Below the pieces are notes generated by a model, which was not told the DNA's origin, searched no databases, and saw nothing but the letters and a program-made list of their open reading frames with translations. A stretch of 64,000 bases of DNA from Hyalangium minutum (GTDB lineage: Bacteria; Myxococcota; Myxococcia; Myxococcales; Myxococcaceae). The translations under genes and the position numbers were made by a program. Shown here piece by piece: positions 1-64,000 of this stretch. The DNA is taken from assembly GCF_000737315.1 (NCBI RefSeq), contig NZ_JMCB01000010.1, forward strand, positions 248,001-312,000, written 5' to 3'. Each line of letters starts with the position of its first letter. The first letter of the stretch is position 1.

Positions 1-14
1 GGGAGAGCCAGCTG

Positions 15-383
15 GTGCCCGAGGAGACGTCGTTGGTGCGCGAGTGGGAAGGGAACGTCGGACAGGGGCAGACGGGCTATCTCGCCCCGCCCGGGGTTCC
101 AGTGGAGGGCTCTGTGACGCTGGAGCGGGTGACCCCGGACCACACGGAAGGCCACTTCCTCTACCACTACGCGAACGGCAGTGAGCTGACGTGCACCTTC
201 GATGTGCCGGACCGCCTCTTTGACGACGGTCTGGACGACGGTGGTGGCATTGGTGGGTGTGGGACGACAGCGATTGATCGGTGGGTCCTGGGCCCCCTTG
301 GTGTCGCTCGAGCCTGGCAGGCGGGTTCTTGGGACCACGTGATCACATGCGAGTCGGTCCCCGAGGAGGAGCACGGGAACTGA
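15..383 (+). CDS. Hypothetical protein, probably the C-terminal part of a gene starting before the window
   Basis: Open frame from the window edge with myxobacterial codon usage; no recognisable family motif. Confidence 0.45.
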   Translation: MPEETSLVREWEGNVGQGQTGYLAPPGVPVEGSVTLERVTPDHTEGHFLYHYANGSELTCTFDVPDRLFDDGLDDGGGIGGCGTTAIDRWVLGPLGVARAWQAGSWDHVITCESVPEEEHGN

Positions 384-483
384 TGTGGCGCAGGCAGAGC
401 AGGCAGGCGGCCCGCCTGACGCTGCCAGTTGTGGGAGGGACTTCATGAAATCGGGGCAAGCCCACTACATCCCTTGCTGCTGG

Positions 484-589
484 TAAGTGTTCGCCGTGCC
501 CCGTGCCCCGTCCCGAGGGGGAAGGGTCTGCCCAACTGGGGGCTCACGACAGGTGGGCACCCCGTCACCACGGGGACAGCGAACACTTA
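484..589. mobile_element. MITE-like element (about 106 bp) with terminal inverted repeats
   Basis: TAAGTGTTCGC (484-494) and GCGAACACTTA (579-589) are perfect inverse complements; the IR extends imperfectly to about 21 bp (ccccgtg/cacgggg); non-coding. Confidence 0.5.
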
Positions 590-680
590 GAGGGGGTTGA
601 ACTGAAGCAGGCAGGCACGGGAGGGAGTGCTTGCCCAACCCAGAGTCAGGCCGCAGGCTCCTTGCACACAGGAGGATGAT

Positions 681-1712
681 ATGGCGCGTGCCAAGTTCAA
701 GGAGCCGAGGACTGGAGGCTCGGCGACCGTCGTCGTCGGGGTTTCCTCGGGAGGGATGGACGCTCTGACGAGGTTGGTCGCGCAACTCCCTGAGAGCTTC
801 CCTGCACCCATGTTCGTTGTCCAGCACATGTCAGCGGACACCACCGGAGATGCGCTTGTCCACGCAATCAACAAGCACGGCAAGCTCGTGTGCACCCATG
901 CACAGGATGGAGAAAAGTTCGTAGGCGGTCACATCTATCTGGCCCCGTCCGATCACCACCTGATGATCGGCAAGGGAAAGATACTGGTCACGAAGGGCGC
1001 CCGGGAGAACCGCTCGCGTCCGGCCATTGACCCACTGTTCCGATCAGCCGCTGTGGCCTATGGAAACAGAGTGATCGGTGTGTTGCTGACCGGCTATCTG
1101 GATGATGGAACCGCCGGCCTGACAGCGATCAGGAGGTGCGGGGGGACTTGCGTCGTGCAGGACCCTCAAGACGCAGCCTACCCCGACATGCCGCAGAACG
1201 CCCTCAATCGCGTGAAGGTCGACTATTGCCTGCCGCTGGCGGAGATGGGCGCTCTTTTGTCCAAGCTCGTCCAGAGGAAGTTCGGCGGGCGCAAGCCCGT
1301 GCCCAGAGACATCGCCATTGAGGCGAAGATCGCGGAGCGAGTGTTGAGCGACGTGCGTTCGGTCGATGCGCTCGGGAAACAGGTGCCATTCAACTGCCCA
1401 GGTTGCGGCGGCGTCTTGTGGAAAGTCGAAAAAGACAAGTCCCTCCGATACCGCTGCCATACCGGCCACGCCTACACCGCACCCGTCCTTTTGGCCGAAC
1501 AAACGGCGAAGGTCGAAGAGACACTCTGGGTTGCCCTGCGGATGTTCGAGGAGCGGCGAAACCTCCTGCTCTCGATGCACACTTCCCTCGACGGCCCCGG
1601 CTATCGCTCGGCCTCCGAACGGGCAAAAGAATCCGAGGTCCACATCAAACGCATCAGGGCCATCCTGAACTCGGGCGACAAGGCGACCGACGATGATGTG
1701 TCCGAACACTAA
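681..1712 (+). CDS. cheB: Stand-alone CheB-type methylesterase with C-terminal Cys/His (zinc-ribbon-like) extension
   Basis: GVSSGG (Ser), VQHM (His), LTGYLDDG (Asp), ENRSRPAIDPLFRSAA; C-terminal FNCPGCGG...YRCHTGH; RBS GGAGG before ATG 681. Confidence 0.9.
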   Translation: MARAKFKEPRTGGSATVVVGVSSGGMDALTRLVAQLPESFPAPMFVVQHMSADTTGDALVHAINKHGKLVCTHAQDGEKFVGGHIYLAPSDHHLMIGKGKILVTKGARENRSRPAIDPLFRSAAVAYGNRVIGVLLTGYLDDGTAGLTAIRRCGGTCVVQDPQDAAYPDMPQNALNRVKVDYCLPLAEMGALLSKLVQRKFGGRKPVPRDIAIEAKIAERVLSDVRSVDALGKQVPFNCPGCGGVLWKVEKDKSLRYRCHTGHAYTAPVLLAEQTAKVEETLWVALRMFEERRNLLLSMHTSLDGPGYRSASERAKESEVHIKRIRAILNSGDKATDDDVSEH

Positions 1713-1907
1713 ATTAGGAGCCGCTTGGCTGTCTTGAGTCTCAACGTGGGTTGGATGGACTCGGGCCTCCCCTCCCCTTGCAGCACCAGGATGGGGACCT
1801 GCTGCTCTCCGATCTGGGCGAACGTCCCCATCCGGGCCGAGAGGCTCACAGGCGTCGTGTCTCCCCATGAGCCTCAGCGTGCCCGACGGATCGGCGCTAC
1901 GAAAGGG

Positions 1908-1941
1908 GCCCGCTTCCCAGCGAACGCGTCGGGAAGCGGGC
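1908..1941 (-). terminator. GC-rich hairpin downstream of the M23 gene (possible terminator)
   Basis: gcccgcttccc / gggaagcgggc 11-bp stem about 40 nt after stop 1983; U-tract not obvious. Confidence 0.4.
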
Positions 1942-1982
1942 TGCGCTGCAATCGGCGCCCCGCGCAGGCGGCCGGGAAGGAT

Positions 1983-3320
1983 TCAGTCCGCGGTATACAC
2001 GCGGGGCTGTTGGCCTCCCCCCAGGACGACGGCGTCGATCGGCCCGGACGCCGGGGTCCCGGTCGCCATCCTCGTCCAGCTGCCATTCATGACGGCGGTC
2101 TGGTACAGGTTCCCGGCTTCCGCTGTGAACACCTGCGGCCACCCGCCGCCCATGTTCACCGCCGTCAAAGTCGCGCCGGGCGCAATCGCGACACCCGTCG
2201 ACATCGTCACCCACTGCGTGCTCGAGGCCCAGGTTTGATGGAGCTGCCCGTTCAGCACGGTCATCACCTGAGGTGCGCTGCCCCCCATGTACACCGCCTC
2301 GAACGCATCGCCGACCGGCTGCCCGGTGGACGCGATGTGCCAGGCACCGCCGCCGGTCCACACCTGGTACAGCGTTCCACCCTGATTGATCATCGCCTGG
2401 ATGGAGTTGTCCGCCATCAAGACAGCGGAGACCTTGCCAGTCGTTTGGATGCCAGTCCAACCCTTCTGCCATCCGTTCGAACCGCCCCAGATGTGCATCA
2501 GTTTGCCATCCTCCACCGCGAGGAGCTGCGGCGACGCCTGCCCGACATTCACAGCGGACATACTCGTGGCGTTCAATGCGAGCCCGGAGTTGAGATTGAT
2601 CCACCGTCCACCGTTCACGAACGCGTGCCAGAGGTAGCCTTCGGAGCTGCTGAGGATGTCACCCCATCCCGTGCCCATGTTCACGGTCGTGAAGACCGTC
2701 GATGAGATCTGCTGCCCCGTGCTCATCTTCTGCCACGAGCTACCGTGTACCGCCGTCTCGTGGATCGTCCTTCGCGTGTTGGACTGGAGCCCGGGAAAGT
2801 CCATGGGGATCGCGTAACCCCTCGTCACCGTCTGGCCGCACGAGTAACCCTGGTTCGCGATGTTCGCCCCGTTCCGCTTGAGCTCGAAGTGCAGGTGCGC
2901 TCCGAAGGAGTTCCCGGTGTTGCCGACGACGCCGATCGTCTGGCCCTTCGTGACGGTCTGGTTCAATGCGACGGCCGGAGCTTGCTGCATGTGCGCGTAG
3001 AGCGTCGTGTAGCCGGACGCGTGTGTGATGATCACATGGTTGCCATAGCCACTCGTGCCGAAGTTGACGACGCGAGTGGTGACGACCCCGTCGTACGCGG
3101 CCACGATGGGGGCGCCCGCTGGGCCCGCGATGTCGATTCCCGTGTGCGTCGGCCTGGGGTCGGAGGGGCAGCCGCCGACGAGATACGTGACGTTCCCCGA
3201 AGCCGCTTGGATCATCGCCGCGTAGTCGGCCTGGGCCGGCGATGCGCCGAAGAGCGTTGCCGCGATGATTCCAATCACCGCCCGGGTTGCCGTGAAGCGG
3301 CCGAGTACCGCTGATTTCAT
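1983..3320 (-). CDS. Secreted M23-family metallopeptidase with six C-terminal ~44-aa repeats (probable beta-propeller)
   Basis: Signal peptide ending SPAQA; M23 motifs HTGIDIA, YTTLYAHM, GNTGNSFGAHLHFE; AGGAG RBS before ATG 3320; six repeats of type L-x-Q/H-x-W...W...TG. Confidence 0.88.
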   Translation of the reverse strand: MKSAVLGRFTATRAVIGIIAATLFGASPAQADYAAMIQAASGNVTYLVGGCPSDPRPTHTGIDIAGPAGAPIVAAYDGVVTTRVVNFGTSGYGNHVIITHASGYTTLYAHMQQAPAVALNQTVTKGQTIGVVGNTGNSFGAHLHFELKRNGANIANQGYSCGQTVTRGYAIPMDFPGLQSNTRRTIHETAVHGSSWQKMSTGQQISSTVFTTVNMGTGWGDILSSSEGYLWHAFVNGGRWINLNSGLALNATSMSAVNVGQASPQLLAVEDGKLMHIWGGSNGWQKGWTGIQTTGKVSAVLMADNSIQAMINQGGTLYQVWTGGGAWHIASTGQPVGDAFEAVYMGGSAPQVMTVLNGQLHQTWASSTQWVTMSTGVAIAPGATLTAVNMGGGWPQVFTAEAGNLYQTAVMNGSWTRMATGTPASGPIDAVVLGGGQQPRVYTAD

Positions 3321-3589
3321 ACGAACTCCTGTTTCATCCAATGCAAGGAGCTCCCCGGTCGACGTTCATGCGGCGCCTCGTGAGAGCGAAGTCACAGCTG
3401 CTCAGCTGGACGCTATCGCGGACCATGCATACGAATAAACTTGATTTACCTGAATTTGTGTTTTGTCCGAAAAGGCAGCATCGCGGGGGACGCCACGAGC
3501 ATCACCAGCAGGTTCACTCCGAAGCCCAGATTCGCCAGCGCTCCTTGAGGACGCCGATGCTCTCGTCGCGGACGCACAGCCACTCGCTT

Positions 3590-6500
3590 CTAGCGCAGCG
3601 CCGCGAGGGCTGCGCCGACCTTCGTCACCGTCACCGACACGGGCGTCGTCACCTCCGGAGCGAAGATGGCCACGCGGAGCTCCTCGAAGGCCCACCGCAG
3701 CTCCTGCGCCGCCTCCTGGTCACGCACGGTGGCGCGCCTGGCGAGGAAGGCCTCCCACAGGGGGGTGAAGGGCGCGGTCTTCCCTGCGTCCTTGCCGGGG
3801 TTTGCCACCGCACGCGACAGCCGTGCCTGGGCCGCGCGGAGGTAGCGCGGGTAGTTCAGCAAGCGCTCGAAGGGAATCCACTCGATGAGGTTCGCGGGGA
3901 ACAGGTGCCCGAGCTGCGAGCGGATGTCCCGCACGGCCGCCGCGCCGCTCGGCCCCTTGGATGCTGCCTTGAGTGCAGCGAGCGTCGCAGCGAGCTCCGA
4001 GGAGGTGGCAACGACGGCGTCCGCCCAGTCCCGGGCCTCACGCTCGATGCGCGGTGAGCCATCACCCACCAGCGCCTCGAAGGCCGCCTTCGTGCGGGGC
4101 AGCGGCGCACCCGGTGCGAGCTTGAACGCATCGTCGACGCTGCGTGCGAGGAGGAGCGCCCGGAAGGCCTCGGCCTGGCCTCGCGCGGGCGGCGCGCCGT
4201 CCAGGGACGGGAAGGGCAGCGGCATGCGCGCGGCGCTGACAGCCACGTGTCCGCGCGCGGCGAGCATCAGGAGCCGGCGGACCCCCGTGCGCGTGGCCGC
4301 GTCGGCGGCGGAGGAGGTCTCGAGCAGCACCAGGTCTACGGCAGCGCCCCGGTCGACGAGCGCGGGGTAGCTGCGGACCTCGAGCCCGCCGACCCGCCGG
4401 GTGACCACGGGGGGCAGCTCGCCGAAGGTCCAGGCCGTCAGCCCCTTGCGCTCCCAGTCCGAAGCCGGTGCCACGCTGCGCAGCGCCGCCCGTGCACGTC
4501 CCCCGTACTGCTCGAGCAGCGCGTCGGCGTCGCGGCTCCGCGCGAGCTCCTTTCCCCGCTCGTCGAGCACCCGGAGCGTGATGCGCAGGTACGGCGCCAC
4601 GGCATCCGCCCGGAGGGATTCCTCGGGCACGTCCACGCCGCACAGCCGGGACACCGCACGCGCGAGCGCTGGAATCATCGGCCCGCGGAAGGGCACCAGT
4701 TCCTTCTCGAGACGGTCGACCAGGTCCGGCACCGGCCCCAGCTGCTTGCGCTGGGCGCGGGGGACCTGCTCGAGCAGGGCGGTGAGTTTCTCCCGCTGCC
4801 ACCCGGGGATGGTCCAGTCGAGCTCACCCGGGACCAGCTGTGCGAGCAGCAGCAGCGGCACGCTCAGAGTGATGCCGTCGTCCTCGGCCGCGGGGTCGAA
4901 GGTATACGTCACCGGCACGGACGCGCCGTGCAGGGTGATGGCGTCCGGGTAGTGCGCCGGGGACAGGCCCGGGTCGTGCGAGAGGGCATCCTCCATCGAG
5001 AGGACGAGCGCGTCGGGGTCGGCCGCCTCGGCCTTGCGGCGCCAGGCCTCGAAGCTCGCTCCGTCCGTCACGTCCGCCGGGAGGCGCTGGTCGAAGAACG
5101 TCAGCAGCGCCTCGCTGTCGAGCAGCTCGCTGCGCCGGGCCTTGTCCCGCAGGCGCGCCACGCGCTCGAGCACCTGTCGGTTCTTCTCCTGGAACGCCCC
5201 CCGGGTGCGGTACTCGCCGCGCACCAGGGCATGCTCGAGGAACATCAGCCGTGCCCGAGCGGGGTCCATGCTGGCCAGGGCCACGGGGCGCTCCTTGAAG
5301 ACCTGAAGCCCAAAGAGGGTCGCGTTCTCCTTCACCACGGCGCGCGCGGACTTCTCCGACCAGTGCGGTTCGGAGTAGCTGCGCTTGAGCAGGTGGGGGG
5401 CCGCCGCCGCGAGCCACTCCGGGTCGAGCTTCGCCACGGTGCGCGCGAACAGCTGGGACGTCTCCACGAGCTCGAACGCCATCACCCAGGCAGGGGGCTT
5501 TTTCGCGAGCGCCGACGAGGGGTGAACCATGAAGCGCGTCTGCTTCGCGCCCGTATAGTGGCGCGGCTCCGGATTCCACTGGCCGATGCGGGACAGGAGC
5601 CCGGTGAGGAGCGCCTGGTGCAGGGCGTCCCCGCGCGAAGGGGCGCCCCGGCCCTTGCGCGGCAGGCGCAGCTCGCGGACGGTCTCCTCGAGCTGGCGCT
5701 GGACGTCCCGCCACTCGCGCACCCGCAGGAAGGACAGGAAGTTGTCCCGGCACACGCGCCGCAGATGGGACGTCCCCCGGCCCTCCGCCTCGCGCACGAA
5801 CGCCCACAGCTTGAGGAGCCCCGTGAAGTCCGAGTGCTCGTCACGGAAGCGCCGGTGCAACTCGTCCGCCTTCTGCGCGAGCTCCCGTGGCCGCTCGCGC
5901 GGGTCCTGCAGGTTGAGCGCCGCGGCGATGATGAGCACCTCGTCCAGGCACCCGTACTCGGCGCCGGCGAGAATCATCCGCGCGATGCGCGGGTCCACCG
6001 GGAAGCGCGCGAGCTGGTACCCGAGCGGCGTCAAGATGCGCTCCTTGCCCTCGATGGCCCCGAGCTCTTCGAGCACCCGCCAGCCCTCGGCGATGGCCCT
6101 CGGCTGGGGCGGATCGAGGAAGGGGAAATCCTCGACGTCACCGAGGCCGAGGGACTTCATCCGCAGGATGACCCCCGCGAGCCCGGTGCGCTTGATTTCC
6201 GGATCGGTGAAGGCGGACCGCGTGGTGAAGCTCGCCTCGTCGTAGAGGCGCACGCAGACCCCCTCGCGCACGCGGCCGCAGCGCCCTTTCCGCTGGTCGG
6301 CGCTGGCCTGGGAGACCGGCTCGATGTGCAGGCGTGTGGTGCCCGAGCGCGGGTCGTAGCGCGACAGGCGCGCTACCCCCGTATCCACGACGTACACGAT
6401 CCCCGGGATGGTGACCGACGTCTCCGCAACGTTGGTGGCGAGGATGACCCGGCGCTCGGGGATGGTAGCGAAGACGCGCGACTGCTCGGCGGCCGACAGG

Positions 6501-7300
6501 CGCGCATACAGGGGCTGCACCACCGTGCCCCGGAGCTCGCGTGCGTTCAGGGCATTCTCGGCCTCGCGGATTTCCCGCTCCCCGGGGAGGAACACGAGGA
6601 CGTCCCCGTCCGGGTCGAGCGAGAGCACGTCCGCCACCGCATCGGCGACGGAGTCGGCGAGCTCGGCGTCCTCGGGGGGCGGCTCGTAGAGCACGTCCAC
6701 CGGAAAGGTACGGCCCTCCACCTGGATGACCGGAGCCCCCCCGAAGAACTGCGAGAAGCGCTCGGTCTCGATGGTGGCCGAGCTCACCACCACCTTGAGG
6801 TCGGGGCGCCTGGGGAGGATGCGCTTGAGCCACCCGAGCAGGAAGTCGATGGTGAGGCTGCGCTCGTGGGCCTCGTCGAGCACGACCGTGTCGTAGCGGC
6901 TCAGGAGCGGGTCGCTGTGAATCTGCGCGAGCAGGACCCCGTCGGTCATGAACTTCACGGCCGTCTGCCGGGACGAGCGGTCTTCGAAGCGAATCTGGTA
7001 GCCGACGTCCGTGCCCAGCTCCGTGCCGAGCTCGCGTGCCACGCGCGCCGCCACGCTCGTCGCGGCGATACGCCGGGGCTGGGTGACGCCAATCTGGCGC
7101 GGGCGGCCGCGCCCCATGGCGAGCAGGACTTTCGGCAGCTGCGTCGTCTTCCCCGAGCCGGTGGCCCCCGCGACAATGACCACCTGATGGGCGTTGATGG
7201 CCGCGGTGATGTCCTCCACCCGGCTCGAGATGGGGAGCTCGGGGGGGAAATGAAGGGTGGGCAAGCCGCCGGGGGGAGGGACGGGTGAGTCGCCGGACAT
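3590..7300 (-). CDS. hrpA: ATP-dependent RNA helicase HrpA (DEAH box, C-terminal DUF3418-like region)
   Basis: GATGSGKTTQLPK, TQPRRIAA, DEAHERSL, SATI, ATNVAETSVTIPG, QRKGRCGR, HA2/OB-fold region, FEELRVAIFAPE C-terminus. Start taken at ATG 7300. Confidence 0.95.
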   Translation of the reverse strand: MSGDSPVPPPGGLPTLHFPPELPISSRVEDITAAINAHQVVIVAGATGSGKTTQLPKVLLAMGRGRPRQIGVTQPRRIAATSVAARVARELGTELGTDVGYQIRFEDRSSRQTAVKFMTDGVLLAQIHSDPLLSRYDTVVLDEAHERSLTIDFLLGWLKRILPRRPDLKVVVSSATIETERFSQFFGGAPVIQVEGRTFPVDVLYEPPPEDAELADSVADAVADVLSLDPDGDVLVFLPGEREIREAENALNARELRGTVVQPLYARLSAAEQSRVFATIPERRVILATNVAETSVTIPGIVYVVDTGVARLSRYDPRSGTTRLHIEPVSQASADQRKGRCGRVREGVCVRLYDEASFTTRSAFTDPEIKRTGLAGVILRMKSLGLGDVEDFPFLDPPQPRAIAEGWRVLEELGAIEGKERILTPLGYQLARFPVDPRIARMILAGAEYGCLDEVLIIAAALNLQDPRERPRELAQKADELHRRFRDEHSDFTGLLKLWAFVREAEGRGTSHLRRVCRDNFLSFLRVREWRDVQRQLEETVRELRLPRKGRGAPSRGDALHQALLTGLLSRIGQWNPEPRHYTGAKQTRFMVHPSSALAKKPPAWVMAFELVETSQLFARTVAKLDPEWLAAAAPHLLKRSYSEPHWSEKSARAVVKENATLFGLQVFKERPVALASMDPARARLMFLEHALVRGEYRTRGAFQEKNRQVLERVARLRDKARRSELLDSEALLTFFDQRLPADVTDGASFEAWRRKAEAADPDALVLSMEDALSHDPGLSPAHYPDAITLHGASVPVTYTFDPAAEDDGITLSVPLLLLAQLVPGELDWTIPGWQREKLTALLEQVPRAQRKQLGPVPDLVDRLEKELVPFRGPMIPALARAVSRLCGVDVPEESLRADAVAPYLRITLRVLDERGKELARSRDADALLEQYGGRARAALRSVAPASDWERKGLTAWTFGELPPVVTRRVGGLEVRSYPALVDRGAAVDLVLLETSSAADAATRTGVRRLLMLAARGHVAVSAARMPLPFPSLDGAPPARGQAEAFRALLLARSVDDAFKLAPGAPLPRTKAAFEALVGDGSPRIEREARDWADAVVATSSELAATLAALKAASKGPSGAAAVRDIRSQLGHLFPANLIEWIPFERLLNYPRYLRAAQARLSRAVANPGKDAGKTAPFTPLWEAFLARRATVRDQEAAQELRWAFEELRVAIFAPEVTTPVSVTVTKVGAALAALR

Positions 7301-7357
7301 GGCAGCATGACCTAGCACTGAAGCGCACGCTCCACACCCTGACGAAGTGTAGGGGGG

Positions 7358-7474
7358 GCCCAAAGGGGGCTGCACCGGCCTGGGGCACTGCCCAGCTGCC
7401 TCCCCTCTGCGCCTCTCCTCCGCCCCTCTGTTCCACCCCTCCCCCTCAACCCGCCTCCGATTCGTCCTATGCGC
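7358..7474 (+). repeat. Dispersed repeat copy 1 (IS91/ISCR-type right end, ori-like)
   Basis: 7371-7474 matches 11501-11604 at 100/104 nt, same orientation; ends TTCGTCCTATGCGC, resembling the TTCCTAT-x-C ori motif of IS91/ISCR elements. Confidence 0.75.
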
Positions 7475-7544
7475 AGCGTGAGACCAGGGACGGAGCTGGG
7501 GCCAGAGAAGGAGCGCCTGTCCCTGGCAACGACGGTGCCGAGAA

Positions 7545-8351
7545 CTACTTGGGGGGATTGAGCGTGTCCCAGTAGCTGTGCAGGCCACGGATGTGGTTGC
7601 CGCCATCCACGGCGAGGGTGTCTCCCGTCATCCACGACGCATCCTCACTGCACAGGAACGAGACCACCCCCGCGACGTCCGCCGGCGTTCCGCACGCCTT
7701 CCCGAGCGGCGTGTGGGCGAGGAACTCCGCCGCCATGCGGCCTTGCATCAGGCCGGCCGCCTCGGCGAGGGGCGTGTGGATGGCACCCGGCGCCACGACG
7801 TTGACGCGGATGCCGTAGCGGCCGAGCTCCGCTGCGGCGGCCTTCGAGAGATTGGCGAGCCCCGCCTTGGAGGCGCAGTAGTGAGAAAGCCCGTCCGTGA
7901 CGGCCGTCTGGTTGAGCGAGGAGATGTTCACCACGGCCCCGGGCTTCTTCGCCGCGATGAGTCCCCGAGCAAAGGCCTGCATGAACAGGAACGGCCCTTT
8001 CAGATTCACATCCATGACCTGCTCGAAGTCCGCTTCGGGCAGGTCGATGAATGGAGCGAGCGTGGCCGTTCCGGCGTTGTTGACCAGGATGCCGGGCAGG
8101 CCCAGCTCCCGCGTGGCGAGCTCCAGTCCCTGTGCCACGTCGTCCGCCTTGCTCACGTCCCCCGCGAATGGCACGGCGCGTGTGCGCCCCTCCGCGGCGC
8201 GGTTGAGCTGCTCGGCGGCTTCCATCACCTTGGCCTGGGTCCTGCCGAAGACGAGCACATTGGCTCCGTCGCGCATCAAGCGCGAAGCGATCCCCAAACC
8301 AATACCCTGTGCAGCCCCCGTCACGATGGCGCTGGTCGAAATGAGCTTCAT
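7545..8351 (-). CDS. SDR family NAD(P)-dependent oxidoreductase
   Basis: [31 protein letters not shown]; RBS GGAGGGGAGG before ATG 8351. Confidence 0.93.
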   Translation of the reverse strand: MKLISTSAIVTGAAQGIGLGIASRLMRDGANVLVFGRTQAKVMEAAEQLNRAAEGRTRAVPFAGDVSKADDVAQGLELATRELGLPGILVNNAGTATLAPFIDLPEADFEQVMDVNLKGPFLFMQAFARGLIAAKKPGAVVNISSLNQTAVTDGLSHYCASKAGLANLSKAAAAELGRYGIRVNVVAPGAIHTPLAEAAGLMQGRMAAEFLAHTPLGKACGTPADVAGVVSFLCSEDASWMTGDTLAVDGGNHIRGLHSYWDTLNPPK

Positions 8352-8950
8352 CGATTTGCCTCCCCTCCGTAGTTGAAGAGGGGATTGTACGAGGCGCGGC
8401 GCCACTTCGTGAGAATCCTCGAGTGGATGTGGGGACCGCCCCAGACCTTCTGTCCCGCTGGGAACCCCGCAGTTGGCGTGGGGGGAGCCCCAAGCAGCAG
8501 GGGCTCACAGGCCCGTACGGAACCACCTTGCCCGGGTGTTGGAGGTACGCTGTAACGGGTACGATCAAAGGTGGGTGACCTCCTGGATTTGCACCCTACC
8601 CTCGCCAGCACCGGCAGTAACCTACCCCTGAAACGGGGAGACGCACACGAGGTGCTTGTCTCCCATCCACCTCGAAGACAAGCCGATCCCATCCTCGACG
8701 CGGCACTGAAGCAAGGCCTGTGGAGACCGTGAGAGGGGGGGGCGCGGCGGGTGGCTAGTTGGCTCCGTAGGGGGCTTCCGGTGAAGTGAGGCCCGCCCTG
8801 GAACGCTCCAGGGCTACCGAGAAGTAGCCAGACACCTGGCGGAACGCGAAAGGGTGGGTGGGTCACGGCGGAGCGCGGGAATCGGGTCATTGGTCGCACG
8901 ACGGCCCATCCCCCAGCCGCGCGCCGCTCTGGGCTAGAGACGCCAGAGGG

Positions 8951-9225
8951 GTAGAGTCGGCGGGAGGCGCGGTGCCGCTCGGGCTCGTCGGCGCCTAATG
9001 CGAGGGTCCGCTTTCGCTTGCCCTCTCGCCGAGTCTTACCCACGGTCCGTTTCCTCCACGCCGCTCATCGAACCGGACGTGCAGATTTCCTGCATCCGGC
9101 TCCCGGACAGGTTTCACGCGACGCGTCTCAGCGCAGGAGCGCACGCACCTCCAGCACTCTGAGTCTCCGGTACACCTCGTTGTACCTGAAGCGTGACGTT
9201 GCTCGCGCCACGTTGTGCCTCCTGC
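8951..9225 (-). mobile_element. Group II intron 3' fragment (C-terminus of RT/maturase ORF + domain V + domain VI)
   Basis: Minus-strand D5 GAGCCGGATGCAGGAAATCTGCACGTCCGGTTC (9070-9102) with AGC triad, GAAA loop and AC bulge; D6 stem GAGCGGCG..GGAGG/CCTCC.CGCCG-A-CTC with bulged A, ending ..CTAC at 8951; upstream frame RRHNVARATSRFRYNEVYRRLRVLEV resembles maturase C-termini. Confidence 0.88.
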
Positions 9226-9330
9226 TTGGAGACGCTGGGGTTCCCTGCCGAAACTGGCTCTTAGATCCAGCCCCCACACTCAACAGAGCCCCAGCTTCCG
9301 TAGGAATACTCCGATAAGTCATTTGAAAGC

Positions 9331-10719
9331 TCACCCTCCCGTGGGGCTGCTTCCTTTGTAATAAAACCAATGACTATTCGAGCCGGTTCCGCCACAGCCA
9401 GTGTCGTAAATGAATTCCATTCTTATTACCTTATCTCCCGACGGGGCGAATGGATTGAATCTCATTATGGCTGTCTTCCCATTGTCAACTGTAAAAAACC
9501 ACAGAATTTCTGAATTTTGCCCCGTGGGTTCATTCAAACTCCAGTATCCACTTATCCCAGCTTTTGTTACAGAGGGCCTGACCTCCAGACCGTTTGTGCT
9601 ATATGTCCAGCCATAGAAATCGGTTACAGTAACCAACTCCACGGTCCTGAAGGTGCTTGCGTTGGTTTCGAATGTAAGCGTGCCATAAGGCCGAGATAGC
9701 CCATTTGAGCCAGCTCTTATCGTTCTTGTTACAGCTGCATTCCCACACGCCCCGGTGACGAGTGCGGTCAACGCGACGTCTCCATATCCGTTACCTTTGG
9801 TGACGCTTCCAGTGTTGTCTGCATTCGAAATGGCTGCCGCCAAATTTTGGTTGTTGGTGCTCCAAGTCACGGATGTACCGCACGACAGGCCTGCCACGCT
9901 GTAGGTGTACGGGCTTGTCGTGCACAGGTTTGAAGGCCCGTTGATAAACATGCTCGGGTAGCCCGAGTTTGTTACATCTGTTCGATAGGGACCATAGACG
10001 GCATTGTTCGTATTCACAGTAGCGGAGACATCGCTCTGGGCGACGCCGCAAACAGGCGTCAGGTCGATTGCCGCCGCGATTGTCGTAATGACGGCTGGTG
10101 CCGGGCTCCCATTATAAAGCCAGCCATTATTCGCAGAGCCCAAGTCCCAGACATAGGACACGACCCCTGCAATATTGCCCGGATTGGAAACCGAAAATCT
10201 CTGCGCCGCCGTTGTTCCGCACACCAAACTGAGCGACGCTGGCGTCATCACAAATTGTGACGCAGCCTTAACCTCGAAGGCCTGACCAGCACTTGCATAA
10301 CCAGACGGATAAGCCGACGACGTAAGGACTGCATAGAACTCTCCAGTCGCCCCAGCGGAGGAAAACGACGACGCACCGATATTCATGCTGGCTGAGACAT
10401 ACATACGGGTGCCATCTATCCCGAAGTCACATGAACCACCATATATCTGCGCAACATTGACGGGCGAGGATGCAGTAGAAATCCGATAATAAATCGCAAC
10501 CCAACAGAAATCCCCCAACAAGAAGTCCTTACCCTTGGTAATCTCAACACCGACACTTAACGTTCCGCCTGTGCCTTGTGGAATTTGAATCGTAGAGCCA
10601 GATGCCACATTCTGCTGATTCCACTGGACGTTCTGGAGTTTGACGGTAGGTGCTTGTGCTCGGCCTTCTGCTGTAACCAACAAGGCCAGAGCAAGTGAGA
10701 AGAAATAAAACCTTTTCAT
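9331..10719 (-). CDS. Secreted low-GC protein, Bacteroidetes-like, with PKD/Ig-like modules
   Basis: MKRFYFFSLALALL..AQ signal; INGPSNLC..YTYSV..GTSVTWS module; markedly AT-richer codon usage than the flanks. Confidence 0.75.
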   Translation of the reverse strand: MKRFYFFSLALALLVTAEGRAQAPTVKLQNVQWNQQNVASGSTIQIPQGTGGTLSVGVEITKGKDFLLGDFCWVAIYYRISTASSPVNVAQIYGGSCDFGIDGTRMYVSASMNIGASSFSSAGATGEFYAVLTSSAYPSGYASAGQAFEVKAASQFVMTPASLSLVCGTTAAQRFSVSNPGNIAGVVSYVWDLGSANNGWLYNGSPAPAVITTIAAAIDLTPVCGVAQSDVSATVNTNNAVYGPYRTDVTNSGYPSMFINGPSNLCTTSPYTYSVAGLSCGTSVTWSTNNQNLAAAISNADNTGSVTKGNGYGDVALTALVTGACGNAAVTRTIRAGSNGLSRPYGTLTFETNASTFRTVELVTVTDFYGWTYSTNGLEVRPSVTKAGISGYWSLNEPTGQNSEILWFFTVDNGKTAIMRFNPFAPSGDKVIRMEFIYDTGCGGTGSNSHWFYYKGSSPTGG

Positions 10720-10973
10720 TGTCTATCCATTCCTAGGTTTCTCCTGTGATTTCCTTGCAGCAGACATACACACATACCCGAAATACCAAGTTGAGGGAAG
10801 GCGCCTTAGGCAGCATTAACCGCTGACATGCTGGACTAAACACAATGCAGTCCAAGTAAGGTGCCGCACGGCGTCGTTGGACGAAACGTCGCACGGTTAC
10901 TGGACCGGCCCTCAACGAAGCGCGCGGTGAGCGGTAAAGCCGAGATCTAGCCCGGGACTCGGTTGACGCAATG

Positions 10974-11065
10974 GTCGCGGTAGGGACGGCCCTCAACGGG
11001 CCGCCCCGCGCACAGATCCCAGCGAGCGCTGCTAACGCACTGGGCTCTTGCATTGGGTGGAGACG
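10974..11065 (-). mobile_element. Second group II intron 3' remnant (domain V + short domain VI), different lineage
   Basis: Minus strand GAGCCCAGTGCGTTAGCAGCGCTCGCTGGGATC (D5) followed by TGTGCGCGGGGCGGCCC-GTTGA-GGGCCGTCCCT-A-CCGCGAC (D6 with bulged A, AC end). Confidence 0.8.
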
Positions 11066-11202
11066 ATTCTCAAGAAGCGCGGCGAAACGATCGCGGCGGC
11101 CGCGATCGCAACCTACATGGAGCGCGGGCTCTGCTGATCAAGAAGCCAGGAAAGCGCCCGCGCTTGCGAGTTCTGGGGGCCTACAGGCCCCGAGCCCCTG
11201 CG

Positions 11203-11260
11203 GCGTCGAGAAGCCCCTGTTTTGCCTTCACTTCTTCGCAAAACAGGGGCTTCTCGACGC
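11203..11260. repeat. Perfect 23-bp inverted repeat with 12-nt spacer
   Basis: GCGTCGAGAAGCCCCTGTTTTGC (11203-11225) / GCAAAACAGGGGCTTCTCGACGC (11238-11260). Confidence 0.9.
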
Positions 11261-11476
11261 GCTCATTCTCAGCCCGCTCCTGCCAGGCGCGGGTCACCCT
11301 GGGGTTGTGGCGCCCGCAGCCCGAAGCTCGCCGACCGACCGATTGGGCTGGATTCTGATCCAAACCCGAGGGGGCGATCCCGCGGTTGCCCGCAGTCGCC
11401 GCGATCGGAATCCCACGTTCCTCAACGATCGTTTCCATGCCCTCCCCTCCTGCGAGGACAGCCTGGGCAGGCGTGT

Positions 11477-11604
11477 GCCCAAAGGGGGCTGCACCACCTC
11501 TGCACCGGCCTGGGGCACTGCCCAGCTGCCTCCCCTCTCCGGCTCTCCTCCGCCCCTCTGTTCCCCCCCTCCCCCTCAACCCGCCTCCGATTCGTCCTAC
11601 GCGC
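11477..11604 (+). repeat. Dispersed repeat copy 2 (IS91/ISCR-type right end, ori-like)
   Basis: Direct repeat of 7358-7474, 4130 bp downstream; preceded by CTGGGCAGGCGTGTG (11463-11477), which is identical to 22482-22496 in the IS91 remnant. Confidence 0.75.
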
Positions 11605-11613
11605 GGTGCGAGA

Positions 11614-11916
11614 TTACTTGCCGCCAGCTTTTTGGAACTGTTCGAGGGCATCGGGCGTGCGCGGATAGTTGGGGCTCAGCGCCGAGTGGCAGCTCTTGCA
11701 GTCCTTGATGCTTGGAACCTTGTTCTTGGTCGTGGCCAGGAACTTCTTCATGCTCTTCTTGGCTTCGTCCTGTCCGCCCTTCGTGCAGGCATCCTTGATC
11801 AGCGTGGTCTTGAATTCCCGGGTCACACAGGGGACGCCAGCCAGGGCTATCCCTGGCACCGCGATCAGGAACAGGCTGCAGGCAGCGGCAAGCGCGGGAA
11901 ATGCAGGCTTCTTCAT
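11614..11916 (-). CDS. Small secreted protein with a single CxxCH (putative mono-heme c-type cytochrome)
   Basis: Signal peptide ..GIALA, CKSCH motif, two further Cys; GGAG RBS before ATG 11916. Confidence 0.7.
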   Translation of the reverse strand: MKKPAFPALAAACSLFLIAVPGIALAGVPCVTREFKTTLIKDACTKGGQDEAKKSMKKFLATTKNKVPSIKDCKSCHSALSPNYPRTPDALEQFQKAGGK

Positions 11917-12155
11917 GTCGTTGCTCTCCATGGTCTCAAACAGGGGCCGTGGGGTGATTCAGGAACCCTGCATCCGTCGCGGGTGTGCAAAAGGAATGCC
12001 TCACGTCCACCGCCTGCGCATCCCTGCCGCAGTGCTTGGCCCTCGGGTGAACGGGGATCTCGAGGCTGTGCAGCCGAGGGGGCGCTGACATGTCAGGAGG
12101 AACCGGCTGACAGGTCGGCTGACAGGGCTCTGATGCATCCCGCCCGGGAAGGGGA

Positions 12156-12560
12156 CTACTTCAGGGAGCAGCGCGCCTCGACCACTCCGCGTCCCTCAGG
12201 AAGGTGTACATGCCTGCCGGTGTGATGGCCCGGTCGGTGTGGAGTACCAAGGACTCGAGCCGACTGACGGGCTCGCAGCGCGGGCAGTAGTACTCCGCGC
12301 TCGGGGGGGTGAAGTTGAGCCGCGCCATCTGCCCCCTGCCCTCCAGCGTGGCCCGCACCGTCTTGGTGCCCGGCCCCTCCTCGCTGATCTGCTTGGGGTA
12401 CAGCCTCTCCCGTGCTCCAGAGGAGGAATTGAGGCGAGAGGATGACACGATGCTCCTTCTCGCTGCTCACGGTGAACTGGAGCGACAGCGCCCCGCCTGT
12501 CTTCTTCGCCCACTGGAACCACTTCGGGTCGGCTTCGAAGGAGAGCTCCGCTCCCCGCCA
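12156..12560 (-). pseudogene. Frameshifted coding remnant of unknown function
   Basis: Protein-like stretches in two minus frames (FEADPKWFQWAKKTGG..; RERLYPKQISEEGPGTKTVRATLEG..CPRCEP); no clean start. Confidence 0.3.
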
Positions 12561-12679
12561 GCTCTCCAGGGTGAAGGTGGGCGGCTGCGAGGAGTGTGGT
12601 GCGCCGGCCGCCCCGGAGGCTTCCGGGTCCTTCGACAGCTGGCCCAAGGGCCTCACTCCCGCATGTTCCTCGCGGAGAA

Positions 12680-12795
12680 GGACCGTTGACGAGACGAGCG
12701 ATCTGTATGCGCTGGGTGCCACGCTCATCCACCTGCTGTCCCGCAAGGCCCCCGATGAGCTGCTCCGCCCGGGGATGGAGATCGCCGTTGGGCTA
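12680..12795 (+). pseudogene. Ser/Thr protein kinase internal fragment
   Basis: TVDETSDLYALGATLIHLLSRKAP matches kinase subdomain IX (SDLYALG); no upstream catalytic motifs. Confidence 0.6.
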
Positions 12796-12803
12796 ATCAG
12801 GCC

Positions 12804-15032
12804 TCACCGCACGCGGAACAAGGTGTCAGCCCAGAGGATGTGCCAGGCCCCGTCCAGCCACTGGGCCCGCCCCTCGACGAACCCCAGGTCCTGCAGCGGT
12901 TCGGTACCTCGGCTCACGAGCAGGCGCGTCTTGCCATCCATGACGTTCCGGACGGCCACCTGTCCCCCGGGACCGAGCGCCTCCACGGTGCTCGCCACGC
13001 TCCAGTCGGTGATCTTTCGCGTCTCGCCCGCCGGGCTGCGCAGCCACACCTGCGTCTGCCCGCCCGAGGCCAGATCCGTGTACGCCACCCAGCCGGAGTT
13101 CACCGCGTAGTCGCGCCCCGGACTCACGTCCCACATGGGGCGCGGCTGCGTCAGGAGAATCTCCTGCGTCCCGGTGTGGAGGGCGACCGTCCCCGTCTGA
13201 ACGCTGCAGCAGGGAGCCGTCTTGCGGTACACCACGAGCGTCCCATCCGTGACCGGATACGTGTTCCACACGGTGCTGTCCGGGTCGTTCGTCAGGCGCC
13301 GCGTCACGCCGTCCTGATACGTCAGGATGTCGTATTCCTTATCCCAGAACGCGACGAAGCCCTGCTCTGTCACGTCCTGCTCGGTGTTGCCTGGGACCGC
13401 CACACGCACGGCCGTCCCCGTGCTCAGGCGCCGCAGCATCAGGTCGGACTCCGGGTAGGTGGTCCAGAGGGCGAAGTCGCCCCGGGCCTTGACCCATACA
13501 GGGATCCGGCCCGGATCCAAGGCAGTCAGCGCATCGGGCGTTGCCTCGTACAGCGCACGATCCAATGAGGTGCCACCCACCGGCTGCGCGACAAACACCG
13601 CTCCGGTGGAGGCCAGCTGGGCTCCACTGATCAAGCTCCCCGCGGAAGTCAGAAGCGGGCTCACCTGCCCCGACGCCCGCTGGAGGATCCCCAGCCCCTT
13701 GGGTTGGGCCGAGGGTCCGTCCCCGGTGGCGAAGAGGAGGCGGGAGGCATCCGCCGCCAAGAGCTGCCCGGGTACCTTCGCCACAGGCTCCAACGCGGGG
13801 CTTGCCACGAAGACGGTGAAGGCCCGAGAGGTGAGCTGGCCCAGCGAGTCCTCCGCGCTCACGGTCAACTTCACCTTGCGCCCCGCGAAGGCCGCGAGCT
13901 CCAAGGTCGTGTCGAGCGTGCCGGTGCCGGCCGCCTGAAGAGACTCCACACGGGCCACGAGCGAGCACACCCCCGCGTCATCCTGGCACGAGGCCCGGAC
14001 GCGCAACGTGGAGGCGACGGCCACCTGCCACGTGGCGGGCTCGGCCACCTCCAGCGCGGGAGCTCGATCGACCACGAAGATCCCCGGGACGACGAGCGCG
14101 TTCCCCCGCGCATCCGTCACGGAGAGCTCCAGCGGATACTGCCCCCGGTCCAACGAGTGCAGGTCCAGGGAGCCCTGGTAACCATCCCTCTTGGAGTTGA
14201 TGGTGAGCGGTGCCTCGATGCCCGTCCCCGGGACACGCGCGCTCACCTGCACCTCATAGGTCGACGCCACGGAGGCCAAGACCGTGCTGCTGTCTCCCGC
14301 GGGAACTTCCATGCACGTCCACGTCCGGGAAAACACGCCACACCCCGGCTGCCGGATTGCCGCGCGGATCACAGAGGTTGCCGGAGGCGCCACGGTCAGG
14401 GTCACGGTCGCCGAACGGCTCGGGTCCGCCACGGCCATGGCCTCCAGGACCACGGTGCCGGTAAACGTGGCATCCGCTTGGAACGACGCGGAGCGCCCGT
14501 CTACCTGATGGAGCTGCCCTGGACCTTGAATGACCCTCCAGGTGACACGCCGCTCATTCAGGCCGGCCCCATCAACCAACGCGGCCATGGCGGTGGTTTC
14601 CCCTGGGCTCAGCGTGGTGGGAATGGCCGTGATCACCACCCCCGCGACCGTGCCGAAGGCGATGGTCAGCAGGACGGTGGCCGACTGGGCGGGATCAGAC
14701 CGGGAGGTGGCGCGGATGAGCGCCTCCGGCGCGTCCGGGGCCGCAGGCGCCCGGTAGATGACTTCGGCCCCATCATCGCTGGAGAGCGATCCTCCCCCCT
14801 GCTCGATGCTCCACGTCACCGCCGGGTCAATGCTCCCGGTCCCTTGGACCGTGGCCACGAGACGCACCGTACCGTCTGGGGCGATTCGCGGGGCGTCAGC
14901 CGTCACGCTCACACCGGTCACCGTGGGCGCACCGGAGCCTCCTCCAGACGGACACGCTGTCCCCAGCACGGCGGCGAGAACCAGGGCTGGAAAACGCCAG
15001 AGGCGAGGCGAACCGCGGAGGCCAGAGTGCAT
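12804..15032 (-). CDS. Lipoprotein with tandem Ig-like (Big-like) domains and a C-terminal repeat/beta-propeller-like region
   Basis: Lipobox LGTAC; repeats V.GV.V.A......G.T..L.A.V.G.G.....VTW; RBS AAGGAG before ATG 15032. Confidence 0.75.
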   Translation of the reverse strand: MHSGLRGSPRLWRFPALVLAAVLGTACPSGGGSGAPTVTGVSVTADAPRIAPDGTVRLVATVQGTGSIDPAVTWSIEQGGGSLSSDDGAEVIYRAPAAPDAPEALIRATSRSDPAQSATVLLTIAFGTVAGVVITAIPTTLSPGETTAMAALVDGAGLNERRVTWRVIQGPGQLHQVDGRSASFQADATFTGTVVLEAMAVADPSRSATVTLTVAPPATSVIRAAIRQPGCGVFSRTWTCMEVPAGDSSTVLASVASTYEVQVSARVPGTGIEAPLTINSKRDGYQGSLDLHSLDRGQYPLELSVTDARGNALVVPGIFVVDRAPALEVAEPATWQVAVASTLRVRASCQDDAGVCSLVARVESLQAAGTGTLDTTLELAAFAGRKVKLTVSAEDSLGQLTSRAFTVFVASPALEPVAKVPGQLLAADASRLLFATGDGPSAQPKGLGILQRASGQVSPLLTSAGSLISGAQLASTGAVFVAQPVGGTSLDRALYEATPDALTALDPGRIPVWVKARGDFALWTTYPESDLMLRRLSTGTAVRVAVPGNTEQDVTEQGFVAFWDKEYDILTYQDGVTRRLTNDPDSTVWNTYPVTDGTLVVYRKTAPCCSVQTGTVALHTGTQEILLTQPRPMWDVSPGRDYAVNSGWVAYTDLASGGQTQVWLRSPAGETRKITDWSVASTVEALGPGGQVAVRNVMDGKTRLLVSRGTEPLQDLGFVEGRAQWLDGAWHILWADTLFRVR

Positions 15033-15234
15033 GTGTCTCTCCTTGTTGTGAATCCCAGCGAGGGGGTGCTGCCCGGCCCTGCAGCGGATCCTCATCCTGG
15101 CATGGACGCGGCGTGGAACTCCTGTCCAGAAGGGTACCCGCGTCTCGGAGAGTGAGCTTTCGCATCCGCCCGTAAGGACATCAACCGGAACGAACGGCTA
15201 TAAGCTGTGGAAGACGGGGCTCTGCCTGCTGCTG

Positions 15235-15335
15235 TGGGGGCTCTCGCGCCGCCGCATCCGCACCGGGGCGTAAAGCCGTACTTCGGCCGAGTAGTTGCGG
15301 CTCCCTCAAGCGGGGAAGGAGCCGGGGCTAGGTGA
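15235..15335 (+). pseudogene. Short degenerate IS91-family transposase fragment
   Basis: GCTCCCTCAAGCGGGG..GGAGCCGGGGCT shared with 22120-22150 inside the IS91 remnant. Confidence 0.4.
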
Positions 15336-15439
15336 AACGGCCCTGGGCGGCAACGGGCGCGGTGCACTCCTACCCGCAGTTTCCGGAGATGTCCGCGGAG
15401 GACCTTTCAAACGGAGGTTCCCCGCGCCCAAAATGAGTC

Positions 15440-18400
15440 ATGCGACAAACTCTCGCGTGGATGGCAGTGGTAGCTCTGTGCTGTGCAACTGGAGCGGCGG
15501 CGGGTGAGGAGCCAGTGGACGCCCGGCTGCAGGAGGCGCAGAAGGTCTATGACGAGGCGATGACGCTCTACAAGGCGGGCAAGTACCCCGAGGCCGTGGC
15601 GCAGGGCGAACGTGCGCTCGCGCTGCGGGAGGCTGCGCTCGGGGGCAAACATCCCGGCGTCGCTGACTGTCTGGCCTTGCTCGGCATCATTCACTGGACT
15701 CAGGGCGACTTTGTCCAGGCCGAGCCGCTGATCCAGCGTGGGCTCGAGATTCGGGAAGAAGTCCTCGGCAAGAATCATCCCGACGTCGCCTCATCGCTCA
15801 ACAACCTGGCCAACCTCTACATGCAGAAAGGATTGCTGGACCAAGCCGCATCGCTCCACGAGCGTGCACTGACCATTCGGGAAACGGCCCTGGGCAAGAA
15901 CCATCCCAGCGTCGCCGGCTCGCTCAACAACCTCTCCAACGTCTATCGGGCCCAGGGGTTGTTCGACCGGGCCGAGCCGCTCATCCGGCGCTCGCTCGCC
16001 ATCAAGGAGGCGAGCCTTGGCAAGAACCATCCCGACGTCGCCTCATCGCTCAACAACCTGGCCAACCTCTACCTGCAGCAAGGTTTGTATGCCCAGGCCG
16101 AGCCGCTCTACCAGCGCGCGCTCGCCATCCGGGAAGTCGCCCACGGCAAGGACCATCCCGAGGTCGCCTCCGCGCTCAACAACCTGGCCAACCTCTACGT
16201 CAAGCGAGGGCTGTATGACCGGGCCGAGCCGCTCTACCTGCGCGCGCTCACCCTCTATGAGGTGGCCTTCGACAAGCACCATCCCTACGTCGCCCAGACG
16301 CTCCTCTACCTCGCCACCCTCTATTCGGACCGGGGGTTGTACGGCCGGGCCGAGCCGCTCTACCTGCGCGCGATCGCCATCAATGAAGCGGCCCTGGGCA
16401 AGAGCCACTCCACCGTCGCCAACTCGATTCATAACCTCGCAAACCTCTACCAGCACCAGGGGTTGTACGACCGGGCCGAGCCGCTCTACCTGCGCGCGAT
16501 CGCCATCGAGGAAGAGCTCCGTGGCAAGGACCACCCCACCGTCGCCATCTATCTCACCAGTCTCTCCAGCCTCTACCAGGACCAGGGGTTGTATGACCGG
16601 GTCGAGCCGCTCCAACAGCGCGCGCTCGCCATCAAGGAGGCGAGCTTTGGCAAGGACCATCCCGAGTTCGCCACCTCGCTCGCCAACCTCGCCGACGTCT
16701 ATAGAGCCCAGAGGTTGTACGACCGGGCCGAGCCGCTCTACCTGCGCGCGCTCGCCATCCGCGAAGCCGTCTTCGGCAAGCAGCATCCTTTCGTCGCCGA
16801 CGTGCTCCACCCGCTCGCCAACCTCTACCAGGAGCAGGGCTTGCTCGGCCGAGCCGAGCCGCTCCACCAACGCGCGCTCGCCCTCCGGGAATCGATCCTC
16901 GGCAAGAAACATCCCGACGTCGCCACCTCCCTCAACGATCTCGCCCTGCTCCGGCTGGCCCAGGATCGCCTCGGCGTGGCCGTTCCGCTCTTCACTCGCG
17001 CCTTCGCCGTGTCCGAGCAGCGCCTGCGCCATGAGGCGCTCGACTTCTCCGAGGCACGCCTGGCCACCTTTCTCCAGCATCTGCGCGCCGACGAGGAACG
17101 AATCTATGCGCTGCTGCGCGCGCATCCAGACAACGCCAGCGTCAGGCGCCTGGCGCTGAGCGCCGCGCTGCTGCTCAAGGGCCGCTCCGTCGAGGAGACG
17201 GCCGGTATCTCCCGGGCTGTCTACCGGAGCCTGGGCTCCGAGGATCGCGACACCTTCGAGCGGCTGCGCGGGCTGCGCACCCAACGGGCCATGCTCGCGC
17301 TAAAAGGTCCTGGCCAGGGCCCCCCCACTGTCTACGCACAGCTCAAGGAGCTCGCCGAGCAGGGTGATGCCCTCGAAGCCGACCTCGCCAGGCGCTCCGC
17401 TCCCCTGCGAGCACTGACCGCGCTGCCCGCTCCCGCGAAGGTCATGGACGATGTCGCCCGTGCCCTTCCCAAGGACGGGGCCCTCATCGAGCTCATCAGC
17501 TACCTGGACCAGCCGCTCGTGCCCAATCCCGGCACGCCCGAGGCTCAGCAGCCCCGCCAGCAGCGCTACCTGGCGCTGGCTCTCTTTCCTGACGCGACCC
17601 TTCGCGCGCTCGACCTGGGCCCCGCCGAGCCCATCGACTCGGCCGCCTCGAGCCTGCGAGATGCCCTGGCCAACCGGGACATCACCTTCCAGGCCAAGGC
17701 CCAGGCGCTCTACCAGCTCGCCTTCCAACCGCTCCTTCCACTGCTGGGGAGGACCCGCCGCCTCTTCCTCTCTCCGGACGGCCAGCTGGCCCTGGTGCCC
17801 TTCGCGGCCCTGCACGACGGGAAGCAATTCCTCGTGGAGTCCTTCGACTTCACCTACCTCACCTCTGGCAAGGACCTGTTGCCACGCTCGCAGGAGACGC
17901 CCCCCGCAACCTCCGTGGTCGTCCTCGCCGACCCGGCCTTCGGCGCCCCGGCGCAAGGCCCTGCTTACGCCACGGCGGAGGCCTTGGCGCCAGCCGAGCG
18001 CTCCGCTTCCCTGGAGCGCTTCTTCTCCACGCCGCGTGAGGACCTGGTGCACCGCGCCTGGAATGTCGTGCCGCTGCCAGGCACGCGACAGGAGGCCGAG
18101 GCCATCCAGCACCTGCTGCCCCAGGCCCAGCTCTTCCTGGGCCCTGAGGCCACCAAGGAGCGACTGATGAGCCTGCCTTCCCCCGGCATCCTCCACCTGG
18201 CCACCCACGGCTTCTTCCTCCAGGATGCCCCCGTTGTTCCCGGCACCCGCGCCGTCGTCCACTTCGGTGCGATGGGCGAGGACTCTGCCGCCTCACGCCC
18301 TCCGGATCCCCTGCTGCGCTCGGGACTGATACTGGCGGGGGCGCGCCCCTCTACCCCTGGCGCCTCGAGTTCCCCCCAGCCGCCTCCCGAGAACGCGCTG

Positions 18401-18778
18401 GTGACGGCACTGGAGCTGGCCGGCCTGGATTTGTGGGGTACCCAGCTGGTGGTGCTGTCCGCCTGCGACACGGGACGCGGGGACGTGAAGCTGGGCCAGG
18501 GCGTCTACGGGCTACGCCGTGCACTGGTGGTGGCCGGCGCCGAGACGGTCGTGATGAGCCTGTGGAAGGTGAGCGATGACACCACCCAGCAGCTCATGGA
18601 GGCCTACTACCGCAATTTGCTGGCAGGACAGGGCCGGGCCACCGCCCTGCGCGAGGCCATGCGCTGGCTGCGCGCCACCCGGCCCGAGCCCCACTCCTGG
18701 GCCCCCTTCATCGTGCTGGGTCGAGACAGACCTTTGCGCGGGCTGGCAGCCCCTCCTCCAGGGACACCGGCGCCGTAG
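15440..18778 (+). CDS. Secreted TPR-CHAT protein (about 11-12 42-aa TPR repeats + caspase-like CHAT peptidase)
   Basis: Repeats HP.VA.SLNNLA.LY..QG.Y..AEPLY.RAL.I.E..G; CHAT catalytic LHLATHGFF and VVLSACDTG, C-terminal SWAPFIVLG; N-terminal hydrophobic signal. Confidence 0.93.
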   Translation: MRQTLAWMAVVALCCATGAAAGEEPVDARLQEAQKVYDEAMTLYKAGKYPEAVAQGERALALREAALGGKHPGVADCLALLGIIHWTQGDFVQAEPLIQRGLEIREEVLGKNHPDVASSLNNLANLYMQKGLLDQAASLHERALTIRETALGKNHPSVAGSLNNLSNVYRAQGLFDRAEPLIRRSLAIKEASLGKNHPDVASSLNNLANLYLQQGLYAQAEPLYQRALAIREVAHGKDHPEVASALNNLANLYVKRGLYDRAEPLYLRALTLYEVAFDKHHPYVAQTLLYLATLYSDRGLYGRAEPLYLRAIAINEAALGKSHSTVANSIHNLANLYQHQGLYDRAEPLYLRAIAIEEELRGKDHPTVAIYLTSLSSLYQDQGLYDRVEPLQQRALAIKEASFGKDHPEFATSLANLADVYRAQRLYDRAEPLYLRALAIREAVFGKQHPFVADVLHPLANLYQEQGLLGRAEPLHQRALALRESILGKKHPDVATSLNDLALLRLAQDRLGVAVPLFTRAFAVSEQRLRHEALDFSEARLATFLQHLRADEERIYALLRAHPDNASVRRLALSAALLLKGRSVEETAGISRAVYRSLGSEDRDTFERLRGLRTQRAMLALKGPGQGPPTVYAQLKELAEQGDALEADLARRSAPLRALTALPAPAKVMDDVARALPKDGALIELISYLDQPLVPNPGTPEAQQPRQQRYLALALFPDATLRALDLGPAEPIDSAASSLRDALANRDITFQAKAQALYQLAFQPLLPLLGRTRRLFLSPDGQLALVPFAALHDGKQFLVESFDFTYLTSGKDLLPRSQETPPATSVVVLADPAFGAPAQGPAYATAEALAPAERSASLERFFSTPREDLVHRAWNVVPLPGTRQEAEAIQHLLPQAQLFLGPEATKERLMSLPSPGILHLATHGFFLQDAPVVPGTRAVVHFGAMGEDSAASRPPDPLLRSGLILAGARPSTPGASSSPQPPPENALVTALELAGLDLWGTQLVVLSACDTGRGDVKLGQGVYGLRRALVVAGAETVVMSLWKVSDDTTQQLMEAYYRNLLAGQGRATALREAMRWLRATRPEPHSWAPFIVLGRDRPLRGLAAPPPGTPAP

Positions 18779-18854
18779 TCCGTTAGACACGCCAGAGGGG
18801 CACGCTGAGGTCACTCCGGTCGAGCAGGTCATCTCATGGCCTTCCAGGAGACGC

Positions 18855-18900
18855 ATCTACGACGTCCGTCGTTGACATCTACGATGTTCGTCGTAACAAT
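18855..18900 (+). promoter_or_regulatory. Sigma70-type promoter overlapped by two BlaI-type operator palindromes
   Basis: TTGACA 18872-18877, 17-nt spacer, AACAAT 18895-18900; TACGA-N6-TCGTT (18858-18873) and TACGA-N6-TCGTA (18880-18895), 22 bp apart. Confidence 0.7.
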
Positions 18901-18906
18901 GAGACC

Positions 18907-19299
18907 ATGACACCCTCTCTCCCCCAGCCGACCCGGGCCGAGCTCGCCATCTTGCGAGTGCTCTGGAAGCAGGGCCGCTGCACAGTCCGACAGGTGCACG
19001 AGGCGCTGCAGAAGACACAAGAGTACGAGACCGTCTACACCACGGTGCTCAAGCTGCTGCAGAACATGACGGAGAAGGGCCTGGTCCGCCGCGACGAGCG
19101 CGAGCGCACCCACGTCTACGCGGCGGCCATCAACGAGCAGAAGACGCAGCGGGACTTGCTGCGCGACCTGGTGGACCGCGCCTTCGGCGGCTCCACGGCG
19201 AGCCTCGTCATCCAGGCCCTCTCCATCAAGAAGGCCTCGCCCGAGGAGCTCGAGGAGATCCGCAAGCTGCTGGACAAGAACGAAGGGGGGAAGAAATGA
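18907..19299 (+). CDS. BlaI/MecI/CopY family transcriptional repressor
   Basis: PTRAELAILRVLW..G..TVRQVHEAL..YTTVLKLLQNMTEKGLVRRD..RTHVY..FGGS..LV. Confidence 0.95.
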   Translation: MTPSLPQPTRAELAILRVLWKQGRCTVRQVHEALQKTQEYETVYTTVLKLLQNMTEKGLVRRDERERTHVYAAAINEQKTQRDLLRDLVDRAFGGSTASLVIQALSIKKASPEELEEIRKLLDKNEGGKK

Positions 19300-20546
19300 G
19301 TTCGCTGGAAGCGCTGTGGACGCACCCGGTGGCCGAGGCCCTGGGGTGCGCGCTGGCTCGGTTCGTGTGGCAGGGCGCGGCCGTCGCGCTGGCTGTGGGA
19401 GCGCTCCTGGCGTGCATGGGGCGCCGGCCCGCATACGAGCGCTATGCCCTGGCCTGCCTCGGGCTGCTGGTGATGGCCGTGCTTCCGGTGGCCTCGTTCA
19501 GCTCCGAGTTGGCGGGTGCGGCCTCCGGAGACTCCTCGGGGCCGGCAGCCCTGGGGGATGGTGCGGTCACCGGGGCTCTCTTGGCCCCCCTCGCCACCTG
19601 GGTCAAAGGCTGGCTGTGGACCTTGCGCCCCTGGCTGATGTCCGCGTGGCTGTGCGGCGTGCTGCTCCTGTCACTGCGCACGGCGTGGGCCTGGAGGCAG
19701 GCACAGGTGCTGGCCCGCGAAGGGACGCAGCAGCCTGAGGCCGAGGTGACGAGAGCGCTGGCGCGGATGATGGAGCGCACCCGGGTCAGCCGCCCCATGC
19801 GCCTGCTGGAGTCCATCGCGGTCGAGGTTCCCACGGTGGTGGGGCTGTGGAAGCCGCTCATCCTGGTGCCCCCCAGCACGTTGACGGGGCTCTCGGTGCC
19901 TCAGCTGGAGGCGGTGCTCGCGCACGAGTTGGCCCACATCCGCAGGCACGACTATCTGGTGAACCTGCTGCAGGCCCTGGTGGAGACGGTGCTGTTCTAC
20001 CACCCGGCGGTGTGGTGGCTGTCGGCGCGCATCCGCGAGGAGCGCGAGCACTGCGCGGATGACGTGGCCGTGGAGTGCTGTGGCGACGCGGTGATGTACT
20101 CGCGCGCGCTGGCCACCCTCGAGCAGCTCCGCGTGAGAGTCCCAGCCCCGGCCCTCGCGGCGAATGGCGGCTCCCTGCTGCAGCGCATCCAGCGGTTGCT
20201 CGCGGCGCCGCGGGGTGGCGCTCCCCTTCACCCCTGGAGGCTCGCGGGCAGTCTGGCCGCGCTGATGCTCCTCGTGGTGCTGGGAACCGCGCGGCAGTCC
20301 CAGGCGACCGGAGCTCCCTCGCAGTCCCCTGCCCCGGAGGCAGCGGCTGCTGCCACTCCTGCGGCTGCCACTCCTGCTCCTGCCACGCATGGTGAGGAGG
20401 CCGTCCCCTTCAACAAGCTCATGACGTGGCCAGAGCAGCGCTTCGGGGACGCTCCACAGTTCCCCGGCCCGGTGCTGCCCGCTCAGGAGCCCGCCGGTTC
20501 CGTTCCCCCGGATTACTTCTTCATGACAGAGCAACCTTCCTGCTGA
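19296..20546 (+). CDS. M56 family (BlaR1-like) membrane metallopeptidase; C-terminal sensor apparently truncated
   Basis: LAHELAHIRRHD (HExxH), LFYHPAVWW, REHCADD; ATGA overlap with blaI; Ala/Pro linker followed by a short TonB-C-like start. Confidence 0.9.
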   Translation: MSSLEALWTHPVAEALGCALARFVWQGAAVALAVGALLACMGRRPAYERYALACLGLLVMAVLPVASFSSELAGAASGDSSGPAALGDGAVTGALLAPLATWVKGWLWTLRPWLMSAWLCGVLLLSLRTAWAWRQAQVLAREGTQQPEAEVTRALARMMERTRVSRPMRLLESIAVEVPTVVGLWKPLILVPPSTLTGLSVPQLEAVLAHELAHIRRHDYLVNLLQALVETVLFYHPAVWWLSARIREEREHCADDVAVECCGDAVMYSRALATLEQLRVRVPAPALAANGGSLLQRIQRLLAAPRGGAPLHPWRLAGSLAALMLLVVLGTARQSQATGAPSQSPAPEAAAAATPAAATPAPATHGEEAVPFNKLMTWPEQRFGDAPQFPGPVLPAQEPAGSVPPDYFFMTEQPSC

Positions 20547-20579
20547 CAGCACCCGCAGGCTCCGTGAGGCACGTCCGGC

Positions 20580-20755
20580 TCAGCCACCCTTCTTGGCCTT
20601 CCCTTTCTCCGTGGGGTGGCTCTTGCCGTAGGTGACGGAGTCTCCGTGCCGGTTGCTGTCGTCGAAGTGCATGACGTCTCCCGAGGCGCCCGGGAAGTCC
20701 GTCGCGCCCCAGCGGAGGCCTTCGCCCTGCAGCGACTCCGCCACCCGCGAAGAAG
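20580..20755 (-). pseudogene. C-terminal fragment of an M15-like (VanY/CwlK type) peptidase
   Basis: Frame ..LQGEGLRWGATDFPGASGDVMHFD..* carries the W-G...D-x-x-H-F zinc motif; no start. Confidence 0.5.
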
Positions 20756-21223
20756 GGGTACCGCACGGCGGTGGTGACGGACTACGCGGGGGACCACTTC
20801 TCGCGGTTCGACTACGGGTTCCAGGAGGTGTCCGCGCCGGACTTCCGCTTCCCGGACCTGGTGCGGCAGCGGATGCTCATCACGCACGTGGCGCTCCTGC
20901 CGTGGACGGGGCTGGTGCCGGGGTGGTTCAAGGAGCAGGGGGAGTTCCCGGAGCTGACGGACCCGGGGCCGCTGTGGGCGCGGGTGAAGCGGACGTTGGC
21001 GGGGCTGCCGGAGGACCGGCCGTTCGCGCTGGTGGTGTTCGCGTCACCGACGCACTTCCCGTACGCCGCGCCGTGGCCGGTGGAAGTTGTTGGAGCTTCC
21101 GACGCCAGAGGGGGTGCGGGTGCAGCTGTTCGACGTGACGGCGGATCCGGCGGAGCAACGGGACGTGGCGGAGCAGCCCCCAACGTGGTGGCCACGCTGC
21201 GGGCGAGGCTGGCGGCGGAGTAG
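20756..21223 (+). pseudogene. Sulfatase-family fragment with internal deletion
   Basis: GYRTAVVTDY..; RPFALVVFASPTHFPY; then jumps to QLFDVTADPAEQRDVA..VATLRARL*. Confidence 0.6.
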
Positions 21224-21287
21224 CCAGACACCCATCGGAAGGCCCCTGGCACCCTGGCACCCTGACGCAGGAGCGCGAAAACAACAC

Positions 21288-21315
21288 GGCCCGCTCCTCA
21301 GTCGAGGAGCGGGCC
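21288..21315 (-). terminator. Intrinsic terminator downstream of the ricin-lectin gene
   Basis: 12-bp perfect stem GGCCCGCTCCTC/GAGGAGCGGGCC, 4-nt loop, followed on the minus strand by GTGTTGTTTTC. Confidence 0.75.
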
Positions 21316-21348
21316 GAAGGCTCGCATCGCGGAGCGGGTCAAACCCTA

Positions 21349-21906
21349 TCAGTTGACCGGCTCGAACCTCCACAACTGGCTTTGAACGCCCGGCACGAAC
21401 TGCCACTGATGGATATACGCTCCATTGCCCGTCGAGTTGAACTCGACGTCGATGTCCCGATAGGTGAGCAGGTTCGTGATGCGATAGGGCGGCGTCGCGG
21501 TATTGTAATCAAAAGCGATGCGCCAGAGCTGCTGGGGCGGCCGATCCACGTTGAAATACATCTGCCAGATCTTCGCGCCATTGTCGCGCGCCGCCGGCTC
21601 CAGCGCCTTGCCGCTGTTATAATTGATGATCTGATACCCGGCGGTCGAACTGCCCCAAAGATACCACTTCTGGCTCGCCAAACCCAGATACTCCCACTGC
21701 ACAAGCCGGATGGTTGCCTCCTTGGAATTGAATGAAACGTCCAGGACCTTCCCGCTGTTGACGTTCACGATCTTGTAGAGATGGGTCGGCCCCGTCTCGA
21801 GAGGAGGCACCGACTGCGCATACGCATCCGAGGCAAGTCCCAGGACGGCACCGACGAGCAGCACTGAGCACAGCGCCATCGCCTTCATCCATTGCGTCTT
21901 CTTCAT
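21349..21906 (-). CDS. Secreted ricin B-type (beta-trefoil) lectin domain protein
   Basis: Signal peptide ..DAYA; three QxW subdomains (NSGKVLDV..SQKW; NSGKALE..QQLW; DIDV..SQLW). Confidence 0.9.
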   Translation of the reverse strand: MKKTQWMKAMALCSVLLVGAVLGLASDAYAQSVPPLETGPTHLYKIVNVNSGKVLDVSFNSKEATIRLVQWEYLGLASQKWYLWGSSTAGYQIINYNSGKALEPAARDNGAKIWQMYFNVDRPPQQLWRIAFDYNTATPPYRITNLLTYRDIDVEFNSTGNGAYIHQWQFVPGVQSQLWRFEPVN

Positions 21907-22084
21907 GGCAACGCTCTTTTCGAGCCCCCACTCCTTCCGCTGGAAGGGGGGCTTCTTTCCCAATGAGGGGCCAGATTGCCCCTTGGACGGGATGAGCCGG
22001 CGCGCCAGAAAATGATGCACGGAATCCTCACTTCGAGGAGAAATCCCCCGAGCTGTCGGCGCATGTCGGTTCCGACCCACCTCG

Positions 22085-22625
22085 CCCTGGAGCCGGTGGC
22101 ATCCGCGGTCGCATCCAGCGCTCCCTCAAGCGGGGGCGGAGCCGGGGCTTACGGAGAAGAGCCCCGCCTTTGCCGCGAAGGTGGAGGAGCCGAGGAAGGA
22201 GCGCACACCCCGTTTGGACTGGGCCGGGCTGCTTCGCAGGACGTTCGCCCTGGATGTGTTCGCGTGCTTGAGGTGGGGAGGCAGGCTTCAGGGTCTTGGC
22301 GTACGTGAAGGCAGCAGGAGGGGCGCGCGCGATTGTGAAGCACCTGGGGTTGCCCACGGCGAGTGCGCACCTGGCCGATGCGCGAGGGCCGCCCCAGAGC
22401 GCGGGGTGTTGAAGCTCAAGCCGCCCCAGCCCGCCAAGAGAGCCAGGCCTCTGCCGCGCCCCTGCTGGGAAAGCGGCTGGGCTGGGCAGGCGTGTGTCTG
22501 CTGGAGATGAAAGGCTTCTGCGCCGGCTCGGCGTGCGGCTCATGGGCTCCCCGTCAGCGTCCCTCACCTCCTGTTCTGCTCCCGCCCGCTACGCCCAAGA
22601 GGGCTCCTGTCCTTCCTATGCTCCG
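22085..22625 (+). mobile_element. IS91-family remnant: frameshifted transposase C-terminus plus right (ori) end
   Basis: KERTPRLDWAGLLRRTFALDVFAC..GG and, in a shifted frame, VLAYVKAAGGARAIVKHLGLPTASAHLADARGPPQSAGC*; end motif CTGTCCTTCCTATGC near 22607-22621. Confidence 0.8.
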
Positions 22626-22890
22626 TCGTGCGGGCGATGCGAGCCAGCTGATGGAGCCTGGGCAATAGCAGACGGGTATCACCCCTCCAGCGCTTCGAAT
22701 CGCGATCCACAGGAACCGCGTTTTCGAAGAGGCACGATTTCGACGAGTGTCTGAAAAGGCCGCAAAACCGCGATGCCAGCAAGTAGCCGGAATTTGGACC
22801 CAGCGCTTCAGAGCAACTGAGCCGGCAAAGCGGATTTCGTGACGCCCGAACGGATGTCGGCTTTCGAGCGATTGCGGATATCCGGGCTAA

Positions 22891-23789
22891 GAGCCTATTT
22901 CGGTAGGGAAGAAAGCGCCCTACCTGATGGGTTAGAGGGTGAAGGAGGAAGTGTCGAGTGGGAGTATCCAAGAGGGATGACGGTTGAAGGATGCCGGAAG
23001 AGCTATGGGCGAAGATAGAGCCTCTGCTGCCGCCCAGGCCCGCGCATCCGCTGGGGTGCCATAACCCGAGGGTGCCGGACAGGTCGGCCATGGAAGCCAT
23101 CCTGCTGGTACTGCGCACGGGGATGCAGTGGCAGGCGCTGAAAGCCACCGGCATCTGCCACCCGTCCTCGGCCTACCGCAGGTTCCGCGAGTGGCTGAGG
23201 GCCGGAGTCTTTCACGCGTTCTGGCGCCTGGGGTTGGAGGCGTACGACGCTCTGGTGGGCATCGACTGGCAGTGGATGAGTGTGGACGGGGCGATGACCA
23301 AGGCGCCGCTGGGAGGCGAACAAGTCGGCCCCAACCCCACCGACCGCGCCAAGACGGGCACCAAGCGGAGCCTGCTGACGGATGGGCGCGGTGTGCCGCT
23401 GGGACTGGTGGTGGCAGGCGCCAACGTCAACGACCACAAATTGCTGCCTTCCACGTTCGACTCGATGCCGGTCAAGCGTCCCTCTCCTGAGCCACGCTCC
23501 GCCCAGCACCTGTGCTTGGATGCCGCCTACGACTGCAACGAGGTGCGGCGCTGGGGAGACAAGTTCCGCCTGCGCCTGCACATCCGTCCGCGTCGTCCCC
23601 CTGCCAAGCCTCCGAAGAAGAGCCGCCGCAAGAAAGCGCGCCGCTGGGTCGTGGAACGCTCCCACTCGTGGATGAACCGCTTCCGACGGGTCCTCATCCG
23701 CTGGGAGAAACGCGAAGACACCTACTTGGCCATGCTCCACTTGGCCCTGGGCATCATCACTTGGTTCCACTTCCTACTGAGATAGGCAC
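22891..23789 (+). mobile_element. IS5-family (IS1031-like) insertion sequence, 899 bp
   Basis: IRs GAGCCTATTTCGGTAG (22891-22906) and CTACTGAGATAGGCAC (23774-23789), 13/16 match; TAA duplicated at 22888-22890 and 23790-23792. Confidence 0.9.
22991..23785 (+). CDS. IS5-family DDE transposase
   Basis: LRTGMQWQAL, SAYRRFREW, SVDG, GTKRSLLTDGRGVPL, LCLDAAYD, RWVVERSHSWMNRFRR..IRWEK. Confidence 0.92.
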   Translation: MPEELWAKIEPLLPPRPAHPLGCHNPRVPDRSAMEAILLVLRTGMQWQALKATGICHPSSAYRRFREWLRAGVFHAFWRLGLEAYDALVGIDWQWMSVDGAMTKAPLGGEQVGPNPTDRAKTGTKRSLLTDGRGVPLGLVVAGANVNDHKLLPSTFDSMPVKRPSPEPRSAQHLCLDAAYDCNEVRRWGDKFRLRLHIRPRRPPAKPPKKSRRKKARRWVVERSHSWMNRFRRVLIRWEKREDTYLAMLHLALGIITWFHFLLR

Positions 23790-23891
23790 TAAGCCACGGA
23801 CGGCTTCGAACGCCCGGGTCTTGCTGTCGTGGTCGTTCGGGCGCATGCTGAAAAGGCGGAAACGCGAGCGCCAGAAAGCAAGGGAAAGCCG

Positions 23892-24416
23892 ATGGCGACA
23901 TCACTCTACGACCTCAGCGTGCCCACCTTCCTGCAGACCGTGAGGGCCGTCGCAGGCTTTCTCGACCGTGCGGCCAAGCACTGCGCTGAGACGGGTGTTG
24001 ATCCCGACGACTTCGTGAACGCGCGCCTTTTCGACGACATGGCGCCCTTCCACTTTCAAGTCGAAGCCACATGGCACCATTCCGTGTGGGGGGTGGAAGC
24101 CCTTAAGACCGGTGTGTTCGCCCCGCCGGCCTTAGTCGGACCGGTCCCTTTCGCCGACCTGCAGGCGATGATCGGCAAAGCGGAAGTGGCGCTGGAGGCG
24201 TTCACGCCCGACGAGGTCGATCCATGCGCGGGCAAGGACCTGGACCTTCAGATCGGGCCGCGGAGGCTCGCCTTCACGTCGGAGACGTTCATTCTCTCGT
24301 TTTCCCTGCCGAACTTCCATTTCCACGCCGTCACTGCCTACGACATCCTCCGCTCGCGCGGTGTACCGCTCGGCAAGCGTGATTACGAAGGCCGGCTGCG
24401 CACGAGATCAGCCTAA
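23892..24416 (+). CDS. DUF1993 family protein
   Basis: MATSLYDLSVPTF.Q....L..FL.RA, ARL..DM.PF.FQV, FILSFSLPNFHFHAVTAYDILR..GVPLGKRDY. Confidence 0.88.
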   Translation: MATSLYDLSVPTFLQTVRAVAGFLDRAAKHCAETGVDPDDFVNARLFDDMAPFHFQVEATWHHSVWGVEALKTGVFAPPALVGPVPFADLQAMIGKAEVALEAFTPDEVDPCAGKDLDLQIGPRRLAFTSETFILSFSLPNFHFHAVTAYDILRSRGVPLGKRDYEGRLRTRSA

Positions 24417-24583
24417 GCCGGAAATTCGTTGTGGAGGCAGGCGGCGGGTGAAGGCGGTGGTGCGCAACGAGAAGGGCAAGGCGGTGATGGACTTCAAGGG
24501 CATCCCCGTGGACCAGTTGGAACTGCTGGCCGAGGCGCTCTTGGTGAAGCCGCCGGTGTCCTGATGCCGCGCCATTGAACCCA

Positions 24584-24627
24584 AGCCCCACGCTCCTGCA
24601 CTGAGGGACGCGGGGCTGTTTCTTTAA
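24584..24627 (+). terminator. Probable intrinsic terminator
   Basis: AGCCCC..GCTCC / GGA.CGC.GGGGCT imperfect stem followed by GTTTCTTT. Confidence 0.5.
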
Positions 24628-24711
24628 GACGGAGCCGCTCCAAGGTGCTTCCGTCGTGGTCACCCGCATCCCCGTTGGCTATCTTCCGCCGAAACCCTAG
24701 GAGTAGAGAAC

Positions 24712-25347
24712 ATGACTCACTTCTTTCGCAGTGCCCTGCTGTGCTCCCTGTTGGTGGTGATCGGCTGCAAGACCGCGGAGACCGGCACCCAGCCCACGCC
24801 TCCTCCGGCGGCACCGTCCGTCACCGAGGCCTGTAACGATCAGCAGAAGGCCATCTCGCAGGAGGCCGACAAGCTGGCGAGCCCGTACAGCATCGACCAG
24901 CACGTCGAGAAGAACTTCCAGGACCGGCAGGTGTCGTGGCTGATGCCGGACGCGCTCTACCAGAAGTACGTCGTGCAGACGGGGGCGAAGAACTTCGGCC
25001 GGTGTAATGACGCGGCCTGCTACCTGTTCGCCGCGCCCACGAAGGTCATCCAGGATGCGGTGGCCCGGTCCATGGTGGACGGCAAGCATGACCCGGCGGT
25101 GATCGGCAGCGCGCTCGGGCTGCCCGCCAAGAACTTCGAGGGCCCGCTGAAGCTGATGACGCTGAACCTGGCCACCACGAAGACGTGCGCTCGCCTGCCG
25201 GTGGATGCGGATCCGGGCGTGTGGAAGTGCACGAGCCCCGAGGACAAGGACTGCTTCAAGTTCGGTGGCTACACCTCCGGCAACATCCCGGAGATCATGG
25301 TCATCAACGCCACGGTCGATCAGGCCACGGTCGCGGACATCCCGTGA
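24712..25347 (+). CDS. Lipoprotein with putative toxin-like C-terminal domain
   Basis: Lipobox VIGC, Pro-rich linker, several Cys, C-terminal ALGLP...ARLP...GGYTSGNIPE. Confidence 0.75.
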   Translation: MTHFFRSALLCSLLVVIGCKTAETGTQPTPPPAAPSVTEACNDQQKAISQEADKLASPYSIDQHVEKNFQDRQVSWLMPDALYQKYVVQTGAKNFGRCNDAACYLFAAPTKVIQDAVARSMVDGKHDPAVIGSALGLPAKNFEGPLKLMTLNLATTKTCARLPVDADPGVWKCTSPEDKDCFKFGGYTSGNIPEIMVINATVDQATVADIP

Positions 25348-25580
25348 GTGGTGAGGAGGAGCTCTTCCGGAGCGGCGCGTGGATGTACCGGCTGCTGCGG
25401 GCTGCCGATGGCACGTTGATCCTCGAGGTCGTGGTGGGCACCATCGCCATGTACGAGGTGCGCGTGCGCCTCAACGAGGACGAGGCGGCGGCCTACGCCC
25501 GGGAGGGCACCGCCTTCACTGACCGCATGGCGCAGGACATCATCGCCAACCCTCGCTTCCATGGGCGTGCGGAACGGTGA
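25344..25580 (+). CDS. Small hypothetical protein (78 aa), candidate immunity protein
   Basis: GTGA overlap with the stop of the upstream lipoprotein gene; MSGEEELFRSGAWMYRLL..; myxobacterial codon usage. Confidence 0.6.
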   Translation: MSGEEELFRSGAWMYRLLRAADGTLILEVVVGTIAMYEVRVRLNEDEAAAYAREGTAFTDRMAQDIIANPRFHGRAER

Positions 25581-25629
25581 GCTCCGAGCCCGGGGGACCG
25601 CTCAGCGGCCCCTCGGGCGTGCACCGTCA

Positions 25630-25696
25630 ACCGCAGGCGATGTTCACCACCGGCGCCACGCTGCCTGTCGACGGCGGCTGGGTCTTCCGGTCCTGA
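25630..25696 (+). pseudogene. C-terminal fragment of an SDR oxidoreductase
   Basis: ..AMFTTGATLPVDGGWVFRS* is the typical SDR terminal motif, with no upstream gene. Confidence 0.45.
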
Positions 25697-25710
25697 TATG
25701 AGCAGTGCCC

Positions 25711-26097
25711 ATGCGAATCCTGCACACCATGTTGCGCGTGGGAGACCTCGATCGCTCTCTCGACTTCTACACCCGGGTGCTCGGCATGAAGCTGCTGCGG
25801 CGCAAGGACTACCCCGACGGGAAGTTCACCCTGGCCTTCGTGGGGTACGGCCCTGAGGAGACCCACCCCGCCCTGGAGCTCACCCACAATTGGGGTACCT
25901 CGAAGTACGATCTCGGCAACGCCTACGGCCACGTCGCCCTCGGCGTGACGGACATCCACGCCACCTGTGAGGCCATCCGCCAGGCCGGTGGCAAGATCGT
26001 TCGCGAGCCAGGGCCCATGAAGCATGGCACCACGGTCATCGCCTTCATCGAGGACCCGGATGGCTACCGGGTGGAGCTCATCGAACAGCGCCCCTGA
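25711..26097 (+). CDS. gloA: Lactoylglutathione lyase (glyoxalase I)
   Basis: [68 protein letters not shown]. Confidence 0.96.
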
Positions 26098-26214
26098 GTA
26101 CTCGCAGCCAGGAACCTCCCTGGGCCGATCCGCCACACGTCAGGTCCCCTCTACCTCCACCTGGCTGGGAGCTTCTGCCCGTGTTACGCCCTGCCTCCCC
26201 AGAGGGAGTGACGC

Positions 26215-26334
26215 ATGAAAGCCATCTCAGCCATCTTGGAGATGATCAGCGAGGGGGAGTATGGCCTCCTCGCGGTGTTCATCGCCGTCGCAGTCGTGGT
26301 GGGGATCGTGAAGGCCGTGGCGTCGAAGCAGTAG
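26215..26334 (+). CDS. Small single-pass membrane protein (39 aa), absent from the ORF track
   Basis: GAGGGAG RBS, ATG 26215, MKAISAILEMISEGEYGLLAVFIAVAVVVGIVKAVASKQ*. Confidence 0.5.
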   Translation: MKAISAILEMISEGEYGLLAVFIAVAVVVGIVKAVASKQ

Positions 26335-26409
26335 CGAGTCCTCAGCGCCCCGATGGTAGGCGCCAGAAGAGGATGGGCACCACGAGACTGCCCCATTGAG
26401 GCGGGACCT

Positions 26410-27126
26410 ATGCCAGGAAGCCAGAAGCACCAGACGGTGGATGCCCGGGAAGCCCTGCGCAAGATGCTGGCCCGAGCCATGGGGCCCGTGGCGCCCCTCG
26501 TCTCCGAGGGGGACGATGTCACCTCCCAGAAAGCAAACGAGGTCATCATCGGGTTCTTCGCCGTGGCCATCGGGGCCCTGGCCGTCGTCATCTACTTCAA
26601 GGCGCCGAAGCTCCCCTGGATGGCGGCAATCCCCCTGCTGATCGCGGCGTTCCTGGTGTTCAGCATCGTGTCGTATCGCAGGAACATGGGGAGGATCCGC
26701 AGCTCCACGGCGGAGACCCTGCTCGGTCACGGGCAGGACAACGTGGTCAACGCCATCCAACAGTTCCAGGCGGAGACCACGGTGCCGCTGCGCATCATCA
26801 TCCGGGACCACATCCCCAACATCTCGATGAACGCGCGCCTGCTCTTCGCGCAGTGCGAGAAGGAAGGGAAGCTGGACAGCCGCGGGGTGCTCTTCGTCCT
26901 GTCCGCGAAGACAGGAGGTTATGCGCTCGTGCTCGGTCAGGCGTTGGCGCGCAGCACTCCCGACCTCCTTCCTGTCTGGCACCACCTCGTGGCGTTCGGT
27001 CAGGGCCGGTACGAGGCGGGACTGATCGACTCCCTGCAGGCCCTGCGCCCCCAGCTGGCCCAGCTGTTCCCCCGGACCCAGCCGTCTTCACGGCCCGCGG
27101 CCGAGGCTCTCGACATCCGGCGCTGA
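26410..27126 (+). CDS. Membrane protein with two TM helices and a TPM-domain-like C-terminus
   Basis: Two hydrophobic helices; V..I.QF.AETT..L, GVLFVLS, G....GL...L pattern. Confidence 0.6.
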   Translation: MPGSQKHQTVDAREALRKMLARAMGPVAPLVSEGDDVTSQKANEVIIGFFAVAIGALAVVIYFKAPKLPWMAAIPLLIAAFLVFSIVSYRRNMGRIRSSTAETLLGHGQDNVVNAIQQFQAETTVPLRIIIRDHIPNISMNARLLFAQCEKEGKLDSRGVLFVLSAKTGGYALVLGQALARSTPDLLPVWHHLVAFGQGRYEAGLIDSLQALRPQLAQLFPRTQPSSRPAAEALDIRR

Positions 27127-27271
27127 GCCCGCCCCCTGCGGACCACGAAGCCTGGGGGGTGGTTGACGCCGCGCCCTGGGGGCCGCTCAGCGGCCCTTGG
27201 GGCGTGCCATCTGAAGTGGCTGCGGTGATGACGTGTGTGCGAGGATCCAGATGATGGGGAACATTGTGAGC

Positions 27272-27808
27272 ATGTCGGGAGTGCGTGGGGCGGCAAAGGG
27301 CGCCCTGCTGCTGGCGGTGCTGTTCCACGCGGTAGGCTGCGCGCGCGTGCCGCTGGCGCGGAGGGGCGAGGACGAGAAAGCCAAGCTCGCCAAGGCCCAG
27401 CCGCACACCTCGCTCCTGTACCTCTATCGAGACGAGAGCTTCGGCGGCGCCATCCTCATGACCATCGAGCTGAATGGCACGCGCGTGGGCGAGACGGCTC
27501 CCGACACCTACTTCCTCTTCGAACTGCATCCAGGCGAACACGTCATCACCGCCTACAACAAGTTCAATGATCGCTCCACGCTCGTGGTGAACACCCATCC
27601 AGGTGCGACCCATTACATCTGGCAGGAGACGAAGTGGGGCGCGCTCCTGGCCCGGCCCTTCCTGCAAGAGGTAGAGGCCGACAAGGGCGCCGAGGCAATC
27701 AAGGAGTGCCAGCTCGTGCGAGCCTTCTATATGCCCGAGGATCAGAAGCCCCGCGTTCCCTCGGGCATCATCCAGGCACGAGCCAGGAGCACTGCGGAGC
27801 CACGGTAG
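27272..27808 (+). CDS. DUF2846-domain lipoprotein
   Basis: Lipobox AVGC-A.VPLA; LYLYR.ESFGGAI.M.I.LNG..VGET...TYF..EL.PGEH.I. Confidence 0.8.
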   Translation: MSGVRGAAKGALLLAVLFHAVGCARVPLARRGEDEKAKLAKAQPHTSLLYLYRDESFGGAILMTIELNGTRVGETAPDTYFLFELHPGEHVITAYNKFNDRSTLVVNTHPGATHYIWQETKWGALLARPFLQEVEADKGAEAIKECQLVRAFYMPEDQKPRVPSGIIQARARSTAEPR

Positions 27809-28073
27809 AGTGCCCTGAGCGTCGATCCATCGATGGGTGTGCCCGCGAAGATGGAGTCGTAGCTGAACAAGACTGGTGCGAGAAGCGTTCGATGCTCGCC
27901 ACCAGACGATGCGCTGCGCCCACCTGAGCCCGGACACACGCCGAGAGGCGACAAGGATGGCCGGCACCGTGTCCGCTCCTGCGGGTGTAATGTCGGAGGG
28001 AGCAGTCTCCAACTCAACCCATCGGAGGTCGAGCTGGCGAGATGATTTGTGAGATCGCGACAGTTGCGAAACC

Positions 28074-30479
28074 TCAGTCCTCGACGAACACGGTGAGCGG
28101 CTGGCTCACCTCCGCGTGCCGGGACATGGCTGCGGTGATGACGTGCCGGCCCGGCGTCACACTCCACCGGTACTCGTGGGGATAGGCCACGGTGGCCACC
28201 GGCACTCCATCCACGAGCCACACGATCTGCTCCGTGCTCGGCGTCACCTCCGCCTCCAAGCGCAGCGTCGAGGAGGAGGCCGGAGTGTCTGGATCGAAGA
28301 GCAGCCGCACCGTGCCGCGCGGCTCCCGGATTGCCACCTTGGGCATCACGGACTCCTCACGGCTCGGGCACAACGGACTCTCCTGCCTGGGCGCGAGGTC
28401 CAGGTGCTGGCTCCTCGCCCACCGCGTGTACGTGTCCGGCAGGTCCAACATCACACGGCTGATGATTTCGGACGCAGGACACGTGGCCCCCGCCCGCAGC
28501 CCGTTGCGCCGATCCAGCTTCACCTGTGAGTGGAACGGACAGCGCTCCGTGGGCGCACTGCCGGGGAAGAACCACTCGCTCTTGCGGTGAGGACAGTCCG
28601 TGCTCGCGAGCCGGCCCGACAACGGGCAGACATCCACCGCCACCGCTCCATCGGGTGGCGGAAACACATCGAGGATCGGCTGCCAGGGCCGGTGACTCGC
28701 CATCACCCTGTCCATGATCCGGTGCGCCGCCACCGCCGCACCATTCGCTCCGCCCACGCCCCGCATGCGCCGCCAGTCGTGGTTCCCCACCCACACCGCC
28801 ACGAGCAACCGATCGCTGAACGCCACCGTCCAGGCATCACGGTAACCCTGGCTCGTGCCGGTCTTCACCGCCACGGCATAGGGAAAGTCCAAGGGTCCTC
28901 CCACCGGGAACATGGGCCGGCGTGCCTGTGGATCCGAGAGCAGATGCCGGACCAGCTGCGCCGTCTCCCGGTGGAGCAACCGCTTCGGAGCGGCCGAGGG
29001 CTCATCCACGAAGCGGCGCAGCGGCAGGCTCTCGCCCTCTCGCGCCAGGGCGCCGTACAGCCGTGCGAGTTCCTCCAACGTCACGGGCAGGTTCCCCACC
29101 GCAAGTCCCAGGCCGTACCGATCCGGCTCCCAACCGATGTCCTTCACCCCCGCGCTCTCGAAGAAACGCAGCGCGGGCTCCACGCCCACCTCCGAGAGCA
29201 CCCGGAGCGCGGGGATGTTGCGCGAGTTCGCCAGCGCCTCCCGCAGGAGCATGGGGCCCATGAAGGTGTGGTTGATGTTCTCCGGCAAATACGCCCCGAT
29301 AGAGTCACTGCGCACCTCCATCTGCGTGTCCGGGAGCTCGGAGGCGGCCGTGAATGCTCCCTTCTCCAGTCCGAGCGCATAGATGAACGGCTTGAGCGCC
29401 GAGCCCGGTGAGCGCTTCGTCACCACGAAGTCGATGGCGCCCTTGTGCTCCTCGGAGAAGAAGTCCCGCGAGCCCACCCACGCGAGGATGTCGCCCGTGG
29501 CCGTGTCCACCACCAGCGCGGAGGTGTTCCCCGCCCCCGAGTCCTCGATCCGCCGCAGGTTGTCACGGAGGATCGAGGCCACCTGCTCCTGGATCTCCAG
29601 ATCGAGCGTCGCCACAGAGATGGGAGCCTGTCGGCGCTTCGCCTGCGCGCTCCACTCCAGCACGGCGTGCATGGCCTCAGGCTGGCGGCGTGGACGAGAC
29701 ATCAATCCCAGGTCCGCCTGGAGCGCCTGATGAAGTTCCTCAACCGTCAGGAAACCCTTGTTCCGAAGCTCCCGCAGGATCCGGTGGCTGCGCTTCCGCG
29801 CGCGCTTCAGCCCGTCCGGAGTGAAGGGGTTCATGCGCCCCGGCATCTGCGGCAGCCCGGCAAGGAAGGCCGCCTGGGCCCACGAGAGATCCTCCACTGG
29901 CTTGTCGAAGTACAGCCGCGAGGCGCGGGCCACCCCGTGCGCCCGGTTCCCGTACGGCGCGAACGTCAGGTACTGGCGCAGCACCTGCTCGTGTCCGTGC
30001 CCTCGGATGAGCAACAGCGCCTCCAAGGCCTCCGCGGCCTTCCGCGGCAAGGTGCGGTCTCCCGGAGACTGAATGCGCGCCACCTGCATCGCGAGCGTGG
30101 ACGCGCCCGAGATGACCCGGCCATTCCTCACATTCTGCAGGACCGCGCGCCCCACGGAGGGCAGGTACACGCCGGGGTGCTCGTAGAAGTACTGGTCCTC
30201 GGTGACGAGCGTCGCCGCGACCACCCGCTCGGGCATGACGTAAGGCAGCGGCCAATACCCCAGCTCTCCATCTCCCGCGGGCACCTCGCCGAGGTACCGG
30301 CCCCGACGATCGAGGATGAGCCGAGAGGGCTCCACGGAGTGGAGCGTGTCGTCCAGCGCGCGGACGTACAGCCCCGCGGCACCGGCCAGCAGCATCGTGA
30401 GCACCGCCCACGTCCGCTTCGATCGCAGCCGAGGTGTGAGGCGCCGAAGGAACGCCATCGCTGTGCGCTTAGTGCTCAT
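28074..30479 (-). CDS. pbpC: Penicillin-binding protein 1C (transglycosylase + transpeptidase + C-terminal domain)
   Basis: TG motifs EDQYFYEHPGV, SGASTLAMQVAR; TP motifs SALK, SRN, KTGTS; C-terminal WLVDG module; directly follows the alpha-2-macroglobulin gene. Confidence 0.92.
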   Translation of the reverse strand: MSTKRTAMAFLRRLTPRLRSKRTWAVLTMLLAGAAGLYVRALDDTLHSVEPSRLILDRRGRYLGEVPAGDGELGYWPLPYVMPERVVAATLVTEDQYFYEHPGVYLPSVGRAVLQNVRNGRVISGASTLAMQVARIQSPGDRTLPRKAAEALEALLLIRGHGHEQVLRQYLTFAPYGNRAHGVARASRLYFDKPVEDLSWAQAAFLAGLPQMPGRMNPFTPDGLKRARKRSHRILRELRNKGFLTVEELHQALQADLGLMSRPRRQPEAMHAVLEWSAQAKRRQAPISVATLDLEIQEQVASILRDNLRRIEDSGAGNTSALVVDTATGDILAWVGSRDFFSEEHKGAIDFVVTKRSPGSALKPFIYALGLEKGAFTAASELPDTQMEVRSDSIGAYLPENINHTFMGPMLLREALANSRNIPALRVLSEVGVEPALRFFESAGVKDIGWEPDRYGLGLAVGNLPVTLEELARLYGALAREGESLPLRRFVDEPSAAPKRLLHRETAQLVRHLLSDPQARRPMFPVGGPLDFPYAVAVKTGTSQGYRDAWTVAFSDRLLVAVWVGNHDWRRMRGVGGANGAAVAAHRIMDRVMASHRPWQPILDVFPPPDGAVAVDVCPLSGRLASTDCPHRKSEWFFPGSAPTERCPFHSQVKLDRRNGLRAGATCPASEIISRVMLDLPDTYTRWARSQHLDLAPRQESPLCPSREESVMPKVAIREPRGTVRLLFDPDTPASSSTLRLEAEVTPSTEQIVWLVDGVPVATVAYPHEYRWSVTPGRHVITAAMSRHAEVSQPLTVFVED

Positions 30480-33400
30480 TGGCTCCCTGGATCACGACGC
30501 GCAGGCCCTCGCCACGGCCGCGAACCTCCTCGCGGTACATCTGCTCGGCATAGGCCGCGGGATGAACGAACGAGCCCTCCGTCGCCGCGCGGACGCGGAA
30601 GTGGAACGTATGGGTGCCCTTGGGCAGTTGCAGGAAGTAGTAGCGGACCTCGTGGTCCAGCCGCTGCACGTACGCCGGTGAGATCGAGTCCTCCTGAGAG
30701 GGCTTCGCGTCCGAGCCCGCGTTCTCGAGCGCGGGGTTGAGCGGCTCGAGCCCCGCGGCGAATGGCACCACGAACGCGACATGAGGCCGCGCCTGATCGT
30801 TCACCAGCTGCGCATGGATCTCGAGGATGTCCCCCACCTTCAGCGTCTGCGTCTCCCCGGCCTTGTCCTGGAAGCGGGTCTGGTCCGAGCCATCCGCGTG
30901 CAGGTGCGTCGCGCCGCGGGAGACGAGGAACCCGCGCTGGATCGACGTCACCTTGTCGCCCGACACGGCAGGCACGTACTGGTACGCAACGCGCACCCCC
31001 ACAGGCCCGCCCGTCACCGTGGCCTCCAGCGGCTTGTCCGAGACAATGGAAGCCTTCGCCGTCTTGGTCTCCCCGTTCACGGTGAGCGTCTTGCCGGACG
31101 AGAGGGCGATGGTGGAGTTGGGCACGTTGGGCTTGGCGCGCTCCAGGTAGATGGCCAGCGCGGCGATGGCGCGCCGGTTCTCATAGGTGCTGGGGAAGCC
31201 CTTGGTGGCGTTGGCGTAGGAGAGCAGCGCGTCTCTCACCAGATCGTGCCGGGGATCGGTGGGGTCCAGCCGCAAGAGGGCCTCGAAGACGGCGGCGACC
31301 ATGGCGGGCTCGGACGAGAGATAGCCATAGCCCCAGTAGTTGCGGCCCTGCTTGATACCCTCGAAGACCTGCTTGCCGCGGCTGAGCTTGATGATCACCC
31401 GGTCCCACAGCTCGCTCTTCAGCGCGTCCAGGTTGGTCCGGTAGACCTTCGGCTGCAGCGACATGGCGCTGGCCAGGTCCGCCAGCGCCATTGCATCCAT
31501 GTGCTCGCGCTCGTGGAACAGCCCGACGAGGTAGTGCTCGTCCATCGAGCCAGCCCAGGAGAGCGCCCGGAGCGCGGAGACCTGCTGGTTGTAGCGCCAA
31601 TCCGGGATCAGCCCTGGGTAGTCACTGCGCAGCACGCGCTGGAGCGATGCGGTCGCGCGCTCCAGGAGCTTCCCGTCCACCGGAATTCCGGCGCGCCGGG
31701 CGGCCTGCAGGAACTCCACCGCCTGAGACGTCACCTGCACATCGCCAGGGCCGCCAGGCCAGAACGCGAACAGGCCGCTCGAGTCCTGATAGGTGGGCAT
31801 CTCCTCCTGGAGCCGCTTCACGTGGAGGCCGAGCTGCTTCGTGAACGGGGTCTCCACGCCGAGCTGCTTGAAGAGGAGGCTCTGCACCACGTCCGGGTAG
31901 AGCTTCGACATCTTCTGCTCGAGGCAGCCGTGCGGGTACGCCGCGAGGTACTCCACACCCGAGAAGAGCTCGAGCACGCCTGGGATGGACGAGGCGACCA
32001 CCTCCTGGGAGGCCGTGCCGGGCCGGGTGGGCTCGGGGATGGCCTTCAGCGCCGTCTTCCCCGCCTTCAGCGTGTCGAAGTATGCGAACTGCTCGGCGAC
32101 GCGATCAGGGAGCACGGGCAGCTGCACCTCGAACGCGTCCCCAGCCTTGTCGGCCTTGCGCTCCACATCCACGCGGACGGTGAGCGTGTGGGGCTTGGAC
32201 ACGTCCGCCTCCTTCACCTGGATGGGTGTGACGAACGACATCGCCTTGTTGAGCTGCAGCTCCACGGCCTGGTTGAAGGGCCTGGCCTCCACCGGCCCCG
32301 AGAGACGGATGCTCACCGCGCCCGGGCCGCCGTTGCCCTCGACGACGCGCCCCACCGCTCCGCCCCAGAACCGGTCGCCCTGGCGGACGAAGCGCGGCAG
32401 CTGCGGCTGCACCAGCACTGGCAGCCGCACCTTGAGCGTCTGCTGCTTGAACCCGAACCGCTGTGCCCCGGACGCCGCCACCGCGCGCACTCGGAAGTTG
32501 GTCAGGTCATCCGAGAGCGGCACCTCCACCGTGAGCCGGCCAGACGCAGGCACCTGCACGGTCGCCTGGTAGTAAGGCACGGTCTGGAAGTTCTTCCGCA
32601 CGATGCGCTTGCCGCTCATCACATTGGCCTCTTCCTCGTCGCCATCGCCGCCCGGATCCTCCTGCTCGAAGAGCTTTCCCACCAGGCTGTTGCGCGTGTC
32701 CCTCAACGTGGTGCCCCGGGCGTTCCGGGTGATGAACGCGCTCAGCGGATCCAGCGGACCTTCGGGCGCCAACGAGAGCACGGCCTCGTCCACGAGCCAC
32801 AGCGTCACCTCGCCCGCCAGCGGCGCGCCCTTCTCATCCTTGAGCGACAGCTCCACGGGGATCTTCGTCCCAGGCCGCGCCGTGTCCGGATGCTTGAGGT
32901 CCACCAGCACTTGATTGCGGATGGGCTCCACCTCGATGTCGATCGACGCCCCGAGCGTCTGCGGCCGGTACCGGGCGTCCTCCGTCTTCCCCTCCCCCAG
33001 CCGGCCACGCATGAGCGCCACGTGCACGGCGATGTTCGGAACGTGGTTGCCCTTGATGGGCAGCTCGTACACCGCCTTGCCGCCGGAGACCTCGCGCCAG
33101 GTGTACGTGTTGCCGCCCGGCTCCTCGACAACGACCAGCGCGCGGCCCTGCTGGAACGGGCTCTGGATGATGATGCGCGCGGTGTCCCCCGGCCGGTACT
33201 TGGGCTTGTCCGTGGCCAGCTCGAAGACGCCCTGGCGCGGCTTCTTCCACGCCATCGGCGTCTGCCCGCCCACATACAGGTCCGCCGAGAGCGTCTGCAC
33301 CCGGCCCAGCTTGTCGCGGGCGACCAGCTCCACCACGTACACGCCCGCCTCCTTGAGCCCGAACGTGGGCGACACTGGCTGCATGTCCGTCGTCACCACC

Positions 33401-36213
33401 TGCTCGCTCAGCTTCACATCCTCCTGCTCCGTCACGTACCGGGCGTCGCCGGTGGCGAAGTGCGTCTCGCGGAGCTGGCTGTGCCAGACGCGCCGGAACA
33501 GCCGCACCGTCACCTCCTGGCCCTTGATGGACTTGTCATCCACGCCCACGGCGACGATCTCCGGCTTCAGCTCGAAGGGCTTGTCCGAGTAGCGCGGCAG
33601 CTTCATGCCCAGCACGAAGGGCGGCAGCGCCTTCACCTCCGTGACGGCGGACACCGGCTGGTTGTCCGCGCCCGTCACCGTGGCCTCGAAGCGGTAGACT
33701 CGGGCGCTGCCGTCCAGGTCCAGCGCCGGGTTCACCTGGATCTCGTCCGCACCGCCCTCGTCCAGCTCCGCGTTCCGGCGGATGCTCTCCGGGGCGCGGC
33801 TCTGGCCCTCGCGGGCGAACTGGGTGCTCGACGCGAAGAGGAACCCCTCCCGGCCCTTCGGCACGTAGTAGTGCGGCCGGCGCGTCACCGTCCACGCGAT
33901 GGGCTGCCCCGCGACGTTGCCGCCCGCGTAGTAGCGCGCCACCGCCTTCACCTTGAACGGCGCGTCCAGCCGCACGGTGCTCGCCGCCGAGAGCTGCACC
34001 TCGAACTGCGGGACGCGGTAGGCCTCGATCTGGAACGAGCGCCGGGCCACCTCGGTCCCCGTGCGCGTCCCCACCAGGACGGCGTGGAACTCTCCCGTAG
34101 GCACGTTCTTTTCGTCGAACTCCGCGGAGACGCCCAACGCCGAGACCTTCGTCTCCAGCTGCCAGTGCTGATCCCCTGGCCCATCGACCCGCACCACATA
34201 GTCCTCGAGGTCTCCAGCGAGCCGCAGCTCTCCTCCGACCTTCCGCCGCGCGAAGCCCTTGATAAAGACCTTCTCACCGGGCTTGTAGATGGGCCGCTCG
34301 GTGAAGATGAACCCGAGCAGCGCATCGTTCCGAGGCGGAGGGATTTGCTGGCCAATCCACTCGAGGAACCCGGACGACGGGGACCAGTGGTTCTGCGCGA
34401 AGGCGGCGGGTGGCTCGCGCGGATCCAACACGAGGATGTCTTCACCGCTCTGGACCGAGATGCGCTTGATGCTCTCCCAGTCCGTCTGAGGCCCCAGCAT
34501 CGCACGCCCGCCCTCGTCCGTGGTGAGCGGCAGCGCGAACGGCACGGAGATCGTCCCCCCATAGTTCTTCGGATCTGGTGCGCGGCGCATGCCTTCAATG
34601 ACGATCTTCGCGCCACGGATCTCGCGGGCCTCATCCAGGCTACGAACGAAGAACAGGGCGCGTTCGCGCTCCTCTACCGCCGTGAGAGAGAGGTTCGTCA
34701 CCTGCACGCGGACATAGGCCCGCTCGGGCGCCCCCGTGAGCCGACGCAGGCCCACGAGGTACGAGCCCGGACGCTGGCGGCCCACGGCCTCATCCAGCAG
34801 GGGTCCCAGATCGAGGCCGAACGCCGTCGTCCCACTCTTGCTCGCGAGCGGCAGGTCCACCACCCGGGAGATCAGCGGCGAGCCCAGCAACCGCACATGA
34901 GCCTGCAGCTCTTCCGCTCCGATGTAGCCCGCGGTGTTGGCGGGCGTGGACGGCTCCTCCCCCGGGAACGGCGGCGCACTCTCCTCGTTGATGACAACGG
35001 GGCGCGCAGGAAAAGGCCAGAGGCCCTCGTGGAGCGGATCGATCCGGTAGATGCGCACGTCCGCACGCGCATCCCCGTAGCCCTGGAGCGGCAACATCCG
35101 AGGCCCCTTGGACTCGATGATCGCCTGCGACTGGCCCCAGCGCAGGAACGGGGCCTTCCACCCGAGGTGGAAGAACACCTTCACATCCCCGGGATCGCGC
35201 AGCGGGCGGCCGCTGTCGTCCCGGATCGGCGCGGAGGCGATCCGCATCTGGTAGAGCGTGTCCGGGACGAACTTGCCGCGCAGCGCAACGCGGCTGCCGT
35301 AGCTCTCGAAGTGCATGTCCGGCACGGCGGGCTCCAGGCGCACCAGCTTCTTGAGCGCGGTGAGCGTCAGGTCCTGCACGTTCGCGGAGAAGACGAGCTG
35401 CGGCAGATCACCCTGGTTGCCACACGAGAGCGCCATGTCCCGAGGCACCGAGGCCCCACCCACCAGCGCGAATGTGGCGGAGCTGCACTGGACGGACTGG
35501 AGGTGGAACGCGGGACGGGTGGACAGCCGGCCCGTCCAGAGCATCTTGTCCTCGTCCCCGAGCGCCAGGCTCACCGTCACCCGGAGCTGCTTGCCCTCGG
35601 GCACGTCCTCGTCGAGCGTGACGGCGTAGACAGCCGGGCTGCGCTGGTTGTCCCGAGGCAGCTGCGAGAGGTTGAAGTCCTTCACCACCCGCGTGGGCGA
35701 GTCGGCCAGCCCAGGCAGGTCGCGGATCTCCAGCTTGAGCATCTGCTTGAGCGCGGCGAGCGGCAGCGGCTGCGGGAACGTGAGGGTCAGCGTGCGAAAC
35801 GGCCTCAGGTCCGTGCTGCCCGCGTGGGGAGCCATGGTGGACGGCGCGGACATCATCGTCGTCAGCACCTTGCGCGCGCCGCGGGTCTCGAAGGCGAAGC
35901 GCTGCAGCGGAGGCCACGGCTCGGCAGGCCGGAACTGGAGCGTCTTCTTGTCCGCCCAGAAGTACTGGCCGGGCCACGAGGGTGTGATCTTCAGCAGCTT
36001 CGCCCCGTCGTCCGCCGGACGCTTGCCGGGGCCCTCGTTGTCGGGGAAGTACACGGTCACCGGGTCGAACCCGCGCAGGAACTGCTCGGGGAGGATCCGG
36101 GTGGAGCCGCCCTCGGGACGCTGGCTCTCGTCAGCAGGGCGGTAGTCCTGGGCCGCCGCGGGGAAGACCGCGAGCAGGACCAGGAGCATGGTGGCTCTCG
36201 GGAAGACGGACAT
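30469..36213 (-). CDS. Bacterial alpha-2-macroglobulin with intact thioester motif
   Basis: FIFTERPIYKPGE, AYRVPQFEV, VTLWLVDEAVLSL, SDDLTNFRVRAVA, YPHGCLEQ thioester, VPFAAGLEPLNP, RAATEGSFVHPAAYAEQMY; ATG overlaps upstream TGA (TGATG). Confidence 0.93.
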   Translation of the reverse strand: MSVFPRATMLLVLLAVFPAAAQDYRPADESQRPEGGSTRILPEQFLRGFDPVTVYFPDNEGPGKRPADDGAKLLKITPSWPGQYFWADKKTLQFRPAEPWPPLQRFAFETRGARKVLTTMMSAPSTMAPHAGSTDLRPFRTLTLTFPQPLPLAALKQMLKLEIRDLPGLADSPTRVVKDFNLSQLPRDNQRSPAVYAVTLDEDVPEGKQLRVTVSLALGDEDKMLWTGRLSTRPAFHLQSVQCSSATFALVGGASVPRDMALSCGNQGDLPQLVFSANVQDLTLTALKKLVRLEPAVPDMHFESYGSRVALRGKFVPDTLYQMRIASAPIRDDSGRPLRDPGDVKVFFHLGWKAPFLRWGQSQAIIESKGPRMLPLQGYGDARADVRIYRIDPLHEGLWPFPARPVVINEESAPPFPGEEPSTPANTAGYIGAEELQAHVRLLGSPLISRVVDLPLASKSGTTAFGLDLGPLLDEAVGRQRPGSYLVGLRRLTGAPERAYVRVQVTNLSLTAVEERERALFFVRSLDEAREIRGAKIVIEGMRRAPDPKNYGGTISVPFALPLTTDEGGRAMLGPQTDWESIKRISVQSGEDILVLDPREPPAAFAQNHWSPSSGFLEWIGQQIPPPRNDALLGFIFTERPIYKPGEKVFIKGFARRKVGGELRLAGDLEDYVVRVDGPGDQHWQLETKVSALGVSAEFDEKNVPTGEFHAVLVGTRTGTEVARRSFQIEAYRVPQFEVQLSAASTVRLDAPFKVKAVARYYAGGNVAGQPIAWTVTRRPHYYVPKGREGFLFASSTQFAREGQSRAPESIRRNAELDEGGADEIQVNPALDLDGSARVYRFEATVTGADNQPVSAVTEVKALPPFVLGMKLPRYSDKPFELKPEIVAVGVDDKSIKGQEVTVRLFRRVWHSQLRETHFATGDARYVTEQEDVKLSEQVVTTDMQPVSPTFGLKEAGVYVVELVARDKLGRVQTLSADLYVGGQTPMAWKKPRQGVFELATDKPKYRPGDTARIIIQSPFQQGRALVVVEEPGGNTYTWREVSGGKAVYELPIKGNHVPNIAVHVALMRGRLGEGKTEDARYRPQTLGASIDIEVEPIRNQVLVDLKHPDTARPGTKIPVELSLKDEKGAPLAGEVTLWLVDEAVLSLAPEGPLDPLSAFITRNARGTTLRDTRNSLVGKLFEQEDPGGDGDEEEANVMSGKRIVRKNFQTVPYYQATVQVPASGRLTVEVPLSDDLTNFRVRAVAASGAQRFGFKQQTLKVRLPVLVQPQLPRFVRQGDRFWGGAVGRVVEGNGGPGAVSIRLSGPVEARPFNQAVELQLNKAMSFVTPIQVKEADVSKPHTLTVRVDVERKADKAGDAFEVQLPVLPDRVAEQFAYFDTLKAGKTALKAIPEPTRPGTASQEVVASSIPGVLELFSGVEYLAAYPHGCLEQKMSKLYPDVVQSLLFKQLGVETPFTKQLGLHVKRLQEEMPTYQDSSGLFAFWPGGPGDVQVTSQAVEFLQAARRAGIPVDGKLLERATASLQRVLRSDYPGLIPDWRYNQQVSALRALSWAGSMDEHYLVGLFHEREHMDAMALADLASAMSLQPKVYRTNLDALKSELWDRVIIKLSRGKQVFEGIKQGRNYWGYGYLSSEPAMVAAVFEALLRLDPTDPRHDLVRDALLSYANATKGFPSTYENRRAIAALAIYLERAKPNVPNSTIALSSGKTLTVNGETKTAKASIVSDKPLEATVTGGPVGVRVAYQYVPAVSGDKVTSIQRGFLVSRGATHLHADGSDQTRFQDKAGETQTLKVGDILEIHAQLVNDQARPHVAFVVPFAAGLEPLNPALENAGSDAKPSQEDSISPAYVQRLDHEVRYYFLQLPKGTHTFHFRVRAATEGSFVHPAAYAEQMYREEVRGRGEGLRVVIQGANEH

Positions 36214-39200
36214 CACGGGTTCACTCCAATCCGCTGGAAGAAGTTGCGCAGGTACTCCTCGGGGACGTCGGCCTTGGCGCCGGCGAGCCCCACGAGGACG
36301 GGCTTGAACTTGAGGGGACGCGCCGTGGAGGGCGCGTGGACGGCGAGCAGGTAAGCGCCCTTGTCGAGCTGCAGGAACTGCTGACAGCCCTCGCCGAGCA
36401 CGCGCTGCTCCAGATCGAGCACGCTGCACTCGAGCAGCTCGGCGGGCACCTGGAGCCCGAGGCCGATGCGGCCAGGGGACTCCGTGGAGAACCGGAAGAA
36501 GCGTGTCTGCGAGGGCGAGATCCAGCTCTCCTCGCTCGCCACGCCCTCCTTCAGCTCCTGGATGAGTTCCTGGGTCCAGCTGAGGTGGCCGGAGAGTGTG
36601 CGATCCGCGAAGCCGCGCACGGCCAGGCGGTAGTTGCCGGGCTTGAGCACCTCATCCAGCGCGCAGCCCTTCTCGCTGCCCTGGACCCGGATGGGCGTGC
36701 TGTCCTGGACGATGCCACACACGCCCGAGTCCGACCGGACATGCACCACCGCCTCGGACACGAGCGTGAAGGAGCGATCCACGCGGGAGCCGCTCAGCTT
36801 GAGCGCCTGGGCTGGGGGCAGAACCGGCGACTGGGCCGAGAAGCTCCCCAGGGCAGCGCTCAGCAGCTCGGTGGGCGGGGTAAGCACAGCGCGGACACCT
36901 CCAATGCCCAGGTCCACCACCGACTCTCCAGAGCGGCCCGGCGGGATCCGGGTCTCGCAGCCCTCCAGCCGGGCTCCATTGTCGAGCGTCGTCACACAGC
37001 GAAGCGCGCCCGTGATGCTCAGCAACCGAGGTGCAGGCTGCGCATTGAACACGAGGCGCTGCTGCGAGGGTCTGGTGCTCACCGCCTCGAACAGGCGATC
37101 CAAGGTCTCGCGGCGCGGCGTGGGATCGATCGAGACCAACTCGGACTGCACGCGCTGTTCCTCGGGAGCGTAGACGAAGAGGGAGCCTCCCTTGCCCGTG
37201 AGCACGCAGGCCGCGAGGCTCGAAGCGGGCGCGCAGAGATCCACCGCCCTGCCCTGCTCATCCACCTGCACGGCCCAAGCACTCTTCGGCAGGGTGAGCT
37301 GTACCCGCGAAGGCGTCGACAGCATGCGCAGCTCGATCGCTGGCCCCTGAGACCAGACGAAGTTCTGCCCCCCCTGCTGCAGCGAGGCCACGACCGAGGG
37401 AACGGGCACCGAGAGCCGCATCAGGGACGCATCACTCGGGCTGAAAGCGGGCGTCCACCACCGTGCCAGGGACTGCTGGGTGGGCCCCGTGGCCGCCACG
37501 CACATGAAGTCATCCTGACGAGCCGTCCCGCCCACGAGTGCACAGGCGGGGTTGCTCCGGTCTCCCACCTGCACAGTGGCCTGGAAGAGGTGCAGCGCGG
37601 AGGCCTTGCTCGACTGTCGCAGCAGCGAGACGTCGCGGGTGAGGCGGGCGCGCTCCGTCTTGGGGCTGTCGATCGCGTCCACCACCTCGCTGAGCTTCAG
37701 CGCGGTCTCCTGCGTCCCGGCGCCACTGAAGATCCACTCGCCCGCCTCCAGGGAGACCTCATCCGCGCAGTTCCGCAGCGCCCCCTTCTGGCCCGAGGGC
37801 AGGCAGTACACTCCCGCGCCCGTCTGATAGCGGCCGGGCTGTGGAATCTTCGCCAGCACCGCCGCTCCCGCCGGAATGCTGCCGCCGGAGGAGGAGGCCA
37901 GCGTGCGAGTGACCAGTGAGGCCGTCACCTGGGCGCTGCTGTCCATCGTCCACACGCGCACCCGCCAAGCAGCACCGCCGGGCCGGACGAGCAGCACGCA
38001 CTCGCGCGTGTCGAGCTGCCGCGTGACAACCGCACCCTGGTCATCCTCGAGCGCGCAGGCAATGGCCGTCTTGGAGCGAAGCGTGAGCTCCTGCACCCCG
38101 TCCCCCGCCACCGCGGGGAGCATGGCGCGCTGCACGCCCGCATCCAGCTTGAGCGCCATCGGGTCCGCGAGCGTGCCTGCATCCGTCATCTTCGCCACCG
38201 CGACCGAGACGCGCGTCGGGCCGGGCTGCTGCGTCTGGCTCTCGAGCACCAGCGTGTAGTCCCCGGCGGCGAACGGCTCGGCGATCGCGCAGTTCCAGTC
38301 CGCACCACGGTCAGCGTTCTCCACGACCAGGCGGCCCTCGCTGTCGAAGATGCGGCAGCGGACGTCCGTATCGCCTCGCGTGGAGAGCCGCAGCGTGCCC
38401 TCGGCCGGCAATCGCAAAGGGAGCCGGTCGGGCACATTCACCACGCGGACCACCCCAGGCACCAGGACATCGACACGGAGGTAGAGGGCATAGGTGATCG
38501 CCACATCACCGCGGCTGTGCTCGGTGATCAGCCGGTACGTTCCCGGCTGCAGCTTCAACGTCCTGCCCGCAGGCGCGGGGGCATCGGTCTCCGGCAGTGG
38601 TCCCTCAGAGGAACTCGAGGATTCGTCAGGCACCTCCTCGGCGTAGGACGGCTCGGGTGGCGGCGCCTCCTCGTAGCTCTCCTCGGACGAACCCTCTCCC
38701 TCTTCCCCTTCCTCGGACGTGGGCTCCGGTGGCGGCACATCCGTGCGAACCCGAGGCATCGTCACGCCCTGCGGACGCGTCAGGTCCGGCGTCATCGGGG
38801 CGATCGTCTCCACCGGCTTGAGCTGGTTGTCCGCACCCACCCGGTAGAGGCGCCCCTGCATCCCGTGCGTCAGCGCGAAGGCGACGTCCACCGGTGCGGG
38901 GAGCTCGAACGAGAACTCGTCCTTGCCATCCTTGCCCAGCTCCACGCGAGACCAGGCGTTGAACGGCAGCGGGTGCATCTTGTTGCCCTTGAGCGTCACG
39001 GTGGGCCGCACCCGCTCGAGCGACGTGCGCCGCATGCTCTCCACCGTGAGCGGGAGCTGCGTCCAGAGGTAGTTCCCGGACGCGAGCCTCATCGTGCTCG
39101 TGCAGGGCGAGGGAATGGGCACCACTGGCCAGCCCTGCGGATCATCGAGCCGGCACTGGAGCGAGCCGCTCTGCGCCGCGGTGCTCAACATATAAGCGCC

Positions 39201-41501
39201 CTGCTTGGGCACGCGGAGCTTCTGCTGGATGAGGTCTCCCGCATCGGCGCGGAAGAAGACCTCCGCCTCGCCGCCCAGGCCCTCCGCGGGCTTCACGGCG
39301 CGGCGATCGAGCACCACCGCGCCCCGGCCCCGGCTCTGGCCCGCCGTGCGCACATCGAGCAGGTAGCGTCCGGGACGCAGGTACGTGGAGACGAGGCAGT
39401 TGCGCCCACGCCCTCCTCCCGACGCTGCTCCCACCTGTTGCACCACGGGCGTCCGGATGTGGCACTCGGTGGACAGCAGGCCCTGGGTCGTCACGTGGTA
39501 GAGCCCGGCGTCCTTCACATGGAAGACGAGCGCGTGCGACTGCTCCCGCTCGAAGTCGAGCCACATGGGGGTCTCCGTCCCGAGCACCGGCAGCGGCGCG
39601 AGGCTCGGGCTCCAGGCGAGCAGTGGCGGCGGCGCCGCGGGAGGAGGAGCCGGCCGGCGCAGAGAGAGCGTGAGGGCCGAGGTCCCCGGGTTCTCGAGCG
39701 TGAGCTCCCCGCCCGTGCCGGGCACCGTGCAGAGCCCACCCTGGGTGTTCACCCGCGTCTCACCGAGCGAGCACTGGAACGGCTCACCACTCAGCGCGCG
39801 GATCTCCACCGGCCTGCCCGCACTCAACGGGAGCTTCAAGCTCTTGCGCCCGTTGAGAACCAGCGCCAGGGGCTCGCTGAGAGTGAGCGGCAGCGGACGG
39901 AGGAACAGGCCCCGGACCGCCTTCTCCGAGTTCCGGGTGGTGCTCATCAGGTAGCTCCCCCCCGCCCGCAGTGACACCCTTGGGAAGAGGCAGGACACCT
40001 TGGTGGCCGTCTCCGTCGTGGGCGGTGGCCCGTCCGCCGCGAGCGTCACCGTCTCGATGCCCTCGGTCCCTCCAAAGAGGCGAAGCTCGTACATGCCCGG
40101 CGTCGCGGGAAAGGCGACGCGGCAGGTGACGGCACTCGGCTGCGTCTCCGTGAGCCGCGAGGTCTGCTTGCCGTCGTAGCGGAACAGCTCGCAGCGGGTC
40201 TTCCGCTCGCCAGCCGTCTGGACGACATAGCGCCCGGAGCGGGTGACCTCGAACTGCAGCGTGGAGGAGCTGCCGTTGTAGTTGAAGGCGCGGCGGAACG
40301 GGCGGTCCGGGCTCACCTCCAGCAGGTCCCTCCCCCGCTGCACGGAATCGGCCATCACGAACACCTCGTTCAGCGTGCACCCCACGGGGGCACTGTCCTG
40401 ATCGAGCGGCGTCTCATGAACCGCGACGAGGTAGTCCGCGTCCTTCTCCGCGACGAAGCTGATGGCCTGCGCTCCGGTTCCGTAGACGCCATCCCGCCAC
40501 GCTCCGTCCAGCAGGCGGGCCCACCGCAGCGTCACGCGGGTGCCAGGCTCGCCCCGGATGAGCGCGACCCGGCGGCTCTTGCTCCGGGCGAACGCGCTGC
40601 ACTCGGGGACAAGCGCCTTGCCGTCGATCTCACAGCTGGACTCAGCCGAGGCGAACAGGTTGGTGGCTCCATTCTCCCTCATGGAGTGCAGGCTCAGGCG
40701 CGTGGTGGACTTGGAACTACCCTCGCGAGAGAGGAAGAACGCAGAGGGCTCGTTGGGAAACTCCAGCGTGGCGAGCCCCGTCTCCGGCAGGGTCAGGCTG
40801 GCCTGCCGATCCTCGGAGGCCTGGGGGAAGCCCCACGCCACCGTGAGGCCCGAGTCGTCCCCCCCACTCTCGGTCCACTCCGTGGAGGCCGTGCCATACG
40901 CGGTCAGCAGGTACACGCCGGGCTCCAGCAGGGTCTCGAACCACCACTCGTGGAGGGGCATGCCGGGACGCGGGCGCGGGGAGGTGTCTCTCGCGGCGAT
41001 GGGCTCCAGCCACTCCCCCGTGCGCCACAGCCGCACGTCTCCGGCGTGCCGCCCGGCAATGCGCAGCGTCACCGGCTGGCGCTCGTCGATCTTGAGCCAG
41101 TACGAAGCTTGCTGGCGTGGCTTCAGGTGCTGCTGCACCTCGCGCCGAGGCTCCAGGCGCAGCGGCGGGGCATTGATCTCCTCGTACGGCCTCACGGACA
41201 GGGCGACGTTGCCCTTGCCCTTGGGCTTCGAGGTGAGCCGCAGCTTGTAGGTGCCCGCGTCCAGCAGCAGGTCCAGCTCACAGCTGGAGCGGCCCACGGT
41301 TCCGGACTGCGCAAAAGGCCCTCGGACGTGGTCGACGATCTCGCAGGCCGTGCCCGCGGGGCTGGAGGCCTTGACGACGTACCGCCCGGCCTTGTCGAGC
41401 GTCAGGATGGCCTCCTGGGCGCCTCGGGCGGGGACGGCCGGAGGCGAGACCGAGGCGGCATGGAGCAACAGCAGGGGGAGCGTGATTAGCGGCAGGCTCA
41501 T
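36213..41501 (-). CDS. Giant secreted hypothetical protein (1762 aa) of repeated PPC/Ig-like beta-sandwich modules
   Basis: At least 8 modules of type F/L-x-V-x-x-x-G-x-Y...C...C...L-x-x-G-x-Y-x-L; hydrophobic N-terminus; acidic Pro/Glu/Ser insert. Confidence 0.85.
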   Translation of the reverse strand: MSLPLITLPLLLLHAASVSPPAVPARGAQEAILTLDKAGRYVVKASSPAGTACEIVDHVRGPFAQSGTVGRSSCELDLLLDAGTYKLRLTSKPKGKGNVALSVRPYEEINAPPLRLEPRREVQQHLKPRQQASYWLKIDERQPVTLRIAGRHAGDVRLWRTGEWLEPIAARDTSPRPRPGMPLHEWWFETLLEPGVYLLTAYGTASTEWTESGGDDSGLTVAWGFPQASEDRQASLTLPETGLATLEFPNEPSAFFLSREGSSKSTTRLSLHSMRENGATNLFASAESSCEIDGKALVPECSAFARSKSRRVALIRGEPGTRVTLRWARLLDGAWRDGVYGTGAQAISFVAEKDADYLVAVHETPLDQDSAPVGCTLNEVFVMADSVQRGRDLLEVSPDRPFRRAFNYNGSSSTLQFEVTRSGRYVVQTAGERKTRCELFRYDGKQTSRLTETQPSAVTCRVAFPATPGMYELRLFGGTEGIETVTLAADGPPPTTETATKVSCLFPRVSLRAGGSYLMSTTRNSEKAVRGLFLRPLPLTLSEPLALVLNGRKSLKLPLSAGRPVEIRALSGEPFQCSLGETRVNTQGGLCTVPGTGGELTLENPGTSALTLSLRRPAPPPAAPPPLLAWSPSLAPLPVLGTETPMWLDFEREQSHALVFHVKDAGLYHVTTQGLLSTECHIRTPVVQQVGAASGGGRGRNCLVSTYLRPGRYLLDVRTAGQSRGRGAVVLDRRAVKPAEGLGGEAEVFFRADAGDLIQQKLRVPKQGAYMLSTAAQSGSLQCRLDDPQGWPVVPIPSPCTSTMRLASGNYLWTQLPLTVESMRRTSLERVRPTVTLKGNKMHPLPFNAWSRVELGKDGKDEFSFELPAPVDVAFALTHGMQGRLYRVGADNQLKPVETIAPMTPDLTRPQGVTMPRVRTDVPPPEPTSEEGEEGEGSSEESYEEAPPPEPSYAEEVPDESSSSSEGPLPETDAPAPAGRTLKLQPGTYRLITEHSRGDVAITYALYLRVDVLVPGVVRVVNVPDRLPLRLPAEGTLRLSTRGDTDVRCRIFDSEGRLVVENADRGADWNCAIAEPFAAGDYTLVLESQTQQPGPTRVSVAVAKMTDAGTLADPMALKLDAGVQRAMLPAVAGDGVQELTLRSKTAIACALEDDQGAVVTRQLDTRECVLLVRPGGAAWRVRVWTMDSSAQVTASLVTRTLASSSGGSIPAGAAVLAKIPQPGRYQTGAGVYCLPSGQKGALRNCADEVSLEAGEWIFSGAGTQETALKLSEVVDAIDSPKTERARLTRDVSLLRQSSKASALHLFQATVQVGDRSNPACALVGGTARQDDFMCVAATGPTQQSLARWWTPAFSPSDASLMRLSVPVPSVVASLQQGGQNFVWSQGPAIELRMLSTPSRVQLTLPKSAWAVQVDEQGRAVDLCAPASSLAACVLTGKGGSLFVYAPEEQRVQSELVSIDPTPRRETLDRLFEAVSTRPSQQRLVFNAQPAPRLLSITGALRCVTTLDNGARLEGCETRIPPGRSGESVVDLGIGGVRAVLTPPTELLSAALGSFSAQSPVLPPAQALKLSGSRVDRSFTLVSEAVVHVRSDSGVCGIVQDSTPIRVQGSEKGCALDEVLKPGNYRLAVRGFADRTLSGHLSWTQELIQELKEGVASEESWISPSQTRFFRFSTESPGRIGLGLQVPAELLECSVLDLEQRVLGEGCQQFLQLDKGAYLLAVHAPSTARPLKFKPVLVGLAGAKADVPEEYLRNFFQRIGVNP

Positions 41502-41733
41502 GGAGGCTTTCGCGCGGGGTTTGCGCGGAGCCTCAACAGCAAGGCACGGGCCAACTCACGCCTCGCCCCAACAGGGCTGCGGCGTGGCACCCCAGCCACG
41601 AGCCCGTGGCCTGATGACCACTGGCTCCTGCGACTCCTCCCTGGCGCTCTCCGGCGAGCCACACCCCGGGACATCTCCTGGCTTGCCTGGCCAGAGCGCC
41701 TCTGTTCAGCATGAGACTCGGAGGAAGAACCCC

Positions 41734-42876
41734 ATGAGCAGCCTTGGCAACACCGGAACAGACGCAGCCGCCACCCGTCCCCCCAGCAGCCTTCGCACCT
41801 ATACCCTCGCGGGCCGCCGAGGCCTGCGAATCTCGCCCCTCTCCCTGGGGGCTGGAACCTTCGGCGACGGCTGGGATCCGGCCTGGCAGTCACCTCCCGG
41901 CGAGATCGACCGCATCCTCGGGACCTACCTGGACGCGGGCGGCAACGTGATCGACACGGCGGACCGCTACCAGAACGGCCGGAGCGAGGAGCTCGTGGGC
42001 ACCTACCTGCGCAAGTCAGGCCGGCGAGACGAGGTGGTGCTCGCGACGAAGTGCGGCTACGGGGTGCCCGGTGACGCCCACCAGGGAGGCAACGCTCGCC
42101 TGACGTTGCAGCGGGCGCTGGAGGCGTCGCTGCGCAGGCTCGGGACGGACGTGATCGACCTCTACCACGTGCACCTCTGGGACACGTTCACGCCCGTGGA
42201 AGAGGTCATGTCGACGCTCGACACGTTCGTGCGGGCGGGAAAGATCCGCTACGTGGGGCTGAGCAATGTGCCCGCGTGGTACCTCGGGCGGGCGCAGACA
42301 CTGGCCGAGTGGCGCGGCTGGGAGCCGGTGGCGGTGTTGCAGGTGAACTACAGCCTGCTGGCGCGCACCATCGAGTACGAGTTCGTCGATGCGGCGCAAG
42401 AGCTGGGGATCGGCCTCACGGCCTGGAGCCCGCTGGCCAACGGCCTGCTCAGCGGCAAGTACCGGGTGAACGAGCAGGGCCAGTTCGAGGGACAGGGGCG
42501 CGTCACGAAGACGTGGGTCACCGACACGACGGTCGAGCCCACGGCCCAGACGAAGCAGGTGCTGGACATGCTCGCGGCCACGGCGGCCGAGCTCGGGCGG
42601 ACACCGGCCCAGGTCGCGTTGAACTGGGTCACGAACCGGCCGGGCGTCGTCTCCACCGTCATCGGTGCGCGAACCGAGGCGCAGCTCCGCGACAACCTCG
42701 CGGCCCTGGACTTCGAGCTGCCGCCAGCGTTCGCGGCCAGGCTCGACGAGGCAGGAAAGCCCCCCGCGCAATACCCCTACTCGTTCTTCACCGATCAGTT
42801 CCACGACGCCACGGTGCGCGCGGGCCTCCCCATCCGGAGCGAGCCCCGGGGCTATCGCGGCCGGGGCTTCCGCTGA
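41734..42876 (+). CDS. Aldo/keto reductase
   Basis: SPLSLGAGTFG, IDTADRYQNGRSEE, LATK, SLRRLGTDVIDLYHVH, GKIRYVGLSN, WSPLANGLLSGKY. Confidence 0.93.
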   Translation: MSSLGNTGTDAAATRPPSSLRTYTLAGRRGLRISPLSLGAGTFGDGWDPAWQSPPGEIDRILGTYLDAGGNVIDTADRYQNGRSEELVGTYLRKSGRRDEVVLATKCGYGVPGDAHQGGNARLTLQRALEASLRRLGTDVIDLYHVHLWDTFTPVEEVMSTLDTFVRAGKIRYVGLSNVPAWYLGRAQTLAEWRGWEPVAVLQVNYSLLARTIEYEFVDAAQELGIGLTAWSPLANGLLSGKYRVNEQGQFEGQGRVTKTWVTDTTVEPTAQTKQVLDMLAATAAELGRTPAQVALNWVTNRPGVVSTVIGARTEAQLRDNLAALDFELPPAFAARLDEAGKPPAQYPYSFFTDQFHDATVRAGLPIRSEPRGYRGRGFR

Positions 42877-42917
42877 GGCCTACGGCGAGGCGGGAGGCAC
42901 AGGTACACTCGCGCCCC

Positions 42918-44678
42918 ATGTTCCAAGCCCCCCTCTTGGTGCTCCTCATGACCACCGCCACGGCCGCCCCCTCCGATACTCCTGCCTGGACCGAGCAGCA
43001 CGCCGCGCAGATCCTCGAGAAGACCCAGACGATCCAGCTTGCGCCGGACCTGTCCACCCTCACTCCGGGTGAGCGCACCGCCCTCTCCAAGCTCCTGGAG
43101 GTGGGGCAGCTCTTCCAGCAGGTCTACGAGGACTCGCGGCACCGGAAGGCGCTCGAGCTCCACAAGCGGCTCGATGGCCAGAAGGGTCCGGCCGCGGAGC
43201 AGCAGCGCCTGTTCTACACGCTGTTCCAAGGCCCCATCGCCACCACGCTGGAGAACCAGCGGATTCCCTTCCTGCCCACCGACTCCATCGTCCCGGGCAA
43301 GAACGTCTACCCCTGGGGCATCACCAAGGAGCAGGTGCAGCAGGTGCTGGAGCGCCACCCGGAGCTCCGCGCTTCGATCCTGGATGTCCGCACCGTGGTC
43401 CGCAGGGCCGATGCCGCATCGCTGCGGAAGGACCTCGATGCGCTGAAGCAATACCCTGTGCTCGACGGGCTCCATCCCGGGCTGAGCGCCAAGCTCCGCG
43501 CGCTGGCCGCGAAGCCGGACCCGGCGATGCTGTACGCCGTGCCCTATGCCGTCGCTTACGCACCGCAGATGGTGAAAGCCCACTCGCTGCTCTGGGAGGC
43601 CGCCTCGGCCGTGGAGGCGGATGACGCCGAGTTCGCCGGCTACCTGCGCAACCGCGCGCGGGATCTGCTCGCCAATGACTACGAGTCTGGAGACGCGGCC
43701 TGGGTACGAGGCCGGTTCCAGCGGCTCAACGCCCAGATCGGCGCCTACGAGGTCTATGACGACGAGCTCTTCGGCTCCAAGGCGTTCTACTCACTGAGCG
43801 TGCTGCTCCGGGATGATGCGGCAACGGCCAGGCTGGAGAAGGCGCTCCAGGGGCTGCAAGCCTTCGAGGACAGCCTGCCCTACGAGCCCCACAAGACGGT
43901 GAGCTCGGACATTCCCGTGGGCGTCTACCAGGTCATCGCGGACTTCGCGCAGGCGCGGGGCACGAACACCGCCACGATCCTCCCCAACGATCCGCTGCAC
44001 GCGCGGCGGTACGGGCGGACGATCCTGCTGCGCTCGAACATCATGAAGCACCCCAGCCTCTTCGCGAATGGGCGCTCGGCGTGGGAGGCGGTGATGGCCG
44101 AGCCGTTCCGCAACCACCTCGGTCCCAGCGGCGGCTTCAACCGGACGCTCTGGCACGAGGTGGGCCACTACCTCGGTGTGGATCGCGACGTGAAGGGGCG
44201 CGCGGTGAGCAGCGATGCGCTGGAGGAGAACTCGAGCGCCCTGGAAGAAATGAAGGCGGACCTGGTGTCGCTGTACCTCGCCCAAGCGCTGCGCGAGCGC
44301 GGCTTCTATGACGACACCACCCTGCGTGAGCTCTACGCGAGCGGCATTCAGCGCGTGCTGCAGATCGTCCGTCCGAGGCGAGACCAGCCGTACCAGACGA
44401 TGCAGCTCATGCAGATGAACTACTTCCTGGAAAACGGGCTGCTGGAGTCCCGCCCGGACGGCCTCCACATCCACTACGAGAAGTACCCCGAGGTGGTGGG
44501 CCGGCTGCTGCGCGAGGTGCTGGCCATCCAGCGCGCCGGAGACAAGGCGGCCTCGGATCGGTTCATCGAGAAGTACACCCGCTGGGACGACGCCCTCCAT
44601 GGCGCCCTGGCCACGAAGATGCGCGCCCAGCAGAAGTACCGCTACACGCTCGTGAAGTACGAGGCGCTCGGCCAGTAG
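42918..44678 (+). CDS. Secreted Zn-dependent hydrolase, peptidase M49 (DPP III)-like
   Basis: IGAYEVYDDELFGSKAFY, TNTATILPND, LWHEVGHYLG, ALEEMKAD; N-terminal signal ..ATA. Confidence 0.8.
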   Translation: MFQAPLLVLLMTTATAAPSDTPAWTEQHAAQILEKTQTIQLAPDLSTLTPGERTALSKLLEVGQLFQQVYEDSRHRKALELHKRLDGQKGPAAEQQRLFYTLFQGPIATTLENQRIPFLPTDSIVPGKNVYPWGITKEQVQQVLERHPELRASILDVRTVVRRADAASLRKDLDALKQYPVLDGLHPGLSAKLRALAAKPDPAMLYAVPYAVAYAPQMVKAHSLLWEAASAVEADDAEFAGYLRNRARDLLANDYESGDAAWVRGRFQRLNAQIGAYEVYDDELFGSKAFYSLSVLLRDDAATARLEKALQGLQAFEDSLPYEPHKTVSSDIPVGVYQVIADFAQARGTNTATILPNDPLHARRYGRTILLRSNIMKHPSLFANGRSAWEAVMAEPFRNHLGPSGGFNRTLWHEVGHYLGVDRDVKGRAVSSDALEENSSALEEMKADLVSLYLAQALRERGFYDDTTLRELYASGIQRVLQIVRPRRDQPYQTMQLMQMNYFLENGLLESRPDGLHIHYEKYPEVVGRLLREVLAIQRAGDKAASDRFIEKYTRWDDALHGALATKMRAQQKYRYTLVKYEALGQ

Positions 44679-44719
44679 CCGAGGGGGCTCTCGTGAGCCC
44701 CGACACGGCCGTGGGTGGC

Positions 44720-45949
44720 TCAGCGAACCTGGAGGAAGGAGAACGAGATGCCCGACAGGCTCGCGTCCACCTTGCCACTCTGATCGGTCAGCTCGCGGAG
44801 GTTCGTCGACGCGGAGCCGTTGGTGAACTCGGTGAAGATCGTCCGATCACCGGCCGGGAAGATGAAGGTGCTGCCCGTGGTCGCGGGGAGCTTATCGACC
44901 GGCGTGGCCGCCAGGGTGTCGAGCCGCAGCTGCCACCACTTCCACGCGGACGCGCTCGCCAGCACGCGGGGGTGCGTCCCCTGCTGCACCTGGAAGAGGC
45001 TCTCATCGAAGACGCGCAGGTAGGCGGTGTTATTGGGACCCGGCAGCAGCGAGCCAACGGTCCCTCCCTTCGTGAGCGCGCTGAGTTCCTGGTAGAAGGT
45101 CCCATCAAAGGTCAGGGACTGAGGATCGAACCGGAGCAGGCACGGCACCGGCGTGTCACCGCCCGCGACCCGGTAAACCGCCGCCCCGTACACCTCCGTG
45201 GCGAGGTAGACCTTCCCGTCAGCGCCCAGGACGCCATCCCGCACATAGCCGCAGCGCGTGTCCGTCACGACCTTCGCCGTGTCGGTCTTCGAGTCGACGA
45301 CGACGACGCCCGCCTGCTTCGTGATGCCGATCCCGGTGGTCGGCCGCCAGCCCATGGGCACGATCACCTGATCGCCACGGCGGATCGGATGCGTGGCGAA
45401 GGACAACAGCGCCCCTGAGACCGTGACGTCGGGGAGCGCGATGCTGCCCGTGACCGACATATCGGTGGGGTTCCAGATGATGACCTGCGCCGTGCGCCCG
45501 TCGAAGTAGTAGGCCTTGGTCTCCGAGATGAACTGGAACTGGTTGTGGTACTCACCAATGGACGCGACGCCCTTGCCCTCGAAGCTCACGGTGGCGCCCT
45601 TCTCCAGGCGGCCGTCGCTCGTCAGGTTGTAGCGGGTGACCGTGGCGTTCTCGCTGCCGCCCACGAACAGGCTGCGCGACTTCGGGATGCCGACGCCGAG
45701 CGCCCGGCCGGGGAGCTCGATGGCGTTCTCCAGCTTCAGCTCCCCGGAGACGTCCAGCGTGTCCGTCAGGACGATGTAGCTCTGAGGCGTGTCGGTCGTC
45801 ACGATCTGGGTCGTGATGGCATACAGCGGAGTATCCGTGGGGGTGTTGTCGTCGGGCTCCTGCTTGTCCTCGCCACAGGCTGCCAGGAGAGGGAGGGCGA
45901 GTGCCGTCACCGCGAGGCACAGGGTTCTGAGGTGCGCTACGAACTTCAT
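44720..45949 (-). CDS. mxcI: MxcI-like lipoprotein (TonB receptor partner, probable beta-propeller)
   Basis: Lipobox LAAC; immediately downstream of the TonB-dependent receptor at the end of the myxochelin cluster. Confidence 0.75.
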   Translation of the reverse strand: MKFVAHLRTLCLAVTALALPLLAACGEDKQEPDDNTPTDTPLYAITTQIVTTDTPQSYIVLTDTLDVSGELKLENAIELPGRALGVGIPKSRSLFVGGSENATVTRYNLTSDGRLEKGATVSFEGKGVASIGEYHNQFQFISETKAYYFDGRTAQVIIWNPTDMSVTGSIALPDVTVSGALLSFATHPIRRGDQVIVPMGWRPTTGIGITKQAGVVVVDSKTDTAKVVTDTRCGYVRDGVLGADGKVYLATEVYGAAVYRVAGGDTPVPCLLRFDPQSLTFDGTFYQELSALTKGGTVGSLLPGPNNTAYLRVFDESLFQVQQGTHPRVLASASAWKWWQLRLDTLAATPVDKLPATTGSTFIFPAGDRTIFTEFTNGSASTNLRELTDQSGKVDASLSGISFSFLQVR

Positions 45950-45981
45950 GGAAGGTTCCTTTCTTCTATCTACAGGTTGGT

Positions 45982-48198
45982 TCAAGGCGGGCTTCCACCG
46001 AGGAGGTCCACCGTGAATTTGGCGAAGACGCTGCGGCCGGGGCGCTGGACGCCGAAGAAGTCGAACGCGCGCGCATCGGTCAGGTTCTGTACGTCGAGGG
46101 TCCAGCTCATCGTCGTCCGCGAGGCCCGAGCGACGTAGGTGAGCGCGAGCGAGTGCAGGAACTGAGACGGCACGACCTGCTTCGAGTCCTGCTGTCCCAG
46201 GCCCTCCCACGCGCGGAAGAACGCGTGCACGTAGCGCGCGTGCCACGTCAGTGAGAGCCCATCCTGCGAGCTCATCAGACTGCTCAGCAGGAAGCGGGCG
46301 CTGCCGTTGGCCTGGAGGTAGGGCCGGTTGGGGATGCGCTGGCCGGTGAAGGAGCCGAACGTGCCCTCGCTGGAGGTGTTGCGGAAGTCCTGCCAGGTGA
46401 CGTTGCCATCGAGCGCGATGAGCTGCCCCGGAGAGGTCCACCCGGCTGCACCGGTGCCGCCCAGCGAGCGCGCCGCGAAGACGTTCTGGTGGGTGAAGAA
46501 GCTCTCCCGGCCAATGAGGACGATGAGCTGGTCCGCGAGCCGTCCAAACCCCGTCACGCTGGCCCGGAACGTGCCGCCCGGCGTCTCCCAGGCGTCGGTC
46601 GCGAGGCCCAGGTTGAGGTTGTGGCTGGTCTCGGGCTTCAGCTCGAGGTTGTCGTTGATGAGGATCCCATCTCCGAAGATCTCGTCCGGACGAGGCAGGC
46701 GCGTGGCCCACTCATAGGAAACCTTCGCGTAGAGCTGCTGGGACAGCCGGTAGCGAAGGCTGTCGCCCACGCCTCCTCTATATGTATCGAGCGCGATCCC
46801 CTCGAAACTCCCGCTGGGCAGAAGCTTCTCCGAGCGAGCCCGCTGAACGTAGCCCTTGAGAAAGGCGATGTTCTCCAGGCGGTCGTCGGGCGTGTCGAGC
46901 TCGACCTCAAGGCCTCCCACCGCCGAGAACAGGTTGCGCTCACCCTGGAGCGGATCGGGCTCCTGGCGCTCGCGGAGGCGGCGGTCCTCGCCCACCCGGC
47001 TCACCAGCGTGGGCGCGAGCGAGAAGCGCAGCATCCCGGGGCCGGCGAGATCCCACCCCATGTGCAGCCGCGCAAAGCCGGTGTGCTGCCCCACAATGCG
47101 CTCGACAGCCCGGGACTCGGCCTCACCCGGCTGGGGGAGCTCGATGACGCAGCGGCCGAACCAGTCATAGGCGCACGTCCCCACGTCCGTGAAGTGCGCT
47201 CTTCGCCACGTGTAGCCCGCCACGGCATTGAGCGACAGCCCCTGGGAGAACGTCTGCTCGAAGCGGACGGTGGAGCCCGCGGAGAACTCTCCGGAGCCCA
47301 CCTCGCCGTACGGCACATCCATGGTGACGTTGTGCTGGATGTCCTTGTCGTACTGGCTCGCGAAGACACGGAAGAGCAGGAGCTGGGCCCAAGGCCGCTC
47401 CACGACACCTGCTTCGACTCCGGCCCCTGCCGCCCGATAGCCGTCATGGAACCGCTCGACGCGCGTGAGCCGAACGCGGCCTTGTTCGTCGGCGGCCTCG
47501 ACGTCGATGGGATAGTCATTCCCCGCGTAATCGAAGAAGCCGTTGGCACGAACGACGAACTGGGAGGGCTCGTGGAAGTACCGCCCCCCCGCGGTGAGCC
47601 GGTGCGTGTGGAAGGACCCGATCTCGTAGGAGGCCGCGGCGCCCGTGTCCCGCACATCCTGATCGGTGACGAGGTTGAGCGCGCCCCCGAGCGCATCGGC
47701 TCCAAAGCGAATCGGCACGACGCCCTGGTAGATCTCGACGCTCTGAACCAGGTTGACCGGGACATTGGCGAGGCCCGGCCCGAAGCCCGCCATCTCCAGC
47801 GGAATCCCATCCACGAAGACGCGGATCTGCTCGTCCGTGAGCCCTGCCAGAGAGAGGCGCGTGCGGCTGCCGAGCCCCCCCGAGCGGCGCACCCCCACCC
47901 CCTCGGTTCGCGCCAGCGCCTCTCCCAGATCAGCAGCCTCGCGCTGGATGTGCTCGGTCTCGACGACCTGCACCGCTTCGGCCGACTGCTCCCGATGCTC
48001 CGCCTCCGACTTGCCCTGGACCGTGACCTCGATGGTCTCTTCGTAGACGGGCTCCGCCTCGGCTCCCGCCGAGGGCTCTTCCGCGTGGGCCAGCCCCGCA
48101 GCCAGCAGCCACACCCCGAGGGCCCAGCGCGGCCCGCCTCGGGCTCCACGCCTGCCCCGAGGCCCGAGCCTGTCCTTGATTATGATAATGGTTCTCAT
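45982..48198 (-). CDS. mxcH: TonB-dependent siderophore receptor (MxcH); start codon uncertain
   Basis: Plug motifs GVGVRRSGGLGS, VDGIPL, VEIYQGVVPIRFGADALGGALN; NLELKPETSHN; C-terminal QNLTD..FGVQRPGRS.F. Confidence 0.9.
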   Translation of the reverse strand: MRTIIIIKDRLGPRGRRGARGGPRWALGVWLLAAGLAHAEEPSAGAEAEPVYEETIEVTVQGKSEAEHREQSAEAVQVVETEHIQREAADLGEALARTEGVGVRRSGGLGSRTRLSLAGLTDEQIRVFVDGIPLEMAGFGPGLANVPVNLVQSVEIYQGVVPIRFGADALGGALNLVTDQDVRDTGAAASYEIGSFHTHRLTAGGRYFHEPSQFVVRANGFFDYAGNDYPIDVEAADEQGRVRLTRVERFHDGYRAAGAGVEAGVVERPWAQLLLFRVFASQYDKDIQHNVTMDVPYGEVGSGEFSAGSTVRFEQTFSQGLSLNAVAGYTWRRAHFTDVGTCAYDWFGRCVIELPQPGEAESRAVERIVGQHTGFARLHMGWDLAGPGMLRFSLAPTLVSRVGEDRRLRERQEPDPLQGERNLFSAVGGLEVELDTPDDRLENIAFLKGYVQRARSEKLLPSGSFEGIALDTYRGGVGDSLRYRLSQQLYAKVSYEWATRLPRPDEIFGDGILINDNLELKPETSHNLNLGLATDAWETPGGTFRASVTGFGRLADQLIVLIGRESFFTHQNVFAARSLGGTGAAGWTSPGQLIALDGNVTWQDFRNTSSEGTFGSFTGQRIPNRPYLQANGSARFLLSSLMSSQDGLSLTWHARYVHAFFRAWEGLGQQDSKQVVPSQFLHSLALTYVARASRTTMSWTLDVQNLTDARAFDFFGVQRPGRSVFAKFTVDLLGGSPP

Positions 48199-48202
48199 TT
48201 TC
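48184..48202. promoter_or_regulatory. Fur box at the mxcH 5' end
   Basis: GATAATGGTTCTCATTTTC, 15/19 to GATAATGATAATCATTATC; TTGACA on the minus strand at 48244-48239. Confidence 0.8.
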
Positions 48203-48257
48203 AACTGCGGGCTAGACCTACGCGCGCGGAGCCCATTGTGTCAAGGACGTTGGGGGA

Positions 48258-49634
48258 TCAGGCGGCCCGGGCCTCGGGGAGGCGCAACGTCTGGAGCTTC
48301 TCGGCCAAGAGGAAGGCGAGTTGGAGCGCCTGATCCGCGTTGAGGCGCGGATCGCAGTGGGTGTGGTAGCGGCTGGACAGGTCGTCCTCGGTCACCGCCT
48401 GGGCTCCTCCGAGGCACTCGGTGACATTCTGCCCGGTCATCTCGAGGTGGATGCCTCCCGGGTGGACGCCCTCCGCGGCGGCGACCTGGATGAAGGTCCT
48501 CACCTCCGTGAGGATGCGGTCGAAGGGCCGGGTCTTGTAGCCGTTGCCCGCCTTGAGCGTGTTGCCGTGCATCGGATCGATGGACCAGATGACGGAGCGT
48601 CCATCGCGCCGGGTCGCGTCCATCAGCCGAGGCAGACAATCGGCGGCCTTGTCCGCGCCGAAGCGGCCAATGATCGTCAGCCGCCCGGGGATGCTCTCGG
48701 GGTTGAGCCGATCGATCAACCGCAGCAGATCATCCGGCTCCATCGAGGGGCCGCACTTGAGGCCAATGGGGTTCTTGATGCCGCGCATGAACTCCACGTG
48801 GCCGCCGTCGATCTGGCGGGTGCGCTCGCCAATCCACAGCGTGTGCGCGGACATGTCGTACCAGTCCCCCGTGTCCGGATCGGCGCGGGTCATGACCTCC
48901 TCGACGTTCAAGAGGAGGGCCTCGTGGCTGGTGAAGAAGTCCACCTGGCTCAAGGCGTTCGCCTGCTCCGTGTTCATGCTGAGGGCGCGCATGAAGCAGA
49001 GGGACTCGAAGATCTGATCCGCCAGCTGGCGGTAGCGATCCCCCTGCGGGCTCCCGGCGATGAAGCCGAGCATCCACTGATGGATGTTGCAGAGGTCCGC
49101 ATAGCCCCCCTGCGAGAGGGAGCGCAGCAGGTTCAGCGTCTCCGAGGACTGGTGATAGGCCCTCAGGAGGCGCTTCGGATCCGGCGTGCGCTCGTGGGGA
49201 GCGAAGTCCATGCCGTTGATGATGTCGCCGCGATAAGACGGCAGTGTCACGCCGCCCTGGGTCTCCAGCGGGCTGGAGCGCGGCTTGGCGAACTGGCCGG
49301 CGATCCGGCCGACCTTCACCACCGGACGTCCCCCCGCGAAGGTGAGCACCACCGCCATCTGGAGGATGAGCCGGAAGGTGTCGCGGATGTTGTCGAGGGT
49401 GAACTCCTTGAAGCTCTCCGCGCAGTCACCGCCTTGCAGCAAGAACGCCTTGCCCTCGGCGACCTGGCCGAGCGCGGACGACAAGCGGCGGACCTCGGAG
49501 GCGGTCACGAGCGGAGGCAGGTGCGACAGCTCTTCCTCCGTGCGGGCGAGCGCGCGGGGGTCGGGATAATCCTCTGGGAGCTGTTGGACGGGACGGGCTC
49601 GCCAAGACTGGGGGGTCCAAGCTCGGGGCATCAT
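48258..49634 (-). CDS. Class II DAHP synthase (3-deoxy-7-phosphoheptulonate synthase; AroAA5-like)
   Basis: [74 protein letters not shown]. Confidence 0.95.
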
Positions 49635-52600
49635 GGCTTATCCTCTGCTTCGCGACGGAGGGCGGAGGGCTTGGGCAGCAGGCCCTGCTCTACGCAGGTG
49701 TCCAGGTAACGATACAGCAGTTGGCGATCCGTCGGGGGGCACGTGATGCCGCTGCCCCCCAGCGCCTGGGTGATCCGCTCACAGCGGATACGGCCCAGGC
49801 CGAAGGTGGGCTCTGCCGAGCCCGCGCGTAGGTCGAAGAACGCCAGGGTGGTGCGGTTGTCGGCGGTGCTCGCACCTTGCGCCAACCGGGCGCTCCATTC
49901 GGGGACGGGGCACAGCTCGACCGGGTAGCCATAGTCGCGGACCCAGCCGAACAGCTCGGACAGCTTCACCTCGGCCGTGGGCGCGACGTTGAACACCCCC
50001 GAGGCCTGTGGCGTCAGCAGGAGCCGCACGAGCGCCCGCGCCACGAAGTCCACCGGCGTCCAGGTCTCTCCCACCTCGAGCTGAGGCAGTGCCCCGGCGG
50101 GGATTCCAGCCAGGAGGATGCGCCAGACCAGATCCTGCGTGTTGACGAGGCCCGTGCCAGGAGCGCCCACGACGCGGCCCAGCCTGTAGACGGAGACGGG
50201 CAGGCCTCGCTCAGCGGCTTGTTGGACCAGCCGCTCCGCGATCCACTTGCTCTGCTGATAGCCGTCTCGGAGCCCCAGGTGGTGTGGAACGAACTCCTCG
50301 GGGACCTCGGGGCTGAGGTTCGCCTGGGGGGCCACCGCCAGCGTCGAGACGTAGTGCAGAGGCTTGATGTGAACGGCCGCGGCCAGCCGCAGAAGCTCGC
50401 GCGTCCCTCGAACATTCACCGCCTGCAGGCTGCCGTACTCGCGCACGACGCTGACCACGGCGGCGTTGTGGAGGATCGCATCACACTCGGCGGCCAGCTG
50501 ATGGAACCGCGCGGTCCCCAGTCCCAGCCATGGCTGCGTCAGGTCCGCCGGGAGCGCCAGCACCCGCTGGGCGAGTCCTTCTGGAGAGAGTCCCTGCCCC
50601 GCCAGCGCCGAGCGAAGCCGCTCCATGGCCTGGGCCTCGTCCTGAGCGCGGACCAGACAGACCACGTGCGCCTCGGTCTGGCGCAGGAGCTGATCCAGCA
50701 GATGCGCGCCAACGAAGCCGGTGGCACCGGTGAGCAGCACGTGCCGCGGAGCCGCTCGCGTCCTGGGCTCTGCGGCGCGTGGCCCTCGGCTCTCGGGATC
50801 CTGAGGGCCCCCCTGGAGCTTCGGAACCACTTCCTCAGGCAGCTCGGCGTCCGCGAGCATGGCCGGGGTGAGCCCGCCACTCCCCTCCCCTGCCACCGCG
50901 CCCTGCCCCAAGGCCTGGGCCAGCCCTGCGGCTGTCGGGTAGCGAAACACCGTGGCAACGGGAACCTCACGGCCCAGTGCAATCGAGAGCCTGTTGGCCA
51001 CCTGGATGGTCTGCAGCGACTGCCCGCCCAGCTCGAAGAAGTCGTCTTGGGCCGATACAGCGCTCACCCCGAGGACTTGCTCCCAGACTCGCAGCACCAC
51101 GTGCTCGAGCTCGGTGGCGGCGCCTGACTGAACCTCCTCTTCCACGGGAAGGGACCGGCGCAGCGTGCCCCGATCGATCTTGCCTGTCGGAGTCCGAGGC
51201 AACTGCTCCGCGAAGATGAAGTGGCCCGGTACCATGGGCGCAGGAAGCGCCGCGAGCAGATACCGGCGGAGTTCCGCCGCCGTGGGAGCAGGCACCACGG
51301 GGACGACGTGGGCACACAGCCGCCGAGTCCCACTCGGGAGCACCTGTCCAACCACAGCCGCTTCGAACACTCCAGGGTGACCCAGCAGCACGGTCTCGAC
51401 CTCAGCGGGATCGATCCGGTGACCGCTGATCTTGAACTCGTCGTCGACCCGTCCCGCGAACACCAGCTGCCCGTCCTCACTCAGCCGGGCCCGGTCTCCG
51501 GTGCGGTACGCGCGGGGACGGCCGGGCAAGGACTCAAGCGTCACGAAGCGCGCGGCGTCCAGCTCTGGACGCCCCAGATAGCCTCGGGCAAGGGCTCCTC
51601 CGGCCAGGTACAGCTCCCCCTCGGAGCCTGGAGCCGCAGGCACTCCACGCCCATCCAGGAGCACGGCCTGCACACCCGGCAGCGGTCGGCCGATGGGCAC
51701 TTCCTCTCCCGAGTTCCCTGCGACGGGGCCACCACTGAGCGTCGCGACCGTCGCGACCACGGTCGCTTCGGTAGGCCCGTAGGTGTTGAGCAGCAGCACC
51801 TCGGGTCCAACGGAGGCCCGCCAGCGAGCCACGCGCTCCGGCAACGCGGCCTCCCCTCCGATGATGACCAGGCGAAGAGAAGAAGGCAGCTTGGCCACTC
51901 CCGTCGAGACGCTGTAGGCCACCTCGTGCCAGAACGCCGTGGGCAGATCGAGGACGGTGACGCCCCGCTCCACGCAGGCTTCCATCAGCCTCGGCACGGA
52001 CTGGAGCATCTCATCGGTGCGCACCACCAGCTTCGCGCCCACGCAGAGGGTCAGGAAGATCTCCTCGACGCTGGCATCGAAGTGCAGCGGTGCGAACTGC
52101 AGCACCCGATCCTCACGGCTGAAGCTGTAACGCTGCGTCGCCCCCGCCACGAAGTGGGCCAGCGCGCCGCGGGAGATTTGCACCCCGTTCGGCTGCCCAG
52201 TCGATCCAGAGGTGTAGATGACATAGGCCAGTTGCTCGTCCGTCGGCCGCGCGGCAGGAGGCTTTTGAGAGGCCGCCTCATTCTTCCGCACGGAGAGGTG
52301 GACACCGTCCGCCTCCTGAGTGGAGGAGATGATCAGCTCAGGCGCGGCATCCGCGAGAATCGCCGCGTTCCTGGGCGTGGGCCCCAGCGGATCCATCGGA
52401 AGGTATCCGGCCCCGGAGAACAGCACCCCGAGACTCGCCACGATCGCATCGATGCCCCGCGGCACCATCACCGCAACGAGCGTGTCGGGCCGCACACCCG
52501 CCTCGACGAGCCGGTCCGCCAACGCGCGTGCGGACTGGATGAGCTCGCGATAGGTCAGCCGCTGGGAGCCGTGCTCCACTGCGATCACCTCGGGTTGTTC

Positions 52601-54013
52601 GAGGGCTCGCTCCGAGAGCAGCTCCACCACGGGCCGCGCGGGTACGGGAAGAGGACCACCATCGAGCGCGGCGAGAACACGCTGGGCACGAGCCTCCTCC
52701 GCGGGCGCATTCGTCGCTCTGGCCTGCCGGATGGCCTTCTCGGGAGCGTCCGTCAGCGCCCCCAGGAGCTGGAGGAACTCGTGCTGGAGCGTGTCCAGCT
52801 CATCGGCGCGATAGCAGGCGGGGTTGGCATCGAAGTCGATCCGCATCCCGCTTCCATCCGACCGGGGATACAGCCCGATCGAGAGGTCCTCGACAGGCCC
52901 CGCGGAGATGTTGTGCGACACGGCTGGCATGCCCGCGAAGCGCAGCGCATGGTCGAACGGCATGATGTTGACCACGGGGCCGAACAGCCGGCGCTGCCCG
53001 CCCACCAGGCGAAGATCGCGGCGGAGCTGCTCGTAGCGGTAGCGCAGGTGGGGCCGGATGGCGCGAAGCTCCGCAGCCACTCCACGCGCCACCTCGAGCA
53101 ACCCCGCCTCGGGCTGAACCCGCACGCGCAGCGGCACGATGTTCATCGCCATGCACGGCACGCGCAGCGCGGCCGAGCCCAGCCGCGACATGACCGGCAG
53201 GCCGAGCACCACCTCCGGTGCCTGCGTCCGCTGGTGCAGCCACGCTGCCGTGGCCGCGAGCACGAGGTCGGACCAGCTCAGCCCCGCCCGGGCCGCGGTC
53301 GCCTTCAGACGATCCATCTCCTCGAGCGGCAGGGGACGCGTCTGGCGCACGAAGCGGGCCGACATGGGGGCGGGCGCGGCCAGGCTCACCGGGGTGAGCC
53401 GGTCAGCGAAGCGCTCCATCCAGAAGGCGCGGTCGAGCGCGCATTGCGGTCCGGCGGCATACGCCGCGTCCTCGTCGAGCACGGCGCGCAGAGAACCAAA
53501 GCCCCCGGCCACGGGGCGGCCAGAGGCCAGCGCGGTGTAGAGCTCGGCCACGCGGCGCGACAGGAGCGAGAAGCCATAGCCATCCAGCGCGATGTGATGG
53601 ACGCGCTGGTACCAGAAGAAGCGATCAGGAGCCGCCTGGAGCAGCGCCTGGACAAACAGCGGGCCGCGGCTCAGCTCGACGGGCCACGAGAGGTCTTCCC
53701 TCATCCAGTCCTGCGCGGCCTGCCACGGCTCGGGCGTGCCACGGAGATCGACGGCCTGGAGCATCCACTCCTGCGCAGGCGCGAGGATCTGCCGGGGGCC
53801 GTCCTCACCGGGAATGAAGCGCGCGTGGAGCGCCTCGGCCTCTCTCACGGCCTGCCGCAGGGCGGACTCGAACAGGGCCCGGTCCACGGGGCCCCGGATC
53901 TCGATGCACTCCGCGGCGTTGTACACGGCGCTGTGGCGGTCGAGCTGCTGGCCGAGCCAGATTCCGTGCTGGGCCGCCGACAGCGGCAAGGGAGCTTCTC
54001 GTGACGCGTGCAT
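49631..54013 (-). CDS. mxcG: Myxochelin NRPS MxcG (C-A-PCP-thioester reductase)
   Basis: C domain HHIALDG; A domain [29 protein letters not shown]; PCP GGQSL; R domain [16 protein letters not shown]; TAATG overlap with mxcF. Confidence 0.95.
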
Positions 54014-54918
54014 TACTCGCGCGCTCCGGCAGGAAGAGAGCCCACCGCGCCGGAGCACACCATCGCGTACCAGTGGGTCAGCGTCGGGCGCTCGGCCAGC
54101 TCCACGAAGGAGATCTCGGCACCGGCGCTCCGCCAGCGCTCGATCAGGCTCATGAGCCGGATCGAGTCGAGCCCCCGCTCGAGCAGGTTGTCGTCATCCC
54201 CGAGCACCAACGAAGGCTCGGCCAGCACCTCGGCGACATCCGCGCGCAGCTGCTGGCGGCTCAATCCGCTCTGCACGGCGGCGGGCCCCAGCATCTCGAT
54301 GAGCCGCTGTGTCGTCGTGGTGACCGCGCACAACTGCGAGGCATAGGTCAGCGCCATCTGGTGGTGGTTCAAGGAGAAGTCCGCCAGCGCATCGGCGACG
54401 AGGAACGGCTGCACATCGCTCATGAAGGCATCGCTGGCCGTCTGGAGGCAGCCGATGTGGGCGTAGATGCCGCAGATGATGAGCTGATCGCGTCCCTGCT
54501 GGCGGAGCACGTCCATCAGCTCGGTCTTCCGGAACGCGCTGTAGCGCCACTTGGTGAGGAGGATGTCATTCGCGCCGGGAGTCAGGTCCTCGACGATCTG
54601 CTTCTGCTGGTTCTCCGCCTTCACACCGGGTCCCCAGAAATCCCTCAGGAGGCCGCGCTGCTCCGGGGTCTGCCCCCCAGGCTGGGCCGAGTACACCACC
54701 GGAATTCCCAGCGCGGTGCAGTGCTGGCGCAGCTGCCGGATGTTCGCCACCAGCTCCGTCACCGGAGACTCGCCGCGGGTAAAGGCCTCCACGAAGTAGC
54801 GCTGCATGTCGTGGATCAGCAGCGCCGCGCGCCGAGGCTCGGGCGTCCAGGACACCTTGTTCCTGGGCAGGTCGGCGGCGCTGGGCATGGGATAGGGTGC
54901 AATGGAGGGAAGTGCCAT
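54013..54918 (-). CDS. mxcF: Isochorismatase with C-terminal aryl carrier protein (MxcF/EntB-like)
   Basis: [27 protein letters not shown], Ar[10 protein letters not shown]. Confidence 0.95.
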
Positions 54919-54932
54919 GATGGAAAGTCCTG

Positions 54933-56597
54933 TCACCGAAGAGAGGGGGAAGCCGTGTTTCGAGTAGAAGAGACGAGCGCCTCGCGGAGGGCCTTCTTGC
55001 TGACTTTTCCGACGGCGGTCTGCGGGAACGCGGGGACGAACTCGACGCGATCCGGAATCTTGTAGGCCGCGAGCCCTCGCTCCCGGAGGAACGCGGTGAG
55101 CACGTTTGCGGCCGGCGGCGCGCCCCGAGAGATGACGAAGGCACAGGTGCGCTCGCCGAGGAAGGCATCCGGCAGCGCCACCACCGCCGCATCCTGCACG
55201 GTGGGATGAGCCAGCAGGTGGTTCTCGACCTCCTCCGCGGCGACCTTCTCACCGCCTCGGTTGATCTGATCCTTGGCGCGACCCTCGACCACCAAGTAGC
55301 CCTCTGGCGTCACCCGGACCAAGTCGCCCGTGCAGTAGAACCCATCGTCCGTGAAGACGCGCGCGTTGTGGGCCTCGGCGTTGTAGTAGCCGCGAATGGT
55401 GTAGGGACCCCGCGTCAGGAGCTGGCCGACCTCCCCCGGAGCCACCTCGTGGCCGTCCTCGTCCACCACCCGGATCTCATCGTCGCGAGAGATGGGCCGG
55501 CCCTGGGTGGTGACGATGAGCTCCTCGGAGTCATCCAGCCGGGTGTAGTTCACCAGTCCCTCGGCCATTCCGTAGACCTGCTGCAGCGTGCAGCCCAGCG
55601 TGGGCTTCACGCGCCGGGCCACCTCGGTGCTGAGCCGAGCCCCGCCCACCTGCAGCACGCGCAGGCTCGACAAGTCATGGCGCTTGGCCTTGGCGGCCTC
55701 CAGCCAGACCATCGCCAGCGGAGGCACCAGCGCGGTGATCGTGACGCGCTCCCGCTCGATCAGCGGGAAAGCCTCTTCGGGGCTGGGGTGCGGCGCCAGC
55801 ACGACCGTGCCCCCCGCGTACAGCGTGCCCAGGGAGCCCGGCGAGCTCATCGGGAAGTTGTGCGCGGCGGGCAGCGCGCAGAGGTACACGCTCGACTCAT
55901 CGAGCTGGCAGATCTCGGCGCTCGCGCGAACGCTATAGATGTAGTCATCGTGGGTGCGCGGAATGAGCTTGGGCGCCCCCGTGCTCCCGCCCGACAACTG
56001 GAAGAACGCCACGTCGCTGGGCTGCGGCTCCGGGGGCGCGACCGGCGAGGCCTCATACAGCTCGCGAAGCGAGAGGAACGGGCCCGGATCTCCTGCGACG
56101 ATCACCTTTCGCAGGGTTGGCACCTTCCCTAGCATCTGGCCGGCCAGCGTGCGGTAGTCGAAGCCCGCGTGCTTGTCCGGGATGATGTAGGCGGCCGCCT
56201 CGGTGAACTCGCAGAAGTAGCCAATCTCGGCGCTGCGATGCGCGGGCAGGGCGAACACCGGCAGCGCCCCCAGCCGGAACAGCGCGAAGCACACCTCGTA
56301 GAAGGCAGCAACGTTCGGCAGCTGCACCACCACGCGCTCCCGAGGCCGGATGCCCAGCGCCCAGAAGCCAGCGGCCAGCCGCTCGGCTCGAGCGTCCAGC
56401 TCGCGGTAGCTCCACCGCTCCTTGCCAGCCACGAGCGCCGTGCGCTCACCGTGGCGCAGCGCCCGCTCGCGCAGCATCTGCCCGAAGGTCTCCCCTCTCC
56501 AGTAGCCCGCCTGCCGGTAGCGTGCGGCGAACGCCTCGGGCCAGGAGGGACAGCCTGGGAGCGGAGCTTCTCCTTTCAGAGGGAGGGCGGCGCTCAC
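54933..56597 (-). CDS. mxcE: 2,3-dihydroxybenzoate-AMP ligase (MxcE/EntE-like)
   Basis: [51 protein letters not shown]. Confidence 0.95.
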
Positions 56598-57820
56598 GGC
56601 TGCGCCTCCACACCCTGCCCCAGCCCCATCGCCTGGAGCATGGTACGGAACTTGGCCTCGGTCTCCGCCAGCTCGGACTCGGGCTTCGAGCCGGCCACGA
56701 TCCCCGCTCCCGCGAACAGCCGCAGCGAGTTCTCATCGGCCTCCGCGCACCGGATGGTCACGGCCCACTGCCCGTCCCCGTTCGCGTCGCACCAGCCCAC
56801 GGTGCCCGTGTAGAAGCCCCGCTCGAAGGGCTCGATCGCGTCAATGGTCTCCTGGGCCAGCTCGGTCGGGTGACCACACACCGCAGGCGTGGGATGCAGC
56901 GCCACGGCCAGGGTGAGCGAGGAGATCGACGGGTCCGCCAGCTCGCCGGTGATCCGGCTCGACAGGTGCCACATCGTCGCCGTGCTGACGAGCGACGGCC
57001 CCGCCGGCACCACCAGGTTCTTGCAGTACGGCCGCATGGCCTCCACGACCGCCTCGATCACGACGGCGTGCTCGTGAAGATCCTTGGGCGACTTCAACAG
57101 GGCGGCGGCCCGGGCCTGATCCTCGCTCGGGTCCGCGCTGCGCGCCGCCGAACCCGCCAGCGGATTGGCAAGCGCCTGCAGCCCGTTCCGCGAGACCAGC
57201 AGCTCGGGGCTGGCGCCGATCAGCGTGCGGCCCCCTGTCCCACCCGCCTCGGCAAGCTGCGGAGGCAGGTCCACCGCGAAGGTGTAGCCGGTGGGGTTGC
57301 GCTGAGCCAGGTTGCGCAGCAGCTGTCGCAAGTCGATCGGAGCAGCGGCGCGAAGGTGCAGCGACCGGGACAGAACCACCTTGCGCAGCGGCCCGTGCTC
57401 CATCAACTTCAAGGCCCGCGCCACGCCATTCAGGTAAGCCGCTGGCTCGGGAACAGGCCGCACCGTGTACCGAGACACCGGCGCGAGGTGCGGGACAGCC
57501 CCCGGCTCGAACACCAGCGGTCCGGCCCGCTGAATGGTCTGCGGCACCACCAGCTGGGCGGAGATCCTTCCGTCGAAAGGCACGGCTCCGACCGCCACCG
57601 GAATGTCATGGTCGGCCTGACGCGCCTCGTGGAGCACCGCCGCCACGCGCTCGGGCAGCCGCGACAGCGAGTCCGTGCCGCCCGGGTGGGGCACGGTGGC
57701 AAACGTCCCCCGCGCCAGCAGTGTGCGCCGGGGCGACGCAAAGAAGAAGGACGAACCCGGCTCGTAGCTCTCGAGCAACTGCGCAGCCAGCTTCTGGGAT
57801 CCCATCGCACGTTCGATCAT
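56594..57820 (-). CDS. mxcD: Isochorismate synthase (MxcD/DhbC-like)
   Basis: [66 protein letters not shown]. Confidence 0.95.
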
Positions 57821-57840
57821 CGGCAGCACCTCATGACTCT

Positions 57841-57859
57841 GATTTTGATAACCATTCTC
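57841..57859. promoter_or_regulatory. Fur-box-like site in the mxcC-mxcD intergenic gap
   Basis: Minus strand GAGAATGGTTATCAAAATC, 14/19 to consensus; AT-rich island in a GC-rich operon. Confidence 0.6.
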
Positions 57860-57861
57860 AA

Positions 57862-58635
57862 CTAAACGCCGAGCGTCGCCCCGCCATCGACATAGAGGTC
57901 GTGCAGGGTGATGTGGCGCGCGCGCTCGGAGACGAGGAAGGACACGGCCTCGGCGACATCCTCGGGCGTGGCGATGCGGCGCAGCGGGATGCCCACCTTG
58001 AAGGTCTCGGGGGAGCCCGCGATCACCGCCTGGGCTCCGTTCTCGTCGGCCCACAAGGCGCGCTGCATGGCCGTGTCGGTCGAGCCGGGAGACACCACGT
58101 TGCAGCGGATGTTGTACTGGGCCAGCTCGAGCCCCAGGCACTTGGTGAACATGGTGGAGGCGGCCTTGGACGCGGCGTAGGCGGCCATCTGCATCCGCGG
58201 CGTTCCGGCGGCGTTCGAACCCACGGTGACGATCACCCCGCTCCGGCGCGGCACCATGCGCCGGGCCACCGCGCGCGACATGTGGAAGACCCCGTGGGTG
58301 TTCACCGCGAAGGTGGCGGCCCAGTCTTCGTCGCTGAACGACACGACCGGTCCGGTCCGCAGCACTCCGGCCACGTTGACCAGGATGCCGATGGGTCCCA
58401 GCTCTCGCTCGACCGTCTCCACCACTCGCTCGACTGCGGCGCTGTCACCCACATTGGCCGCGAAGGCCGCGGCACGAGCCCCCCGCTCGCGCAGCTCGGC
58501 AGCCAGCGCCGCCACCTTCCCCTCTTGGAGATCGACCGCCGCGATCATCGAGTCGGCGGCCAGCACCCGTGCCACCGCCGCACCAATTCCCTGCGCGGCC
58601 CCGGTCACCAGGGCCACCTTCTGGCTGCTTGCCAT
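57862..58635 (-). CDS. mxcC: 2,3-dihydro-2,3-dihydroxybenzoate dehydrogenase (MxcC/EntA-like)
   Basis: [62 protein letters not shown]. Confidence 0.95.
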
Positions 58636-58650
58636 TGCCGTGCTCTCCGC

Positions 58651-59928
58651 TCAGGCCGCGCTGCCGCTCTTGTTGAGCGCGTGCAGCACTTCCTCGGCCA
58701 TGTCGATCGTGTGATCGATCTGCTCTTGGGTGTGGGCCGCGCAGATGAAGTTGACGTCGCGGCGCAGGAGCACCCCGCGGCGAGCCATCCCCGCCTGGAA
58801 CGGCTGCATCAGCTTGGCGTGCTCCGGGGGAGTCTTGGCGTAGTTGAAGAAGGGAATGGCGTCATAGCCACGCACGCGCAGCGGAGACCCCAGCTTCTCG
58901 GCCCGCTGATTGATGCCTTCACGCAGCCTCGCGCCCAGCGCGGCGATGCGCGAGATGTAGCCGCTCTGGCGGTACTCGGCGATCACGGCCTGGCACACCT
59001 CCAGCGACAGCATCTCTCCACCGAACGTGGTCGACACCTGCAGCTCATCGAGCCGGCGCAGGTGCTTCGCCGGACCGGCGATCGCCGACAGCGGCATCCC
59101 CGCGGCCAGGGCCTTGGACAAGCAGACGAAGTCAGCCTGCACCCCGAAGAATTCCTGGGCTCCCCCCAGGCCCAGGCGGAAGCCGGTGACCACCTCGTCC
59201 AGCACCAGGAGCACCTCGTGGGCGGTGCAGGTGGCGCGGACCTTCTGCATGAACTCACGGCTCAACACGCGGTTGTAGGGCACCGAGAGCAGCACCAGCG
59301 CGAGCTGCTTGGCGTTCTGCTCGATGGCGGCCAGCAGCGCGGCCTCGTCCGGCTCGGTGAAGAGCGGCAGGCGCATCGTGTGCTGGGCGAGCGCTGCGGG
59401 AACTCCCGGGGTGTCGAACATGAAGTGATCGTGCCAGCCGTTGTAGCCCACAGTGATGATGCGCTCCTTGCCCGTGAGGTGGCGCCCCAGCCGCACCGCG
59501 GCCGAGGTGGCATCCGCGCCCGTCTTGAAGAAGCGGGCCATCTCCGCGCCGGGGATGACGTCCACGAGCGCGCGCACGGCGCTGACCTCGATCGGCGTGG
59601 GCAAGGAGTGAAGGACCCCCTCGTCCAGGTGGGCACGGATGGTCTCGACGACCGCGGGATGCTTATGGCCGAGCATGTTGGCGCCGAGCCCGGAGATGAA
59701 GTCGATGTACTCCTGGCCATCGGCATCCTCCACCAGCGCGCCCTGCCCCTTGACGACGAAGACCGGGAAGGCGCCGGGAGCAAACTGCTCCGGCCGCTTC
59801 ATCATCGACTGGGTGACACCGGGAACCAGCCGCTTCGCTTCCTCCAGCAGCTGGTTGGAGCGCTCGAGCCGAATCTCGCCCTGGATGGGAATGGGGAGCG
59901 ACGGGTGCTTTCGTGTAGGCGTATCCAT
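58651..59928 (-). CDS. mxcL: Class III PLP aminotransferase (MxcL)
   Basis: [36 protein letters not shown]; position in the myxochelin cluster. Confidence 0.88.
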
Positions 59929-59968
59929 GGCAATTCCTTCTTCGTGAGAGAGGGAGGACAACGAACCG

Positions 59969-61201
59969 CTAGGGAACTGGAGCTTGGGCGGTACTCAGCG
60001 GGACGGCGTTCCGGCCGAACGCCCACAGTGTGCAGAGCGCGAGGAAGGCCACCGCGACCGCGGCCCACCCCACCTGCCCGAAACCGATCAGCGCGCCACC
60101 CGAGGCCGTCTCGAGCCATCGGCCGCTCACCCAGGCCGCGAGCCCCGAGGCGCCATCGCTCGCCGCCATGTTGATCGCCAGGTAGCGGCCTCGCAGCGAG
60201 GGTGGCACCCGCGCCGTCAGCAGCGCCAGGGTGGGAATCTGCCGGCCCGAGGTCAGGGTCATGAACAGGACGAAGAGGAGGATCACCACCGGCAGTGGAG
60301 ATCGCGCCAGGTGCGAGAACACGAGGTACGGCACCACGGTGCCCACGAGCAGCGAGGCCAACACCTGGCTGGGGCCTCGGCGATCCACCCACTGGCCGAT
60401 CATCCGCGAGCTCAGCAGCGTGGCCGCGCCGCCGCACAGGTAGACCCAGGGCAGCTCCGCCAGGCTCACGCCCAGGTTCCCCACCATGAAGGGGCTCAGA
60501 TAGGGGATCAGCAAGAAGCCGGAGAACACCACCGCGAAGGTCAGGAGCCACCCAAGCGCCAGGCCCTGGGAGCCCACCGCCCAAGGCGAAGCGAAGCGGC
60601 TGTCTCCCCGCGGCGCCTTCAGGTGGGCATCCACCGTGGGCAGCGCCTTCAGCAGGCAGAGCCACACCCCACCCGCGAGCCCCCCCACCGCCCAGAATGG
60701 CGCGCGCCATCCCAGGAGGTGGGCGAGCCCCAGGCCCAGCGGAACTCCCGCCACCGCGGACAGGGCATACGCCGTCATCACCGTGCCGATGGCGCGGCCC
60801 CGGCGCTCCCCGGGCACCAGATCGCCAATGATGGCCATGGAGACGGCACCCATCAGCCCCGCGCAGGCCCCCGCCAACGCTCGGGCCAGCAGCAGCGCGG
60901 CATGGGAGCCCGACACTCCGCATGCCAGCGTGGCGGCGATGAACCCCGCATAGAGCAGCAACAGCGCGCGCTTCCGCTCGAAGCGATCCAGCCAGAATCC
61001 CCCCACCAGTCCCATCGCCGCCGAGGCCAGCGTGTACGCGGAGACCAGGGCCCCGAACTGCGAGGCCGTGAGCGCGAACCGCTGCATCAGCGCCGGCCCC
61101 AGGGGCATGACCATCATGAAGTCCAGCACGTGGCTGAACTGCACGGCGGCCAGCAGCAAGAGCCACTGCCGCTCCTGCTTTGGGGTGGAGGAGGCCGTCA
61201 T
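59969..61201 (-). CDS. mxcK: MFS exporter (MxcK)
   Basis: QFSHVLDFMMVMPLGP, DRFERKRALL, D.VP.ERRG.A.G; about 12 TM helices. Confidence 0.88.
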   Translation of the reverse strand: MTASSTPKQERQWLLLLAAVQFSHVLDFMMVMPLGPALMQRFALTASQFGALVSAYTLASAAMGLVGGFWLDRFERKRALLLLYAGFIAATLACGVSGSHAALLLARALAGACAGLMGAVSMAIIGDLVPGERRGRAIGTVMTAYALSAVAGVPLGLGLAHLLGWRAPFWAVGGLAGGVWLCLLKALPTVDAHLKAPRGDSRFASPWAVGSQGLALGWLLTFAVVFSGFLLIPYLSPFMVGNLGVSLAELPWVYLCGGAATLLSSRMIGQWVDRRGPSQVLASLLVGTVVPYLVFSHLARSPLPVVILLFVLFMTLTSGRQIPTLALLTARVPPSLRGRYLAINMAASDGASGLAAWVSGRWLETASGGALIGFGQVGWAAVAVAFLALCTLWAFGRNAVPLSTAQAPVP

Positions 61202-61260
61202 ACGCCCTGCTCGGGGGATGCAACCGGGGCGCACCACGCTCGGAGGACGCGCTGGTTGTT

Positions 61261-61285
61261 GAGAATGGTTCTCATTATCGTTATC
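61261..61285. promoter_or_regulatory. Fur box upstream of mxcK
   Basis: GAGAATGGTTCTCATTATC (15/19) plus an extra GATAAC hexamer; core AATGGTTCTCATT identical to the mxcH site; TTGACA on the minus strand at 61315-61310. Confidence 0.82.
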
Positions 61286-61474
61286 GGATCTCCCATGTCG
61301 CGCGAGCGCTGTCAAGCGCTCTGTTCACTGCTGGTACGCGAGGGAAAGCCGTGGAGGTGCCTCAGCACAGCGCTGGTGCGAGGCAAGACAGGCCCATGAG
61401 GCAAGGCGGAAGCGTGCCGTCGGCGGCGGTGGTGCCGCGCGGCAAGGCAGGGCTACGGAAGGCGCTGCTTCAAC

Positions 61475-62746
61475 TCAGCGCCGCACGGGCGCGGGAGTCG
61501 CGGGGCTGCCCGGAGGCGGCGTGCTGGCAGAGGTGCTCAGCCTCGCGGCGCCGAGCACCACCGAAGGCCCCGGCTCATCGAGGTACACCGGGACATTGAC
61601 GAAGAACGCCTCGCAGCGCTGGCGGAACAGTGGCATCCGGCTCTGCTCACCCACGAGCAGCACCTCATCCAGATCGCCGGGGAACAGCGTCTTCTGCTCC
61701 AGCACCTGCTCGCACATCTTCATCGCAGAGTCGATCAGGGGCTTGGCCAGATCCTCCAGCTCGCGCCGGGTGAGGACGGCATCGAAGTCCCCGAGCTGCC
61801 CGTTGCCGCTGGTGACGGCGAACGGCACGCGCACGCGGGCCTCCGGCTGCTCGGTGAGCTGGATCTTCGCGAACTCGGCGGCGCCGGCCACGCGGTAGAG
61901 GGCCGCGGGGTTGCTCGCGTCCGCGGCCACCCGGACTCCCGTGGGCAGCTTGCGCAGCAGCAGCTCCAGCACGCGCTTGTCGAGCTCGAAGCCGCACAGG
62001 CCCACGTTGCCTTCGGCGCCGAGCACCTGGCACTGCCGCGCCGCATAGCGCACCAGCGTGGTCTGGAAGCTTCCCCCACCCCACGAGCACACCATGGCGG
62101 TGCGCTCCGGCTTGCCCCGCCGCCGCTGGAAAGCCCCCAGCGCCACGGACGTGGGCTCGGCGATGGTGCGCTCCACGTGCATCCCGGCCAGCGCGGCCGC
62201 CGCGGCCATCGTCTGCGGCAGCGGGTCATCCTTGCGCACGGCAGGAATGGTGAGCACGGCCCGGTGGACGGGCTGGCGCAGGAAGTTCTGCGCCCGCTCG
62301 CGCGCCTCGAGGAGCACCAACGCCGCCAGCTCCCGGGCTCGGAAGGTCCGATCCCCGAGCACCACCGCGGGCAGCCCATCGTCGCCTCGGACGACCTTGC
62401 AGCGGAGCTGGTCGTACAGCCACTTCACCTTGCGGTCGCCGTAGGGCGCGGCCAGCAATCCCTTGATGCCCCACACCGCCAGCGCCGGGTTGGCGGCCTG
62501 CTGCCCCCGTGCCGCATGGCCCGTGAGGATGCGCCCTCCGGGCCCGAGCGCCACCATGGCGGGAGCTCCCTCCATGCGCTCTGCGGGGATGCACACGGGA
62601 TTGCCGTTGTGGATGGCAGCGACGCGGCAGTTCGTTGTGCCGAGATCGATGGCAATGACGGGCCCGGCACTTCGGGTCGAGGCCTCCGGAGGACGAACAC
62701 GATCGAGCGGGCAGTCGGTGACGTGGATCGGAGCCTGGGTCATCAC
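61475..62746 (-). CDS. Hsp70-family protein, nucleotide-binding domain only, degenerate motifs
   Basis: IAIDLGTTN, AVLTIPA, EPTSVAL, WGGGSF, AEFAKIQL, VLLVGEQSRMP; no substrate-binding domain. Confidence 0.8.
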   Translation of the reverse strand: MMTQAPIHVTDCPLDRVRPPEASTRSAGPVIAIDLGTTNCRVAAIHNGNPVCIPAERMEGAPAMVALGPGGRILTGHAARGQQAANPALAVWGIKGLLAAPYGDRKVKWLYDQLRCKVVRGDDGLPAVVLGDRTFRARELAALVLLEARERAQNFLRQPVHRAVLTIPAVRKDDPLPQTMAAAAALAGMHVERTIAEPTSVALGAFQRRRGKPERTAMVCSWGGGSFQTTLVRYAARQCQVLGAEGNVGLCGFELDKRVLELLLRKLPTGVRVAADASNPAALYRVAGAAEFAKIQLTEQPEARVRVPFAVTSGNGQLGDFDAVLTRRELEDLAKPLIDSAMKMCEQVLEQKTLFPGDLDEVLLVGEQSRMPLFRQRCEAFFVNVPVYLDEPGPSVVLGAARLSTSASTPPPGSPATPAPVRR

Positions 62747-62755
62747 GGCATCATT

Positions 62756-63493
62756 CTATCGGATTGCGGCGGCCTCCGGCTGGCAGAACCCGAGTTGGTC
62801 CCTATGCAGGAGGAAGTCCCGTTGTATCTGCTCACGCTTCCGCGTGAGGACGGACCAATAGTAGTAGCGACGGGGGAACAGGGTGTTCCGCGAGGCGAGC
62901 TGGTTGCGCAGAATGGCGACACCGCAGCGCAGATTTACAGCGGGGTCCGTAATGTTCGCATCCATCGGATTCAGCGGGCACCCCTCATGCCGCTCCTGGT
63001 CCCCGTAGCTGAGCTGGAGCAGCCCGATGCTGAGCGTCCGCAGGGGCCGGGGCTCCAGGAAGGTGCTCTCGGGGTCAAAGCCGGACTCCAGCCGGGCAAT
63101 AGAGGCGAATAGGAGGGCCCAGAAGGCCTTCCGCTCCTCCCGAGGGGACTCGAAGTAGCCGGGGCACAGCGCGCGGACCTCTCCGGCGGGCACCTTGTCG
63201 TCCTCGAGGAGCGGCTGGCCGACGTCCTCCAGCGCCTCGGCGATGATGAGGTTCCACTCCTGCTTCCAGGCGCGGCCGCGCTCCTCACGGACCTGGGCGA
63301 AGCGAGGCCCCGGAGGGAGCGGCGGAGGCATGGGCGCGGGCGCCAGAGAGGCCCCCGAGGTGCTCCGGGCCGCCACCTCCGTCCGGGCCTGCGCCGCCAA
63401 CGCGTTCCGGGCCTGGGACTCGGGGTGGGCACACGCCGAGCCCAGCAGCGCCCCGAGCATCCCTCCCACAAGCCTCCAACCTGGCCTCAGCAT
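62756..63493 (-). CDS. Lytic transglycosylase (SLT domain) lipoprotein
   Basis: Lipobox GSAC; ARLESGFDP (catalytic Glu), SIGLLQL, DP..NL.CG..IL, YYWSVL. Confidence 0.8.
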   Translation of the reverse strand: MLRPGWRLVGGMLGALLGSACAHPESQARNALAAQARTEVAARSTSGASLAPAPMPPPLPPGPRFAQVREERGRAWKQEWNLIIAEALEDVGQPLLEDDKVPAGEVRALCPGYFESPREERKAFWALLFASIARLESGFDPESTFLEPRPLRTLSIGLLQLSYGDQERHEGCPLNPMDANITDPAVNLRCGVAILRNQLASRNTLFPRRYYYWSVLTRKREQIQRDFLLHRDQLGFCQPEAAAIR

Positions 63494-63620
63494 GGGCGCA
63501 TGGTGCTGCCAGCGCGGCGGGGAGGCAACCTCCCGCCTGCGCATCCCTCCCCTGGAAAACAGAGGGCCCTCGCTCCCGCGGAGGGAGGAGGGCCCGGAGA
63601 CAGCATCCGTCGAGTGCCGA

Positions 63621-64000
63621 TCAGGCCGTCTTGGCCTTCATGCCACCCTTGGAACCCTCTTTGGCGGCGGCGCGCTCATCCAGCCAGATGATGAGCGGGC
63701 TGGCGATGTACACGGACGAGTAGGTGCCCACGATGATGCCGACGAGCATCGCCATGGCGAAGTCCCAGATCTCGCCCACGCCGAAGATGAGCAGACCGAC
63801 CAGCGACAGCGCGGTGACGAACGAAGTGAGGACCGTACGGGCCAGCGTGTCGTTCACGGCGATGTTGATGACCTCGGGCAGCGGCTTGCCCTTGTACTTG
63901 GCCATGTCCTCGCGGATACGGTCGTAGATCACGATCGTGTCGTTGACCGAGTAGCCAATGATGGTGAGCAGCGCGGCGATGGCGGTGAGATTGAACTCGC
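63621..64000 (-). CDS. secF: Protein translocase subunit SecF (or SecDF), 3' part; gene starts beyond the window
   Basis: AALLTIIGYSVNDTIVIYDRIRE, TLARTVLTS, GIIVGTYSSVYIASP. Confidence 0.93.
   Translation of the reverse strand, partial: EFNLTAIAALLTIIGYSVNDTIVIYDRIREDMAKYKGKPLPEVINIAVNDTLARTVLTSFVTALSLVGLLIFGVGEIWDFAMAMLVGIIVGTYSSVYIASPLIIWLDERAAAKEGSKGGMKAKTA

Follow-up and report, generated by a model that had tools for sequence, protein, structure and literature searches.

Bacterial alpha-2-macroglobulins (A2Ms) have been described so far in two types, one being a lipoprotein with a thioester that is accompanied by PBP1C and the other being MagD, which lacks a thioester and works with other Mag proteins. 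The first (type I) is represented by ECAM/YfhM and PbpC of E. coli and by Sa-A2M of Salmonella. ECAM is a lipoprotein (PMC3735191), and the logic proposed for these pairs is that of protease trapping together with wall repair (PMC3735191, PMC5764988). The functional link between A2M and PBP1C has been hypothetical ever since it was first deduced from gene adjacency. The type II A2M, MagD, has neither a thioester nor an adjacent pbpC, and it belongs to the Mag complex of Pseudomonas aeruginosa (MagABCDEF), where its partners bind the soluble protein and control its stability and localisation (PMC5764988, PMC3735191).

The window (that is, the whole stretch of 64,000 nucleotides of Hyalangium minutum DNA that was analysed) contains three consecutive genes for a giant protein, an A2M and a PBP1C. 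As in the type I pairs, this A2M carries a CxEQ motif and MG, bait-region and bMG10 domains and is followed on the same strand by pbpC, and the same logic of trapping and repair may apply. Unlike ECAM/YfhM, it has no lipobox, which is a feature of those proteins and no formal requirement of the type I family; its sequence kinship to YfhM is remote (one PDB match, E 2.7e-6, to the thioester domain alone) and, in contrast to the classical A2M-pbpC pairs, the A2Ms of its clade are always preceded by a gene for 1,700-2,200 aa that those pairs lack. With its presumably soluble and periplasmic A2M, which has no lipid anchor and whose gene adjoins that of a dedicated partner, the locus also recalls the Mag system, as a functional analogy only. 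Unlike the Mag operon, however, the window has a thioester, an adjacent pbpC and a sole partner gene; the Mag partners are several small proteins, and the giant shows no detectable similarity to the Pfam families of these partners or to any other. No description of a three-gene A2M system was found in the searchable open-access literature.

Gene junctions and identities of the A2M and PBP1C

The giant gene (36213..41501, minus strand) encodes a putatively exported protein of 1762 aa, made of many beta-sandwiches and belonging to no curated family. It is followed by the gene of the thioester A2M (30469..36213, minus; 1914 aa, signal peptide without lipobox), which starts at the ATG at 36213 within a longer ORF (30469..36429, minus), and by the PBP1C gene (28074..30479, minus; 801 aa, N-terminal membrane anchor at residues 24-39). 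Re-reading of the coordinates confirmed the three overlapping minus-strand genes that the sequence-only reading had proposed. On the minus strand, positions 36215..36211 read TGATG, so that the stop codon of the giant overlaps the start of the A2M; GGAG lies 10 nt 5' of that ATG, and 4-nt overlaps at this junction are also found in four other loci (L079, L083, L084 and L086). At the second junction, an 11-nt overlap (30469..30479, minus), positions 30479..30469 read ATGAGCACTAA, so that the last 11 nt of the A2M gene, stop codon included, are also the first 11 of PBP1C. If PBP1C started at a second in-frame ATG (Met8, at 30458), the two genes would be 10 nt apart, but in close relatives the alignment begins with residue 1.

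Upstream, the intergenic region between the giant ATG and a divergent aldo/keto-reductase gene (41502..41736) is the presumed promoter region of a three-gene operon; the plus-strand reductase gene (PF00248, 246.8 bits) begins at 41737. This region has no sigma-70 consensus, which is uninformative for a myxobacterium, and terminator-like sites are no commoner than in shuffled sequence, which makes that scan equally uninformative. A further ORF (41498-41893, 131 aa), overlapping the giant ATG by 4 nt, was considered as a fourth coupled gene and rejected as spurious, because it has a homologue in no related locus and lies antisense to the beginning of the reductase gene, which is itself well supported, and to the intergenic region downstream of the ORF.

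The proposed identities of the other two proteins held as well. The A2M matches bMG10 (PF17973, 109 bits), A2M_BRD (PF07703, 66 bits), A2M (PF00207, 47 bits) and MG2 (PF01835, 44 bits), all above cut-off. The alignment places its CLEQ thioester motif at residues 1430-1433 (31915..31926, minus), within a GC(L/T)EQ block whose G1429, C1430, E1432 and Q1433 are invariant in seven A2Ms from different lineages, and CLEQ is present in every homologue sampled (every sixth of the 120 listed). PBP1C matches TIGR02073 with 497.5 bits, barely above the cut-off of 494.2, and has the Transgly, Transpeptidase and BiPBP_C domains (PF00912, PF00905, PF06832) together with the glycosyltransferase motif EDQYFYEHPG and the transpeptidase motifs SALK, SRN and KTG.

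As to the anchor, the N-terminus of the A2M in the window, MSVFPRATMLLVLLAVFPAAAQ, contains no Cys and hence no lipobox. A relaxed lipobox pattern is found in just 5 of 120 giant-linked A2Ms, and unconvincingly, with the Cys inside the hydrophobic core and before the AxA site; among A2M-PBP1C pairs that have no giant, 12 of 19 have a lipobox-like Cys. Judged by their sequences, the giant-linked A2Ms form a clade with the CxEQ motif and the pbpC neighbour of type I, in which a plain signal peptide replaces the lipoprotein anchor. One of two patterns derived from their alignment, FLR[RG][WFY]DP[VI]T, is present in every giant-linked A2M N-terminus inspected, and in the window it corresponds to FLRGFDPVT at residues 45-53 (36055..36081, minus).

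Conservation of the gene order

The order giant, A2M, PBP1C is kept in about a hundred loci of Myxococcota, Acidobacteriota and Pseudomonadota, the last represented by Alpha- and Gammaproteobacteria; stop and start codons often overlap, and the genes that flank the giant loci differ from one to another. In Myxococcota genomes, wherever the locus leaves room, the A2M lies beside the giant in 70 of 70 cases and PBP1C in 62 of 62. The order is also kept in seven of eight loci of other lineages (Terriglobia, Thermoanaerobaculia, Dongia and a gammaproteobacterial MAG; L079, L080/81, L082, L083, L084, L085 and L086), the exception being a Desulfobacteraceae MAG (L087), where a giant homologue has no adjoining A2M. 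This arrangement occurs in cultured Hyalangium, Archangium, Vitiosangium and Dongia and in very many metagenomic lineages, and the three-gene system is not specific to myxobacteria. Taking the A2M as the starting point gives the same result: the giant is upstream in 21 of 21 testable loci of the window's A2M clade, and in none of about 45 loci of distant A2Ms, many of them with 8 kb of upstream DNA available.

The gene association of giant, A2M and PBP1C is firm. The neighbourhood comparison that the sequence-only reading had called for turned out strongly in its favour, in that the giant hardly ever occurs without an A2M-pbpC pair beside it. As for its 'dedicated third subunit', a dedicated third component at the genomic level is what the synteny supports, both from the giant and from the A2M, since one A2M clade is always preceded by it; a subunit in the physical sense belongs to the conditional scheme set out below. 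With the order kept so widely, the giant is an undescribed third component of a presumed periplasmic module for trapping proteases and repairing the wall.

Architecture and family status of the giant

The giant begins with a signal-like hydrophobic segment (MSLPLITLPLLLLHAASVSP; 41442..41501, minus) that has no lipobox cysteine and whose cleavage site is inferred. Its export is suggested by 15 conserved Cys pairs and by the signal peptides and periplasmic domains of its homologues. The AlphaFold2 models, all-beta and of high confidence (pLDDT about 89, pTM 0.69-0.79), also predict the inter-domain packing confidently, and they divide this 190-kDa protein of about 17 domains into two runs. The first (residues 22-905; 38787..41438, minus) comprises about nine predicted beta-sandwich domains (pLDDT 88.7, pTM 0.79) and contains the two blocks where conservation is highest, at residues 31-210 and 661-870, with the motifs GGGRGRN (695-701), CRLDDPQGWP (783-792) and LPLTVESMRRT (816-826). 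After an acidic Pro/Ser/Glu-rich low-complexity insert (residues 906-978; 38568..38786, minus), with low pLDDT on both flanks, the second run (residues 979-1735; 36297..38567, minus) has about eight predicted beta-sandwich domains with one Cys pair each (pLDDT 88.6, pTM 0.69). The protein ends in a conserved C-terminal tail (36216..36296, minus) with a predicted short helix (VPEEYLRNFFQRIG, residues 1746-1759; residues 774-783 of the model of the C-terminal half), and a related tail, PPxEVxxxYLxxxG, is found in other phyla.

The repeated Cys-pair module that had been read from the sequence is real: the four modules quoted in support of it were all found, the 30 Cys residues fall into 15 consecutive pairs, and the tail motif [LFVIM]xxGx[YWF]x[LVIMW] is matched eight times. 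Profile self-comparison with hhalign (alignment of 14 sequences) detects about 11 mutually related segments, at best with a probability of 93% and an E of 5e-7, which indicates a repetition that is genuine, yet old and diverged. The Cys pairs are kept in 36-42 of 43 homologues and were lost together in a divergent clade; judging from the sequences compared, they are confined to one myxobacterial clade.

Nor is the repeat a new fold, if the models are correct: its domains are predicted to be jelly-roll beta-sandwiches of the PPC/collagen-binding/CUB-like kind. With both halves, Foldseek gives local matches of probability 1.0 to PPC/collagen-binding domains (ColG s3a/s3b; TM 0.33 on target for ColG) and to CUB arrays. 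The likeness to these arrays (those of cubilin, neuropilin and PCPE-1 included) comes with an identity of about 7-13%, and the fixed arrangement of about 17 domains is unmatched among the Foldseek matches (TM-scores of 0.05-0.2 for the whole model). One PPC-like domain lies at residues ~1026-1100, where several homologues have PPC matches at the equivalent domain; scanned with PF04151, homologues score 20.9-23.1 bits, just short of the cut-off of 25.9. Precomputed PPC matches are listed for eight members, and the giant of the window has none.

That the giant would not be recognised among described systems was likewise borne out, as Pfam, NCBIfam, PADLOC and structure-profile searches assign it to no characterised family. 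None of the three proteins matches the anti-phage defence models of PADLOC, no enzymatic motif is found in the giant, and the family profile, run against the sequences of solved structures, yielded nothing meaningful (E 0.11 to an unrelated oxygenase over the low-complexity insert). Two relationships within the locus were rejected. The giant is not a diverged A2M paralogue (best hhalign probability 0.2% against the A2M profile; Foldseek TM 0.05-0.10 against C3, C4, C5 and A2M, with an rmsd of about 35 A and probabilities of 0.13-0.75), and its domains are not kin of the PBP1C C-terminal domain (hhalign probability 0.2%). A weak BiPBP_C match was given by one giant homologue. The family itself is large, with 1,362 clusters at 50% identity, mostly of 1,700-1,800 aa, more than 700 of which have E <= 1e-30.

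Possible roles of the giant in the envelope

Our preferred reading, to which we give a probability of about one half, is that the three genes form one operon for an envelope module in which the giant is the periplasmic partner or scaffold of the A2M. The giant would be produced at about the same level as the A2M, would bind it in the periplasm and would give it a rigid support; held, stabilised or positioned in this way, the otherwise soluble trap would lie close to the peptidoglycan and to PBP1C in its membrane. MagD, the type II A2M, is soluble too and is held in a comparable way by MagB, MagA and MagF. Candidate interfaces are residues 31-210 and 661-870 and the C-terminal domain with its tail on the giant, and the clade-specific N-terminal FLRxxDPVT region on the A2M. 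After a breach of the outer membrane by lytic enzymes, the tasks would be shared as already proposed for the two-gene pair, with protease trapping by the A2M and rebuilding of glycan strands by PBP1C. The precedent of soluble A2Ms that need partner proteins (PMC5764988) supports such a role. The same reading draws on the overlapping genes, the synteny from both ends, the missing lipid anchor of the linked A2Ms, the predicted structure, the wall-related accessory domains of giants in other lineages, and the size and constant length of the family. Since the giant itself lacks a membrane anchor, it could be anchored only to peptidoglycan or to PBP1C, and a size of 190 kDa and 17 domains seems excessive for a tether. 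The giant of the window carries neither of the accessory domains discussed next and the L087 homologue has no A2M beside it, both of which count against a scaffold.

Might the giant instead act independently of the A2M, as a broad binder, inhibitor or sponge for lytic enzymes other than proteases, such as lysozymes, amidases or peptidoglycan-targeting secreted toxins? We consider this doubtful, and the same goes for the division of labour it would entail, with the A2M directed against proteases, the giant against wall hydrolases and PBP1C in charge of repair. In its favour, PPC, collagen-binding and CUB-like domains bind ligands in solved structures, the size and domain number of the giant fit multivalent binding, and members of the family are repeatedly fused to PF07007 (LprI/DUF1311), after which NCBI names some homologues. 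This domain is a small N-terminal addition to the 1,700-aa body in many non-myxobacterial giants (49 of 120 family proteins among the matches listed; P0378, P0362, P0330, P0343, P0397, P0407 and P0388 score 23-38 bits against a cut-off of 22), and two giants have an OmpA peptidoglycan-binding domain, which in Dongia sp. agr-C8 sits, by pairwise alignment, one domain beyond the position of the window's acidic linker. By Pfam, the giant of the window has neither, in which it differs from these relatives and from ScwA-type proteins. However, no inhibitor activity has been demonstrated behind the lysozyme-inhibitor name of PF07007, and ScwA, a periplasmic protein of Salmonella that carries the domain, alters the levels of peptidoglycan enzymes and gives no protection against lysozyme (PMC7933661). 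The name was therefore downgraded as a functional clue, and the domain mainly indicates a periplasmic, wall-related setting. Moreover, the giant has no Pfam match that would relate it to the lysozyme inhibitors MliC, Ivy or PliG, and an independent role would leave the loss of the lipid anchor in the linked A2M clade unexplained.

A role as protease sensor or decoy is still less probable. Here invading proteases would cut the exposed acidic disordered insert as a bait; the cut would set free or activate the A2M or PBP1C, unless the insert simply soaked up protease activity. Acidic, low-complexity inserts do recur at varied positions across lineages, and the rest of the giant is predicted to be rigid and, in the clade of the window, disulfide-stabilised. 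Nevertheless, neither the sequence nor the length nor the position of the insert is conserved, and the homologues P0397 and P0378 have next to none at the window's site, so a conserved function is unlikely to need it; there is also no evidence that the giant is cleaved. Finally, an unrelated role, with the giant serving as adhesin, surface or matrix component or secreted binder and its linkage to the pair due only to co-regulation, is very unlikely: arrays of tandem beta-sandwiches are a typical trait of adhesins and the giant has neither an enzymatic motif nor a family assignment, but order and adjacency are constant in at least three phyla with flanking genes that all differ, the length is tightly kept at 1,700-1,800 aa, unlike that of adhesins, the giant has no visible signals for secretion to, or anchoring at, the cell surface, and the high pTM of the models favours a compact body over a stalk.

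Beyond the partner or scaffold role, a bolder version, which we put forward tentatively and regard as rather improbable, would make the giant an active recognition element in place of a passive scaffold. A rigid body with many binding sites, it would detect or take hold of incoming lytic enzymes or damaged peptidoglycan, pass proteases to the thioester trap and recruit PBP1C. Together with the soluble thioester A2M and PBP1C, this 190-kDa partner would then define a further widespread kind of A2M system in bacteria, the third. If this were true, the giant would correspond, in the periplasm, to a pattern-recognition component acting alongside a complement-like protein.

Next to the two described types, the locus represents a third configuration, in which an A2M that has a thioester and adjoins pbpC is free of a lipid anchor and comes with a single, very large partner dedicated to it, and it gives a large uncharacterised protein family a concrete and testable context. 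With a confident structural model and clear candidate interfaces at hand, it offers a tractable route to ask whether an A2M, PBP1C and their partner form a physical complex.

A three-gene operon and its two recognisable products

The three minus-strand ORFs that the sequence-only reading had described were confirmed, and they are organised as an operon with overlapping codons: a giant protein of 1762 aa (36213-41501, -), an alpha-2-macroglobulin (A2M) of 1914 aa, which runs from its real start, the ATG at 36213, to 30469 (-), and a PBP1C of 801 aa (28074-30479, -). On the minus strand, the giant/A2M junction reads TGATG (36215-36211) and the A2M/PBP1C junction ATGAGCACTAA (30479-30469), so both are stop/start overlaps; the A2M ATG is preceded at 10 nt by a GGAG. 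The GC content of the window is ~68%. A 131-aa ORF overlapping the ATG of the giant was considered as a further operon gene and discarded: it is conserved nowhere and is antisense to the start of the divergent aldo/keto-reductase gene (41737-42876, +) and to the spacer, and the operon therefore begins at the giant, behind a 235-bp divergent intergenic region.

The A2M contains bMG10, A2M_BRD, A2M and MG2 domains, as well as a CLEQ thioester motif (residues 1430-1433). Its best hit includes that of H. gracile (87% identity), and its sequence likeness to E. coli YfhM is remote, with one PDB match (E 2.7e-6) restricted to the thioester domain. The PBP1C clears the PBP1C equivalog model (497.5 bits against a cut-off of 494.2) and has Transgly, Transpeptidase and BiPBP_C domains, with the EDxxFxxHxG, SxxK, SxN and KTG motifs all intact.

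Other genes of the window are recorded here for completeness. Upstream of the operon, 42990-44678 (+) encodes a ~560-aa protein with no Pfam family, kept only in close Hyalangium relatives, and the longer ORF at that position gives a sub-threshold zincin-like match (PF18818, 18 bits). A 416-aa homologue of the BlaR1/M56-family peptidase-sensors (PF05569; 19296-20546, +) is found ~8 kb downstream of the PBP1C gene, and 15440-18778 (+) codes for a protein of 1112 aa that has numerous TPR repeats and, at its C-terminus, a CHAT (caspase-like) domain. The stretch 48258-54058 (-) pairs an NRPS of one module that terminates in a reductase (C-A-T-R, 1475 aa) with a class-II DAHP synthase (PF01474), which follows it directly downstream with a 4-nt overlap; the two look like a small secondary-metabolite locus.

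The giant protein and its family

The giant has an exported multi-beta-sandwich architecture. Its N-terminal end is a short hydrophobic stretch that resembles a signal and lacks a lipobox, and its 30 cysteines form 15 consecutive pairs. Profile self-comparison found ~11 mutually related segments (probability up to 93%); the repeat with a G-x-Y-x-L hairpin, noticed in the sequence-only reading, is thus real, old and diverged. Predicted as two halves from a 43-sequence alignment, the structure is all-beta and confident for residues 22-915 (pLDDT 88.7, pTM 0.79) as well as for 975-1762 (pLDDT 88.6, pTM 0.69); since these pTM values are so high for multi-domain chains of 800-900 residues, the models suggest a fixed inter-domain packing rather than beads on a string. 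Locally, Foldseek against the PDB matched tandem jelly-roll domains with high probability (CUB domains of cubilin, neuropilin and PCPE-1, ColG collagen-binding domains, and HA70), and complement and A2M chains were matched at low TM only (0.05-0.10). A common origin with the A2M or with PBP1C was also considered for the giant and rejected, as profile-profile comparison found no homology. Pfam, NCBIfam and PADLOC assigned it no family, and searching PDB sequences with the family profile returned nothing meaningful.

A word-indexed search retrieved 132 full-length homologues, with lengths gathering at 1,740-1,790 aa; the 120 listed are all annotated 'hypothetical protein', those with names belonging to Hyalangium, Archangium, Vitiosangium and myxococcal MAGs. 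Best hits of the giant share 96%, 81% (Hyalangium sp.) and 77% (H. versicolor) identity with it; together with the hits of the A2M, they point to a Hyalangium-like myxobacterium as the most probable source of the window. An exhaustive profile search over 1.84 billion cluster representatives yielded 1,362 clusters at E <= 1e-3 and 710 at E <= 1e-30, mostly of 1,700-1,800 aa. The family also occurs in Acidobacteriota (Terriglobia, Thermoanaerobaculia), Alphaproteobacteria (Dongia sedimenti, Dongia sp. agr-C8, Aliidongia), one gammaproteobacterial MAG and one Desulfobacteraceae MAG. One myxobacterial clade typically has the 15 Cys pairs, and divergent members lose them pairwise, as expected for disulfides. 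Best conserved are residues 31-210, 661-870 (with the motifs GGGRGRN, CRLDDPQGWP and LPLTVESMRRT), 1021-1080, and the last domain with its C-terminal helix, VPEEYLRNFFQRIG. Disordered inserts of acidic, low-complexity sequence are found repeatedly in the family, at positions that differ between lineages (for instance, residues ~343-410 of P0382, ~588-650 of P0329 and ~1240-1290 of P0407, all relatives of the giant).

Gene neighbourhood and the giant-linked A2M clade

The dedicated third subunit postulated by the sequence-only reading was expected to co-occur with A2M and PBP1C, and the neighbourhoods of its homologues bear this out. Among 78 genome loci, all from Myxococcota, the A2M comes next on the same strand in 70/70 with DNA downstream of the giant, and PBP1C is third in the 62/62 of those with room for a third gene; the genes flanking the trio are unconserved. 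The same order was found in seven more loci (L079-L086), namely in an Anaeromyxobacteraceae MAG (L079), Terriglobia (L080/L081), Thermoanaerobaculia (L082), two metagenomic lineages (L083, L084), Dongia sp. agr-C8 (L085) and a gammaproteobacterial MAG (L086), four of the seven showing a 4-nt overlap at the giant/A2M junction. The sole exception is a 17-kb contig of a Desulfobacteraceae MAG (L087), whose giant (9059-14443) is followed by an ORF of 410 aa that is unrelated and belongs to no Pfam family, and by no A2M/PBP1C pair downstream. Elsewhere, ~3.6 kb separate the giant C-terminus from the A2M (L109:925-4588) and ~2.4 kb the A2M from PBP1C (L065:21123-23506), gaps that may be insertions into the operon.

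The reverse view came from 79 loci of metagenome contigs scanned with an A2M profile, in which the giant-linked A2M clade was defined by at least 43% identity to a giant-linked A2M. The giant or its C-terminal part lies upstream in 21/21 clade loci with any upstream DNA (four others begin at a contig edge), versus 0 of ~45 loci with distant A2Ms (22-29% identity), for many of which the sequence extends 8 kb upstream and includes PBP1C downstream; therefore, the giant is the mark of a distinct A2M clade and no general feature of A2M-PBP1C pairs. It co-occurs with its clade near-obligately in both directions. Scanning metagenomes for the thioester pattern also returned A2M-like ORFs measuring only ~1,150-1,400 aa from upstream stop to match end, with neither giant nor PBP1C as neighbour (L141, L144-L150, L154, L156, L158-L160, L164, L166).

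Giant-linked A2Ms have an ordinary signal peptide, then a conserved mature N-terminus and the motif FLR[RG][WFY]DP[VI]T. A relaxed lipobox pattern matches 5/120 myxobacterial members, in all five with the Cys within the hydrophobic core, ahead of the AxA site, and the lipobox is absent from all seven members of other lineages. Where A2M-PBP1C pairs lack the giant and the N-terminus is complete, 12/19 show a lipobox-like Cys, and ECAM, the E. coli lipoprotein A2M, carries the lipobox Cys (PMC3735191). The giant-linked A2Ms are thereby without the lipid anchor, and so the A2M of the window mixes features of type I (thioester, pbpC neighbour) and of type II, that is, MagD of the Mag operon (predicted solubility, dedicated partner gene).

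Possible roles of the giant

We consider it highly probable (about 0.9) that the giant is a conserved, predicted co-expressed third component of the A2M-PBP1C module. In it, the giant would bind the soluble thioester A2M, perhaps PBP1C too, and would stabilise or position the A2M, by analogy with MagB, MagA and MagF, the partners of soluble MagD in Pseudomonas aeruginosa (PMC5764988); for this specific function the odds are about even.

By domain prediction, relatives of the giant carry wall-related accessory domains. Among 120 listed proteins nearest to the Terriglobia member, 49 have an N-terminal PF07007 (LprI/DUF1311), which was confirmed above the Pfam cut-off in seven family proteins. 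Two members also contain a peptidoglycan-binding OmpA domain (PF00691), which sits behind the domain corresponding to residues ~1026-1100 of the giant; in several homologues, that corresponding domain scores just under threshold as PPC (PF04151). The 'lysozyme inhibitor' name of PF07007 derives from M. tuberculosis LprI, in which lysozyme protection has been demonstrated for the MliC domain, and ScwA, a periplasmic PF07007 protein, gives no such protection and affects the amounts of MltD and of further wall enzymes (PMC7933661). The name being unsupported as that of an inhibitor, these fusions count only for a periplasmic, near-peptidoglycan action of the giant. Its being a parallel trap for wall hydrolases seems unlikely. 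Still less probable is that its acidic Pro/Ser/Glu-rich insert (residues 906-978; 38568-38786, -), which is unconserved, makes it a bait or decoy that senses proteases. An unrelated adhesin-like role, the least credible, is hard to square with the cross-phylum synteny and with the tight length conservation of the giant.

As for the third component of the A2M-PBP1C module, the pairs themselves and the Mag operon were already known; the open-access literature searched describes neither a third gene nor a three-gene A2M type, and no curated protein family covers the giant. The three-gene A2M arrangement rests on a large uncharacterised protein family.
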